In this document: one piece after another, positions 1 through 64,000 of the stretch
Numbering within the stretch: the stretch's first letter is position 1
Layout of the letters: each line of letters begins with the position of its first letter
Assembly: GCA_032718475.1 (NCBI GenBank)
Contig: JAUCBJ010002639.1
Span: forward strand, 18,069-82,068
Direction of reading: 5' to 3'
DNA: 64,000 bases
Origin: Nemertoderma westbladi
Lineage: Eukaryota > Animalia > Xenacoelomorpha
Made by a program: the position numbers and the translations under genes
Notes under the pieces: model-generated
Told to the model about the DNA's origin: nothing
Databases searched by the model: none
What the model saw: only the letters and a program-made list of their open reading frames with translations

Positions 1-1527
1 TTAAACACTTTTTCAAACGCTTGTAGCTAAAGAAGGAAAGCGAAAATGAAGATTCTGACTCACCTAGTGAGGAGGGAGGTGAAACTATCGATGTTTCAAA
101 TTTCATACAATCTCATTAAGATTTGTAGAAAAACATTGTGTGGGGGGGGGAGGTGGGGGGAGGGGTAATGCAGGACCTAAAATAATTGTATCGTCCCCCC
201 CACTTTTGGGAACGTGGCTGCGCCCCTGTTGGCGTATGAACGGTACAGTCTGACAGCAGCGGTGTGGGTATGTGAAAAATACATACCAGACCGATAGTCC
301 CCACGCGCCAAGCGTATAAGCCGTAAGCAATAGGGCCTACTCAATTTATCACTGTACCGGTATCGGATGAGTCACTGAGTCAGTCAGCAAGGTACTTTCA
401 CTTTTATTGTCGGAGGTCAGCGACAATACTGCTGTATTTTAATCCGACAGCCTAGCTGGAATTGGAATTATAATTTTTTATTAGACGTCAAATCAATTAA
501 AATATGAACAATAACGATAACATAATAAAATAGTTAACAGCCACGAAAGGCATCGTACCATTACATTAAACTCGCAGCCTCGAATATCCTATGTTAGTGA
601 ATGGGAAGGATTTTTCTCAGTATTATTATCCATTAACGTAATTATCGAACTCCAGCTAGCTGGGCAGATGTAGCATGCAGGGTGGAGTGTAGAGTAGGCC
701 TACAGTTGAATTTTCGACGGTAGGGTGTCCCACAGTTCCTGCACTTTGTAAATCAGTGCTAGTTGTTGGACTTGAGAAACGTTTCAAAAATGCTCACAAA
801 AAAAGTTATAAAAAATAAACCTTTTAGCAATGATAAACGGATTTCCAAAGGTAAGGGTATTTTCAATATTTCTAAACCCTTATGGGGGGGGGGGGGGTCC
901 TTCTTAGACAAAGGCGCCTTTAATCAGCAGTAATTTTGATCGGTAGTATTACCGATCTTCGTAATTATTGTAAAAATGCGTATTTTTGAGATTTTGACCA
1001 TCCTGTTGTCCCGTTTATCATGACTATAATACTTTAATAATGGTTGTTAACTCTCTGAACAAATTAGCCTTTTTTGACAACAAAAATAATAATATTCTTT
1101 GATAAGAAAAAAAGTATAGGAAAGAAGCACTTTCTGTCACTAATTTTTATTCACTGAAATTCAATTACAGTATTATTATGTACGAAGGTATGCGTTTTTC
1201 AATAGTTGATAGGTTTTCATCAGCACTGGTCAAACTGGCTGCCTTGGCTCTCATTTCAAATTCCATGTGAACCCATTATAATTAAGATTTGAGGTGGGAT
1301 GGGGGGGGGGGGGGGGGGTGTTGTGTAGGCCTAATAATATTATATTGAAGGACATATGGTGTAGGTCGTTAAGAGTTTTTAATTTAGAGTTCAAACGATC
1401 ACCGAATGAACTATATGGAATATTTTATAACTTTGTGTTGTTATTGGCGATGGCCGAGGAAGGACGGAATTCAAATATCAATCCAACCAACTCTCATTAA
1501 TTTCATTTAATATAAATAGTTGTCATT

Positions 1528-1607
1528 GTTTCTAGGCAACCACAATGCTGCTTGCCAATAACTCGTATAATGATTATGGCAAAACCTGGTTGGTTACCTA
1601 TGGCGAC
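1528..1607. promoter_or_regulatory. Two candidate RFX X-box motifs upstream of the CTL gene
   Basis: GTTTCTAGGCAAC (1528-1540) and GTTACCTATGGCGAC (1593-1607) resemble the GTTNCC-N(0-3)-RGYAAC X-box, ~170-245 bp upstream of the ATG. Confidence 0.4.
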
Positions 1608-1772
1608 GCACGAAAACATTAATACACCCGGCATTACAAGTTGTTATGAGCTGCTGTTGCATTTAATATTAAATTTATATTCAATATTACGAAGCTCTAT
1701 TTAAGGCTAGTATAAGTTTATTTAAAATTAAAGTAACCATTACTAAATACTTCACTAGAAACAGAGAGCAAT

Positions 1773-3917
1773 ATGGTTGCGGAAACTAGAAAATCCAAAG
1801 GCCAACAACGGGAGATATCTGATCCCTGCTTCAAAGGTCCGGCGACCCATAGAGGTTGTACAGATGTGATCGCTTTGGTCGTCTATTGGTTATTCCTGAT
1901 GGGTTTAATCGTTGTAAGTATATTCGCTTACACGGGAGGGGACCCAGACAGACTCACACACCCAACGGATTGGAAAGGAAGACCTTGCGGTGTAAATGAG
2001 AACTTACATAAACCGTATTTATTCAATATCGACCTACTCAAATGCCTAAAAGAATCGGATAGCGGCGAACCTATTGCTAACGACGCGGTGAACTTCCAAT
2101 GTGAGTCACCACAGATATGCGTTGGTTCTTGTCCTTCAGCTAATTGGTTCGCCATGCCGGATATATTGGCCCAGAAGTTGGATAACAACAAGGCGGTTGA
2201 TACGAGAGACTTCCTTCGATTCTGTCAGTACGGGGTGGATCCAGCACGAAGGCCAGAAAAGTTCTACCAAGTAATAATGGACGAATTGTGCCCGGGGTAC
2301 CTGTTTGAAAGTATAATTATTCTACAAAGATGTTTCCCACTACTTTTGGAACACTTCGAGGAATCAGGATATAAGTTTCTAAATGATTCGGAAATTAGCG
2401 TAACTGTCGACAAATCTAATATCCCAGGGGATGTTCTGGTGGTCCCGGACACCAAAGGGATGTTGGCTCAATACCCAATACAAGGGGAAGGGAACTCCAA
2501 ATATATACAGTACATCGAAATGGAGGAAGCGTCCAAAGTGGTGCTCAAACACATAGACAGTTTAGAACTCGGGGAGAAAATATTCCAGGATATTTACGAG
2601 GTGTTTCCATGGATATTGATTCTAGTAGTAGTTGCTATGGTGTTGTCCCTGTTTAACGTTATTCTCATGAGATGGATCCCGACCCAAGTAATATGGGCTA
2701 ATGTTATATTAGTAGTGGCGCTATTTATCGGGTCTTTTAGCTTCTCTGTTTATCAATTAGTAAATATATCGAATCTAAAAGGAAGCAATGTCTCGACTTT
2801 AAGTCGTTCGATTTCTGCTGTCTCTCAAGGAGAAGGTTTCTGGATTGCTGTATCGGTTTTCTCAATACTATCAACGATCGTTTACGTTTTATTAATAATT
2901 GTTATCTTTAAGAGACGCGAACTAGCAATAAAGATGATCGAGCAGTCAAACCGACCAATCTACGGTGTTACAACAACTTTATTTTATCCGATTCTAGGCG
3001 TAACGCTACAAAGTATAGCGCTGGGCGGATTCACTTGCATCGCTATATTCTTAGCGTCCCACGGTGAGGCTCAGTACAAGGTAATGAGTTCCAACGTCGA
3101 TGAATTGGGTAAACCCTGCGATCCGGAATTATATTATCCGGTTAACAGCGGCGATTCCTGCGTGTTCATTCGATACTACAGCCAATGGGTGTTCTACACA
3201 TTGCACGTATATAACGTATTCGCTTTAATATGGAATGTTAATTTCATTCTGGGTATTTACGAAATGATTTTGGCTGGGACGTTTGCCAGCTATTTGTGGT
3301 GCAATGAGAAAACCGGTCTACAAATCCCAGATTTTCCGATAGTCAACGCAACAGCTGTTACTCTCGGCTTTCACTTAGGAACTATCGCTTTCGCCGCCAT
3401 ACCCATGGCAGTAATGAGTCCAATCAGAGCTGTGTTGCTTTTTGTAAACAACGGGAGATCTTTAGTCGCTCCTTTCCTAAACTTTAGCAGACTTTCCTAC
3501 ATAAAGGTTGCCATCAGTGGGAAAGGAATTTTCAGATCTTCAAGCGCTGTGGAAAATTTAATAAAAAAACACCAGACGAAAGTAACTTCGATAAACAACG
3601 TTTCCAATTTTATGATTTTCATCTGCAAAATTTCTACGACGTTAGTGGTGGGCGTTCTGAGTTTTATACTTTTCAGTGGAAGTATTCAATTACCGTTTAC
3701 GGTTTCCACTCTCAATTACTATTGGTTGCCTATCGTGATCGTCATGGTAACATCCTACGTGATCGCGTCTATGTTCCTGGATGTTTTTAGCGTCTCTATG
3801 GATACGCTATACATATGTCTCCTTGAAGATGTTGGAAGATTTGATGGCCAAAGTAGTAGTCGCGCCTCCAAATACGTAATGCCTAAGGAACTCCGACAGC
3901 TGTTAACAAAGACATAA
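1773..3917 (+). CDS. Choline transporter-like protein (SLC44/CTL family), single exon
   Basis: 714-aa ORF with N-terminal 'DPCFKGPATHRGCTDV', 'GDPDRLTHPTDWKGRPCG', 'QICVGSCP', about 10 hydrophobic segments and C-terminal 'DTLYICLLED', all typical of SLC44A2/4/5-like proteins; AATAAA at ~4095. Confidence 0.93.
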   Translation: MVAETRKSKGQQREISDPCFKGPATHRGCTDVIALVVYWLFLMGLIVVSIFAYTGGDPDRLTHPTDWKGRPCGVNENLHKPYLFNIDLLKCLKESDSGEPIANDAVNFQCESPQICVGSCPSANWFAMPDILAQKLDNNKAVDTRDFLRFCQYGVDPARRPEKFYQVIMDELCPGYLFESIIILQRCFPLLLEHFEESGYKFLNDSEISVTVDKSNIPGDVLVVPDTKGMLAQYPIQGEGNSKYIQYIEMEEASKVVLKHIDSLELGEKIFQDIYEVFPWILILVVVAMVLSLFNVILMRWIPTQVIWANVILVVALFIGSFSFSVYQLVNISNLKGSNVSTLSRSISAVSQGEGFWIAVSVFSILSTIVYVLLIIVIFKRRELAIKMIEQSNRPIYGVTTTLFYPILGVTLQSIALGGFTCIAIFLASHGEAQYKVMSSNVDELGKPCDPELYYPVNSGDSCVFIRYYSQWVFYTLHVYNVFALIWNVNFILGIYEMILAGTFASYLWCNEKTGLQIPDFPIVNATAVTLGFHLGTIAFAAIPMAVMSPIRAVLLFVNNGRSLVAPFLNFSRLSYIKVAISGKGIFRSSSAVENLIKKHQTKVTSINNVSNFMIFICKISTTLVVGVLSFILFSGSIQLPFTVSTLNYYWLPIVIVMVTSYVIASMFLDVFSVSMDTLYICLLEDVGRFDGQSSSRASKYVMPKELRQLLTKT

Positions 3918-4865
3918 AGAGGCAACATAAAGGGTCAATGTGGCCCCTTGTTAAAAATTTGTTAAAAAAGATCCCGGCAATTCCTATACATTTTAGAACT
4001 AAAACCGATCGTGACATTAAATAACAATTTAGTAAATCACGTAACAGTAGTTAATTTATTTTGTAACATTATTTTATATTTCTAAGTATATTCAAATAAA
4101 GAATGTTAAGCAACAAAAAAGTGAAAATTTAAAAATAAAATTACGAATTACATGGGAAAAAATGTTGAACATTATTACAGTTAAATATATAATAATCATA
4201 ATATTGCCAAAGGTACTTCTTATGATTATAACAATTACAAGCAGTGTCGGGGAGGGGGGGTATAAAAATAAAACGAAATTATCAACTGGTAGGCAAGTAA
4301 ACTCATTAAATTTTATTATTAAGCATTTCTTAAATAATTACAATAGATATTTCCACGACTCTGAAATACGAATAATAAACATTATTCCGGTATAATTAGT
4401 TACAATTGTATTGTTATTTACAAAAGGTCAATGTATTACATACACACACCTACACCCAAGGTTATAGACCGTATACTACACCACACTTACTGCAGTCAGA
4501 GTTATAATAGAACAGTCCCTCCACCCCAGTCTACTAACCCACCAGTAGTGGGGAAGTGTAAATATTTTACCAGCACCGTTCTCTTTAATTAAATTTTTTA
4601 GAAGCAGGGAGTTCATTTGTTATTTTAGAACGATGAATTTATTCTAGAACAAATTCATGGTCAATAAATTAATTCGACACAACAATTATTGACTGCCTCA
4701 CTTGGGGTGGGGGTGAAATGCACCCGATTAGACCATATGCGTAATACTTTCAATGAGTCGAAATGAAACTTTTTGCAAAAACGATACAATAATGAGAGAT
4801 TCGTTATTCGTAGGTTTCGACTCTATGGCGGCATGTTACAGAAAACGTAGCGCCTAATGGCAGCG

Positions 4866-5835
4866 CGCGGATGATAGTTCCGCACGCGGAAGATAGTTCC
4901 GCGCGCGGAAGATAGTTCCGCACGCGGAAGATAGTTCCGCGCGCGGAAGATAGTTCCGCACGCGGAAGATAGTACCGCACGCGGAAGATAGTTCCGCACG
5001 CGGAAGATAGTTCCGCGCGCGGAAGATAGTTCCGCGCGCGGAAGATAGTTCCGCGCGCGGAAGATAGTTCCGCGCGCGGAAGATAGTTCCGCGCGCGGAA
5101 GATAGTTCCGCACGCGGAAGATAGTACCGCACGCGGAAGATAGTTCCGCACGCGGAAGATAGTTCCGCGCGCGGAAGATAGTTCCGCGCGCGGAAGATAG
5201 TTCCGCGCGCGGAAGATAGTACCGCACGCGGAAGATAGTTCCGCACGCGGAAGATAGTTCCGCGCGCGGAAGATAGTTCCGCACGCAGAAGATAGTTCCG
5301 CACGCAGAAGATAGTTCCGCGCGCGGAAGATAGTTCCGCACGCGGAAGATAGTTCCGCGCGCGGAAGATAGTACCGCACGCGGAAGATAGTTCCGCACGC
5401 GGAAGATAGTTCCGCGCGCGGAAGATAGTTCCGCACGCGGAAGATAGTACCGCACGCGGAAGATAGTTCCGCACGCGGAAGATAGTTCCGCACGCGGAAG
5501 ATAGTTCCGCACGCGGAAGATAGTTCCGCACGCGGAAGATAGTTCCGCGCGCGGAAGATAGTACCGCACGCGGAAGATAGTTCCGCACGCGGAAGATAGT
5601 TCCGCGCGCGGAAGATAGTACCGCACGCGGAAGATAGTTCCGCACGTGGAAGATAGTTCCGCGCGCGGAAGATAGTTCCGCACGCGGAAGATAGTTCCGC
5701 ACGCGGAAGATAGTTCCGCACGCGGAAGATAGTTCCGCACGCGGAAGATAGTTCCGCACGCGGAAGATAGTTCCGCGCGCGGAAGATAGTTCCGCACGCG
5801 GAAGATAGTTCCGCGCGCGGAAGATAGTTCCGCAC
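4866..5835. repeat. 19-bp tandem minisatellite (TTCCGC[A/G]CGCGGAAGATAG), about 50 units
   Basis: Directly visible; each unit holds a 14-bp (near-)palindrome TTCCGCRCGCGGAA; units vary mainly at two positions. Confidence 0.98.
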
Positions 5836-6898
5836 TTCTTTACACTACCGTGTGGCTCTATAGCTAGTAAATAATAATCTCGATCATTCATGTAAGTTAA
5901 ACTTACTTCCTTACAAGAATTAGAAAATAAATTTAAAATTCTACTGAATTTTTATTCATTGTTAATAATATGATCTAGTTTCAATTTTCCCGCACTTTTT
6001 GAAAGAACTCCCAGACTGCGTAGGAACAGGGTCGGATTTCTTATTCGTGACAGATTTATTATATTCCAAAAAGATACGTAGATATACATTTATTGTTGAG
6101 ACCCTTTAATATCGAGGTATCTGTAAACTACACCAACAGACCAAAGTCTGACAAGGGGGCCAATAGAGTGTGAGTGTCTGTATGGGGGGGGGGGGGGGGG
6201 GGTGGCCTACGCGAAATATCACTGTATTGGAGGCCATTGTCTACGTACTTAGTTATTCTTATAGATTCTAGAATACTGTACCAATTAAGAATGTAGAAAA
6301 GCTTGACAATTCTATTTATTATATTTCTAGTAAAGCGCGCTACAAAACTATTGACTGTTACGTGTTCGCTGGGAATTTAAGTAAAATACGGGTTTGAAAC
6401 GGAAGAGCACAACGAATGCACTGAGAAGGGCGGACGAGTTCCATGTCTGTCTGTCTATTATATCCAGAACCTCAGAAAATAAAAACAAAGATTTATTGTC
6501 GGTTTGTCAACCCGATTTAAGTGAAGGGCGCATAAAAAAAGGTAAACCATATGAAACCAGTAAACAATTTACAGGCGAAAGACCGTCAACGTAGTTCAAT
6601 TGGTTGGAATTTAGTTTTTCTTTTGTAACAAAACATTAACTAATCGGCCAATATCATTATCTATCGCTAAAAGGTTCTACACTATCACCACTTCCAAATT
6701 TATTCGCTAGGGGCGCGACATGAGACTCTCGTATCAATAAATATAAACTTATTAATAAATAATGGGGGGGGGGGGGGGGGGGTCACAGCTCGAGCGCCCC
6801 TACGACGTAGCGCTGGGGTATGACGGACACAGCGTCACCCTGGGACAGATGGGGGGGGGGGGGGGTCTGTCTGTCACCCCGGACGCCCTCTCTACCAA

Positions 6899-7456
6899 CT
6901 ACGACTTCCCGAGATGGCTGGGCGCGTCCGCGAACATAAACTTCAACCGATACGCGTCGGCGACCAGCATATCTATCTCCTCGTGGTCCCAGTCGTCCGT
7001 CGGCAGGTTCTGCAGCATCGTCATCAACGACTGGAAGTCCTGCTGCCTTAGCAACTCGTCGGACCAGTGGACCAGGAAGGCGGCGCAGGTGTAGAGATGG
7101 AAGGTGGCGAACCCGTCCGGCTCCGACTGGTAGGTGTCCCAGAGTCGCACGGCGCAGCGCAGCGGAATCTCTCGCATCAGCAGGTTGTGCATCCAGCGGA
7201 ACGCGAACTGGAGGTACTCGATGCTGTGCGCCTCCAAGTGGTTGTGCAGCGCGATGTCTATCCGTTTAATGAGTTCCCTTAGGGCCCGCACCTTGGTCTG
7301 GACGCCGGGTTGCGCGAACGTGTAGTTGTCCTGGATACCGTCTAGGAGTTTGGAGACGCACCAGTAGGTGTCGGCCTCGATGGCTCGGAGTTGGGTCGGG
7401 TTCACCGACGACAGAACCTCCGGGCCGCTGCCCACAAAGTCGACGCCTTCGACAAC
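6899..7456 (-). CDS. TBC1D22: TBC1 domain family member 22 (Gyp1-like RabGAP), exon 2
   Basis: Acceptor ttcccccggcag|GTT at 7456, phase 0; 'EADTYWCVSKLLDGIQDNYTFAQPG', 'YLQFAFRWMHNLLMRE', 'RLWDTY', 'LKFMFADAPSHL' match the TBC1D22A/B C-terminal half. Confidence 0.95.
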   Translation of the reverse strand, partial: VVEGVDFVGSGPEVLSSVNPTQLRAIEADTYWCVSKLLDGIQDNYTFAQPGVQTKVRALRELIKRIDIALHNHLEAHSIEYLQFAFRWMHNLLMREIPLRCAVRLWDTYQSEPDGFATFHLYTCAAFLVHWSDELLRQQDFQSLMTMLQNLPTDDWDHEEIDMLVADAYRLKFMFADAPSHLGKS

Positions 7457-8346
7457 CTGCCGGGGGAAATATATGGGCCCAGTAAAGAAAACAACAGGAT
7501 TACTAAATATTAACGGCTATATACGGAATCTATCAATATAGTTCTGTCTATCTATATAGTTTGCTGTAGTTACTATGACTTTTCGTTGCATGATAGTCGT
7601 ATTTGGAGACAGATGGAGAAACTGGACGTAAATCCCATCTTGGCGAATTAATATCCGCCTCAATGTTAAACTCTCAATTTCGGGAAAGGAGCAGGTTACA
7701 GTGGCACGTTATTATAACCTAAACAATAAACTAAACACAATAGAACAGGTTGCAGTTTTATTTTTTATAGTAATCAGCAGTTTGCTCCGATTTTCCCCTG
7801 GAAAGGGTTGAATTTTGATTGCGTCGCCAAGTCCCCCCCCGGGTTTTGATAACCGCAGGATCTGGTGAAGTTATGAAATATGGTTGCGGTTTTGGTAATT
7901 CCACATTAAAAAAATGTCAACACCATTTATAATACAATTGTTTTTAGTTCTGAAAGAACTAGCAAATACACTGAACACTCAGACAGAATTATAAAACTTC
8001 GGAAAATCATAAATAATTATTTATTGTGACAAAGAATGCCTCGTTCCGTTCCGTTTCATATTGTTTTAACGAATAACATTCAAGGTTGCCAATCTACTTC
8101 AGTTTCAATTTCCCCCGATTTGTTCATTTTTACTAGAATTCCCTGACATTTCAAGAAATAATGATAGGCTGAAACGTACGTATAGCGCTGGTTCAACCCC
8201 CGGTGACGCGCTTTCTTATTTTTTTCCATTTTTGAACAAAACCATAATATTATACCTTTAATTAAGTTGCATTAACAGCTCAACTCCAATTCATTTATAA
8301 TTACTAAATACCGCTAGGTATTTCTATTTACTAACAGTCAACTCAC

Positions 8347-9270
8347 CTCGCCAAGGAAGACGACAAAGAAGGGCGTAACGAGGTCATTGAGTCCCTGTAC
8401 GTAACCAGAGGCTGGGTGTCTGGTGGCCCAGACGTAGAGAACCCGTTCGTACAACTCCTGGACCTCGCGAACCTGGAACAACGGCATCAGCGGGTTCGTC
8501 CGCGGTATGTCGATGTGGATCTGTCGGTAGGTCTCCTCGTTGAACTCGGGGCCGCCCTGCCGGAAGTGCTGCCCGACGAACCGGAAGTATTCCTCGCGTT
8601 TACGGGAGAGAGTCGACGCCTGTTGGTCCTTGCGAGGGGGCAAGTAGACGGAGAGTAGGCGCCAGAGTAACGGGCGGAAATGATCCGGGATTCCGGACCA
8701 GCAGAGTCGTCGGACTTCCGAGAGGTCGATAACGGATTGGTCGAGCAGCGCGGAGAGTTTGCGAGTTCGGAGAGCGAGTTTACTGCGGTGGTTCGCGTTG
8801 GGGGGCCGCGGCGAGGGGGCCGAAGGGGGGCGCTGCGGGGGCAGGGGGTTAGCGAAGGGGGACGACGGGGGGGATATCTCGACGGGGGAAGGTAAGGAGG
8901 GGGCGGGGGGAGGGGGGACGAGGCCCGATAGTCTACGGTGCTCCTCTAGTACCCGGGAGGAAGCGAGCGCGGAATGGCGGGTTGAGATGCTCCCGACGAA
9001 CGTATCGTCTTCGTCGTCCAGGCCCCACGCGTCCGAGGTTTCGCGTTCGAACTCTTGGAATGTCCGACTGAGTTTGTTGGCGGCTTCCGGGTTAGGTTGG
9101 TGGTTCGGGGGGACTCTGGAAGGGGGCGACTTCCCGTGGCGGTCCCCAGGTTGAGACGCACTCGCAGGGGGGTACTGGGCTCCGTATACCGGCCGAATAT
9201 TCCCCGGTAATTTGGAACCGGATTTCTTCCAAAATCCCCCCGAAGATACATCGAATGTGTTGCGCGACAT
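8347..9270 (-). CDS. TBC1D22: TBC1 domain family member 22, exon 1 (spliced product ~493 aa)
   Basis: 'FWKKSGSKLPG', 'PVYGAQYPP', 'TSDAW', 'CWSGIP', Arg finger 'QIHIDIPRT', Gln finger 'SGYVQGLNDL'; donor GAG|gtgagt at 8347/8346, phase 0. Confidence 0.95.
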
Positions 9271-10369
9271 GAAACTCGGAGGAAACGCGGATAGTTTATC
9301 CGACTATAATCCTAGCTCATGAGTCCCGAGCTCTCTCAATCTATGACTTCAGTATATGGCTGTAGGGTGCGCAGTGCAGCAGTGCGGTGGGGTCCCGAGC
9401 CCGACAGCCCGACTAGGCCTACCGGCACCTGTCAGCCTGTTGGAGCTAAGTGTCTGTCTGTCTGTAGTCGGTATTCAGGTATTTGCGGTATTCTTCGTCG
9501 ATTTCGGTTTGCTTTTGGTAGCGGTACAGGTGCAGGTAATACCTGATACCAGAATACTGTACAGCTGTAACTGTGAACTGTAATAAGCTGCTGTAAGACA
9601 GTAAGAGGCCATTCAAAAGTGAATGTCAGAATGTAGGTACCGGTACGGTACTGTAAACGTACTGACAGATTGACGTAAGCCTACTAGACATTTTAAATTG
9701 TTCAGGGTTAAGAGAAAGCTAAATGCTTATAGAACCCATACGCCGTACACATCATAAATTATTACTGAATTAATCAATAAAGTAAATGGCGAAACTGAAA
9801 GTAAATAATAATACCGGTATGTATACGTATGTATGTATAAAAATATAAGGGCTGAAGGGTACTCTGGAGTCAGTATCGTCGCCTACGCCAGGGTAGGAAT
9901 TTCTTCCAAAAATCCCTGTAACAAAGTATTGTTGTGTGAAAATGTCCCGCTCCCAACTAATGAAGAAATGTTACCATTAATTAATTAATGTACGTGTTAA
10001 CCATATTAGCACTGGGGTGTTTAAACCATTAGCAGTACTGGCGGAGGCCGATTCGCCCCCACTGCATTTTAGTAATCCTCCAACGAATTCCTTCGAAATT
10101 TGGACTGTAGGTGAAAAAATTATCGATGAACACTTCCTAACCTTAAAAAAATAAAATTTGATATGTTGTCCCAGGACCAAATGTAAAGTTGTTGTTATTT
10201 TAAAAACTAATATTTTAACTTTATATTACGATTATATTCAATTCCTAAAATTAAGCGGTTTTATACTTTTTTTCGGGCATCTAAGAACTTCAAATTTAGA
10301 ATAATATGAGATACGTCAAATACCACCATGTTATGATTTCAGTCCATTTTTATTTCTATTTCCCAAACT

Positions 10370-10810
10370 GAAAGTTTCGGTTTTGAAACATCAGTATATC
10401 GTAAGCCGATTAGTACAGGCTTATATACAAACTATCATAGTTTTATTCCTTTCCAATATAAATTCGGTTTATTATTAGGTAACCCTTATTTCTAGAATAT
10501 TTAGAATATCGTCTAGTTATATTCTGTTTTCTAAAGAAGTACATACTCTTAGAGATACCTTACATAAGAATGGCTATCCATTGCAGCTTATTGATAGTGC
10601 TTTAAGAACCTTTCTTTCTAGAATATTCAAACCTCCTGATATTAATATTTCTACGAATAGTTCAGAAAAGCGTACGATAAACCTTATTTTACCTTTTACT
10701 GGTTCACACGGTTTTATAGTTAAAGCGAGATTAATTAAACTTTTCCGATCTGCCTTTCCTTGTAATATACTGTACTGTAGTACTGAAAGTTATTTTCAAG
10801 CCTTCCTATC
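10370..10810 (+). mobile_element. Degenerate Penelope-like retroelement fragment (RT C-terminal/linker region), abutting the Maverick left end
   Basis: Frameshifted translation 'FETSVYRKPISTGLYTNYHSFIPFQYK...RIFRISS...LHKNGYPLQLID...ILPFTG' is the typical Penelope RT-to-GIY-YIG linker. Confidence 0.8.
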
Positions 10811-11406
10811 AGTAGTAGAAGAATAGGTGACCCCGACGAAGTCCTCCCTAGCTTGGGCTATGGGGCTACCACTCGGAGGACTATTAAAAATGCCAAATTC
10901 CGATGCTAAATTTCGGCGTTTAATTGGCCACATCTGCCACCATCATCGGTAGTTACCATCAACCAATCGTAGCGTATTCACCTACGCGTAGCCTAACCTC
11001 GCGTTGCCCGCCTTACTCGATGGCAGCTGTTACCTACCTACCAATCGATAGTATTGATTCGTATCATTGCTGCAACAACCATCCATTGCATATTCATCTT
11101 CGCGTAGCCTAACTTCTCGACGCATGGCTAGCCCCCAACCCACCAACCAACCAACAGCGATTATTCCCCTTTTCGCCACGCTACCACCTCCACATACTGT
11201 ATATGGTGACTAAAACGATAACGTGGCCATCTACACGATGCATATACCAAGTCGTTATATTACAGTATATTATATCGATTGCCAACTCAACGATTTACGT
11301 CCCTCTGTTGATAGAGCTACTCAACTGCTGTCACCAAACAAACAAACCAACCACTCAGTATGATACATGTGCATGAAATTCCGCCACGTTCCAGCTACAC
11401 GTATAC
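10811..11406 (+). repeat. Maverick left terminal inverted repeat (~600 bp)
   Basis: 5'-AGTAGTAG simple-repeat terminus typical of protein-primed Polinton ends; inner end defined by the inverted match to 28691-28732; expected 6-bp TSD CCTATC (10805-10810) cannot be confirmed. Confidence 0.8.
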
Positions 11407-11728
11407 GAACATTTCCAAGTAGTTACTCAAGCTAACCGATCCCGCAGCATCTGTGCCATATTGAAAGGCTACTACTACTACTAACATTATACAGCGCGTT
11501 TTTATAATAATTATTGATTATTATTACACACAACCCTATGATTCATATTCTTTCACATATTTCCTATCCACGTAACCAACCAACCATTCAACCACGTTGC
11601 ACCCCATCTCTTTTCTTATTCGTCGATGATTATGACACGTCTCATCTCTTCTTCGTTGACTATGCCCCATCACAAATTTATATATAACTGAATGTTTTTA
11701 ATAAAATTCATCACTTGTAATCTTCATG

Positions 11729-11979
11729 GTAATATATTGATACCATATCTAATTTTTTTGTTCTCACTCTGACATTGTGTTATTTCCTTAATAATTTATA
11801 CATTATCTTACTTGTTGTATATTCGTTGGTTGGAAAACGACACCTCATAAAATGATACTGATTCCAGCATTGGGTATCGACTCAAAAACAAAAATCGAGT
11901 GAGACAGTATCATTTTATGAGGCGTTGTCTTCCGACCAAACACAATTTTAGAGTGAGAACTATGGTGTCAATTTATTAC
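11729..11979. other. Three-segment imperfect inverted repeat (long fold-back)
   Basis: 11826-11860 pairs with 11905-11939; 11760-11780 with 11940-11960; 11729-11747 with 11961-11979. Confidence 0.85.
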
Positions 11980-12039
11980 AGCGATACGGTTTAACATTTA
12001 TCACTTGTAATATTTTTCGTATTTATTATTATTATTATT

Positions 12040-13104
12040 ATGGCCTTAACGCAAAAAACCGGAGCAACAAATAGCGGGAAATTTACTTACAATAAATATA
12101 CTTGTACCGTCATTCACAGCCAGTATTTTATTGTGGAATCTCAGGAGGACAACGAATCAATTTGTTTTTCCCATCAAGATACCCGCTATTTGTTAGACAT
12201 TCTAGAAACAACCAACAACAACCAACATCAATCCAGACCAGCAATTATACCAGGTAGGATATATCCAACTCTTCGTTTTGCGCGGGGAAATTTGAATATT
12301 TCCATCAACCCCACATCGGGTGATGTTTACGTTCAGAAACAAGGCAAATGTAAAGTTCTTAACAAAGCTTTTACTGAAGTTCTAATTCAATACAGAGGGA
12401 AATTATTGCAATTTCTCTCTCCACCGCTAGAGATTATTAGCGATCAATTCTACATTGAATTATCAAATCCAGATTTTATTGGATTTGTAACAGCTTTTAA
12501 AGGAACCAACTATGTTGGCTTATGGAAAATCAGCCTCAGATACGCTGATAGTGTTGGTTTTAACTATTATACAGGTTTCAATTTGTCAAAACAGGAACTA
12601 ACTGTTTTGTTGCGAGAGTGGGACAACCAAGTCGATGAAACAGACAAGCATCTTTTTGATAAAAATATCATTCAATTATCAGACCGTCTCAAAATGATTA
12701 AAACCAATAATAAAAAAATTATTATCACCAACACTGATAATTCTACTGAAGTAGGAGCCGGCGGAAATTCTATCGAGTTGCATTACTTGAATGATAAAGC
12801 CCATATTAGTTTTCTCAAAGAATCGCTGGATGGCGTCTCTCTTACTGAAGCCCATGTTGACGGTTTTGTCCTTTTGGATAAAACTAAAGCTTTCGTAGAG
12901 ATCCCATCACCTAATCCGGATGTTGAAGAGAGTTGCTCTCAACCGCAACAGATCTTTCCTGAAATATTACCTCGGAAGCCAAGATCATCGAGTAAATTTA
13001 CCAACACATCACCTGCAAAGAAACAGAAAGTTGTCAGTAACCCAGCTCTAGTAGAGTCTGTTACTAATTCTCCATGGAAACCTGATTATTATCCTAATAT
13101 GTAA
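12040..13104 (+). CDS. Maverick ORF with a PC4/Sub1-like ssDNA-binding motif
   Basis: 354-aa ORF; 'VTAFKGTNYVGLWKI...TGFNLSKQELTVL' resembles PC4 'VxxFKGKxxIDIR...KGISLxxEQWxxL'; basic NLS-like 'PAKKQKV' near the C-terminus. Confidence 0.6.
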   Translation: MALTQKTGATNSGKFTYNKYTCTVIHSQYFIVESQEDNESICFSHQDTRYLLDILETTNNNQHQSRPAIIPGRIYPTLRFARGNLNISINPTSGDVYVQKQGKCKVLNKAFTEVLIQYRGKLLQFLSPPLEIISDQFYIELSNPDFIGFVTAFKGTNYVGLWKISLRYADSVGFNYYTGFNLSKQELTVLLREWDNQVDETDKHLFDKNIIQLSDRLKMIKTNNKKIIITNTDNSTEVGAGGNSIELHYLNDKAHISFLKESLDGVSLTEAHVDGFVLLDKTKAFVEIPSPNPDVEESCSQPQQIFPEILPRKPRSSSKFTNTSPAKKQKVVSNPALVESVTNSPWKPDYYPNM

Positions 13105-13298
13105 ACCTAATCATAAGTTAAACTCTTTGTGGTTTCTAATAGTCATAAGCGATTGGTGATTGGTTTAAAATTATTTCCCTCACTAGCATATAAATGTTTA
13201 GATATAGTCAATAACATTTCATTTCATTTCATTTTAATCTTTGGATATATTTTATTATTATTATTATTATTTATCTAAACAAACTAACAAACTTCAAC

Positions 13299-16200
13299 AT
13301 GGATAAAATAACAATATGTTGTCCATTCTGTCATATGAATGTAACTAAACATAATTACTTACGCCACCTACGGTCACATTTTGAAAGTTATTCTTGTTTT
13401 AAGTGTCATGTTGTGACATCATGCAGCGAAATTTGTAAACGACATGAATCGACTACTGGTTGTAAAGAAATGGAGTTCCGCACCTATCAATTGACTTGTA
13501 CTACCTGTAATAAAGAGTATACATATGAGAATTATATACGACACGACTGTCACTTGAAATGTTACTACACAAGAAAGCGTAAATTTTCGCAACATAAAAA
13601 TATAATATCCAGAAAAAACTTAAGGGTGGCTCTTGGTACATGCGCAACAATTTTTACGCGGGAACAAGAAGCTCACAATAATCGTCTTGAAATTTATGTC
13701 CACGACCTCCCAACTTCTAGAGATTATCCTGATGTAGAAACAGCATTAACACAAATTCGAGGTAATATTCTTCAGTTAATATTAGACAGATTGAAAGAAA
13801 TGAATGTTCTTAGACTGTGGTTAGGTCTAAATGTATTAATGTACAGGTCACATTTTTCAGAAGGTGAGCAATTGGAAACCTTTTATTTTAATTCTTCCGG
13901 TGGTGCTATTAATACTGTAGATTCGCCGCAAAGTTTTGACACATGGTTTGAGTATGTGCTGGGAAATATATTACAAAAAATAGCCATCTTTAACACACGT
14001 GGTTCGGGATGGCGTATTAAATCTTTATTAAGGGTTGAAATTAAATTAGCTGAATCTAAGTGTAAGTCGTTACTATATAAGGGGCATGGATATATGGAAT
14101 TACCTAAGGCTCTATCAGGTAAACAGTGTGTTATAAATGTACAATCGGCTGATAATGACTGTTTTAAATGGGCAATTATATCCGCAAAATTTGGTAGCAA
14201 AGTGAAAAGCAATAAAAACCGTACTTCATTGTACAAAAATTATATGAGTCATTTCATTTTTGACAACGGGAACAAAGATTATCCAACAGAGTGGCTGTTA
14301 GCGATTAAACTTTTTGAAAAACAAAATTCAAAATATATAATTAATTTACTATGTTGGAATAACGACAACAAACGCGCCCCCGTATCTATATTAAGACAAC
14401 CACCGTTTAGTAAAATTACACCCGATAAAGAGTTATTAAATATATTACTTGTAGTAAAAAATAACAATGTACCTAAACCGAATCATTATGTTTGCATAAC
14501 TAACTTGAATCGATTGCTGAATACGAGAGCTCTTCATATCGGGAATAGGAAATATTGTGAAAGGTGTTTGGCTCATTTTTTTCAATCGGAAGTTCTCCAA
14601 CGACACCGTCTTGCATGCTACCAAGGAAGAAGTCAACGAGAGAAACTACCTAATAAAAAAAGAACACACATTAGTTTTACAAATTTAGATAGAACCTTAT
14701 CCCCATTGTTTGTCACCTACTTTGATATAGAATGTATCTTACAACCTTCAGTTAATAATCAATTTATACAGGAGCATATACCGTGTGCTGCGAGTTATTT
14801 AATTGTTCCCAATACTGAATTAATTAACCCCCCAAAATGTCATTTGAAAAAATTCGTAAAGTCAAATAATAATAATAATTGTATTCAAGATTTCTTAGAT
14901 TCATTATATTTTGATTTAACTGAATTATGTTGTTGGTCAGACATATACACTCATAAAACTATGTCATTTACTAATATTGATTTTGTAAATTTTGAACAGG
15001 CAAAATTTTGTTTCTATTGTAATGTTACTTTAAATAATAATGTTGGGAAAAACAGACATCATTCACATATTACAGGTAAATATATTGCAGCAGCCTGTAA
15101 TAGTTGTAACCGAAGTTTATCATTGAAACGATACCTGTATGTACTTTGCGGGCACAATTCCAGTAATTACGATATACATTGTATATTACAAACCGGATTT
15201 AGAGATAAGAAATACTCCGATTGGGATATAAAGGTTATACCGAGAAATACAGAACGATATATTTCACTGAGTGCGTTTATCCCCATTAAAAACACTTCTA
15301 AAAAAATTGAGTTACGTTTCTTAGACACATATCAATTTTTAAGCTTTTCCCTAAGTAATTTAGTTGAGTGTTCAACAAAGGATGTAGCGAGTCATGATAT
15401 AAGCTCAATTTTACCTATTACTCTACAAGAAATGAAATATTTTTATCCAAACTTGAATAACTCAACAATTAAACGGAAAGGAGTATTTCCATACGAGTAC
15501 TTGACAGATATTAATAAATTTAATGATACTGGTTTGCCATCTATAAATAATTTTTTTAGTAACTTAACACAAAAAACATGTACAATTGAAGATTATAGGT
15601 TTGCAGGATTATCATGGGTAGAATTCGACTGTGTGAATCTCAAAGTTTATCTTTTAGCCTATTTAAAACTCGATGTTTGTTTGCTTGCTGATATATTTGA
15701 GAATTTTAGGAATGTTTGTAAACAAAATTACGATTTAGAAGTGGTTTTTTACTGTAGTATTGCGTCATTTACCTATGATTGCGCGCTAAAATATAATAAA
15801 TGTAAAATAGAATTAATAAAGGATTATCAAACATATAGAGATTTTGAAAAATCAATTAGGGGTGGTGTTTCATTTTGTCGAAAGCATTATATAGAATCAA
15901 ATATACCTGGAACAAGTACATATGATTCTACTAAGGAAGAATGCCATATTTTTAATATTGATTTCAACTCTTTATATTCTGGGAATTTAAGTAAAAAACT
16001 ACCCACCTCGCAATTCAAAGAAGTAAGTATTAAACATTTAGAGAATGCAATTCCAGAAAAACTAATCGAGTATTTGGTAGATTTAGACATTGATGGATCT
16101 ACTGGATATTTTTTAATATGTGATTTAAATTATCCCAAGGCTATTCACGATCAAACATTACAATTACCGTTAGCCCCTGAGCATTTAAGTATAAATGAAA

Positions 16201-17360
16201 CAATGCTTTCGCCCTATATGCGGGAACAATTTAATAATTTATCGATACAAAGAGGTACCTCCCGTAAATATAGGATGTCTACACCAAAACTCTTGCTGAC
16301 GCAATTTGATAAAGAGTTTTATCATTTACATTTAAAACTGTTAAAATTTTATATAAAACATGGATTAATTGTTACTAAGCTCCATAAATTATATTCTTTT
16401 CAACAAGAATTTGTATTTAAAAATTACATAGATTTTAATATTAATCAAAGGCGCCTAGCAAAAAGTTACATTGAAACTGCTGTCGCGAAATTGCTCAATA
16501 ATTCACTGTTTGGCAAATCAATAGAAAAGATAAGAGATCGATGTAACTTTCGTATCGCAAATAGCAACGATAAATGCGATCAATTGGTAAATCGTATTAA
16601 TCATAAACAATTTATAATATACAATAATACATTATCGGGACATTTATTAGTGAAAGACTCTGTAACTCTCGATAAGCCTATATTTATTGGTAGCGCTGTG
16701 TTGGACTTGGCTAAATTGGATATGTATGAGCTGTTTTACAATAAATTGCTACCTATTGAGAAAGAATTAAACTGTCGTATTGAAATTGCCGCATCAGACA
16801 CTGATTCTTTGATAGGTTGTTATTATAATACATCGCAGAATAATTTTTTAAAAGCATTAATTAAAAATAACATTTTAGATACTTCCAATTACCCTAAGGA
16901 TCACCCTCTCTACAGCGATAAAAATAAATCCCAACTCTATTACTGTAAAGACGAACTAGCCTCACGTGAAATTAAACAAGCAGTATTTTTAAGACCAAAA
17001 TTATATTCAATTTTGGAATGGAATAACAAAAATATTCGTAGAGCAAAAGGTATTACAAGAGCTGTTGTGGAAACGAATATTACATATGAAGAATATTTAA
17101 AAGCCTATAACTCAAATGAAGAAATAAAAAAAAACATACACAGATTTCAATCTAAATTACATCGTATTTATACCTTAAAGCAAAATAAATTTGCACTCAG
17201 TAGCTTTGACGATAAACTTTATTGGGTTAATAAAAATCATTCGCTTCCTTGGGGGCACTATAAAACAAACCTCAAAAAACCTATAAAAATATCAAATATA
17301 CCAATTTATGAAGAACCAAAAGACGATGGTATTGATGATGAATTATCAAATAGTAAATAA
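13299..17360 (+). CDS. Protein-primed family B DNA polymerase (pPolB) with N-terminal Zn fingers, vOTU-like and EndoVII-like modules
   Basis: ExoI 'FDIEC', ExoII 'HNSSNYD', ExoIII 'YLKLDV', PolA 'DFNSLY', PolB 'KLLNNSLFGK', PolC 'SDTDS', 'RPKLY', 'AKGI'; also 'GSGW', 'DNDCFKWA...HY' and 'CFYC...HHSHITGKYIAAACNSCN'. Confidence 0.97.
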   Translation: MDKITICCPFCHMNVTKHNYLRHLRSHFESYSCFKCHVVTSCSEICKRHESTTGCKEMEFRTYQLTCTTCNKEYTYENYIRHDCHLKCYYTRKRKFSQHKNIISRKNLRVALGTCATIFTREQEAHNNRLEIYVHDLPTSRDYPDVETALTQIRGNILQLILDRLKEMNVLRLWLGLNVLMYRSHFSEGEQLETFYFNSSGGAINTVDSPQSFDTWFEYVLGNILQKIAIFNTRGSGWRIKSLLRVEIKLAESKCKSLLYKGHGYMELPKALSGKQCVINVQSADNDCFKWAIISAKFGSKVKSNKNRTSLYKNYMSHFIFDNGNKDYPTEWLLAIKLFEKQNSKYIINLLCWNNDNKRAPVSILRQPPFSKITPDKELLNILLVVKNNNVPKPNHYVCITNLNRLLNTRALHIGNRKYCERCLAHFFQSEVLQRHRLACYQGRSQREKLPNKKRTHISFTNLDRTLSPLFVTYFDIECILQPSVNNQFIQEHIPCAASYLIVPNTELINPPKCHLKKFVKSNNNNNCIQDFLDSLYFDLTELCCWSDIYTHKTMSFTNIDFVNFEQAKFCFYCNVTLNNNVGKNRHHSHITGKYIAAACNSCNRSLSLKRYLYVLCGHNSSNYDIHCILQTGFRDKKYSDWDIKVIPRNTERYISLSAFIPIKNTSKKIELRFLDTYQFLSFSLSNLVECSTKDVASHDISSILPITLQEMKYFYPNLNNSTIKRKGVFPYEYLTDINKFNDTGLPSINNFFSNLTQKTCTIEDYRFAGLSWVEFDCVNLKVYLLAYLKLDVCLLADIFENFRNVCKQNYDLEVVFYCSIASFTYDCALKYNKCKIELIKDYQTYRDFEKSIRGGVSFCRKHYIESNIPGTSTYDSTKEECHIFNIDFNSLYSGNLSKKLPTSQFKEVSIKHLENAIPEKLIEYLVDLDIDGSTGYFLICDLNYPKAIHDQTLQLPLAPEHLSINETMLSPYMREQFNNLSIQRGTSRKYRMSTPKLLLTQFDKEFYHLHLKLLKFYIKHGLIVTKLHKLYSFQQEFVFKNYIDFNINQRRLAKSYIETAVAKLLNNSLFGKSIEKIRDRCNFRIANSNDKCDQLVNRINHKQFIIYNNTLSGHLLVKDSVTLDKPIFIGSAVLDLAKLDMYELFYNKLLPIEKELNCRIEIAASDTDSLIGCYYNTSQNNFLKALIKNNILDTSNYPKDHPLYSDKNKSQLYYCKDELASREIKQAVFLRPKLYSILEWNNKNIRRAKGITRAVVETNITYEEYLKAYNSNEEIKKNIHRFQSKLHRIYTLKQNKFALSSFDDKLYWVNKNHSLPWGHYKTNLKKPIKISNIPIYEEPKDDGIDDELSNSK

Positions 17361-17886
17361 AAATATAAGTTGTCGGCAAGTGTTAGCGATTAAGTTTAAA
17401 GAATTAAAAAATCAATTATCTGGTAAACACATACTCAAACCAAATCAGTTTATATATAAGATATTTGGTGCCACATTATTAATATTTAAAAATGGTCGTA
17501 TTACATTATTAGGCAGTAAGTATAATTTCCAAAAAGTAAAAAAACATATATTTGAGAAAACTAGTATTAATTTGATTTTAAAATCTGTTAATTTATGTAC
17601 TTATATTTTTAGTATTAAGTCTGTAGTCTATAGGTTATTGATAAACAATACAGGGTTTTATGTTGTCTTTGATAATGTGCAACTTCAAGTTATATATGAA
17701 CCTGAAATATTCAATAACTGTAAAGTCAGAATAAATAATAATGTTGTTGTTTGCTGCTTCTACACCGGTAAATGTACATTAATGTGTTCCCCGTTTAAAT
17801 TTCATATATATTACCCTATATTCAACAAACTGGTTAATAATTTATTATTGTTTGGTGCGAGGGTTTTTGTTGTAAAATATAATTAG
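17308..17886 (+). CDS. TATA-binding-protein (TBP)-like protein encoded by the Maverick
   Basis: Two TBP-like repeats: 'QIVN...ATLLIFKNGRITLLGSK' (cf. TALIFSSGKMVCTGAK) and 'YEPEIF...VVCCFYTGKCTL' (cf. YEPELF...VLLIFVSGKVVL); size of a bare TBP core; overlaps the pPolB 3' end. Confidence 0.8.
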   Translation: MKNQKTMVLMMNYQIVNKNISCRQVLAIKFKELKNQLSGKHILKPNQFIYKIFGATLLIFKNGRITLLGSKYNFQKVKKHIFEKTSINLILKSVNLCTYIFSIKSVVYRLLINNTGFYVVFDNVQLQVIYEPEIFNNCKVRINNNVVVCCFYTGKCTLMCSPFKFHIYYPIFNKLVNNLLLFGARVFVVKYN

Positions 17887-18576
17887 TGTGAGTGAAATTT
17901 ATTGTTGTTGTTGCTGTTTGGTGGTGGAGATTTTTACTAAAATATATATATATATATATATTAAATTGGTTGGAAAAAAATTATGAATATTTTTTTAAAA
18001 TCAACAACTAGTTTGAGAGGAAATTAACTTCGGTAGAGCGATTGTTGCTTGTAACACTCAAGTAGGCATAGTATACTCAGAGGCTGTAGCTAGCTAGCTA
18101 GCTAACTCGGCATTGTTGCTCACGAGTGAGTTACAATAGCGCATCTGTTACTTATGAGTGTGCGAGAGTGCGGTAGGCAACGCTAAGCTCGGTGAGAAAA
18201 GATTAGGGCTATGTGCTGGTATTCATAGTCAAAGACGATGCCCTCCTATCTGTTACTAGTCTGTATACCGGTACATATCATTAAAACATTGGCTATGCAT
18301 CTCCCTACATTCAGAATAGAACAACAACCAGAGCATATATCGCTAATCCGCATGGGAAAGGTTTATGTTATGCATTTTGTTAACTATGAGAATTTTGTAA
18401 TGTACACATCTGCGACCCTCTACAAAAATATATATAAACTCAATTTTTCTGACAGTGAACTATAATTTTGTTAAACAAAAGAAGAAAAAAATATCAGTAG
18501 GCCTACCTATTCAATTTAAAGATACTCTTTCCGGTACCTAGTTACGACGACAACGACAACTTACCTCAATACGAAC

Positions 18577-18999
18577 ATGACATTTGCCTTTTTCAATAAC
18601 CGTGAGTTGACGAGTTGTATCAAAATCGAATTGCAATCAAGCGACGAAACATATCTCGCAGCATCCAATATTGCTGAGATGGAGTTGCGATATATAAACA
18701 AAAAATTTGAGATTGGGTTTACTTCGATGGAATATGGAGTAGGTCAAGTAGGTGGTCTACCTTTATCGCCTACAACGCTTGAAATTTCAAAAGATTTCTC
18801 GCTTGTTATAAAGATACAACCATCGCGAATATCGGGAAGCTCACCCTCTAGCGAAAATTGGGAGAATGATGTTGATGACTCGCTTCACTTCAATATACCA
18901 ACACAAAGACCGGTAGAAGTTAGCCGGCCTATAAACAACCATTTACAGGTACCGGCAATGGAGGAAACTCTACAGAGGGACCCGCATATAGGACTATAA
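18577..18999 (+). CDS. Maverick hypothetical protein (140 aa)
   Basis: ATG-initiated ORF with TATATAAA at ~18431 upstream and AATAAA downstream; no recognisable motif. Confidence 0.55.
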   Translation: MTFAFFNNRELTSCIKIELQSSDETYLAASNIAEMELRYINKKFEIGFTSMEYGVGQVGGLPLSPTTLEISKDFSLVIKIQPSRISGSSPSSENWENDVDDSLHFNIPTQRPVEVSRPINNHLQVPAMEETLQRDPHIGL

Positions 19000-19179
19000 A
19001 AGGTATAGCCTAATACAGTAATAAATTTAGGGTTGTTGTTATTGTTATTGTTATTGTTAGGCCTATCAGTTATTGTTGCTTATAAAACTTAGTAGACCGA
19101 ATCTATTTTATATATAATTAAAAAAAAAGCGAATACATAAATAAATTAACTATGTTTTATATAGTCCCACCGTCAACAT

Positions 19180-19395
19180 AGAGTGAATGTTAGTAACAGA
19201 GAATGGGGTGGATTTTATATAGGCTTAGTTAGGTATACCGAGAGCCACACCTATTGTATCCGTGTGGAGTCATTATATGACTGGTTGAATGATGGCGCTC
19301 AAGAGTGAATGTAGAAAGTTAGTAACAGAGAGTGTGAGGGGGATTTTATAGGACCTATAGCCCTACCGGTACCTAACCACACCTATTGTATCAAT
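19180..19395. repeat. Imperfect tandem duplication (~120-bp period) in the Maverick convergent intergenic region
   Basis: AGAGTGAATGT...TTAGTAACAGAGA...GGATTTTATA...CCACACCTATTGTATC occurs twice. Confidence 0.75.
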
Positions 19396-19838
19396 GAGCT
19401 AGTCAACTTTCAGTTGAGGAGTAGTCCTTAGGCCTATATGCCTAACCGAATGTAAGTGTACCTTACCTATCCACGAGTACTAAAGGTTAACCATAAACCA
19501 TATTTGGTCAACATTCGAAAAAGGGCCCCGCATAAAGTTAACTATAGCTGTATAGGCTTACCTATACGACAGTAGTAGCCCACCCGCCCGCAGTAATGTA
19601 GATTAGACCGATTAGACCAATTAAAGTTGTAAACAGAAAATAAAGTCGGCTAGCTACTGGTAGTTAAACTCTGATACTGGTAGGTGTGGTGTGTTTGTGA
19701 GTGTAAACAGCGATATAAAAAAAAAGATTTTAATGTTTTTATTATTTTTTATTGACATTAAAACAAATATATTATCCCATCACATTACAAGCTTAGAGTA
19801 AACCTACTGTAAGAGTACATCTTCCACCGCTGTTAAAC

Positions 19839-20444
19839 CTACAGTATGAGTACATCTTCCACCACGGTTATTTCTTTCTGTTTATCATCATCATCAGTCG
19901 CAGTTAAACGCTTTCTCATGAAAAAATGTAGCGCCTCATACCCCCCAACGCGTTTTGCTGAGCAGTATCGCAGACAGTTATCCTTTGTGTTTAAGTGGAA
20001 CGCACATTTATTTTCTACTGTAGTGAATCGGTTGTGAAACCGACATGGCGTTAAATAATCGTGATACTGCTTATATATTCCCAATCTCTCCACCGAATTT
20101 GGCGCGAGAACATCGAGTTGGGAAACTAATATTGCCCGCTTCAGCAACCCAAATACATGAATGTTTTTTTTATATTTTAAATGGCTCTTCATATATTTTT
20201 TAAACTCATCTTGGGAAATGTCACCGTAGTCCCAGGGCAAGTGAGAAGTCATATCCCGTAAATTGTTTACGTGGGCTACATCTAAAGCTGATAACTTAAT
20301 ATTAGACGGGCCTTTAATTAAAAACGTCTTTATATTAGTTTTGGTGTAATTAGAATCGAATATAGCAAATTCTTTAAATACTACCGGATACTCTTTATTG
20401 TCTATCTTATAATATTGAAAATCAACAAAAATAATATTATCCAT
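19839..20444 (-). CDS. Maverick accessory protein, DEDD/DnaQ-like nuclease family
   Basis: 'IIFVDFQ...FKEFAI', 'LPWDYGD', 'VFGLLK' and C-terminal 'CAFH...YCS' follow a pattern I recall from Polinton/insect-virus DEDD-like proteins. Confidence 0.6.
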   Translation of the reverse strand: MDNIIFVDFQYYKIDNKEYPVVFKEFAIFDSNYTKTNIKTFLIKGPSNIKLSALDVAHVNNLRDMTSHLPWDYGDISQDEFKKYMKSHLKYKKNIHVFGLLKRAILVSQLDVLAPNSVERLGIYKQYHDYLTPCRFHNRFTTVENKCAFHLNTKDNCLRYCSAKRVGGYEALHFFMRKRLTATDDDDKQKEITVVEDVLIL

Positions 20445-20479
20445 TTTATCTGATAAACAAAAGCAAGCTAAATGATTAA

Positions 20480-20935
20480 TTACAACGCTTGTTGGTTTAT
20501 TTTATAATAATTAACAAGCCATTTATATAATATTATTTCATTTATTTCCACATTATTTGTAAACGCTCTCATTGGATAGATTGTGTGAATACGATTTACC
20601 AAATAATACAGACAGTACACACCGCATGTGGTCCTCCTAGGGTCTTGAAATTGTTTGCGAGTAGTACGCCACCTTGCGGAATTTTTCTCAAGCCATTTTT
20701 CGATGCATCTGTTTGGATATTTTGGTCCAAACGAGTCAAATAATTCAGCCTCATTATCTCGTATATATATTGCGATCCAATGAATCCCAGGCAGATGCTC
20801 TTTATCGGTATTTACTATTAAGCCATAGTCTCTTCGCTTATTATTATTATCTAATTTAGGTAATTTATTAGCTGGAAACGCACCCAAATAGTGACCACCC
20901 ACTGGAAACATATCAAGGTCCTCTGTAGATAACAT
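20480..20935 (-). CDS. Adenain-like (C5) cysteine maturation protease
   Basis: 'IVNTD...PGIHWIA' (His), 'FDSFG' (Asp), 'QFQD...TCGVYC' (Gln/Cys). Confidence 0.96.
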   Translation of the reverse strand: MLSTEDLDMFPVGGHYLGAFPANKLPKLDNNNKRRDYGLIVNTDKEHLPGIHWIAIYIRDNEAELFDSFGPKYPNRCIEKWLEKNSARWRTTRKQFQDPRRTTCGVYCLYYLVNRIHTIYPMRAFTNNVEINEIILYKWLVNYYKINQQAL

Positions 20936-20937
20936 AC

Positions 20938-22197
20938 TTAATCGATATGTATTTCTTTCCTGCTATTTAAACTTAATGATTGATCATAAATATTAAAAAC
21001 GATTACATTTATGGTTTCAACCAACGGTTCAGCAAATCTTAATTTTAATTGGCCATTAGTATATATCGACGGTTGCGGATCTCTAACATAGCCGTCGGCG
21101 GTTAAGTCCCAGGATAGGATGGGGCAATTACCTAAGTAGGTTTCATGGTCTATATTATTACCTCCATAACCGTTAATATATGTATTAATATTCTTCATTA
21201 ATTGAGTATACTCAAAAATATATGTTCCATCTGTAAAATTAGGCTCGTATATTACACCACCTACTGGAAGACTGTCTACAATCAGTTCCGCACGTCTAAG
21301 GTTAAAATGTTCAAATTTCAAGGGAATGCTAATTAATTCTCCCGAATAAGCGTTATTTGTTATGAAGCCAATAATAACTAATTTGGGTTTTTTACCATCA
21401 AATATGTTTGTTTGGGTGTAATTTGTGGTTTGAGCGGGAATAGTAAATGTTGTCACCTCCTTTTTTTGAAATTGATATTCAATATCGTAACTCTCTAAAC
21501 CTTTTAGGTGACTGCTTTCTATTACAGGATTAACCTCCATTCTAGGGATTAGAATCTTTATTTCATCTAATTCTAGTCGAAGATTTGTCACTGCGTTTGC
21601 GTTTGGAGTGATTTTAAAAATAAACGAATTTGATACTTTTCTAAAATGCATTCTTAAATCATACCCGGGTTGTATTATTTTAGTTTCAGTATCAAAATCA
21701 ATCGTCAATCCACTTACAAATTGCATTTGTTTACTAAAGGCATCGTCAATAGGATGCGCGCCGGGATCAATTTCATTTCCGTGCTCAGATAAAGGTTGAT
21801 GAAAGCCACCCGCACCCAGTAGCCCATTTTTATCCTCGTAAGTTGTAAATAATAAATTGGATAAGTACGACTTGTAGAAATAATGGTTATTGCTATTTTC
21901 AACCTGCTTCTCATTAAGGTCTATTTTAATATCACTCCACATAGTTTCAGCGGGGTAATTCAGCATATATATATGGGAGTTTTCAAGTCGTCTATCCCAT
22001 CGTACAGTACATTTTGTAATTAATAACGCATCTTGTAGTTTCGTATAGAATTCATTGGATCTCGGTACAAGGAACGTGACCTCCCTAGATTCACTTCTGA
22101 GATTAGATACGGGGTAAATTGTTTCATAATGCTTTGCTTTAAATTCAGTCTGTATTGGCTGTGTAGAAAATAAATCTAATTCCTTAATAATTGACAT
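20938..22197 (-). CDS. Double jelly-roll major capsid protein (Polinton PY/hexon-like)
   Basis: 419 aa; 'ELDLFSTQPIQT', 'YPVS...FLVP', 'YFYKSYLSNLL', 'PKLVIIGF...AYSG...PLKFEHFNL', 'WDLTAD', 'LKLRFAEPL'; adjacent to PRO. Confidence 0.92.
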   Translation of the reverse strand: MSIIKELDLFSTQPIQTEFKAKHYETIYPVSNLRSESREVTFLVPRSNEFYTKLQDALLITKCTVRWDRRLENSHIYMLNYPAETMWSDIKIDLNEKQVENSNNHYFYKSYLSNLLFTTYEDKNGLLGAGGFHQPLSEHGNEIDPGAHPIDDAFSKQMQFVSGLTIDFDTETKIIQPGYDLRMHFRKVSNSFIFKITPNANAVTNLRLELDEIKILIPRMEVNPVIESSHLKGLESYDIEYQFQKKEVTTFTIPAQTTNYTQTNIFDGKKPKLVIIGFITNNAYSGELISIPLKFEHFNLRRAELIVDSLPVGGVIYEPNFTDGTYIFEYTQLMKNINTYINGYGGNNIDHETYLGNCPILSWDLTADGYVRDPQPSIYTNGQLKLRFAEPLVETINVIVFNIYDQSLSLNSRKEIHID

Positions 22198-22199
22198 TA

Positions 22200-22760
22200 T
22201 TAAAAAATACTTTTTTCGCAGTGTTTCAATTTGCCTTTTATATTTCTCTTTTTACTACGTCGATGATGTATGTTCATAGACATTGGTCTAGTGGGTCGCT
22301 TTAAATCTCTATAAACTTTTTCTACAACTGACCTTGTTGACGGTTTCATTTTATTTAATGCTTTATTAATAACCGTATTAGCCTGCTGATGTAAGACCCG
22401 CTTACCTTTTGGTATTACGTGTTGTCTCATAAATTTTGTGGTAAATGGTAAAGCTTTCTGTAAAACTTTTTTAGCTAATGGCTTACCAAATTTTTTCAAT
22501 GTCGATAAAGCGTCTGTAAATATACCTTCTCCGTGTTGATTTGCCCGCATACCTCTACGATAACGCTGAAAACGACGTTGTTTTAAGTTTGTACCAAATG
22601 TGCCAATTTGTTGACCGTAAGGGTCAATATATGAACCTCCTCGAAAAACAGGAACTTGCGTCGACCCTCTGGTACTTCTTCCACCTTTAAAAACAGCAAG
22701 ATTCGAGTCTGCACCACCATATTGAGGTTTACTGTATCTTTGAAATAAATCAGAATCCAT
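22200..22760 (-). CDS. Basic virion core-like protein with QxGG/QxGxG motifs
   Basis: Arg/Lys-rich; 'QYGG', 'VFKGG', 'VFRGG', 'QHGEG' followed by amphipathic 'IFTDALSTLKKFGKPLAKK'; usual position between penton and MCP. Confidence 0.8.
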   Translation of the reverse strand: MDSDLFQRYSKPQYGGADSNLAVFKGGRSTRGSTQVPVFRGGSYIDPYGQQIGTFGTNLKQRRFQRYRRGMRANQHGEGIFTDALSTLKKFGKPLAKKVLQKALPFTTKFMRQHVIPKGKRVLHQQANTVINKALNKMKPSTRSVVEKVYRDLKRPTRPMSMNIHHRRSKKRNIKGKLKHCEKSIF

Positions 22761-22761
22761 T

Positions 22762-23625
22762 TTAATTTATTCGTTTAAAGCGTTTAAAGTGTAATGTAAT
22801 AGATGTTGTCCCGTATTCAAAATTCAAATCTTTTCCTTCTTTGTCTGTTATTTCAATATGAATGTATGTTATCTTATATGATTTTTTTACAGGGATATAA
22901 TGAATTGTATCCTTGACAAATTCTTTATTTATTACGCTACCATATTTCACGTCATCAGGTATCGCAACACGACGAAGTAAAGCTAAACCAAAGTCATTAA
23001 TATATTGATTTTCAATTATATTAGTGGTCACGTACATGTTCGACTTAGGTTCTGGAATAGAATTGGGTGGTTGAGGGCATAAAAATACCATCTGGTAAGC
23101 TTTTTCTCCATTTCCGATAACCTTTATTAAATAACCCTTTATGTTATTTTTCGTCTTCAAAATAATTTTAAAATTTGGATTTAAATTCGCGCCGAGATTA
23201 TTTTCAGTAATTCCAAAATAATAGGCTAATTGTTGACCTATAAATAACTCTCGCACAGTTTTCCCTAAAATAAATTGCAGCCTATTTTGCTGAGTATTTT
23301 CAACTATTTGTAATTTATCTTTCAACGCCCCTGTGTTAAAATAATCTATAATGTCATTGATACTGTAGAACAAACCGGATGGAAGTGTATCCTCAAAATT
23401 TTTTTTTCCTTTTTTTAATAAAATAACATTCTCTACATTGTTATACATGGACGGCAACGTTGCTAAGTAAAATATACTTTTTATACCTACCACCCAGTTT
23501 TCGTTTGGGTTTATAGGTAAGGCGCCATGGAAATTGATCTGATAATTACTAGCGCTATTGCGGGGAAAATCAATTGGACAGGAGTTACTTGGTAGTCTTA
23601 CGTAGAATTCATCCATCACTGCCAC
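22762..23625 (-). CDS. Minor capsid (penton, PX-like) protein, copy A
   Basis: 'FYVRLPSNS...FPRNSASNY', 'WVVGI', 'MYVTTNIIE...LLRRV', 'YIPV...IHIEITDKEG...F..G...ITLHFKR'. Confidence 0.9.
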   Translation of the reverse strand: MAVMDEFYVRLPSNSCPIDFPRNSASNYQINFHGALPINPNENWVVGIKSIFYLATLPSMYNNVENVILLKKGKKNFEDTLPSGLFYSINDIIDYFNTGALKDKLQIVENTQQNRLQFILGKTVRELFIGQQLAYYFGITENNLGANLNPNFKIILKTKNNIKGYLIKVIGNGEKAYQMVFLCPQPPNSIPEPKSNMYVTTNIIENQYINDFGLALLRRVAIPDDVKYGSVINKEFVKDTIHYIPVKKSYKITYIHIEITDKEGKDLNFEYGTTSITLHFKRFKRIN

Positions 23626-24481
23626 CCCATATTAACTTAAGTGTTATAACAGTGCGACCTCCGCTGAAGTTAATTAATTCGCCTTGTCCGTCACGTAAAG
23701 TAATTAAGATTGTTTTTAGTTTTTTATTCAACAACGGGTAATAGCAAATGCTCTCGTATTCGTGATTAATATATTTTCGATTTAATTGCGTTAAAGGGCA
23801 GGTTCTTAAGAGCGGAGCTAAAGCGTCACCAACAAATGAGCTCTTAATAATATCTGTATATATAAAGATAGTGTCTTTATTACGTGTTATATTCGTGGGA
23901 GCTGGAAAATCTAAAATGCCAATTTCCGAAATTTTTGGTCCGCTATAATTTAAAATTAATATCGGCTGTTCTATATTGCTTAATTCATCTACTGTAGTGG
24001 TACTGTATATATCCCAATTCGGAATATCCGGATGATTCCGATCCAATAACGGTTTTAAGCCTAGAATTTGTATTAAATCACCACATAGACTTAATTGTAT
24101 TTTTTTCAACTTTTTAGGAAATTTAAATTTAATTCTAGAATTATTTGTATTAAAAATGAATTCGAAATCTCTATATTTCGCTTCAGAATTAAACAGTTTA
24201 TTTATATCATCAATAATGACTTGAATAGAGTTATGCATACCAGGAAATAAACTATATAATTTGGCATCTTTTGCATCTACCCCGATTGACAGTGAGATTT
24301 GAGTTTGCAGCGTAATATTACTGTATGTTGCTTGGTATTGAAGCTCGGCAAGCCCAATTTTAGCGTTTGGACCAATATATAATTCTTCGGCTAAATCAAC
24401 AGTAAACTCGCTAGGATTATTATTGGGGTAAGTGTTTAATGAGCTATCTGAAAGTAGAGTGATATATGTATCTGTGGCCAT
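23609..24481 (-). CDS. Minor capsid (penton, PX-like) protein, copy B
   Basis: 'YITLLSDSS...YPNNNPSEFTVDL', 'IGLAELQY', 'IFIYTDII...VGDALAPLLR', 'YYPL...ITLRDGQG..INF..G...ITLKL'. Confidence 0.9.
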   Translation of the reverse strand: MATDTYITLLSDSSLNTYPNNNPSEFTVDLAEELYIGPNAKIGLAELQYQATYSNITLQTQISLSIGVDAKDAKLYSLFPGMHNSIQVIIDDINKLFNSEAKYRDFEFIFNTNNSRIKFKFPKKLKKIQLSLCGDLIQILGLKPLLDRNHPDIPNWDIYSTTTVDELSNIEQPILILNYSGPKISEIGILDFPAPTNITRNKDTIFIYTDIIKSSFVGDALAPLLRTCPLTQLNRKYINHEYESICYYPLLNKKLKTILITLRDGQGELINFSGGRTVITLKLIWGGSDG

Positions 24482-24742
24482 TATTATTATTATTATTTAA
24501 GCTCTCTCTCTCTCTACTTGACTCCATTGTACATACAGTACAGTATAATGTTAAATTATAGACATCTGTGACCACGTTCATTGTCGTGCATCTTCTACAG
24601 TATATGTGCGGGATCAATATTTTATTGGCTTTATTTAAAACGGATGAACTATAGATATAGTAATATCATTCGAGTTAATATTGATTGATTAATTACGGTC
24701 ATATGCGACCAAAATGAATTAATATACAGTATAAACCTAAGC

Positions 24743-25831
24743 TTATTGAATATGCTGTACCCACGACTGTTTCTTGGATCCGATGAATCGGACTAAATAT
24801 TCTTTCTTTCCATTGCGTACACGTTCTTTAAGTTTGCCAATATTTTTATCAATTGCTAGATAAATATTACTATTCGGGTGGACCTTTTGGAGTTCGTGAG
24901 AATAAAATGAGCCCTTTATTATAGCTCCAGCGCTGTCCTTAATATCGAACATTACAGCAGGTACTCTATCCAACCTGACACGATGAATAATAAATAATTC
25001 ACGTGTCCATTGTTCACGATAGCCTTTAGCAAAAGCAGTACGAGCGATAGATAATCGTACTGTATCTCCAACTTTAAATTTTATTTTCTTATGATTAATC
25101 TGTCTATATTTCCCATATAATCTATTCATTAATTCAGTTTCATTAAATTTATTAACTTCAATAGGTGTCATTTTTATTGTCCTATGATATGACCTATTAT
25201 AAGCCGAGATAAGCTTAGGTAAAATTTTAATCCAAACATTATTTCCTCGTTGTGTAAAAATTTTGAACATCTTTGTTTTTAATGTTCTATTGAATCTCTC
25301 GACAATAGCCGCCTTATTCACAGAATACATTACGTAATACTGTATACCTAACGTATCTAAATATTTTCTTACAGATTTATTTAGAAACTCAGACCCTTGA
25401 TCAGTCGCGATTCTGTTTGGTTTTCCTTTCTGGAATATTTTTTGCAATATACTAATAATTTCAACACCCTTTTTTGTTTTCATACCATAGCCAAAAGCAA
25501 GCCTGCTAAAGGCATCAATACATGTTAATATATAGTTATAATTATTATTTTGCGACTTATATTGCTGCATATCCACCAAATCTATCATATATATATCTTT
25601 TATGCCTCCCGTAAATATTTTAGATGTTGGATAATGATGTCTACGTGGAGCGTGAAGGGTGTATGTCTTTTGCCCGCTCAACCATTTCTTGGCTTGGGCT
25701 GGTTTTATGTTTGCCGCTTTTGCTAATTTTGCAACACTTGCAAAACCCGCGGGGGATGATGGATCTAAATAAATTCTTAACAGTTTTTTGTCTAAGCTTC
25801 GGCTTAAAATCGGTTTCATCTTGCGAGGCAT
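24743..25831 (-). CDS. Retroviral-like (rve) DDE integrase with C-terminal chromo-like domain
   Basis: 'YTLH', D in 'IDLVDM', 'CIDAFSR', D in 'TDQGSEF', E in 'KAAIVERFNRTLK', 'YNRSYHRTIKMTP', 'FKVGDTVR', 'FAKGY..QWT.ELF', 'GSFY..ELQKV', 'EYLVRFIG...SWV'. Confidence 0.97.
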   Translation of the reverse strand: MPRKMKPILSRSLDKKLLRIYLDPSSPAGFASVAKLAKAANIKPAQAKKWLSGQKTYTLHAPRRHHYPTSKIFTGGIKDIYMIDLVDMQQYKSQNNNYNYILTCIDAFSRLAFGYGMKTKKGVEIISILQKIFQKGKPNRIATDQGSEFLNKSVRKYLDTLGIQYYVMYSVNKAAIVERFNRTLKTKMFKIFTQRGNNVWIKILPKLISAYNRSYHRTIKMTPIEVNKFNETELMNRLYGKYRQINHKKIKFKVGDTVRLSIARTAFAKGYREQWTRELFIIHRVRLDRVPAVMFDIKDSAGAIIKGSFYSHELQKVHPNSNIYLAIDKNIGKLKERVRNGKKEYLVRFIGSKKQSWVQHIQ

Positions 25832-25882
25832 CTTTTCGACAACCGCAAGTAATATGTATATTCAAATCTCTTATAAAGGGCA

Positions 25883-26053
25883 TCACCGTAAGAACAACTG
25901 AAATTTTTTAATTATTTTCTTTGAAGTTGATGTTTTGAAGGGTTTTCTTTTTGTAGTATTTACTCTAGGTATATCTTGTGGTTTTAAATCAGCAGCTAAC
26001 GGTTTACTCGATACTAAATATAATTTTCTAAATGTTACTCCTGTTTTAACCAT
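25883..26053 (-). CDS. Small basic ORF (56 aa) below the ORF-track threshold
   Basis: MVKTGVTFRKLYLVSSKPLAADLKPQDIPRVNTTKRKPFKTSTSKKIIKKFQLFLR*; ATG follows the upstream stop as TAATAATG, like the other genes in the block. Confidence 0.55.
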   Translation of the reverse strand: MVKTGVTFRKLYLVSSKPLAADLKPQDIPRVNTTKRKPFKTSTSKKIIKKFQLFLR

Positions 26054-26055
26054 TA

Positions 26056-26445
26056 TTACCGTCCACGGTTAATTTTTTTCGCAATAGCCGCTCCAGCGGC
26101 AGCGGCACCGGCACTTGCGGCAAGTTTCGCACCAATGCCAAGTAAGGGTATTAGAAACGGTACCGGTAGTATGCCTCCAGATTGATTGCTTAACTTTTTT
26201 CTGTAACTTGATATATTTTTTGTTTTACGGTTGAGTGATTTCAATACCTTCTTATAGCGGCGAATATTTCTAAATGAATGAGGGGTCAATTGTACGTTAC
26301 CTTTTAGAACATTTAATGCAGTATTTACAATGAGCCGTATTAATTCGTTACTCGCGGTATGGTTAATAAAATAAGTTCTTTGTTGAGGGGTAGCGCTGCG
26401 TAGAAATTCCAGTTTGTTACGATATTTCTGTACAAGTCTATTCAT
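26056..26445 (-). CDS. Conserved Polinton small protein (PW-like) with QxGG motif and hydrophobic tail
   Basis: 'LIRLIVNTALNVLKGNVQLT', 'RRYKKVLKSL', 'QSGGILPVPFLIPLLG'; lies directly downstream of the ATPase. Confidence 0.85.
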   Translation of the reverse strand: MNRLVQKYRNKLEFLRSATPQQRTYFINHTASNELIRLIVNTALNVLKGNVQLTPHSFRNIRRYKKVLKSLNRKTKNISSYRKKLSNQSGGILPVPFLIPLLGIGAKLAASAGAAAAGAAIAKKINRGR

Positions 26446-26482
26446 TGTTGCAACATTATTGAAAATTGTTACAAAATATTAA

Positions 26483-27163
26483 TTATTTATCATTATTATT
26501 ATTATTATTTTTGCTACGTTTATAGTCAATGTAATTTTTAATGTAACAATTATGATTACGAAATATATCCGATCTAAATCTTAAATGTTCGGGTGTTTCC
26601 TGTCGTAAATCAATTAAGAAATGTGAAAATGGTTGAATTGTCGCATCTTGATAGGAATCAACTAAAAATTTGGTCTGTCCTGGTAACATCTGCTTCGCGA
26701 AATTTAAAACCGATAGACTGTCTCTCGGATTTTTCATTAATACTAAAGTATGGTTATTAATTGATCTTGTGCGGTTATGCTTCCCACCGTAAAACATGTT
26801 TTGCGTTATAAAACAAATAAATATATTGGAATGATGAGCTACCTTAGTAAACAATACAGTTAATGCTGTACTGGACTCAGTTTCTGTTAACAAATCATCT
26901 ATAATTAATAAATCTCGACTATTCACTAAACTATCTATATTTTCGGGCAAGCCTTTGTAAAGGTGAGTAATACCGGGAATAGTCGGGGGATTGCTCCCGT
27001 AACAATACAATACTCGCAAGGGGGCTTCGTTGAAACAACCATTCTTGTGTTTAATTAAATTGCTTACAAAGGTTGACTTTCCAGAACCAGATGGCCCAGA
27101 AATTATCATACTCGTTCCCATTTGAAAGTTTAAATTATATGGACCTGAATTAAAGTCAGCCAT
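26483..27163 (-). CDS. A32/FtsK-like genome packaging ATPase
   Basis: Walker A 'GPSGSGKST', Walker B 'LLIIDDL', 'FTKVAHH', 'ITQN', 'KNPRD', 'IDL', 'RFRSDIF'. Confidence 0.96.
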   Translation of the reverse strand: MADFNSGPYNLNFQMGTSMIISGPSGSGKSTFVSNLIKHKNGCFNEAPLRVLYCYGSNPPTIPGITHLYKGLPENIDSLVNSRDLLIIDDLLTETESSTALTVLFTKVAHHSNIFICFITQNMFYGGKHNRTRSINNHTLVLMKNPRDSLSVLNFAKQMLPGQTKFLVDSYQDATIQPFSHFLIDLRQETPEHLRFRSDIFRNHNCYIKNYIDYKRSKNNNNNNDK

Positions 27164-27385
27164 TTATTATTATTATTAAGATATATCAACAATACAATAT
27201 AATATAATATAAATATAAATATCAATATCAATAAACCATCACCATTACTATGTATATAACAATAATTGTTGCAACTACAATATTAGAGTACTGTATATTT
27301 AATTAACATATGACGCCTCTACAGTATGTGACGCTCGCTGCAACAAAAGGTGCTATTTCCAATTATAGTATAGACTGATGTAATT

Positions 27386-27844
27386 TCAAGCATGGTGAGC
27401 ATCTTTATACGCGAAATAATGATAGGTAACATCAGCGGATTGGAAATCACTTCCCGAGAATTTCGCGCTAATGATTTTTTTATGTTCGCTGCTAAAAAAA
27501 TAAGGAATATAGTAGCAACAGCGTCGTACTACATTTCTATAAAAAATATTCTCCAATATTGTAAATAAATCTCCCGGATCATTACTTTCTGCAGAAATAT
27601 AAGTTATATTTCGAAGCTCTTTCCAATAATAGGGTTGATAACTTGCCAACTTTATATTAAACTTAGATATGGGTGCGCGACAAATAGGACAAATTTTAGA
27701 ACAATAATTATTCATTTCGGAATATTGTACAATACCGGTACATTGTACGCAAGTTGCATGTTTATTTTCACATTTATAATAATCTCGATGTTGTTGCAAT
27801 AACTTAGAATAGCAAACTGGACATTTTTCATTCAAAATATCCAT
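27386..27844 (-). CDS. RING-finger (C3HC4-like) protein, putative E3 ligase
   Basis: 'CPVC...CENKHATCVQC...CPICR'; first ATG at 27844 (track ORF extends to 27904 from a TTG). Confidence 0.8.
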   Translation of the reverse strand: MDILNEKCPVCYSKLLQQHRDYYKCENKHATCVQCTGIVQYSEMNNYCSKICPICRAPISKFNIKLASYQPYYWKELRNITYISAESNDPGDLFTILENIFYRNVVRRCCYYIPYFFSSEHKKIISAKFSGSDFQSADVTYHYFAYKDAHHA

Positions 27845-28007
27845 TTTTCCAAATTTTAAAGTAAATTGAAAATAATTACCACAATACACAACAACAACAA
27901 ACAAATCTGTTATACTGTATATACAATTACTACTACAATTTTCGATTATTTAAGAACATCAAAATTTTATATATAATCATAAAATATTTATAATATAGAG
28001 GGAAAAG

Positions 28008-28451
28008 TCAAGAATCAATGATATTATCAACATATTCAACATTATCTGTTGATTCTTCAGGTTCGACAAAGGATTCTTTTGAAATCATTACAATAAAGAA
28101 AGACATAATTTCGTAGGGTCTATGCCGATTTAGCCGTATTTCAAACTTTTCACCAGCTTCGTTGTATTGTGTAATAACAATTAACCCCTCTATCATGGAT
28201 AATAGTAAGATGTTGTTTAATTTTCCCTCATGCTCAACTTTCAGGTTGTAATCTAAGAGATGAATACTATTATCAGAAGCATCAATATCAATTGAGCTTA
28301 AAACTTTCCTGGCTTTTTCAGAAAACTCAATTTTATATTTATCATCTCCCTGACGGTAAATTGTATAATCAATAACAATATAGGCTTGACCATCTTCTGC
28401 AAAAAATGAATGCCTTACTATTGGCATAACCATATCGGAATCAGAAGACAT
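28008..28451 (-). CDS. Maverick hypothetical protein (147 aa, acidic tail)
   Basis: ATG-initiated ORF with a TATA-like tract at ~28547-28556; no recognisable motif. Confidence 0.6.
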   Translation of the reverse strand: MSSDSDMVMPIVRHSFFAEDGQAYIVIDYTIYRQGDDKYKIEFSEKARKVLSSIDIDASDNSIHLLDYNLKVEHEGKLNNILLLSMIEGLIVITQYNEAGEKFEIRLNRHRPYEIMSFFIVMISKESFVEPEESTDNVEYVDNIIDS

Positions 28452-28690
28452 TATTTAATTTATTTTATTGTAAATCAAACAAACAAAGTAAAAACTTTTA
28501 AACTAAAATCATTACAAATGATTAATTGTGATTAAAGCAAGAGATTATATATATAAGATATTTTCAAAAATAATACAGGTCTTAAACTGAGAAATAGCCT
28601 AAATTCGGTTTATTGATTGGTTGATTAGCCGGGAGGGAAAATGCAGTTTAATTAAAAATTATTGCGTAATAATAATAATCACTAATGTGT

Positions 28691-28732
28691 GTATACGCGT
28701 AGCTGGAACGTGGCGGAATTTCATGCACATGT
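28691..28732 (-). repeat. Remnant (42 bp) of the Maverick right TIR
   Basis: GTATACGCGTAGCTGGAACGTGGCGGAATTTCATGCACATGT is the reverse complement of 11365-11406. Confidence 0.9.
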
Positions 28733-30096
28733 GGGGCGAGCCACGAAGTGAGTGAGCCTTAGTGTAGTGGTACCATTAATCAACCTGTCGTTCTGTCGTT
28801 CTGTCGTTCTGTCGTTCTGTCGCGTCCAATTTTAAACGTTAATAACTCGGCCAATCTTTGATGAAATCTATCCAAACTTGGTACACATGTTGTTTGGCAA
28901 AAGTTTAGAAATTTTCCAAGTAGAATTTCCGTGTGGCCTTCGAGAAGCTAAGATAATAGCAGTTAATTAGTTAATTAAGTTGATTACGGTAAAAACACCA
29001 TTTTCAACCTGCCTTTTAAAGGAAATTAATTGTTTTACAGTGTAAGATTTAAATAATTATAATTAAAAATTATACAGATGTAATCCACATACGCCATTCT
29101 ATTATAGTTTTTAATTAGTTCAAGTGATTTGCTTTAATAATTGTGTCTTTAATTGATCTAAAGTAATTAAAACGGCAAAAAAAATTGATTCTCATTAAAT
29201 ACTGCTCATTTATTGGTTAACATCCAAGTTGGCTCGGTGCTGGTACATAGGATAGGAAGGATGTTTGGTGTGTGTAGAACAGCCAGTGCTCTTCAATGGG
29301 AATGCGAATGTAAGTAACCACATGTGTACAGGCCGGTAGACAGATTGGCCATAGCTAGCTAACGAGATGGAAATCTGAATTCCCTACTATTCAGTCTATT
29401 ATTGTGTTATTGTGTGTTAGACAGATCTCATTTAATAAATGTCAGTCAATAACATTTTACCACTGCAGAAGGCTTATTTATATCCATACTTGTTTTTTCC
29501 TCATAAATATTGGGCTTATTATTTTTTGATGGGATTTCTTTGTAGTTGAATTGTCTAAGTTTTTACACTGAGGCATTAACAGAGGGTACTGGTATTAAAT
29601 TAATTATTTGAATATCATTACTGCATCGACTGCATTTAGTACTGCGTTCTGCATTGATTATATTCCTATAAACCATTACTGGTTTCGCATATTGCACGTA
29701 TCCATAGTTATAAAGATTGCCAGTCTGCATTTAGGAAATATATTTAAATACAAAACAGGACGAGCGCAACGACGCTTATAATAATTAAGACGAGTACGGC
29801 GTTGATTATATTCCTATACACCACCTGGCTTTGCATATTGAACGTGCGATTGGAAATAAGTTCGTTCTACCCTTCCGTGGGTGGTAGATGTCGCGGTTAT
29901 GTATTGGTGGTTGGGAAGGGTGGGGGGGGGGGGGGGTGGAGAGATTAAAAGGGGTGAACACATACTGTCCCCCTTTCTTGGATTGATTGGTGGTGTGGGT
30001 AAATTTCTCAAAACCTGATTTTGTGATACAGTCACTCAATTTTAATTTGTATCTCATAACTGGGCCTCGTGCTGCGCGAAGGCCCCACGAACGTGT
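28731..30096 (+). mobile_element. Non-coding interspersed element with GT junctions, copy 1 (both ends present, different core)
   Basis: 5' GTGGGGCGAGCCACGAAGTG, (CTGTCGTT)n, 3' GGGCCTCGTGCTGCGCGAAGGCCCCACGAACGTGT; ~29220-29650 differs from copies 2 and 3. Confidence 0.85.
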
Positions 30097-30110
30097 CGTT
30101 CTGTCGTTCT

Positions 30111-31711
30111 GTGGGGCAAGCCACGAAGTGAGTGAGCCTTAGCGTAGTGGTACCATTAATCAACCTGTCGTTCTGTCGTTCTGTCGTTCTGTCGCATCCA
30201 ATTTTAAACGTTAATAACTCAGCCAATCTTTGATGAAATCTATCCAAACTTGGTACACATGTTGTTTGGCAAAAGTTTAGAAATTTTCCAAGTAGAATTT
30301 CCGTGTGGCCTTCGAGAAGCTAAGATAATAGCAATTAATTAGTTAATTAAGTTGATTACGGTAAAAACACCATTTTCAACCTGCCTGTTAAAGGAAATTA
30401 ATTGTTTTACAGTATAAAATTTAAATAATTATACTTAAAAATTATACAGATGTAATCCACATACGCCATTCTATTATAGTTTTTAATTAGTTCAAGTGAT
30501 TTGCTTTATTAATTGTGTCTTTAATTGATCTAAAGTAATTAAAACGTCATAAAAAATTGATTCTCATTAAATACTGCTCATTTATTGGCTAACATGCTGG
30601 TACGATGGAAGGATGTGTGTGTAAGGCAGCTAGCTAGTTGCTGGGAATGATTATTGGTCAAGTCTCTGCTGGTGTGGAGCTAGCTGGGAGTTGTGGCTGT
30701 AGACTAACCAGAGAGAAATTGTAATAGGCAACCAGTATTGCTATTCCAGCCCAGGCAGCATTCCAACATCCCAACATCCTTCCTGTATTGACTCTTCTAG
30801 TGTTGTATTGCTATCTCAGGTAAATGACAGATATAATAACATAAATACCATCCATGGCATGGCTGTTGTGTAGGCTTATCTGAAATAGTTTATTCCACAA
30901 TGTATATGTCTGGTTATTTTTTAATTGAATTTTTGCAAAGTAGTAAAATTAATGTTCTTAAAAATAATATTATTATTTTATATGTAACCTAGGAAATTAG
31001 CTACATTTTTTCGCTGCAGCTTTAAGAGTGTACATTGATTTAATATTATTTCAATACCCATATTACTACATCGGCATAAGATGCGTTGGCGTTGTATCAC
31101 ACATCTCCACATATCACACATCTCCACATAGATGTATCGCACAGTTTCGAAACTTCGCATAGTTATAACTGTATAAAGATCGTCAGTCTGCGTTTAGGAA
31201 AAATATTTTATGACAAAACAGGACAAGCGACGAGCGCAACGAGGCATATAATGAAGACGAGTACCTCGTTGACTAAATTATTATATAAACCACCTGGCTT
31301 CACATATTGATCGCATCCCTAATTATTATTATTATAAATATCGTCAGCCTGCGTTTAAGAAATATATTTAAATACAAAACAGGACGAACGCAAAGAGGCT
31401 TATAATGAAAACGAGTACTGCGTTTATTATATTCCTATAAACCACCTGGCTTTGCATATTTAACGTGCGATTGGAAATAAGTTCGTGCTACCCTTCCGTG
31501 GGTGGTAGATGTCCCGGTTATGTATTGGTGGTTGGGAAGGTTGGGGGGGGGGGGGGGGATTAAAAGGGGTGAACACGTACTGTCCCCCTTTCTTTGATTG
31601 ATTGGTGGTGTGGGTAAATTTCTCAAAACCTGATTTTGTGATACAGTCGCTCAATTTTAATTTGTATCTAATAACTGGGCCTCGTGCTGCGCGAAGGCCC
31701 CACGAACGTGT
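30111..31711 (+). mobile_element. Same element, copy 2 (complete), nested in the microsatellite of copy 3
   Basis: Flanks cgttctgtcgttct|GT...GT|cgttctgtcgcgtcc reconstitute the (CTGTCGTT)n tract. Confidence 0.9.
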
Positions 31712-33269
31712 CGTTCTGTCGCGTCCAATTTTAAACGTTAACAACTCAGCCAATCTTTGATGAAATCTATCCAAACTTGGTACACATGTTGTTTGGCAAA
31801 AGTTTAGAAATTTTCCAAGTAGAATTTCCGTGTGGCCTTCGAGAAGCTAAGATAATAGCAGTTAATTAGTTAATTAAGTTGATTACGGTAAAAACACCAT
31901 TTTCAACCTGCCTTTTAAAGGAAATTAATTGTTTTACAGTATAAGATTTAAATAATTATACTTAAAAATTATACAGATGTAATCCACATACGCCATTCTA
32001 TTATAGTTTTTAATTAGTTCAAGTGATTTGCTTTATTAATTGTGTCTTTAATTGATCTAAAGTAATTAAAACGTCATAAAAAATTGATTCTCATTAAATA
32101 CTGCTCATTTATTGGCTAACATGCTGGTACGATGGAAGGATGTGTGTGTAAGGCAGCTATTTGCTGGGAATGATTATTGGTCAAGTCTCTGCTGGTGTGG
32201 AGCTAGCTGGCTTGGAGTTGTGGCTGTAGACTAACCAGAGAGGAATTGTACTGTAATAGGCAACCAGTATTGCTATTCCAGCCCAGACATCATTCTTGAA
32301 ATCCAACATCCCAACATCCTTCCTGTATTGACTCTACTATAAGTGTTGTATTGCTATCTCAGGTAAATGACAGATATAATAACATAAATACAATCCATGG
32401 CATGGCTGTTGTGTAGGCTTCTGAAATAGTTTATTCCACAATGTATATGTCTGGTTATTTTTTAATTGAATTTTTGCAAAGTAGTAAAATTAATGTTCTT
32501 AAAAATAATATTATTATTTTATATGTAACCTAGGAAATTAGCTACATTTTTTCGCTGCAGCTTTAAGAGTGTACATTGATTTAATATTATTTCAATACCC
32601 ATATTACTACATCGGCATAAGATGCGTTGGCGTTGTATCACACATCTCCACATATCACACATCTCCACATAGATGTATCAACAGTTACTCGCACAGTTTC
32701 GAAACTTCGCATAGTTATAACTGTATAAAGATCGTCAGTCTGCGTTTAGGAAAAATATTTTATGACAAAACAGGACAAGCGACGAGCGCAACGAGGCATA
32801 TAATGAAGACGAGTACTGCGTTGACTAAATTGTTATATAAACCACCTGGCTTCACATATTGATCGCATCCCTAGTTATTATTATTATAAAGATCGTCCTA
32901 GCCTGCGTTTAAGAAATATATTTAAATACAAAACAGGACGAACGCAAAGAGGCTTATAATGAAAACGAGTACTGCGTTTATTATATTCCTATAAACCACC
33001 TGGCTTTGCATATTTAACGTGCGATTGGAAATAAGTTCGTGCTACCCTTCCGTGGGTGGTAGATGTCGCGGTTATGTATTGGTGGGTGGGGGGAGGGGGG
33101 GGGGGGGGGTGTGCAGATTAAAAGGGGTGAACACGTACTGTCCCCCTTTCTTTGATTAATTGGTGGTGTGGGTTAATATCTCATAACCTGATTTTGTGAT
33201 ACAGTCGCACAATTTTAATTTGTATCTCATAACTGGGCCTCGTGCTGCGCGAAGGCCCCACGAACGTGT
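31712..33269 (+). mobile_element. Same element, copy 3 (5' end missing)
   Basis: Closely similar to copy 2 from the microsatellite to AACGTGT. Confidence 0.9.
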
Positions 33270-33768
33270 ACCAGCATGTTGGCCAATAAATGAGCAGTAT
33301 TTAATGAGAATCAATTTTTTACGCCGTTTTAATTACTTTAGATCAATTAAAGACACAATTATTAAAGCAAATCACTTGAACTAATTAAAAACTATAATAG
33401 AATGGCGTATGTGGATTACATCTGTATAATTTTTAAGTATAATTATTTAAATCTTATACTGTAAAACAATTAATTTCCTTTAAAAGGCAGGTTGAAAATG
33501 GTGTTTTTACAGTAATCAACTTAATTAACTAATTAACTGCTATTATCTTAGCTTCTCGAAGGCCACACGGAAATTCTACTTGGAAAATTTCTAACCTTTT
33601 GCCAAACAACATGTGTACCAAGTTTGGATAGATTTCATCAAAGATTGGCCGAGTTATTAACGTTTAAAATTGAACGCGACAGAACGACAGAACGACAGAA
33701 CGACAGAACGACAGGTTGATTAATGGTACCACTACGCTAAGGCTCACTCACTTCGTGGCTCGCCCCAC
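33268..33768 (-). mobile_element. Same element, copy 4 (first ~500 bp, inverted)
   Basis: Reverse complement of the 5' 500 bp; ends GGCTCGCCCCAC at 33768. Confidence 0.9.
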
Positions 33769-34222
33769 AAGATAGTTTATTTTGACTGTTTGAGGTGAAG
33801 CAAAATAAGCTAAATAAATTACATTCTGCTCTACCTCAATATCTAATATCTTATGTCAGTCCTATTATTTATTATCATCCTTCAGTCATTCACGCTTCAG
33901 TCCATTATTACTTAATATTGACAATATAATTAATTAATGTTTATACTTTAATAGTCGCCAGTGAAGTATAGTTTGGTGGAGGGAGCGTGGAGGCATAGAG
34001 GCAGAAATATATTAGATATTATCTAATGAGATGATGTTTTAGAAACAAGACCCCAACTCAGACCCATTTGTAATGCTTTATTATTTAATGTAGGGAAATC
34101 AGCAGCTATCAGGGTTATCTTCTATTTACTGATCTACAGACAGACAGATCCAGAGATCTAATTGTATTCGATCCAAGGACTACTACACTACAGGACTGGC
34201 ATACTGCCTGATTTAATTTTCC

Positions 34223-34296
34223 GGTTTATGTTTAATATTCAGGATTGTTACTTAATCCATTTATTAAGTAACAATCCCGAATATTAAACATAAACC
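34223..34296. other. Near-perfect 74-nt hairpin (34-bp arms, 1 mismatch, 6-nt loop)
   Basis: GGTTTATGTTTAATATTCAGGATTGTTACTTAAT-ccattt-ATTAAGTAACAATCCCGAATATTAAACATAAACC. Confidence 0.9.
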
Positions 34297-35705
34297 AATT
34301 TATTATTAATCTGAAGAGCCCGAATCGGGGCCATTGATGTGTTTTCACGTACTAGCAATATAAAGTAAGAACCTAATAATAATAGCCCTATAAAGTAATA
34401 ATATCAGAAAGGGAGTTGGGGGAGTGTGGGGGTTCCCTGGAACCTGGCTTGAGAACTTTTAGGATAGTAAATGACCAGAGATAAAGAATATAAAGAGAGG
34501 TCCATGTATGTATATTGTATAGAAATACCGCTAGTCAGCGAGTTGAATCCGTCATCCGTGTCACAACATTCCCCTGTGGATAGGGAAACTGTTCACATCG
34601 TTTTTATGTCGCACAATGTAATAAACACGGTCGTTCAAGACTATAATGAATAGTTAGTACACAACACTCGTCCCCTTTTGTTACAATAAAGCCTCGCTGC
34701 GCTCGTCCATTATTTCTTGACACCAAAATATATTATGTTATTAATAATTACGATTGTGTACTAAATTTCATGAAAATCCTTTGATAACAATGTCTATAAC
34801 AATATAGAGCAATTCCAAACTAATGAACTTTGCTAGCGAAGTCGGATGAAGGGGTGTGCCAGTCCTGTAGTATAGTAAGTAGTCCTTGCAGCCTTGATTC
34901 GATCATAATCAATTGTATCATACAGTATACTGGTATATGCCTACATATCATAATGCAGTACTGTCATAGGCCTAGACTGTAATGTAATATATACTGCATA
35001 CTGGTACAGGGACAGGCAGACAGGCCAGGTTGGAATTCATGCATGAGCGCGCAGGTACGCTTTGTTGTTTTGAAATCACCGCGCACCTGAAATTGGCTCG
35101 TCGCGCACCTCATCATATGTCATAATCCAAACAAAATCGCGCAGCTCATGTCATGCATATCTCAAAAAATCGCACAGTTCATAAGAACAATTTTACATTC
35201 CTATTTTACAAGTTTGAGCGTTTTAAGCTTATCTTTACAGTACGTCTGTCTGTCTGTACGTTGAATCTAGGCTTACATAATAAATGTAATTTTTGCAACA
35301 TCAAAATTGTTAATATTAAAAAATATTTTTTTAATCCACTACTACAGTACTATGGTGGCCCATCGGGCTCACTGCTTTTATAACAGAAAATATTATTTTA
35401 GATTACAAACAAAACATGTACCGGTAATTTCAAAAAAACGAATATTGAAATAATTAATATTGGTAATCAATACACCGTTAATGCCAATCTAATTAACGGC
35501 CGACTTATTCTCGGGTTGGTTGTATTAATATTAGCATGTTTGTGGATTTGTTTATTTTTTGTAATTATTTTCAAATTTTATCAAAATTATCGTTTTAACC
35601 GGTATTTTTATGTTGTATATTTTTATTTATAAAGTACGGCTCTACCTCGAGTGGGAATAATAAATGTTTCTTCATTATTAATTCGACGAACTATATTCTC
35701 TGAGT

Positions 35706-36433
35706 ATGCCGAAAGCTAGCCAACCTTGGTCACCATGGTTACCAATAGACCACACGTGGTATTACCATAGAAACGAGGCGCCACCATTATTGGCAATCCG
35801 AGAGAACACGACTGCAGCGCAGGGGAAATGATGAAAGATATATACCGACACTCTGGCAACAATAATGTTCTATAACTTTCGCAAAGATATGACATTTCTA
35901 CCTACAGAATACCGCCGGATTTCCTAAACAAATCGAGGCGAAAATATAAAACTGGAAACCCTTTTTCTTTCCACGACAACCGACACCAGACGCGCGACTA
36001 CGGGGTTTATTTCGACGAGAAGTTTGGGAAGTTTAAATCCTACGGAGATATGCGGCAGCATCTGTCTGCGAACCACATCGAGTGGGTGAGTGACACAGCT
36101 GGGCGAGGTACCCGGCCCTACACGTCGGTTTACCGGAGGAGTTTCAACCGAGTCTCGTCTGTAACCCCGGATACTACCGCGGGGATATCGCTTGATATCC
36201 CTCCCGTATTCCGGGCCGCCACCTCGGAATCATTCCGACCCCACTCCCGCTTCCCCCGTGTCTACCCGACCCCCGTAGTCAGGGCGACTGATCGCTCGGA
36301 ATATATCCGGGTTGGTATGACAGCCCCTGATTCCGGTTCATTTAGGACTCCTCTTCGCTCCCTCGCTTTGGCACAGGAACCGTTCCAGAAACCCAATAAC
36401 TGGCGATATTCAAACAGAGGCGTTAAAATATAA
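35706..36433 (+). pseudogene. TEX36: TEX36-like / HDNR-domain gene with a frameshift and an in-frame stop (or an unrecognised intron)
   Basis: 'MPK...P....DHTWYYH' from 35706; 'NPFSFHDNRH...GVYFD..FG...RQHLSAN', 'RFPR', 'RTPL..LA.AQEPF...N.WRYS'; frame change near 35790-35825; TAA at 35873. Confidence 0.65.
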
Positions 36434-37068
36434 TAGGATTTATTTGTATATTATTAGGTAATAAAGAATTTTAATTAACAATTAATTTGTTGAATTATAT
36501 CAGCTGGTTTTGAAAAGTCCAAATTTTGCTCTCGGAACTGCTCCGTCGTTCTCAAAATGTTTCTATAAAATATATTAGGTAATATTAGGCAGACAACTGA
36601 TACGGATGTTGAAATATTTAAGGCAACACTTATGAGTTAAGGTGCACCTTAGCTAAGGTTGATTTATATGCAACCGGCCCCTCCTGGTCTAACCACAAGT
36701 TAAGTAAATAAAGTTAAGTTATTGCAACTATAATTTATTAATATATTGTAAATATTAACCAAACATAAACCAATAACCCATAACCATCACACATATAAAC
36801 TGGTAACATATAGCAGAATAGCCAAGGTTCAGTCTCTTCAAAAACTCATTGGGAATTCAAACTGCAAAATAAATAATAAAAACGTTAAGTAAATAATTTT
36901 ATAGTAAAAAACGATTTTTATTCCGGAACTCATTATTATTAATCAGGAACTTTTCACACAAATATCATATATTTTATTTTTATTTATTATTATATTAATA
37001 TTATTTATAATCCTCAACGCAACTCTATTGTAATTATTTAGTAACTTTATATAAAACTTACAGTTTTA

Positions 37069-37749
37069 CTAAATCCAAATCTTCATTTCAACTCGAGATG
37101 CCGGATTCCAATCAGTAAAATGACGCCAATGAGGTCCTTTCCATTCCCCCGCACCATATTCTCCGTTCAAGTTACTGTACGCGCAGCCCCTGTACCACCA
37201 CGGCCCAGTACGTATTACGGCGCAGTTGCGGTCGTCCAACTCGTCATTATCGCGGTCCTTGGTAGAGAATGGATACCCGTTGGAATAATCCAATGCGTCA
37301 CCAGCAGTACCATGGTAACCGGATACATCGAGGGTGTAATTAGTTGCAGCTGATCCGACAGAGAAGTTGTTGTATTCCGCGTATTTGTGTTCGTTGGTGT
37401 AATCCACCCACTCCCATCTATCATCACCATCACCAGCTTCATGTCCCCTTCCAGTGAACCACAAATCGACCCTCAACTTCACCCCGCCTTTACTCAGCTT
37501 GTGGATCGCCTCCAACCCCAACCAAAAATTGGTATTCGGGTCGCCAAATCCTTCAACATATTCATCCCAGTTTTGATAGAAGTCAACAGATCCATCAACT
37601 CTTTGTTGAATCTTCACCCCATCTTTTTGCATTATTAGCCCAGGAGCCATTATCTGATACAGTGTAATGGATGAAATCACTATATCTGTATCATGTAACC
37701 TGTAAACGAACTCTTCCAACTCTGTATTCTGTTCTTCCAGCTCTGTAAC
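37069..37749 (-). CDS. Secreted fibrinogen-related domain (FReD) protein, exon 3
   Basis: Acceptor cctaacag|GTT; short coiled coil, then 'QQRVDGSVDFYQNWDEYVEGFG', 'FWLGLEAIH', 'FSTKDRDND', 'NCA', 'WWYRGCAYSNLNG', 'EMKI'. Confidence 0.93.
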   Translation of the reverse strand, partial: VTELEEQNTELEEFVYRLHDTDIVISSITLYQIMAPGLIMQKDGVKIQQRVDGSVDFYQNWDEYVEGFGDPNTNFWLGLEAIHKLSKGGVKLRVDLWFTGRGHEAGDGDDRWEWVDYTNEHKYAEYNNFSVGSAATNYTLDVSGYHGTAGDALDYSNGYPFSTKDRDNDELDDRNCAVIRTGPWWYRGCAYSNLNGEYGAGEWKGPHWRHFTDWNPASRVEMKIWI

Positions 37750-37871
37750 CTGTTAGGAAATATTTTTACAACTTTTATGAATTCAACTCAACTTTGTCAC
37801 CACTTACAATATCTATGAAATCGCATGAAATTAAAATTAAAATAATAATTTAAAATAACTAATAAACTTAC

Positions 37872-37901
37872 ATTAATGGCTCCACATTGTCCATCATTTG
37901 C
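37872..37901 (-). CDS. FReD protein, 30-nt exon 2 (ANDGQCGAIN)
   Basis: attacag|GCA...AAT|gtaagt, phase 0 at both sides. Confidence 0.7.
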
Positions 37902-37927
37902 CTGTAATAATAAATAAATTATAAATA

Positions 37928-38509
37928 GCTCTGCCGTGCAATGTAAAAAGACCGTAAGTCGCATTTTTCCTAAATTCACTTTTTCTGGGTCTAAATAATG
38001 CGCTCTATCTAATGGTATAATCGAGAACACCGTATCTACTCTAGTTCTCGAGATATGCAATGTAGAAAGGCCGTAAGTCACAACATATGTATAGTGTTAC
38101 AAAGGAAAAAGACCGTAAGTGCAATACTTACAAAAGACCGCAACTAATTGAATTTATGCCAAAAAAAACCGAACAAAAAAACAAGACTTACGGTGTTTTG
38201 TCATTGCATAGATAATAAGAAAACGCAAATACGGTTTTATTGAAATATGTGTCTTGAAATATGTATTTACATATAGGTTGTACAATGCAAAAATACCGTA
38301 AGTACAAAAAATAACTCTGACGTCAAAATATTAATGGAAAGTAAAAAATAATCACGTAAAAAAATTTCCCACCCCCAATCGCGTAGGGTTATAAAAAATT
38401 AGTAATTTACGGACATTTTAAACCAACAATCTGAAAGTAAACACTAATTTGCGTTTTACTCGAAATGAGTTTTTGTCACTTGCGGTCTTTTCACATTACA
38501 CGGCAGAGC
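37928..38509. mobile_element. MITE in FReD intron 1, ~33-bp TIRs, flanked by TA
   Basis: ta-GCTCTGCCGTGCAATGTAAAAAGACCGTAAGT ... ACTTGCGGTCTTTTCACATTACACGGCAGAGC-ta; repeated internal ACCGTAAGT motifs. Confidence 0.85.
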
Positions 38510-39197
38510 TATTGATGAAATAATAATACATTTATATACTAAATAAATAATAATACTGTTAAGTTATTAAGTGTTATCATCGCTAATATTATTTTACATG
38601 CTACTCCAAAAAGTGGGCCTGCCAGAAACTTTTTAAAAATCCACCACATTACAATATTACAAGAAAACTGATAGCTGTGGTATAACTGATATGAACTGGA
38701 TACAACTGGTTTACACTGAAGACAACTGGTGTGGTGATAGGGGACAGCAAAATGTGGACATGGGAATAATACGTGGCGTGGCCAGGGAAACAGACGTGGA
38801 CATACGGATATCCAACGCGACATGGGGAGGCCTGTTGTGGAGAAGGGGACACCCAATGGTGGAGACTGGGGGAGGCCATAATAATAGCAAACCAGTCTGC
38901 AATACTCGACAAAAACCAAAATAAATGTGAACTGAATAACTAACAGACAGTTTGTGAGGAACTGGCTGTTGGCTACAGTCATGTATGCGTTGTCACTCTC
39001 TATAGGATGCTAACCGTTTAAATACAATTTCTGTTTGTGGAATAATTCTGAGAAAATTTTTTTTTTGTATTTTGATGAATAAATCAATAAATCTAACATC
39101 CTTAATAAAGGGTTTCTTTATTCACGTGAGCAAATCATTAAATGAATAATTCAGATAACAACGCTAAATGAATACTTTATGCATTAAATAAACTTAC

Positions 39198-39254
39198 CTG
39201 GAGTAGGAAAAGAGCTGACAGCAGAGAAAATAGTTTAAGACTTACGGGTAACAT
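39198..39254 (-). CDS. FReD protein, exon 1 (signal peptide MLPVSLKLFSLLSALFLLQ)
   Basis: ATG at 39254, 19 mostly hydrophobic codons, CAG|gtaagt donor; TATAAATA (minus strand) ~90 bp upstream. Confidence 0.8.
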
Positions 39255-39511
39255 TTTTACAGTATTTGTAAATAACTTTGTAACTAAAGTTATGATAATT
39301 TTCTGATAGAGAATGGTTTTAAGGCCTAAAACTCCTCCTATTTATACACTTTTGACAAAGGCAATTACTTATGCAATGAATGAAGTCTCATAAAGGCAAT
39401 CAAAGGCGGCAAGTATTAAGACCTTTATAGAACAATTATTAGTAACTAACCTTAGTATAGATACCACTGTGTGTTAGTTATCACTTTAAATTACATTCTT
39501 ATGATTAACTG

Positions 39512-39912
39512 TCACAGAAAGACTGCTGCCGCCTGGCTACCAGTTGCAGTTACAGACAGACTGCGGGCGTCTGGATACCAGTTAAATGCAGACTGCTGGC
39601 ACCTGGCTACCAGTTACAGGCTGACTGCTGGCGCCTGGCTACTAGTTACAGACAGAATCCTGGCACCTGGCTACCATGTTACAGGCAGACTGCTGGCGCC
39701 TGGCTACCAGATACAGACAGACTGCTGGCGCCTGCCCACCAGATACAGAAAGACTCCTGCCACCTGGCTACCAGTTACAGACAGACTGCGGGCGTCTGGA
39801 AACCAGTTACAGGCAGACTGCTAGCGCCTGGCAACCAGATACAGGCAACTGCTAACGCCTGGACCTGGAGACCAGTTACAGACAGACTGCGGGCGCCTGG
39901 CGACCACTTACA
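39512..39912. repeat. Degenerate ~30-bp minisatellite (CAGACTGCTGGCGCCTGGCTACCAGTTACA)
   Basis: About a dozen diverged units visible; short copies also at ~60265-60330 and ~61295-61320. Confidence 0.85.
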
Positions 39913-40009
39913 TACAGGTACTGTACGTCGCAGCGCAGTGGTTACATCGCGTTTCGGCAACTATCACGTTCGGCAAGAGTAGTAATTCGGCAATAAAGAT
40001 ACGTTTCGG

Positions 40010-40335
40010 TAAAACAGAGCACATTACACCAGTGTTGCGTGATCTTCATTGGCTGCCTATTCTGCGCCGTATTGATAATAAATTTGCACTTTTGACATAT
40101 ACAGTAAGTGTGCCTTAATACAGTAATATGGGTCCGGCCTATCTTACTGATCTCTTGCATCCACACTCTCAACCACGCCCACTGCGCTCAAGTGACCAGG
40201 GTCTCCCCATCATCCCACGATTTAACCTAGAGAGCTACTGTAATCGATATTTTGCTGTAGCTGCGCCCAATATTTGGAATTCTCTTCCAATCGGAGTCCG
40301 CCTTACGCCCACTGTTGCGAGTTCTAAGTTTACAT
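40010..40335 (+). mobile_element. L2-clade LINE 3' fragment, degenerate
   Basis: 'EHITPVLRDLHWLPI..RI..K...LTY', 'GPAYLTDLL', 'RPLRSS', 'FAVAAPNIWNSLP'. Confidence 0.85.
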
Positions 40336-40729
40336 GTACTGTACAAAATTGAATATAATTATTGGGGTCACAATATTTCATGACCTCTCCTACTTTTTTA
40401 TACTCTATCCAAATGTAACGGGGTCACAACTTTTACTTTAACACTTTTTTTTATTTGACTTTTATTATTTAGGCAACACCAAGGGCCGTTTGTGTCAAAA
40501 TGACCCATTATAGTTTTACTCATAATAAACAATTGTGCAAAGTCGAATTATGTAAACACGTCAATTTTCCAAGTCAGGGCGATGCTTAATCAACATTGAA
40601 AAGTCAATTCGTCTGTTTGTATGTCTGTTTGTATGTCGGTGCGTGTGTGTGTATGTATAATATGGAAACATATGGAAATATTGTCCATGAACCATATTTT
40701 CTGTATGGAACGTCTTAATTAGACCCTAC

Positions 40730-42398
40730 TGTACCTGTACAAGTGGTAGGGTTGTAGGTAAGATCCTTCTAATTTGATACTTACCGAAGGCCTGGACTAC
40801 TGGTATTATAGTACCTGTACAAGTGGCAGGGTTGTAGGTAAGATCCTTCTAATTTGATACTTACCGAAGGCCTGGACTACTGGTATTATAGTACCTGTAC
40901 AAGTGGCAGGGTTGTAGGTAAGATCCTTCTAATTGGATACTTACCGAAGGCCTGGACTACTGGTATTATAGTACCTGTACAAGAGGCAGGGTTGTAGGTA
41001 AGATCCTTCTAATTGGATACTTCAGTACTTACCGAAGGCCTGGACTACTGGTATTATAGTACCTGTACAAGTGGCAGGGTTGTAGGTAAGATTCTTCTAA
41101 TTGGATACTTACCGAAGGCCTGGACTACTGGTATTATAGTACCTGTACAAGTGGCAGGGTTGTAGGTAAGATCCTTCTAATTGGATACTTACCGAAGGCC
41201 TGGACTAATGGTATTATAGTACCTGTACAAGTGGCAGGGTTCTAGGTAAGATCCTTCTAATTGGATACTTACCGAAGGCCTGGACTACTGGTATTATAGT
41301 ACCTGTACAAGTAGCAGGGTTCTAGGTAAGATCCTTCTAATTGGATACTTACCGAAGGCCTGGACTACTGGTATTATAGTACCTGTACAAGGGGCAGGGT
41401 AGTAGGTAAGATCCTTCTAATTGGATACTTACCGAAGGCCTGGACTACTGGTATTATAGTACCTGTACAAGTGGCAGAGTTGTAGGTAAGATCCTTCTAA
41501 TTGGATACTTACCGAAGGCCTGGACTACTGGTATTATACTACCTGTACAAGTGGCAGGGTTGTAGGTAAGATCCTTCTAATTTTTTTTTCTTTTTTATAT
41601 GTCAATTTAATAAAGCAAAATGCCAACAAATATATACTACGGTACACAATACATTTAGCATTTACGGGGGAAATTCAAACTATTTTTAATATTATTTATT
41701 AATCCTGTCCGTCGCAGCAGTCTGTCAGTGGTAACTGAACTACCCAGCAACCCCGCAGTCCGTGTCCGCGTTCGCCAGCCGTATGGAGGTGTCCAATATC
41801 GCGTGGTGAACTGGCCGCTTGGATGCGGAACGCGCCCCGCGAAGACACATCAGACTGGACCGCAGAAGCGCAAAACTAATTTGTCTCCGGATCCAGGAAA
41901 CACAGTCGGAGTACCGGATTTCACGGCGGTCCGACAGCTTGTATGCCAGCCGTTTCACAAACTGGCGCATTGCTGGGCTGGTAATACTGGTATTATAGTA
42001 CCTGTACAAGTGGCAGAGTAATTAATGTAAGATCCTTCTAATTGGATACTTACCGAAGGCCTGGACTACTGGTATTATAGTACCTGTACAAGTGGCAGGG
42101 TTGTAGGTAAGATACTTCTAATTGGATACTTACTGACTTACCGAAGGCCTGGACTACTGGTATTATAGTACCTGTACAAGGGGCAGGGTAGTAGGTAAGA
42201 TCCTTCTAATTGGATACTTACCGAAGGCCTGGACTACTGGTATTATACAGTAGTACCTGTACAAGTGGCAGGGTTGTAGGTAAGATCCTTCTAATTGGAT
42301 ACTTACCGAAGGCCTGGACTACTGGTATTATAGTACCTGTACAAGAGGCAGGGTTGTAGGTAAGATACTTCTAATTGGATACTTCAGTACTTACCGAA
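40730..42398. repeat. 80-bp satellite array, left part (interrupted by a CRE-like LINE at 41582-41985)
   Basis: Unit TTACCGAAGGCCTGGACTACTGGTATTATAGTACCTGTACAAGTGGCAGGGTTGTAGGTAAGATCCTTCTAATTGGATAC; 80-bp period (40781, 40861, 40941). Confidence 0.98.
41582..41985 (-). mobile_element. 5'-truncated CRE-clade-like non-LTR retrotransposon with A-rich tail
   Basis: 'FVKRLAYKLS...YSDCVSWIRRQISFALLRSSLMCLRGAR' is the C-terminus I associate with CRE-type RT-RLE proteins; T-rich tract at 41581-41596. Confidence 0.8.
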
Positions 42399-43628
42399 TG
42401 TTCGCGCTTTTGAAGACCTTTAGCAGTTTAACCTGCCAAAATTTATATGTCTTTTAGTTAATTAACACACCTTTAGCATACGACAATATTTTATGCTAAT
42501 ACGCAAAACATTAGCCGAAGCCAGCCCATGCGCGATCATTCACCCGATGGATCTACACCCGGGAGGCTGAATTCGGATGCTTAGATTTTATTATTGCAGT
42601 GTAAGGTTGCAGTGTAAACCTATTGTATTATTCGATAGATCACTAATATGTAATTTCTGACAGATATTATTAACTTTCGGGAAATATTAACAGTTCCTTT
42701 AGGACGTGGCGCTCTATCTATTTAAACAGAGCTAGGACTTATACTAAACGCAACGATAAGGCTTATGATTAAAGTATAAGTCGCATTCTTTAGGAAATGC
42801 TTTGTTACCAGTCACATCACACTCACAATCATGCACACTATTCTGCCGACCGTCAGTATATTTGATCACACATAAAGAGAACAGCAATTGACTCAGGTAG
42901 TGTCTACTAAATAACATTAGATTCAATACACACCACATTGATATAAATCGCAATTGTTATATATAGCCCGCCTCTCTAACCTGTAGTGTATCAAGAAAAT
43001 TGGGAATTTGGGGTGATTTATCCGTATTCTCCAAAGGGCAATATTTCCATCAACAAATAGATACAATTAATAACTGACGGTAAATAGCAGTACAAACAAT
43101 ATGATTAGTGCAGTTAAATTAAGTGAGGTAACACCGCCGGTAACAGTTATACTTTCTATAATCTAAGCAGTTTTACTAGAGTTCTTAGAGCCGGTGTTTC
43201 TGGCTTAGACAGCAATAACAACAAAGTATCAAGTAAAAACAGTAAGACTGAACACTCTCCTTATGATCGGCTGAAAAGCTACACGTCGACAGGAAATATC
43301 GCTCTGATTGGCTCAAGCCAAACAAAGAACTATGCGTCCAATGGATGTTTCCATGTCAGCAACCAGCTGTTAGATGTCGTAATATGAATCATCACGGCTA
43401 AGCTGTGAAAGGTAGTTGGTGCATTACAGGTTTTTTGCCTTACCATGTCCGCCAAAACACGTATATAGCAGAATGACTTTTATGTCCATTAAAACACCTG
43501 TAACGGTACCTTGCGGGCGAGGGGAATATATATACAGTTAGAGAACCTTTTTAGAGTATTCCAGCGCCTGGGGGGAAACTGGATTGCGAAGCAAAAGGGG
43601 CCAGTTATATCCCACAGAAGCTTTTACA
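42399..43628 (-). repeat. 3' LTR
   Basis: Matches 53298-54528; by eye one internal mismatch (43297/54197) plus a difference at the terminus. Confidence 0.97.
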
Positions 43629-43706
43629 CCGCTCCCAGAAAATGGGATTTGAGTCTATAAATATACAAAAATCACAGTTTCTAATATACGTAAATACTCT
43701 AAACAG

Positions 43707-44705
43707 TTAGTCTTTCTTGCGCGGACGGCGTTTACGCAGTTTTTTAAAGCTAGCAAGAGTCCTTTTCTCTTTGGGGCGAGCCACTTTACGAGGAGGGCTA
43801 TAACTCCTGGGTGAAGGGTGCAATATGATTGCATCAGAAGGTATGGGATTGCGATCGGTATATCCGCCGGTCGAAGTACCGGGTTGATTGACATCAACGT
43901 CCGGGGAGAGGGGTCTAACGGCTTTGAGAGCTCGTTTCAAGACAGCCGCTCTTACGGGTCCTTTACGAGTGGTCTGAACGAGGGCCGTGGGTGGACCATA
44001 GGCAGTTAGAAACTTCCTTGGTTTAATGGTTCTTTCCAACTCGCGTTCGCGGGCTCTGTACTCGTAAGGCCGTCGATATACTTCCTGTAACTCAGGGTGT
44101 GAGTTGACAAATAAGTCTCCATAGGCCGGATCTTGACGGATAAAGTTTATTAAGTTATACGAATTGATGTCACTCGGATTAATGCTCCTGAGGAATTTGC
44201 GTACATATTTGGTTGAAATACATTCTCCAACGCGCTTCAATAGTTCATAACTTGATAGGCGCGATTTCTGCTCGACGGAGGCAAACAAATATGGATGGAA
44301 CGCATAAACTCCTTCGTAGGCGCGTCCAGGATAATAGCGATGGCGTGAATCACAATGTAAATCAGCGTTCGCTTCCCAAGCTCTGATGTAACGTAGTGTG
44401 ATCATTTCATCTACGCTTTCCAAATCGTGATTAAAAGGGCAATCGAAACTGGCATGTCCCTTTAGTTGACAATGGTGACATTGAGTCATAAATTGAGGGC
44501 AAACCGCAAAAATATGCAAATTATTAAATCTGCAATACGCGCAATATTTTTCATCGCCGGTTGTTCGTGGAAATAGGAACAGCGGACGTTTGTGTCCATG
44601 GGCGTAACATGGTCTCTCGATGCGCATAACCGACAACGTTGCCGAGAAACATAGTTGGCATGGCGATAATCGTACGCAGTGAGACACTGTGGACTTTGAT
44701 ACCAT
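43707..44705 (-). CDS. Extra ORF in the env position of the BEL element, tandem CCHC zinc-knuckle protein
   Basis: 332 aa; 'CAYCRFNNLHIFAVC' and 'CHHCQLKGHASFDC'; very basic C-terminus 'KKLRKRRPRKK'; same strand as gag, ends ~80 bp before the 3' LTR. Confidence 0.75.
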   Translation of the reverse strand: MVSKSTVSHCVRLSPCQLCFSATLSVMRIERPCYAHGHKRPLFLFPRTTGDEKYCAYCRFNNLHIFAVCPQFMTQCHHCQLKGHASFDCPFNHDLESVDEMITLRYIRAWEANADLHCDSRHRYYPGRAYEGVYAFHPYLFASVEQKSRLSSYELLKRVGECISTKYVRKFLRSINPSDINSYNLINFIRQDPAYGDLFVNSHPELQEVYRRPYEYRARERELERTIKPRKFLTAYGPPTALVQTTRKGPVRAAVLKRALKAVRPLSPDVDVNQPGTSTGGYTDRNPIPSDAIILHPSPRSYSPPRKVARPKEKRTLASFKKLRKRRPRKKD

Positions 44706-46884
44706 TCTAGGATGTAATCGTTGTCGCTGTTCCGAGCGCGATAGGCTGAATCTCCTCAGATTCTAGACATATTGGTTCGTCTTCCCAGTCTGTTACGAAT
44801 AGAATTTTCGTTATCTATTCTCGGTTTATCGTTACGACGCCGCTGGGTATGATATTTAAATAGAACCATTTCCCTTTCGGTGTCTACATCGTCCGTGTCA
44901 TGTAAATCGATAGGATGGCCGGTAGTTAAGAAGTCCATATACGTACCATTACGATGCGTATAGCGAGCGGTTAATTTTCAATAGTCCAATTCACGCGTAA
45001 GTTGCTCTTGGGACATCGGCGGTTCGATATAACGACCATCGTCCTCCGTAATAGTCGGATCGGCTTCACCGCGTATCAAGCTATCCACAAACGCTTGTAA
45101 AGGTAGAGTATATCACTTTCTAATACCAAGGTCATCTTCTATCAATTCCGTCATATCTGCTATCTGAGTTTATTAATATCAATATAAGTTAATATTTTAG
45201 GCAAGCGGGCGTCACTGCCTACTAGGCTTTTCCCCCCGGACAGTGGGTTTCTCAGCGCCGATGTACCGCTGTCGCAGTGTTTACGCCAACATGTAGCAAC
45301 AGCACGACAACGATAACCGGCACAAGTCCCACCACTGTCCGTCCCAAAAGCTTGAATCCACTTGAGGTTATCTCGGTAGAGTTAGGGCTACTTTACAATT
45401 GCGATTAGCTACTGTAAACACACTTTAGTAGTAACATTCACCTATAAACGCACAAATTCCATACAATCATTACTTATTGCACACATGCATGCCATTTGTC
45501 CGTTAGTCAGTGTCTTCCAGAATGTCACGTTATTACTATGTATCCTTGGATACTAATAGTGCGCTATGTATACTCTTAGGCTACGCAATGGGGCAAGCTT
45601 TTATTGGTCCTTTAACTTGTTTCTAATTCTAGCGTGGGTGTTGCCATGGTGACATTATGGAAAACTAGCGGTAGAATTAGGGCAATCCTCAGGCATACAG
45701 ATCTGGGATGTTATTTAATAGTAATTCTTTAATTGTCAATATCCTCTTTATGCATGATTTTATAAATTTTATCGGCTATTGACTATATGTTGGAGATTCT
45801 CACACTCTAGTACACTCAATATGAATCTCCGCTCCCATGATCTATTAATTACTGGAATTTTGGGAATGTTATAAATTGTACAAAATGACAATTTATGAAA
45901 TTCATTTGAATATGAATTTAAATTTATTCCCGTGAATTTTATTATTTGATGTTAAATTGACATAAATTTTATTCCAGAGCATATCTGGGGACTTAGGATC
46001 CTTAATTCTATAAAATAGTCCTTCTAAGAATATCGGTAAATACTGCGATATCTTAATTGACTAGAAATTTTAAAGGATCGGGATTTTACAGATTTTAATA
46101 AATATTAAATTAATATTTAGGATGGGCACCGATTTATTCCAGAACTGGTCTGGGGACGCTAACCACTGATTCTAGAATTTGTCTTTCAAGTATATCGGTG
46201 GGTGCCACGATATCTTAATCGACTAGAATTACAGATGGTCAAAAGGTTTAACAGCTTTATTTGCGTTTTACGCTACTGTTAGAGGGACATCACGCTACTA
46301 TATGTATTATTTGTTATAAGGTAGAAGAGCAATATCGCACGAAGCAATGTCAGTGTGAAGAGGCAAGTCGTTTCCAAGGTCTACCCAGAGCTTGGTTTAG
46401 CCGAGACACGAGGATCTGAACTTTGCATTCCTAATACTCTGCCTACCAATAATACTTAAATATAGTAGTGGCTTTATTGTACTTTAATAAGTACGGACAT
46501 TTCATCTTACTGTAGTCACGTATTTATAATATGATACGGACAGTAAGGAAAGAGAAAAATAATTATTTCTCGCCGTCGCACTAAATATATATTATAAATA
46601 ATTACGTACGTAATAAACACTAATATATTGCACTAATCTACTAAATAATCCCTAAAATAACATTCTACCAAATAAAATTAAAGAAAACGATTATAATAAT
46701 ATTACATAATAATACATACATAAATATAAAATAAAAACAAATATAAAATGATATAGTCACACACCCACTCCATATGTTATTACGTTATGGAGTCCCTAGA
46801 TATTTGTCGGATTAGGGAAGTGGTCGTAGGAAGAGTATCTTGCCTTCCATAGTTTCCGGACAGTTTTTGGTCTCTTTCCAGTAA

Positions 46885-48933
46885 TCATAAACGACCAGCT
46901 GGGTGATTGGGTTGTCGTGTTACTTTCTCCGCTCCCTTGGCCTGTCTAATCTCAGCCGGGTTAAGGTGGGGAGGCCATTCATCTTCTTCTTTACTTAGGG
47001 AGTCGGATCCACCTAACCAGCCTGGAGTATCTATCAGTTCTTGAGGAGTTGCTCCTCTGGAAGCGATGTCGGCTGGATTAATCGTCCCAAGGCAATGTCT
47101 CCATTGATCTACATTGGAGTTAATATCGTCATTATCTGAGGAGTATGGTGTTCCCTCAGTTGGGTCGTCCACATCACTGCTCTCCACTTCCCCCTTTACT
47201 TGGTATACCTGTTGTTGAGGTAATCTCTCTTTGAGAGTTCTACGGGAAGGGCCAGTGAAGTACCAACCTACTCTAGTTCTTACCGCATAGGTTTGTAGTG
47301 GCTGTGGTTGAGCAGGCCGTTTCTCTAATGGCTCGAGCGCCTCATGCGCGTTTTGGCCGATGAGTATTTGCACTCCAGGATAATCTGTCTGGAATCGAGG
47401 TATCTTAAGATGTTGGATGCTCTCATCCTCGTCCCAATTATAAAGGTCTGCTTGGGTAGTAGCGAAGTTCTTTATAGCCACCATTTTTACTGACCTTATA
47501 CTTTGTGCTCCTAATTTATCCTGGGGGGTGGACAACGCACCTACATAGTAATCTGCCGTTATGGTAGATTTCCAAACCTGCATAATTCCGGATATATTCA
47601 ACTTAGTTTGGAATTTGGGTTGTCCAGCAAAGATATCTTCGGCTAGTTCTTGATCGATGAATGTTCCTGTGCTGCCGGAGTCAAGGAGTGCGTTCACTAT
47701 GTAACTTTTGTTGGGACCGTGAACTCTTACCTGCACTACAGGAAATTCTCTGATTCCTACGTTGGAAGCTGGAGCTTTCCAAGATGGTTGTTTGTCAAAG
47801 GTGGTTGGGGGGAACTCCGTGTCGGTGTCTTTTTCGTACGTAAGTGCTCGATACACTGCGGTATTTATTAGATAACAGGATTCGTTGGCATCGGAGAATT
47901 CGTCCGTATAGAATCCTTCCCACTCAGAACTTTGGTCAGTGTCGTTCACATCACTGAATTGGACATGTGATTTGGGCTCACTTACCTGACTCGGGCTGTT
48001 TCGTTCGAATTCCGTGTGCAACAAGCTATGATGTTTCGCGCCGCACTTAGCACACCTTGCGTCAGAGTTACAGGTTCGCCGCTGGTGTCCGCGTCTGAGA
48101 CAGTTATAACATAACCGCTTATCCCACAGGACTCCACGTCTATCTGCCAGGGATTTCTTTAGGAATTCTGCACACGCACTCAAACGGTGGGGCCCGTTGC
48201 ACAGCGCACATTTTGGTTTGATGTTACTCACCTTAACTTGGTTAACGTTCTGCACTCTCGTTCTTTCTTCGGGCTTTCTTCCGTGGATTCTCTTAGGAGA
48301 CGTAGGAGGAGTTGTTGTTACCTGTTCTCTCCTGTCACTGGTTCGAGACTTGTATTTACTTACGTCTTTATAGGTCTTGTTGTCATAGTAAGATCGTTCG
48401 GTGTCTTTCCCGCTGTCCTCTTCTTGAGAAGCTTGGCTTTCGCCGTCGTCAGTATAACACACTGGTATTATCCTTCTCCTAGAAACGGGTTTCTCACTTA
48501 CCTTATTTTCCGATGTTTTCTCTCTGGACTGCCTTATGAGTTGTAATTTTACTTCACTATCTAAGAAGGACATGAGATCAGCCATGGTAGGGCTTCGGCG
48601 TTGTTGTTCATTCATGTACAACACTTTCTTGTCCCAGCGCGTACATACTCCACCCTTTGGTAAAGTAGAGACTACGGCTCCAATGACCATGGAACTCTGA
48701 TATTCATGCGACTTACCTAACCAGTCCAGTTGTCTACAGATCTCTTGAATTTCATCGGAAAACTCTATAATCCCGCTACTAAGGAAGTGTCGGGGGGCTA
48801 CTAATTTTGCATACAAATACTTGGCTATGTTATCCTTGTTACCATACCTGATGTTTAATGTATCCCAAACTTGTCTTAATCCATCTGGATGTCCAATAAA
48901 CTTTAACGCCATTAACTTGGGAGGTCCTTCCAA
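46885..48933 (-). pseudogene. BEL/Pao Gag C-terminal half + aspartic protease + RNase H tail (RT and integrase absent)
   Basis: Three BEL knuckles 'CALCNGPHRLSAC', 'CYNCLRRGHQRRTC', 'CAKCGAKHHSLLH'; protease 'ALLDSGS'; 'QWRH...NPADIASRG...W..G...EWP'; no YxDD and no integrase. Confidence 0.9.
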
Positions 48934-50960
48934 GCACTTGATGAGGAATCTAGTTTTTCTCCGTTAGATAGTACAGAGTTCTGTATGCTATCTTTGTAAT
49001 ATTCGTTGAAAGGTAACCATTTCATCTCATCTCCATTGAATTTGACGATCTCTCCCACTTTGACCGCTTGGCGGGCTTCTGTTCTAGCCATCTGACGCGT
49101 AAAGCTTTCTTGGGCCATCGTGTTATTTAATATCGAATTATCGGTATATAAATTTCTCGGATCATTATCAGGTCTATAGGGAATGTCATTAATAACAGGT
49201 CTATAATCACCCTTAATAGGGTTTGCTATAGGAGTTTCTACTTCACTAGCAGTATAGATGCGTGTAGGCTCCACACCTTGCGCATGTAATACTTCAGACC
49301 TAACAGGTTGACACAATGTTACAGGGGGTATTGGTATGCCCTTTTGGATATTGACTAATTTGTCGCGTTCTAGTGCGATACTTTGCTGCACTTCTTGCAA
49401 CTCTGCTCTACCTTCCCTCACTGTTCCCTTAAGTTGGTGGACAGTCTCCTGCATCTGTCCTAGCAGGAGATTCATCCCCCGCCGTCCCTCCTCTACCCAC
49501 TCAACCGCCGAAGCGGGAGTCGCCAACATAGTAGCGGGCTGACGCGGGACGACGGGAGACAAATTATTGATTTCTCTCTCTGCTATCTGGACAGGGGTAT
49601 TTGCATGGACTGTTCCACCGGGTACAGGCAGTGTAGTACTATGTAAAGGGAATTTAGAGTTAAGCTCTGGAAGTGTAGGGGTCTCTAGCACAGAAGTGAC
49701 TTTGGGAACTACAGGCCTAATTATTTCAGGTTCATCGACTATAGTAGGGAGTCTTTTGACCTGGATAAATTGTTCTATGGGTTCTGCACTACCTAAATCT
49801 GTGCTAGTTAGCTGTCTTTTAACAGCTGGGGGCAAATCAGGCAATTTGCGACGGTAATATGTTTTTCTACGCCTACTTAGATGAGATCTATTTCCTCCGC
49901 CTTCAGGGTCGGTAGTATCGCCTTCCTCCGAGGATGTGTACCCTTGGCGCTTGGGAGTAGATTTTCTCATCATCTGCATTTGATTAGCAGTAAACTGTTT
50001 ATTTATACTGTCTTGTGTCTCTTGCAGATTTTCCAACTCCAGTTGGGTAGTCTGCTCAAATGCTCTCCTTTCTGCTTCTGCCACTGTTGCCTTTCTTTCG
50101 GCTTCCGCCGCTTTTCTTTCTTCTTCTGCTTCTGCCGCTTTTGCCTTTCTTTCGGCTTCTGCTTCTTTTCTTTCTGCTTCTGCTTCCGCCGCCGCTGCTG
50201 CTGCTACCTTTCTTCTCTCTATCAGTTCTTTCTTTACTTGTTCTTCTCGGACTCTAATGAGGCGGAGTTTTTCATCACATTCAGCTTGGTTTGCAGCTAA
50301 CATTTCGGCATCGATTGCGTCCAACACAAGCTTGGTTCCTTCACTATTAGGGGAAAGTCCAGACAGCCGTCTCCTCAACTCTTCGTCTCCTAGGAATCGC
50401 TGATAGTCGGACAAATAAATGTCGATAGCGTCTCTAGTTCGCGGCTTCTCTGCTGATGTTAATTCGCTTTCCACTTCGCTTTCCACCTCGCTTTCCACTT
50501 CGCTTTCCACCTCACTTTCCACTTCGCTTTCCACCTCACTTTCCACTTGAGAAGAAGTGGCGTCGGTTGATTCCCCACAGGCTGGCCGCCCATCATAAAC
50601 CGTATCCGCCATCTTCGCTCCGCGTTCTGGCGTCCGCTCAACAGTATCCGAACTACTGGAGCTATCGGACCGCTGAGGACCCGGTTCTTGGCTAGGAGGT
50701 TGCTGCTGTTTTATAGCTTCTTCTTGATCCCGCTTGACTTGGGCCCGAGTGCCTATGGCAGACCAACGGCGCTTCACTAACTTCGCAAATTGCGAAATCT
50801 TTTCTACCAACCTAGGTTCTGACACAACCACTGCAGGGGTTGCCCTTCTTACAGTATGAGGGGTTTCAGACCTCGGTCTGGGATTCTCTACACTTTGATC
50901 TGAGAAACAGGCTGTTGTTTCTAGGAGACTATCTGACAGAGTTTGCCTTGTGTCAGCCAT
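48912..50960 (-). pseudogene. BEL/Pao Gag N-terminal half (frameshift at ~48948)
   Basis: Low-complexity (ESEV)n and EAERKA coiled coil, then DUF1759-like 'KFNGDEMKWLPF...LSNGEKL'; adding 1 nt at ~48948 restores 'KLDFLIKCLEGPP' in frame with the next ORF. Confidence 0.85.
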
Positions 50961-52319
50961 GTTTGATTGTACAGTTGAATGCCTACTGCTATATTACAGT
51001 TAAAGCAAGTCTAGTAATTCAGTATCACTGTTAGCCTAATAATTAATTACCGATACTGCTACTCAGTGTAGCGTGATATATATATAATATATTAGAATAC
51101 CGGTATGCTTATAATATATATATAAGTATTATTACAGACTAGATTTGTCACAGAGTACCGGTATATAATTTTAGCACAAATATATATAAATATATAATAG
51201 GCCTATCGTGAATACCGGTATACAGCCTACACTTATAGTATATAAGTATAATTCTGGACTATAATTAATTACAGAGTACCGGTATGATTTCAGCACAAAT
51301 TTATAGAAATAAATATAATAAGCCTATGGTAAATACCGGTATGTCAATTATTTTAGAATAATTGAATTTCTGAATATTTTAGGGCTACTTGGTTACTTTA
51401 ACTTACTTTGTTACCGTTATTTAAGCAGTAGTCCAACTGATAGTGAGACCTAGTTGTTTGTATGACAGGCCTACTATTTATAAATCGTTTGATTTGATTT
51501 ATAATATTTATATACCCGTTATATGGGTTTTTGTCAATATTTGAAATAAATGTTATTATTTCTGGGGGAGTCACTACACAGAAGCTGAACGCCTCTCAGT
51601 GAAGTGCTATTTATTTGACACTAAAACTGATAATTCTAATTTACCTAAGTTACTTAATACTACAAATTACTTACGATATGGGTGAGATTAATTCTCTAAT
51701 TAAACACAACAAAATATTACGTACGAAATTTTTAGGGTAATTTTACAGGAAGTCTACAAACCAGCCTAACAAAGGGTTAGAATTCTGGTTATTACTGTAT
51801 TACTACGGACAGGGTACTACGGTATTTGAAATAATAAGTAGTAGTAAATATATTGTACTGTCCAGATAGGAAAATACCACCGCCTGACGACCTATAACCG
51901 TATCGCTATAGGTACTACGTTATGTATCACGGATTGTTCCTACCCAGAAGCTAATAGAGCTAACGAATGTGCCTATCAACCACTTTACAACACAAATATA
52001 CTGCCTACACTAATTACTTCGGAAGGCACTGTACTCTAAACCCTAAATTAGGTACAAGTACCGGTATAACAAATAATCAGTAGTTAAATATACTTGAACA
52101 GTTAAAAGAACCACGGCATCTGCTGGAGTGACCGAAGCACAAAGTCGTCAGTCTTTACCTACGCCAAGCAGCCCTGATGTAGTACCGGGGTTAGTTTAAC
52201 TATAACGGTATGTATAACAAGCACAATTACTGTAGGAATAAACTTGGGGACATGAATGTTGCGAATAATCGCATAAACTCTGAATAATAAATATTACGCT
52301 ACCCGTACAGAATACTCAA

Positions 52320-52850
52320 ACAAATACAAACCAAAACGCTGGCAGACTACTATCAAGCCTAAACAAACTACAGTATGTGCAGATTCTGAAACTGTTAGTC
52401 AGTATGCGTTCTAACACGGTAGTACGACTTACTCTTTAAGAGGGGATTGACCTTACCGCTTATGGCTGCCCCAACTTACTAACGGCACTTGATCAGACCA
52501 ACTCTACACACGCAGCAATCCCTTCAGACCTAAAAATAGCTAGACAACAATCCAGCCTACAAATATTTGAGTAATAACTATTACGGTACCTGAACAGACC
52601 ACACAAACAAACACAGGCTAAAACACTGGCAGACTACGATCAAGCCTAAATAAACTACAGTATATGCAGACTCTGAAACTGTTAGTTAGTATGCGTTCTA
52701 ACACGGTAGTACGACTTATTCTTTAAGAGGGGATTGACCTTCAGCATATGGCTGCCCCAACTTACTAACGGCACTTTATCAGACAAACTCTACACACGCC
52801 GTAATCTCTCCAAACTCAACAACAGTCAGACAGCAGCTCAGCCTACAACT
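52320..52850. repeat. ~290-bp tandem duplication in the BEL 5' leader
   Basis: CTGGCAGACTAC...GCGTTCTAACACGGTAGTACGACTT...GGCTGCCCCAACTTACTAACGGCACTT...CAGCCTACAA occurs twice. Confidence 0.9.
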
Positions 52851-53297
52851 ATCTGAACAATCTGAGCAGGGTCACACGCCTTCTGCTCAATATTAACTTA
52901 CTAGGAAATAAAACCGACAGAAATAGGTAAAATCTCAATAAAAATTCAGGGCTGCAGTCCCTGATTAAGTACTAAGACCTACCAGTATACAATAATCAAA
53001 ATCGAATAATACTAAATGTACTTGTACAGCAGTACCGGTACCGGTGATGACAGTTAGGCCTACTGACCTACAAAGTACCGGTTCAGTTTTACCAGTCACT
53101 ACGGTATTTTGCAACCTTATTGCCTACTGCAATAAGATTATAAACTGTTACTGTTCGACAGAACAGTATTAAACTGTATTTAATGCTTACACTGCAATAC
53201 AAAGTAACTGTTACTGTTCGACAGAACAGTATTAAACTGTATTTAATGCCTACACTTGCAACCTTATTGCCTACTGCAATAAGATTATAACTGTTAC

Positions 53298-54528
53298 TGT
53301 TCAACGCTTTTGAAGACCTTTAGCAGTTTAACCTGCCAAAATTTATATGTCTTTTAGTTAATTAACACACCTTTAGCATACGACAATATTTTATGCTAAT
53401 ACGCAAAACATTAGCCGAAGCCAGCCCATGCGCGATCATTCACCCGATGGATCTACACCCGGGAGGCTGAATTCGGATGCTTAGATTTTATTATTGCAGT
53501 GTAAGGTTGCAGTGTAAACCTATTGTATTATTCGATAGATCACTAATATGTAATTTCTGACAGATATTATTAACTTTCGGGAAATATTAACAGTTCCTTT
53601 AGGACGTGGCGCTCTATCTATTTAAACAGAGCTAGGACTTATACTAAACGCAACGATAAGGCTTATGATTAAAGTATAAGTCGCATTCTTTAGGAAATGC
53701 TTTGTTACCAGTCACATCACACTCACAATCATGCACACTATTCTGCCGACCGTCAGTATATTTGATCACACATAAAGAGAACAGCAATTGACTCAGGTAG
53801 TGTCTACTAAATAACATTAGATTCAATACACACCACATTGATATAAATCGCAATTGTTATATATAGCCCGCCTCTCTAACCTGTAGTGTATCAAGAAAAT
53901 TGGGAATTTGGGGTGATTTATCCGTATTCTCCAAAGGGCAATATTTCCATCAACAAATAGATACAATTAATAACTGACGGTAAATAGCAGTACAAACAAT
54001 ATGATTAGTGCAGTTAAATTAAGTGAGGTAACACCGCCGGTAACAGTTATACTTTCTATAATCTAAGCAGTTTTACTAGAGTTCTTAGAGCCGGTGTTTC
54101 TGGCTTAGACAGCAATAACAACAAAGTATCAAGTAAAAACAGTAAGACTGAACACTCTCCTTATGATCGGCTGAAAAGCTACACGTCGACAGGAAAAATC
54201 GCTCTGATTGGCTCAAGCCAAACAAAGAACTATGCGTCCAATGGATGTTTCCATGTCAGCAACCAGCTGTTAGATGTCGTAATATGAATCATCACGGCTA
54301 AGCTGTGAAAGGTAGTTGGTGCATTACAGGTTTTTTGCCTTACCATGTCCGCCAAAACACGTATATAGCAGAATGACTTTTATGTCCATTAAAACACCTG
54401 TAACGGTACCTTGCGGGCGAGGGGAATATATATACAGTTAGAGAACCTTTTTAGAGTATTCCAGCGCCTGGGGGGAAACTGGATTGCGAAGCAAAAGGGG
54501 CCAGTTATATCCCACAGAAGCTTTTACA
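53298..54528 (-). repeat. 5' LTR
   Basis: Direct repeat of 42399-43628. Confidence 0.97.
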
Positions 54529-56136
54529 CCGAAGGCCTGGACTACTGGTATTATAGTACCTGTACAAGAGGCAGGGTTGTAGGTAAGATCCTTCTAATTG
54601 GATACTTACCGAAGGCCTGGACTACTGGTATTATAGTACCTGTACAAGAGGCAGGGTTGTAGGTAAGATCCTTCCAATTGGATACTTACCGAAGCCCTGG
54701 ACTACTGGTATTATAGTACCTGTACAAGTGGCAGAGTTGTAGGTAAGATCCTTCTAATTGGATACTTACCGAAGGCCTGGACTACTGGTATTATACAGTA
54801 GTACCTGTACAAGTGGCAGGGTTGTAAGTAAGATCCTTCTAATTGGATACTTACCGAAGGCCTGGACTACTGGTATTATAGTACCTGTACAAGGGGCAGG
54901 GTAGTAGGTAAGATCCTTCTAATTGGATACTTACCGAAGGCCTGGACTACTGGTATTATACAGTAGTACCTGTACAAGTGGCAGGGTTGTAGGTAAGATC
55001 CTTCTAATTGGATACTTACCGAAGGCCTGGACTACTGGTATTATAGTACCTGTACAAGAGGCAGGGTTGTAGGTAAGATACTTCTAATTGGATACTTCAG
55101 TACTTACCGAAGGCCTGGACTACTGGTATTATAGTACCTGTACAAGAGGCAGGGTTGTAGGTAAGATCCTTCTAATTGGATACTTACCGAAGGTCTGGAC
55201 TACTGGTATTATAGTACCTGTACAAGAGGCAGGGTTGTAGGTAAGATCCTTCCAATTGGATACTTACCGAAGCCCTGGACTACTGGTATTATAGTACCTG
55301 TACAAGTGGCAGAGTTGTAGGTAAGATCCTTCCAATTGGATACTTACCGAAGCCCTGGACTACTGGTATTATAGTACCTGTACAAGTGGCAGAGTTGTAG
55401 GTAAGATCCTTCTAATTGGATACTTACCGAAGGCCTGGACTACTGGTATTATAGTACCTGTACAAGAGGCAGGGTTGTAGGTAAGATCCTTCCAATTGGA
55501 TACTTACCGAAGCCCTGGACTACTGGTATTATAGTACCTGTACAAGTGGCAGAGTTGTAGGTAAGATCCTTCCAATTGGATACTTACCGAAGCCCTGGAC
55601 TACTGGTATTATAGTACCTGTACAAGTGGCAGAGTTGTAGGTAAGATCCTTCCAATTGGATACTTACCGAAGCCCTGGACTACTGGTATTATAGTACCTG
55701 TACAAGTGGCAGAGTTGTAGGTAAGATCCTTCCAATTGGATACTTACCGAAGCCCTGGACTACTGGTATTATAGTACCTGTACAAGTGGCAGAGTTGTAG
55801 GTAAGATCCTTCCAATTGGATACTTACCGAAGCCCTGGACTACTGGTATTTTAGTACCTGTACAAGTGGCAGAGTTGTAGGTAAGATCCTTCCAATTGGA
55901 TACTTACCGAAGCCCTGGACTACTGGTATTATAGTACCTATACAAGTGGCAGAGTTGTAGGTAAGATCCTTCCAATTGGATACTTACCGAAGCCCTGGAC
56001 TACTGGTATTATAGTACCTGTACAAGTGGCAGGGTTGTAGGTAAGATCCTTCTAATTGGATACTTACCGAAGCCCTGGACTACTGGTATTATAGTACCTG
56101 TACAAGAGGCAGGTTTGTAGGTAAGATCCTTCTAAT
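54529..56136. repeat. 80-bp satellite array, right part (~20 units)
   Basis: Same unit as 40730-42398; resumes in register after the TSD. Confidence 0.98.
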
Positions 56137-56629
56137 TTTCGTGGATCACGCATTTAAATATAGTATAATAATTATTGTTAGCTACTTTATCTTTCCAGTC
56201 CAATCATTACAGGTGAATCTTAGTTTAATGTTGAAAGTTTGCGATTCAATACTGTGGATATTGTTCCACGAACGAGGAACCTACCGTAATTGTTTCCGGA
56301 CGAGAAACTTACTGTAATTATTACAGGAACGTAACGTAATTGTTCCAAGAACGAGGAACTTACCGTAATTGTTCCCGGACGAGGAACTTACTGTAATTAT
56401 TACAGGAACATAATAATAACAATTCAATATAACATAACATTAATACATTTATGTACTAAATCAATATTAATCATTTAGTGTTGATTTGAAGTTATTGTTT
56501 TTAAGTGGTTAAACTATTGAGTGTTATCATCTCAAATATAATTTTACATGCTACTACAAAAAGTGGGCGTGGCAGAAAATTTTGAAATATTCACCACATT
56601 ACAATATTACAAGAAATCTGAAATGAGTT

Positions 56630-56810
56630 GGGGGACAACTGATAGGAGCTGGTGACAACTGATATGAGCTGGGGACAACTGATATGAGCTGGGGACAACT
56701 GATAGGAGCTGGGGACAACTGATAGGAGCTGGGGACAACTGATAGGAGCTGGGGACAACTGATAAGAGCTGGGGACAACTGATATGAGCTGGGGACAACT
56801 GATATGAGCT
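56630..56810. repeat. 20-bp minisatellite (GATAGGAGCTGGGGACAACT)n
   Basis: About 9 units visible. Confidence 0.95.
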
Positions 56811-57286
56811 GCTATGATATGACATGGATAATGTATATAAACAACGTTCCTCACATCTGATACAATGGTCTGTTTGAGTATAAACTATCTGGACTGTCAG
56901 AGGTGGCAAATTTTAACTCTGAATCTGAAGAGCATTGTGCATCGTTGTACATACGGAATCAGACTTCAGATGGTCTGAATCTGATATCCGATGTGCGCCG
57001 TGCGTCTGATATTAGTCTAATATTGATCGTTAATTAAGGTATCGTTCGTTTATTAGTTACATACCGTATTTGGTATAATTGTTTATTAGGCTAATAATCA
57101 ATAAACTACTCTATATCTAGAACTACAGTAGATATGATAATAATAGTTTTTTTTTATTTAATTTGGCCTCAAATAGGGAATATAAAATCTCAGACAAGAA
57201 ATGTCTTAAATCTATTCCGGCACTATTGGTCTAAACTTCTAACCCTACTTGGATTCGTCTGGCCAAAAAAATTAAAAAATGATTTC

Positions 57287-58142
57287 TAGGGTGGTTCGTT
57301 TTTTACTTTTTTTCGATTTCATTGTTCTACCGGTGCACAAAAGTTGCCAAATGGTAAAAAAATAAGGCAAAAAAAATTTCTTTAAATTTCCTCTATATCT
57401 TCACAGATCCCAAGAGGGTTGAAATTTTGAACCGTCGCAATGCACCATAATGAGATATATAACAATATAACACATTGATGAAAGATCAAAGACTCAAGAA
57501 AGAACTTCCTCCCTGCATCAAATGTCTTCAAATTGGTCCAAACCTAGTTAGATACCAAAATTTAAATTTTTGGATCAATGGAACTAGTGCCACTAGATTA
57601 TTCTCAATTTTCGCGATGGCCAACTTTGAGTTCTCCTACGGCATTAATATTATGCTCATTATAACCGCAATGACCGACTTAGTGGGGGTAGACACCTTCA
57701 AAACGAATAGTTCTTGAGATATCGCAGAAAATGTGAAGTCATGCACAAGTCTACATACATTACAGCCTTTTTATAGCCTAACAGTTATCCATCACCAAAA
57801 TTGAGAATAAGAGTCACTTGTGCCAAAGGGTAGGTTCTGGCCATGTGCGTGGCACTACTTCCCTTAGTCCCAACTATCTAACTAAGATTGGACCCATTTG
57901 ATCACATTTGATGCATGCAGAAAGTTCTTTCTTTGAGTCATTGATCTTTCATCAATGTGTTATATTGTTATATATCTCATTATGGTGCATCGCGATGGCT
58001 CAAAATTTCAACCCCCTTGGGATCCGTGAAGATATAGACAAAATTTAAATAATTTTTTTTGCCTTACTTTTTTACCATTTAGCAACTTTTGTGCACCTGT
58101 AGAACAATAGAATCGAAAAAAAGTAAAAAACCCACCACCCTA
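57287..58142. mobile_element. Non-autonomous hAT-like fold-back element, ~265-bp TIRs, 8-bp TSD
   Basis: TAGGGTGG...CCACCCTA ends; 57287-57555 inverted to ~57873-58142; flanks ATGATTTC / ATTATTTC (7 of 8 match). Confidence 0.85.
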
Positions 58143-58467
58143 ATTATTTCAGGATTCCAATAATGGTTTGAATAATTGGTTTAGGTTGGGAATAACAGTT
58201 GTTCTCTGACATATCATATTTCGTTAAGGACCATTTTGGTTGCCGTATTTTTGGCCGCTTTTTTGCCACGTTTTCCCCGCGTTTTTGCCACGTTTTTTCC
58301 ATTGCTTGACTTTAACACAATTCATAAAATAGTATATTCTAGAATACAAAGGTAGTACGTTGAAACAACAGGACAAGGAAACAACAGGTTTAACATTATA
58401 ATTTTAAATAAATGTTAATTCCTATATTCTTTATATATTTCTCATATATTCTTTATATATTCTCATA

Positions 58468-59842
58468 TACTACTACTACTACTAGGTCGAGCGAACTCGG
58501 ACAGTGGAAATGAGATCCTTCCAGGCTTCCCGATTCTCCATAGTTGTCGCAATTTCGTTTCTCCCAAGTTCAGTATCCCTTTCAAGTTGATCTATATATG
58601 TTATGGCAGGTCGTCCACGACTACGCTTTCCATGAGTTGGTTGCCAGAGAAGTAGATCTGGTATGAACTCGTCTTTACTTCGCCAGCAGTGCCCACTGAA
58701 TCTTAATCTGCGTTCACGGAGGGTGGTTGATACAGGTGGTATTGTACCATAAAGCTCGGCGTTTGTCATGTGTTGTCTCCAGCTGATGTTTAGGGCTGCC
58801 CTTAGTAGTCTTGTGTAGCAACCATCAATTCGTTGTTCAAGTGATTTAGTCAGTGTCCAGGTCTCACCCCCGTATAAAAATACACTTTCCACTGTGGCTC
58901 GAAAGAACTTGGTCTTCAGGTGCCTGGAGAGATCTGATTTCCAGATGGTATCCATTTTTGATAGAGCTACCCAAGCCTTTGCTTTCCTAACTTCTATGTC
59001 CTTTTTGCTACTCTCTATCCATGATCCAAGGTACTGGAAGTCATCGACCTGCCTTAGTTGATTATTATCAATGGTTGTCAAGTTTCCATCAACATTAAAG
59101 GTCATGAATTCGGTCTTGGTAGCATTTATATGCAATCCAACCTCCTTAGCAGCCCTCTCCACTTTATTTAGTAGAAGCTGTGCATCTGCTAGCGTATTAG
59201 AGAGCAGGGCGATGTCATCCGCAAAGTCGGTGTCTGTGACTGTAGTTGCCGGATATCTACTACTTCTGCGTTTTTGAAGTGTGAATCCCAGATCTTCACC
59301 CTTTGTGGCCGTCCTGGCTGGCGTACTGCAAGGTGACACTTGCAGTACGCCAGCCAGGATTGAGAAAAACTCAGTTTCACCATCTGGTGAGAGTACCTGC
59401 GCTTCTGTGTCACAATATAGCAATCCAATGCCAGCAACAATTACTTCTGGTATTCCATAAGCTCTTAGGATTTCAAGCATTTTACCTCTATGGATGGAGT
59501 CGAATGCCTTCTTGAAGTCCACAAAAGTCATGACTGCGGGGAGATTCTTTGACTTAATTCCTTCAATCAGTCTCCGTAGTGCAAGTATCTGAGCTATTGT
59601 TGATCTACTTGGTCGAAATCCGTTTTGGCTCTTACGCAGTAGTTTCTCTATGTGAGGCCTAATCCTATATAGAATCATTTTATTGTATATTTTGGCAGCT
59701 ACCACAAGCAGACAGATCCCACGATAGTTTGTTGGTATGCCGAGGTCTCCTTTCTTGGGGAGAGGCTTTAGTTGACCTTTAGTCCAAATTGGTGGTGGCT
59801 TTTCCCCTTTTAACATCCGGTTGCAAACATTCAATAATGGTC
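58468..59842 (-). mobile_element. 5'-truncated RTE-clade LINE (RT ORF 58482-59834) with (TAG)n tail, inserted in an AT-rich ~22-bp minisatellite
   Basis: 'PLPKKGDL...NYRGICL', 'QNGFR..RST', 'FVDFKKAFDS', 'DFADD', 'FQYLGS', 'YGGETWTL', 'RFSGHCWR', 'RGRP'; TATATTCTTTATATATTCTCA repeats on both flanks. Confidence 0.93.
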
Positions 59843-60427
59843 TATATTATCATATATTCTTTATATATTCTCATATATTCTTTATATATTCTCATATATT
59901 CTTTATATATTCTCATATATTCTTCTATTTTTTTAATAGATTATGTTGTCGTACTGATAATGTTTTTGGCAGTTTGGAGAACAATAAATTCTTTTGAGTG
60001 TATAAACCGGGCTTTAAGGAAACATCCAACCCACACTTTATAAGGTAAAACTTCCCTTCTTTGTCGCAGACGCCTGTTGGATTTACTGGCGAAAGGAAAG
60101 GAGTTGAGAGCAGAGAGCTTATGCAAACAATAAAGTGTCATAAAGGCAATCAAAGGCGGCAAGTATTAAGACCTTTATAGAACAATTATTAGTAACTACC
60201 TTAGTATAGATACCACTGTGTGTTAGTTATCACTTTAAATTACATTCTTATGATTAACTGTCACAGAAAGACTGCTGCCGCCTGGCTACCAGTTACCAAC
60301 AGACTGCTGGCACCGGCCTACCAGTTACAGACAGGGGCGTCGCTAATTTTTACATCAATGTAATTTACTTGAACAGTGAAAAAATAATAATAAAATTAAA
60401 GGTTACTAAATTACAACACTCCAAATC

Positions 60428-60892
60428 CGGGCACGGTGTCACGCTTCTAGACGGGCACCGGGTGATGTGTCACATCTCTACCCGGGCGCGGGCGCAGGGA
60501 CACGCTTCTACACGGGCGCAGGGTCACGCTTCTACACGGGCACGGGGTGATGTGTCACGTCTCTACACGGGCGCGGGGTCATGTCTCTACACAGGTGCAG
60601 GGTCACGTCTCTAAACGGGCGCGGGGTCACGCTTCAACACGGGTGCGGGGTCACGTCTCTACACGGGCGCAGGGTCACGCTTCTACACGGGCACGGGGTG
60701 ATGTGTCACTTCTCTACCCGGGCGCGGGGTCACGTCTCTACACGGGCGCGGGGTCACGCTTCTACATGGGCACGGGGTGATGTATCACGTCTCTACTCGG
60801 GCGCGGAGTCACGTCTCTACACGGGCACGGGGTCACGTCTCTTCCCGGGCGCGGGGTCACGTCTCTACCCGGGCGTGGGGTAATGTCTCTAC
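60428..60892. repeat. GC-rich 24-bp minisatellite (CACGTCTCTACACGGGCGCGGGGT)n
   Basis: Tandem units visible; explains the HVSTRARG-repeat ORFs. Confidence 0.93.
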
Positions 60893-61614
60893 ATCCTCTT
60901 TGGTCTCATCGTTGGTCATCCTCTTTCTTTATATAAAAATCTCTGGGAGCGACAAGAATATAAACCTTGGTCCGATCAAATATATTTTGTTCGTCATTGG
61001 AAGTAAAGTCTTTAGTACGCAAAGGTTTAAGGAAACATCCAACCCACACTTGATGTGGAGGTACAGCTTCCATTCTTTGTCGCCGCAGACGCCTGTAGGA
61101 TTTACTGGCGATAGGAAAGGAGCTGACTCTGACAGCAGAGAGCTTTATGCAATCAATATAGTCTCAAAGGGAATCAAAGGCGGCAAGTATTAAGATCTAT
61201 TATTGAACAATTATTAGTAACTAACCTTAGTATAGATAGATACCATTGTATGTTAATTTATCACTTTAAATTACATTCTTATGATTAACGGTCACAGACA
61301 GACTGCTTGGCGCCTGGCTTCCGCCAAGTTTTACAACAACGTCATGACCAACTACATATACAACCCGCCAAGCTGCTGCAAAGCCCCTAAATTTAGAGGG
61401 CCAGTTATTTCTCTTACATAGAATCCCTGAAACCAGTGTCGGAGCCACTACTACTATTACTACTACTACGATCGGCATGCTGCATTGCATATATATATAT
61501 ATATATATTACATAAGAATGCTGTGCCGGCTTGTCGACAAAATTTCGCAGCCACAACACCCATCACCCATGACTTTTGCTAGATCATCCGCATTTTCAAG
61601 GCCAGTAGTGTCCT

Positions 61615-62740
61615 TTAACCCTATTAAACCCGGGGGGGGCGGGGGTCAATATGACCCCCCCACCCCCCCCCCCCCCCCACCCCGTGGTTTTTTGTTATAA
61701 TTCTGAAACAAACGCATTTGGGAATCTGAAATTTTATGACTTTTCCTAAAAATATATTGTCTTTCTAGTAGTGAAAACCGTTTTCAAAAATATTGGGTAG
61801 TGTTCAAGTTATAGCACCATTTTTTAACCCTACTTTGGCACTTTTTTTTAGACGTTTTTTGAAAATTACAGTTCATTAAATGTGATTTCTAACATCTCTA
61901 TTTATTTTACACCGGTTTTTTGGTGTTAGCAATTGGATGGAATTCATATATAAATTGATTTAGAAATTTCAAACTTGTTTTTTTTTTCGGCGGGTGCCAA
62001 ATGTTTGTGCCAGCACGAAATTTTGAAATATGTCAATTTTGTAAATTGATTGTTTGAAACTTGTTTTTTACGCAATTTGACTTTTTGGGGTTCTGGTTTC
62101 GATGGAATATATACAAGTTGCACCAAGCGTATCATACTTGTATTTTTCGGTGCTGTGTGCAAATTAAGGTGCTAGCACGAAATTTTGAAAATCCATTCAA
62201 TAGATAAAATTCCTTGTGACAATTTAATTCTTGCGTTTTAGAGGTTTGTGGCTGTTTTGAATTCAATGGAATATATAATTATCGAACTAGACATCTCAAA
62301 CTTGTATTTTTCGGAAGTGGGTGCAAAATGTGGTGTTAGCACCAAATGTTGAAAACCATCAAAAATATAAATTGATTGTGTCACCGTGTTTCTTGCGTTA
62401 TACGGGTTTTTGAGGGTTCTGAATTCAATGGAATCAGTAAAAATTTCATAAGAGTTTTCATACTTGTATTTTTCGCCTGTGGGTAAAAATTGTTGTGCCG
62501 GCACCAAATTTTCGAAAATAAGCAAATTGATCAGCAAATATCCTGCAAAGCGGAAGCGGTTCCGTTCAATAAAATTGTGATGGTATAAGGTTTTTCGAGG
62601 ACGCTGGTCACGACAACACTATTTCAAAAATATTTTCTGGAAATGTAAACATCATTTTTGGTTCCATTATGGTGCCCCAGAACGAAAAGTACTTTAAGTA
62701 GAAAAAATTTCAAACTGTTAAGTTTTCAAACCCTCTGATC
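61615..62740 (+). mobile_element. Probable non-autonomous DNA transposon remnant starting TTAA|CCCT
   Basis: TTAACCCTATTAAACCCGGGG...GGGGGTCAATATGACCCCC terminus and three ~160-bp diverged internal repeats (~61940-62520); right end not found. Confidence 0.45.
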
Positions 62741-62745
62741 ACGAT

Positions 62746-63108
62746 AGTAGTACAGTAGTAGTACAGTAGTACATTAGTACAGTAGTACAGTAGTAGTAGT
62801 AGTAGTACAGTTGTACAGTAGTAGTACAGTAGTACAGTAGTAGTACAGTAGTACAGTAGTAGTACAGTAGTAGTACAGTAGTACAGTAGTAGTACAGTAG
62901 TAGTACAGTAGTAGTATAGTAGTAGTACAGTAGTACAGTAGTAGTGCATTAGTACAGTAGTACAGTAGTAGTGCATTAGTACAGTAGTACAGTAGTAGTA
63001 CAGTAGTAGTACAGTAGTAGTGCATTAGTACAGTAGTACAGTAGTAGTGCATTAGTACAGTAGTACAGTAGTAGTACAGTAGTAGTACAGTGAAGTACAG
63101 TAGTAGTG
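62746..63108. repeat. Compound (TAG)n/(TACAG)n microsatellite
   Basis: Directly visible. Confidence 0.97.
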
Positions 63109-63214
63109 AGCGAATTTTGAGCGAATATTAATTACATATCATATTAATAATCTTTATATTATTTGCACAATCACCGAAGGAGTAAAAGTGAATTAAATCT
63201 ACATAAACTAAAGC

Positions 63215-63900
63215 TATTTTTAGCGGCATATCTGTAATACGTCCCTATTATAACAACATAAAGTATGTAACTTGTCATTATTACAGCCGAAAATGTTTTC
63301 TAAAGTTCCAACATTTATATCAGCGCCATACTTAACACGTACAGGTTCAGATAATATGCAATTGGTCAGAACATGGTCCTCGGTTTGAAATGACGTCTTG
63401 TCACACTGACACACTCTGTTCTCGGTGGTAGGGGTTCTGCTTCACCTACCCTTTTCAATTCGGAGGTCGTGTGACATAACGCGTATTCTTGTGAACCATA
63501 TCCTAACAAAGTCCGGTATGTAAACTTTACGTTGGGACTACAGTACATGTGGTTTTATTTGAACATTTATTAATTGCCGGTAAGTGTGTGAAATTTTGTC
63601 GACGATGCTGGTTTTCGACGAATTCTATCCTGAATCTCACAGAAAGGGTCAGTTCCAGAATTTAGACTCTCAATCAGTAATTTGTATCCGGGTTAGTTTT
63701 CTTTCTTACATAGATCAAATACTTTACAAAAGGGAAGTTCACTATCACGGTTTTTAAGCATCTTCGATATAAATTTCTTCCGTGCTACAGTAATACGCTA
63801 ATTCAATGGTTTAATACCCGATTCGATTAAACAAATATCTATAGGTGTCTGAACTCGCACTGATAACAATGACCTAACCTACGACTATAAACCTTTAGTA
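63215..63900 (-). mobile_element. Degenerate CR1/L2-group LINE 3' region
   Basis: 'FTRIRVMSHDLRIEKGR*SR...RVCQC...QTEDHVLTNC' C-terminal zinc motif with stops and frameshifts. Confidence 0.75.
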
Positions 63901-64000
63901 TTACACGTGTATTATTTGAGAGGCAACCTTCGGACGCATATAAAATAGAGGCAATAAGTACAGCGGCTTCAAAAACTTGTAGTTTTAAGTAAGAAGGCAT

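Follow-up and report, generated by a model that had tools for sequence, protein, structure and literature searches.

The Maverick element and its genes

The window, that is, the entire 64,000-nt stretch of DNA analysed here, contains a Maverick element of about 18 kb in which a gene for a protein resembling the TATA-binding protein (TBP) adjoins the gene for the protein-primed DNA polymerase (pPolB), on the strand opposite to the virion genes. The element carries a gene set of the Maverick/adintovirus type, namely pPolB (identified by motifs only), an rve integrase, a packaging ATPase, a C5 protease and a major capsid protein; the Maverick setting that an earlier note on this DNA had proposed for the TBP-like open reading frame (ORF) is thus borne out by the neighboring genes. 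The element is flanked by eukaryotic host genes and retroelements; the host is probably an animal.

The plus strand encodes, in this order, a 354-aa ORF, pPolB, the TBP-like protein and a 140-aa ORF. The ORF at the head of this cassette (12040..13104) has no match in Pfam, NCBIfam or the PDB sequences; a stretch of it resembles, by eye only, what we take to be PC4/Sub1-type ssDNA-binding proteins. The family B polymerase (13299..17360; 1353 aa) has no Pfam match and contains the sequences DFNSLYS, KLLNNSLFGK and SDTDS, which we take to be the polymerase motifs of pPolB. The TBP-like gene (17308..17886) is intronless, with a GC content of 25%, and is followed by the 140-aa ORF (18577..18999), for which there is no significant Pfam match. 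The adjacent ORF-free stretch (19000-19838) holds repeated TATA-like boxes.

The minus strand starts with a 201-aa ORF (19839..20444) that has no significant match in the databases searched, Pfam among them. It is followed by an adenovirus-type maturation protease (20480..20935; Pfam Peptidase_C5 at E 8e-5 with 22.8 bits, above the cut-off of 21.3), the major capsid protein (20938..22197; 43 homologues, two of which carry the UniRef name capsid or major capsid protein), a basic 186-aa protein that, by composition and position, is probably a core protein (22200..22760), and two paralogous ORFs of 284 and 290 aa (22762..24481; 27% identical, E 5e-12) that, by position, are probably minor capsid proteins. 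Next come the retroviral-type integrase (24743..25831; Pfam rve, E 2e-11), which is 39% identical to the integrase of L012, an independent Maverick contig described below, a 129-aa basic ORF recognized from its translation (26056..26445), and the packaging ATPase with an A32-like P-loop (26483..27163). The Pox_A32 match of this ATPase (E 0.001) is under the cut-off, and the protein shows 32% identity to the ATPase of L012, whose own Pfam match clears the cut-off. The remaining genes on this strand are a RING-like ORF with weak RING matches only (27386-27844) and an unassigned 147-aa ORF (28008-28451). A Pfam search of the 15 ORFs of at least 100 aa in the element, several of which are without assignment, yielded no match to TFIIB, cyclin or RNA polymerase families.

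The surviving inverted repeat consists of a left copy (11365..11413, plus strand) and a right copy (28684..28732, minus strand) of 49 nt each that are 94% identical. Only these 49 nt survive because a different repeated element, which starts at 28730, interrupts the right copy. On the left, the element probably terminates with the AGTAGT at 10811, a sequence that we assume to be the terminal motif of such elements.

A two-lobed TBP-family protein encoded next to pPolB

The 192-codon ORF at 17308-17886 overlaps the pPolB stop codon (17358-17360), in agreement with the earlier note, and contains both repeat motifs quoted there, ATLLIFKNGRITLLG and YEPEIF...VVCCFYTGKCTL. It encodes a two-lobed protein of the TBP family with an intact YEPEIF stirrup and an N-lobe stirrup that is five residues short. 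The Pfam TBP family (PF00352) matches it with E 1.7e-7 and 31.4 bits (cut-off 22.9), as two stretches in one chain that are above the cut-off in sum. A profile built from 117 TBPs, with the query left out, scores 26.7 bits over residues 4-158, whereas 2000 shuffles of the same composition, of which 1826 were scored, reach at most 11.6 bits, and none of the other frames of the window passes this profile. A single match at E 0.001 was obtained among 1.84 billion representatives, a 171-aa protein with the source name TBP. None of the 95 candidates from a direct sequence search with the ORF is homologous at E<=0.001, and a search of the PDB sequences retrieved no TBP; the myosin matches obtained there were rejected as chance. 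Identity to cellular TBP and its paralogues is about 17-27%.

An AlphaFold model built with a 118-row TBP alignment, and therefore partly circular, has a pLDDT of 70. In Foldseek, this model matches 44 chains at E<=0.001, all of them TBPs among the matches listed; in VIA, which shares the partial circularity, it matches 38 TBP entries with Z 11.1-13.4, the next fold being at Z 8.0. The saddle fold of this partly circular model superimposes on TBP with an rmsd of 3.5-4.8 over about 165 residues, and the first helix of the second lobe is absent from it. The model from the single sequence has a pLDDT of 39 and contains the helix-strands-helix order of the TBP lobe; Foldseek found nothing for it at E<=0.001, and in VIA, RNase HIII ranks first through its TBP-like lobe (Z 5.7, under the caution level of the tool), with TBP outside the top 50. 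The TBP fold postulated in the earlier note is hence upheld by the concordance of the Pfam match above cut-off, the blind profile and the Foldseek/AlphaFold result, the last of these being partly circular. The protein likewise has no N-terminal extension and, by translation and model, consists of the TBP core only.

The conserved start codon is probably ATG 17338, which gives a protein of 182 aa, because one sister contig lacks ATG 17308 and the alignment begins at 17338. In agreement with this start, strand 1 of the model begins at residue 12.

DNA-facing and TFIIB-facing residues

Three of the intercalating Phe residues of TBP have a counterpart in register, namely F60, F135 and F151, at positions that are invariant or near-invariant in the reference proteins. 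Since five residues are missing from the N-lobe stirrup, the fourth intercalating Phe is doubtful: the spacing from the stirrup Pro to the strand Phe is 15 residues compared to the usual 20, and at the position 17 residues before the strand Phe, which is Phe in 96 of the 115 reference N-lobes, the protein of the window has Leu. F48 pairs with the fourth Phe in the alignment only if a gap is placed after it; it is located in strand 3 of the model and is replaced by Ser in L012. The count of at least three of the four intercalating residues given in the earlier note accordingly stands, with F48 ambiguous.

Most residues of the canonical base-reading set of TBP are altered. N17 is retained and the second Asn of the QN/EN motifs is replaced; Thr-Gly is changed at both strand-5 positions, to LG and MC; and the Pro-Gly following F135 is replaced, so that FPG becomes FNN. 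We take these Asn, strand-5 Thr-Gly and Phe-Pro-Gly positions to be base-reading residues of TBP. The basic residues K51, R64, K71, R141 and K155, which presumably are phosphate-contact positions, are retained. DNA binding may be weak because many DNA-facing residues are replaced.

Both acidic TFIIB-contact residues, as defined in the available text of PMC7221094, are retained in the YEPE stirrup: one is E131, for which some of the sister contigs have Asp, and the other is E133. Judging from these acids, which viral TBPs mostly lose, together with the changed base-reading residues, the protein looks built for an altered DNA preference and the use of host TFIIB.

Sister copies and selection

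Sister copies were obtained from five public runs that contain part of the stretch, four labelled organism A and one labelled organism B; the runs that cover it best may come from the source of the window itself. Every listed sister contig has an intact frame. The indels listed for 17330-17895 are confined to single insertions at 17378-17389, of which there are three in a contig, with no net effect on the frame; in another alignment, at least nine of the 27 indels (9 of the 12 listed) are located past the TBP stop codon.

The C-lobe is under purifying selection in the sister copies. In one contig, the 11 differences in the region 17653-17887, all of which were counted, comprise six synonymous changes and five replacements, and the last ten residues account for three of the replacements. 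According to the transition bias that is assumed, pN/pS ranges over 0.20-0.30 and p over 0.01-0.04. For the N-lobe of the most diverged contig, the 23 listed of 54 differences comprise eight synonymous changes and 15 replacements, with a pN/pS of 0.45-0.70 that is not significant (p 0.06-0.27). Most of these replacements are conservative, and the only changes at P45, T56, G63 and R64 in this contig are silent. The pooled 35 listed sites give a pN/pS of 0.32-0.48 (p 0.001-0.03); all of these counts are uncorrected for multiple hits. The 12 listed sites of pPolB show a pN/pS of 0.08-0.12, and the N-lobe of the TBP is far looser. Thus, conservation and purifying selection across sister copies, on which the earlier note had made its case depend, hold for the frame, the C-lobe and the pooled sites, whereas for the N-lobe selection is not significant.

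One contig differs from the window by 2.7% in the end of pPolB and by 15.4% in the adjoining TBP gene; two TBP types therefore circulate.

A second Maverick with a TBP gene

A metagenome scan yielded 12 loci related to one short TBP (P0002), of which only L012 matches other Maverick genes; this protein and two further short TBPs (P0003 and P0004) are known without genomic context. L012 combines integrase, packaging ATPase and TBP. Its TBP is shorter than that of the window and clears the Pfam cut-off; this copy has one internal stop and is cut by the end of the contig. The two Maverick TBPs have in common the pattern KPxQxIxK...T..IF, the spacing of 15 residues and YEPEIF, and YEPE is the best-kept motif in both. 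The L012 TBP gene adjoins the packaging cassette and points away from it. In a tree from a quick search, the TBP of the window joins that of L012 with a support of 74; the branch of the former is very long (4.9 changes per column), and since both branches are long, the tree cannot confirm a common origin. A scan of viral contigs with pPolB, two TBP alignments and the L012 ATPase found nothing.

In L012, the motif TATAAACAA, which was picked by eye, has four occurrences where 0.23 are expected. They lie 24-39 nt ahead of the ATGs of four successive minus-strand genes, and the motif is not present before the L012 TBP gene.

Promoter-like boxes

Two TATAAAA boxes in the 3' end of pPolB (17259..17288, plus strand), 79 and 56 nt before ATG 17338, form a candidate promoter of the TBP gene; an alignment ends loosely at 17269, and the second box is lost in one sister contig. 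TATAA is found within -130..-20 of 12 of the 15 ORFs, early genes included (7.3 expected, p 0.004), and within -90..-20 of 6 of the 9 late ORFs (p 0.035), both tests having been picked after looking, among several motifs and windows. TATAAAC, the word from L012, precedes only one of the nine late ORFs of this element, and no longer words shared by the nine late upstream regions rise above the shuffles. The 129-aa basic ORF (26056..26445) has GACTATAAAC at -79, and the same string precedes the similarly placed ORF of L012. The string CACAT(AT)ACTGTAGA, common to two cassette heads, was set aside as a motif because TACTGTA is common across the window.

Possible functions of the Maverick TBP

Taking the sequence evidence together, we slightly favor the possibility that the gene is an early gene that recruits host TFIIB and Pol II to the promoters of the element, as the element's own promoter-recognition factor. 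The fast-evolving TBP-fold protein would be made early, together with pPolB; its rewired saddle would have an altered sequence preference in binding and kinking the minor groove; and host TFIIB would bridge it to Pol II. The target promoters would most plausibly be those of the capsid and packaging genes, and the altered N-lobe might evade regulation by host factors, for example TAF1, Mot1/BTAF1 and TFIIA. The working model would be herpesvirus late transcription, in which a TBP mimic acts on TATT boxes, minus the six-protein complex. The TBP fold, the selection on the C-lobe, the kept TFIIB acids, the lack of a TFIIB match in the Pfam search of the element, the recurrence in L012 and the excess of TATAA all argue for such recruitment. 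Against it are the lack of a late-specific motif in this element, the occurrence of TATAA on early genes as well and the chance that host TBP could read it, the replaced DNA-facing residues, the loose N-lobe, the partial circularity of the alignment-guided model, the poor single-sequence model with no Foldseek match and the broken L012 copy.

Several other functions can be envisaged for the same protein. With the stirrup that binds TFIIB or Brf kept and DNA binding poor, the protein might be a decoy or competitor that sequesters TFIIB or sits in pre-initiation complexes and so dampens host transcription, for example that of defence genes. This is an unlikely reading: YEPE being the best-kept motif of both Maverick TBPs, the loss of many DNA-facing residues and probably one Phe, and the failure to find a late-specific motif in this element would fit it, whereas F60, F135, F151 and the basic phosphate-contact positions, which a pure decoy would not need, are kept and a private box precedes the minus-strand genes of L012. 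Moreover, TFIIB binding by cellular TBP depends on DNA. A non-transcriptional role, as a minor-groove bender acting at the terminal repeats in protein-primed replication, excision or packaging, appears more improbable still. The overlap of the gene with the pPolB stop, its co-orientation with the replication cassette and the non-promoter roles of TBP-type lobes elsewhere, for example in RNase HIII, are compatible with bending, but it leaves the retention of both TFIIB-contact acids unexplained, and in L012 the TBP gene is located beside the packaging cassette and faces away from it.

That the gene is a captured host TBP, now decaying and functionless, is a very improbable and largely refuted explanation: the long branch, the GC content of 25% and the loose constraint on the N-lobe are what it predicts, whereas the frame is intact in all listed sister contigs, the C-lobe has a synonymous excess, P45, T56, G63 and R64 are only silently changed in the most diverged contig, and a distant Maverick (L012) has the same derived shortening. 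The least probable reading is a Pol III route, in which Brf1 or Brf2 would be recruited via the same stirrup for the production of small viral RNAs; the repeated TATA-like boxes in the ORF-free stretch 19000-19838 would agree with it, but, by alignment, the N-lobe looks divergent on the surface that is likewise gripped by Brf proteins. Brf1/2 use the same acidic residues, according to the available text of PMC7221094.

Recruitment of host TFIIB could be part of a broader and more tentative scheme, a one-protein late-gene switch in Mavericks, to which we give less credence than to recruitment as such. A minimal TBP would plug into host TFIIB and read the TATA variant of its element; within each lineage, the protein and its box would evolve together, with TATAAACAA as the box in L012, and TBP alleles might be swapped or driven apart between subfamilies (on one contig, 15% divergence in TBP against 2.7% in the adjacent pPolB). 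If it exists, such a switch would be the smallest early-to-late system of the herpesvirus kind and would be evidence that Mavericks have a viral cycle of their own in host nuclei. These possibilities bear on when Maverick capsid genes are expressed and whether integrated copies have an autonomous viral cycle, for which a selected TBP in a Maverick provides a direct handle, with one protein, few promoters and one host partner. The gene also offers a natural test of the extent to which the TBP saddle tolerates rewiring, and virus-encoded TBPs would extend from giant viruses and herpesviruses to an 18-kb element that seemingly depends on host TFIIB.

Comparison with known TBP-like factors

A TBP in a Maverick is not wholly new because a 'TBP' gene label is present in the legend of Fig. 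5, for MELD viruses with adintovirus-like PolB, in the available text of Starrett et al. (2021, PMC8502044; preprint 10.1101/697771). In the literature searched, which comprised sources other than subscription journals, this paper and its preprint were the only ones found to link a Polinton-type element with TBP. The likeness is that of a TBP-like gene in a Polinton-type element; in the available text (Starrett et al., 2021, PMC8502044), the gene is mentioned as a legend label in the section on non-animal datasets, and its residues, selection and promoters are not analyzed. The earlier note could not confirm whether such a gene had been reported: a Polinton-type TBP label had indeed been published, whereas the readable text of the animal adintovirus maps in Fig. 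S2 of the same paper (PMC8502044) contains no TBP label.

According to the available text of Ravarani et al. (2020, PMC7221094), the TFIIB-contact acids are mostly lost from viral TBPs, a viral TFIIB usually accompanies these proteins, and their N-lobe no longer has the signature for host regulators; the word 'Polinton' is absent from the main text of that paper. The Maverick protein resembles the TBPs of large dsDNA viruses, as described there, in its two lobes, the kept strand Phe and the divergent N-lobe, and NCLDV TBPs are among the structural matches of its model. In contrast to the large dsDNA viruses in that account (PMC7221094), it keeps both acids, and the element of about 18 kb has no Pfam match to TFIIB or RNA polymerase.

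The TBP mimic of beta- and gamma-herpesviruses (KSHV ORF24) serves late genes with a TATT box in viruses that rely on host Pol II; as described in the available text of PMC12529657, ORF24 is a multi-domain member of a six-protein complex; it binds directly to Pol II, and TFIIB is predicted not to be a binding partner. Compared to this herpesvirus vTBP (ORF24/UL87), the Maverick protein is a bare core of about 182 aa that lacks the Pol II-binding N-terminal domain and keeps the TFIIB stirrup.

With cellular TBP and its paralogues (PF00352), the Maverick protein shares the fold, the two lobes, three Phe residues and the YEPE stirrup; it differs from cellular TBP in the N-lobe stirrup that is five residues short, the loss of FPG, the intronless gene and the location in a mobile element. 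The gene is a TBP-family gene under selection in a Maverick and a strongly altered variant within the known class of viral TBP-like factors.

Two TBP types among sister copies

The sister copies, that is, contigs of public sequencing runs that partly match the Maverick stretch of the window, include a second type of the TBP gene. In a 650-nt contig of run X4, which corresponds to window 17036-17682, only 8 of the 296 sites in the end of pPolB differ from the window, compared to 54 of the 351 sites in the TBP gene (p 1e-8 for the contrast). Either recombination or faster evolution could account for the origin of this second type. It is also present in runs X3 and X5, the latter of which has a different organism label.

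Non-coding features and flanks of the Maverick

Several non-coding features were identified inside the Maverick. An inverted repeat of 35 nt (89%; 11826-11939) lies immediately upstream of the first plus-strand gene. (ATT)n runs are located upstream of the two first plus-strand genes (12040 and 13299) and (TAA)n runs upstream of three minus-strand genes (24481, 26445 and 27163), often directly at the ATG. The region 19000-19838 contains no ORF and carries, on the minus strand, two direct repeats of approximately 100 nt, each with a TATA-like box and the 9-mer TCTGTTACT, further copies of which are found on the plus strand at 18144 and 18249. They may serve as promoters, either for small RNAs or for antisense transcription.

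The right terminus of the Maverick is truncated by a non-coding repeat in nested copies with inverted ends of approximately 490 nt (28730-33769). The flanks encode an intronless choline-transporter-like ORF (1773-3917), a RabGAP-TBC exon (8338-9270), a fibrinogen-C domain (37069-37650), an LTR-retrotransposon-like gag-pol pair (46885-50960) and a reverse transcriptase (58482-59816).

Other TBPs and a viral structural match

The independent metagenome Maverick contig L012 encodes a TBP at 2475-2790 (Pfam TBP, E 4.5e-10) that is much shorter, with most of both N-lobe helices missing; its reading frame is interrupted by one stop, and the gene is truncated at the contig end. In this contig, the motif TATAAACAA, chosen by eye, precedes by 24-39 nt four successive ATGs (904-2125, minus strand), those of the ATPase, two basic ORFs and an 80-aa ORF ahead of the integrase. 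These four occurrences compare with 0.23 expected, and no further copy is found across the 2790 nt.

Short, divergent TBPs of 171-175 aa (P0002, P0003 and P0004) are encoded on contigs of 1-1.7 kb; they cluster together in the tree (support 92) and possibly come from other Mavericks. The top viral structural match to the window TBP is A0A5P9U4S6, an unnamed protein of 189 aa (E 4e-10).
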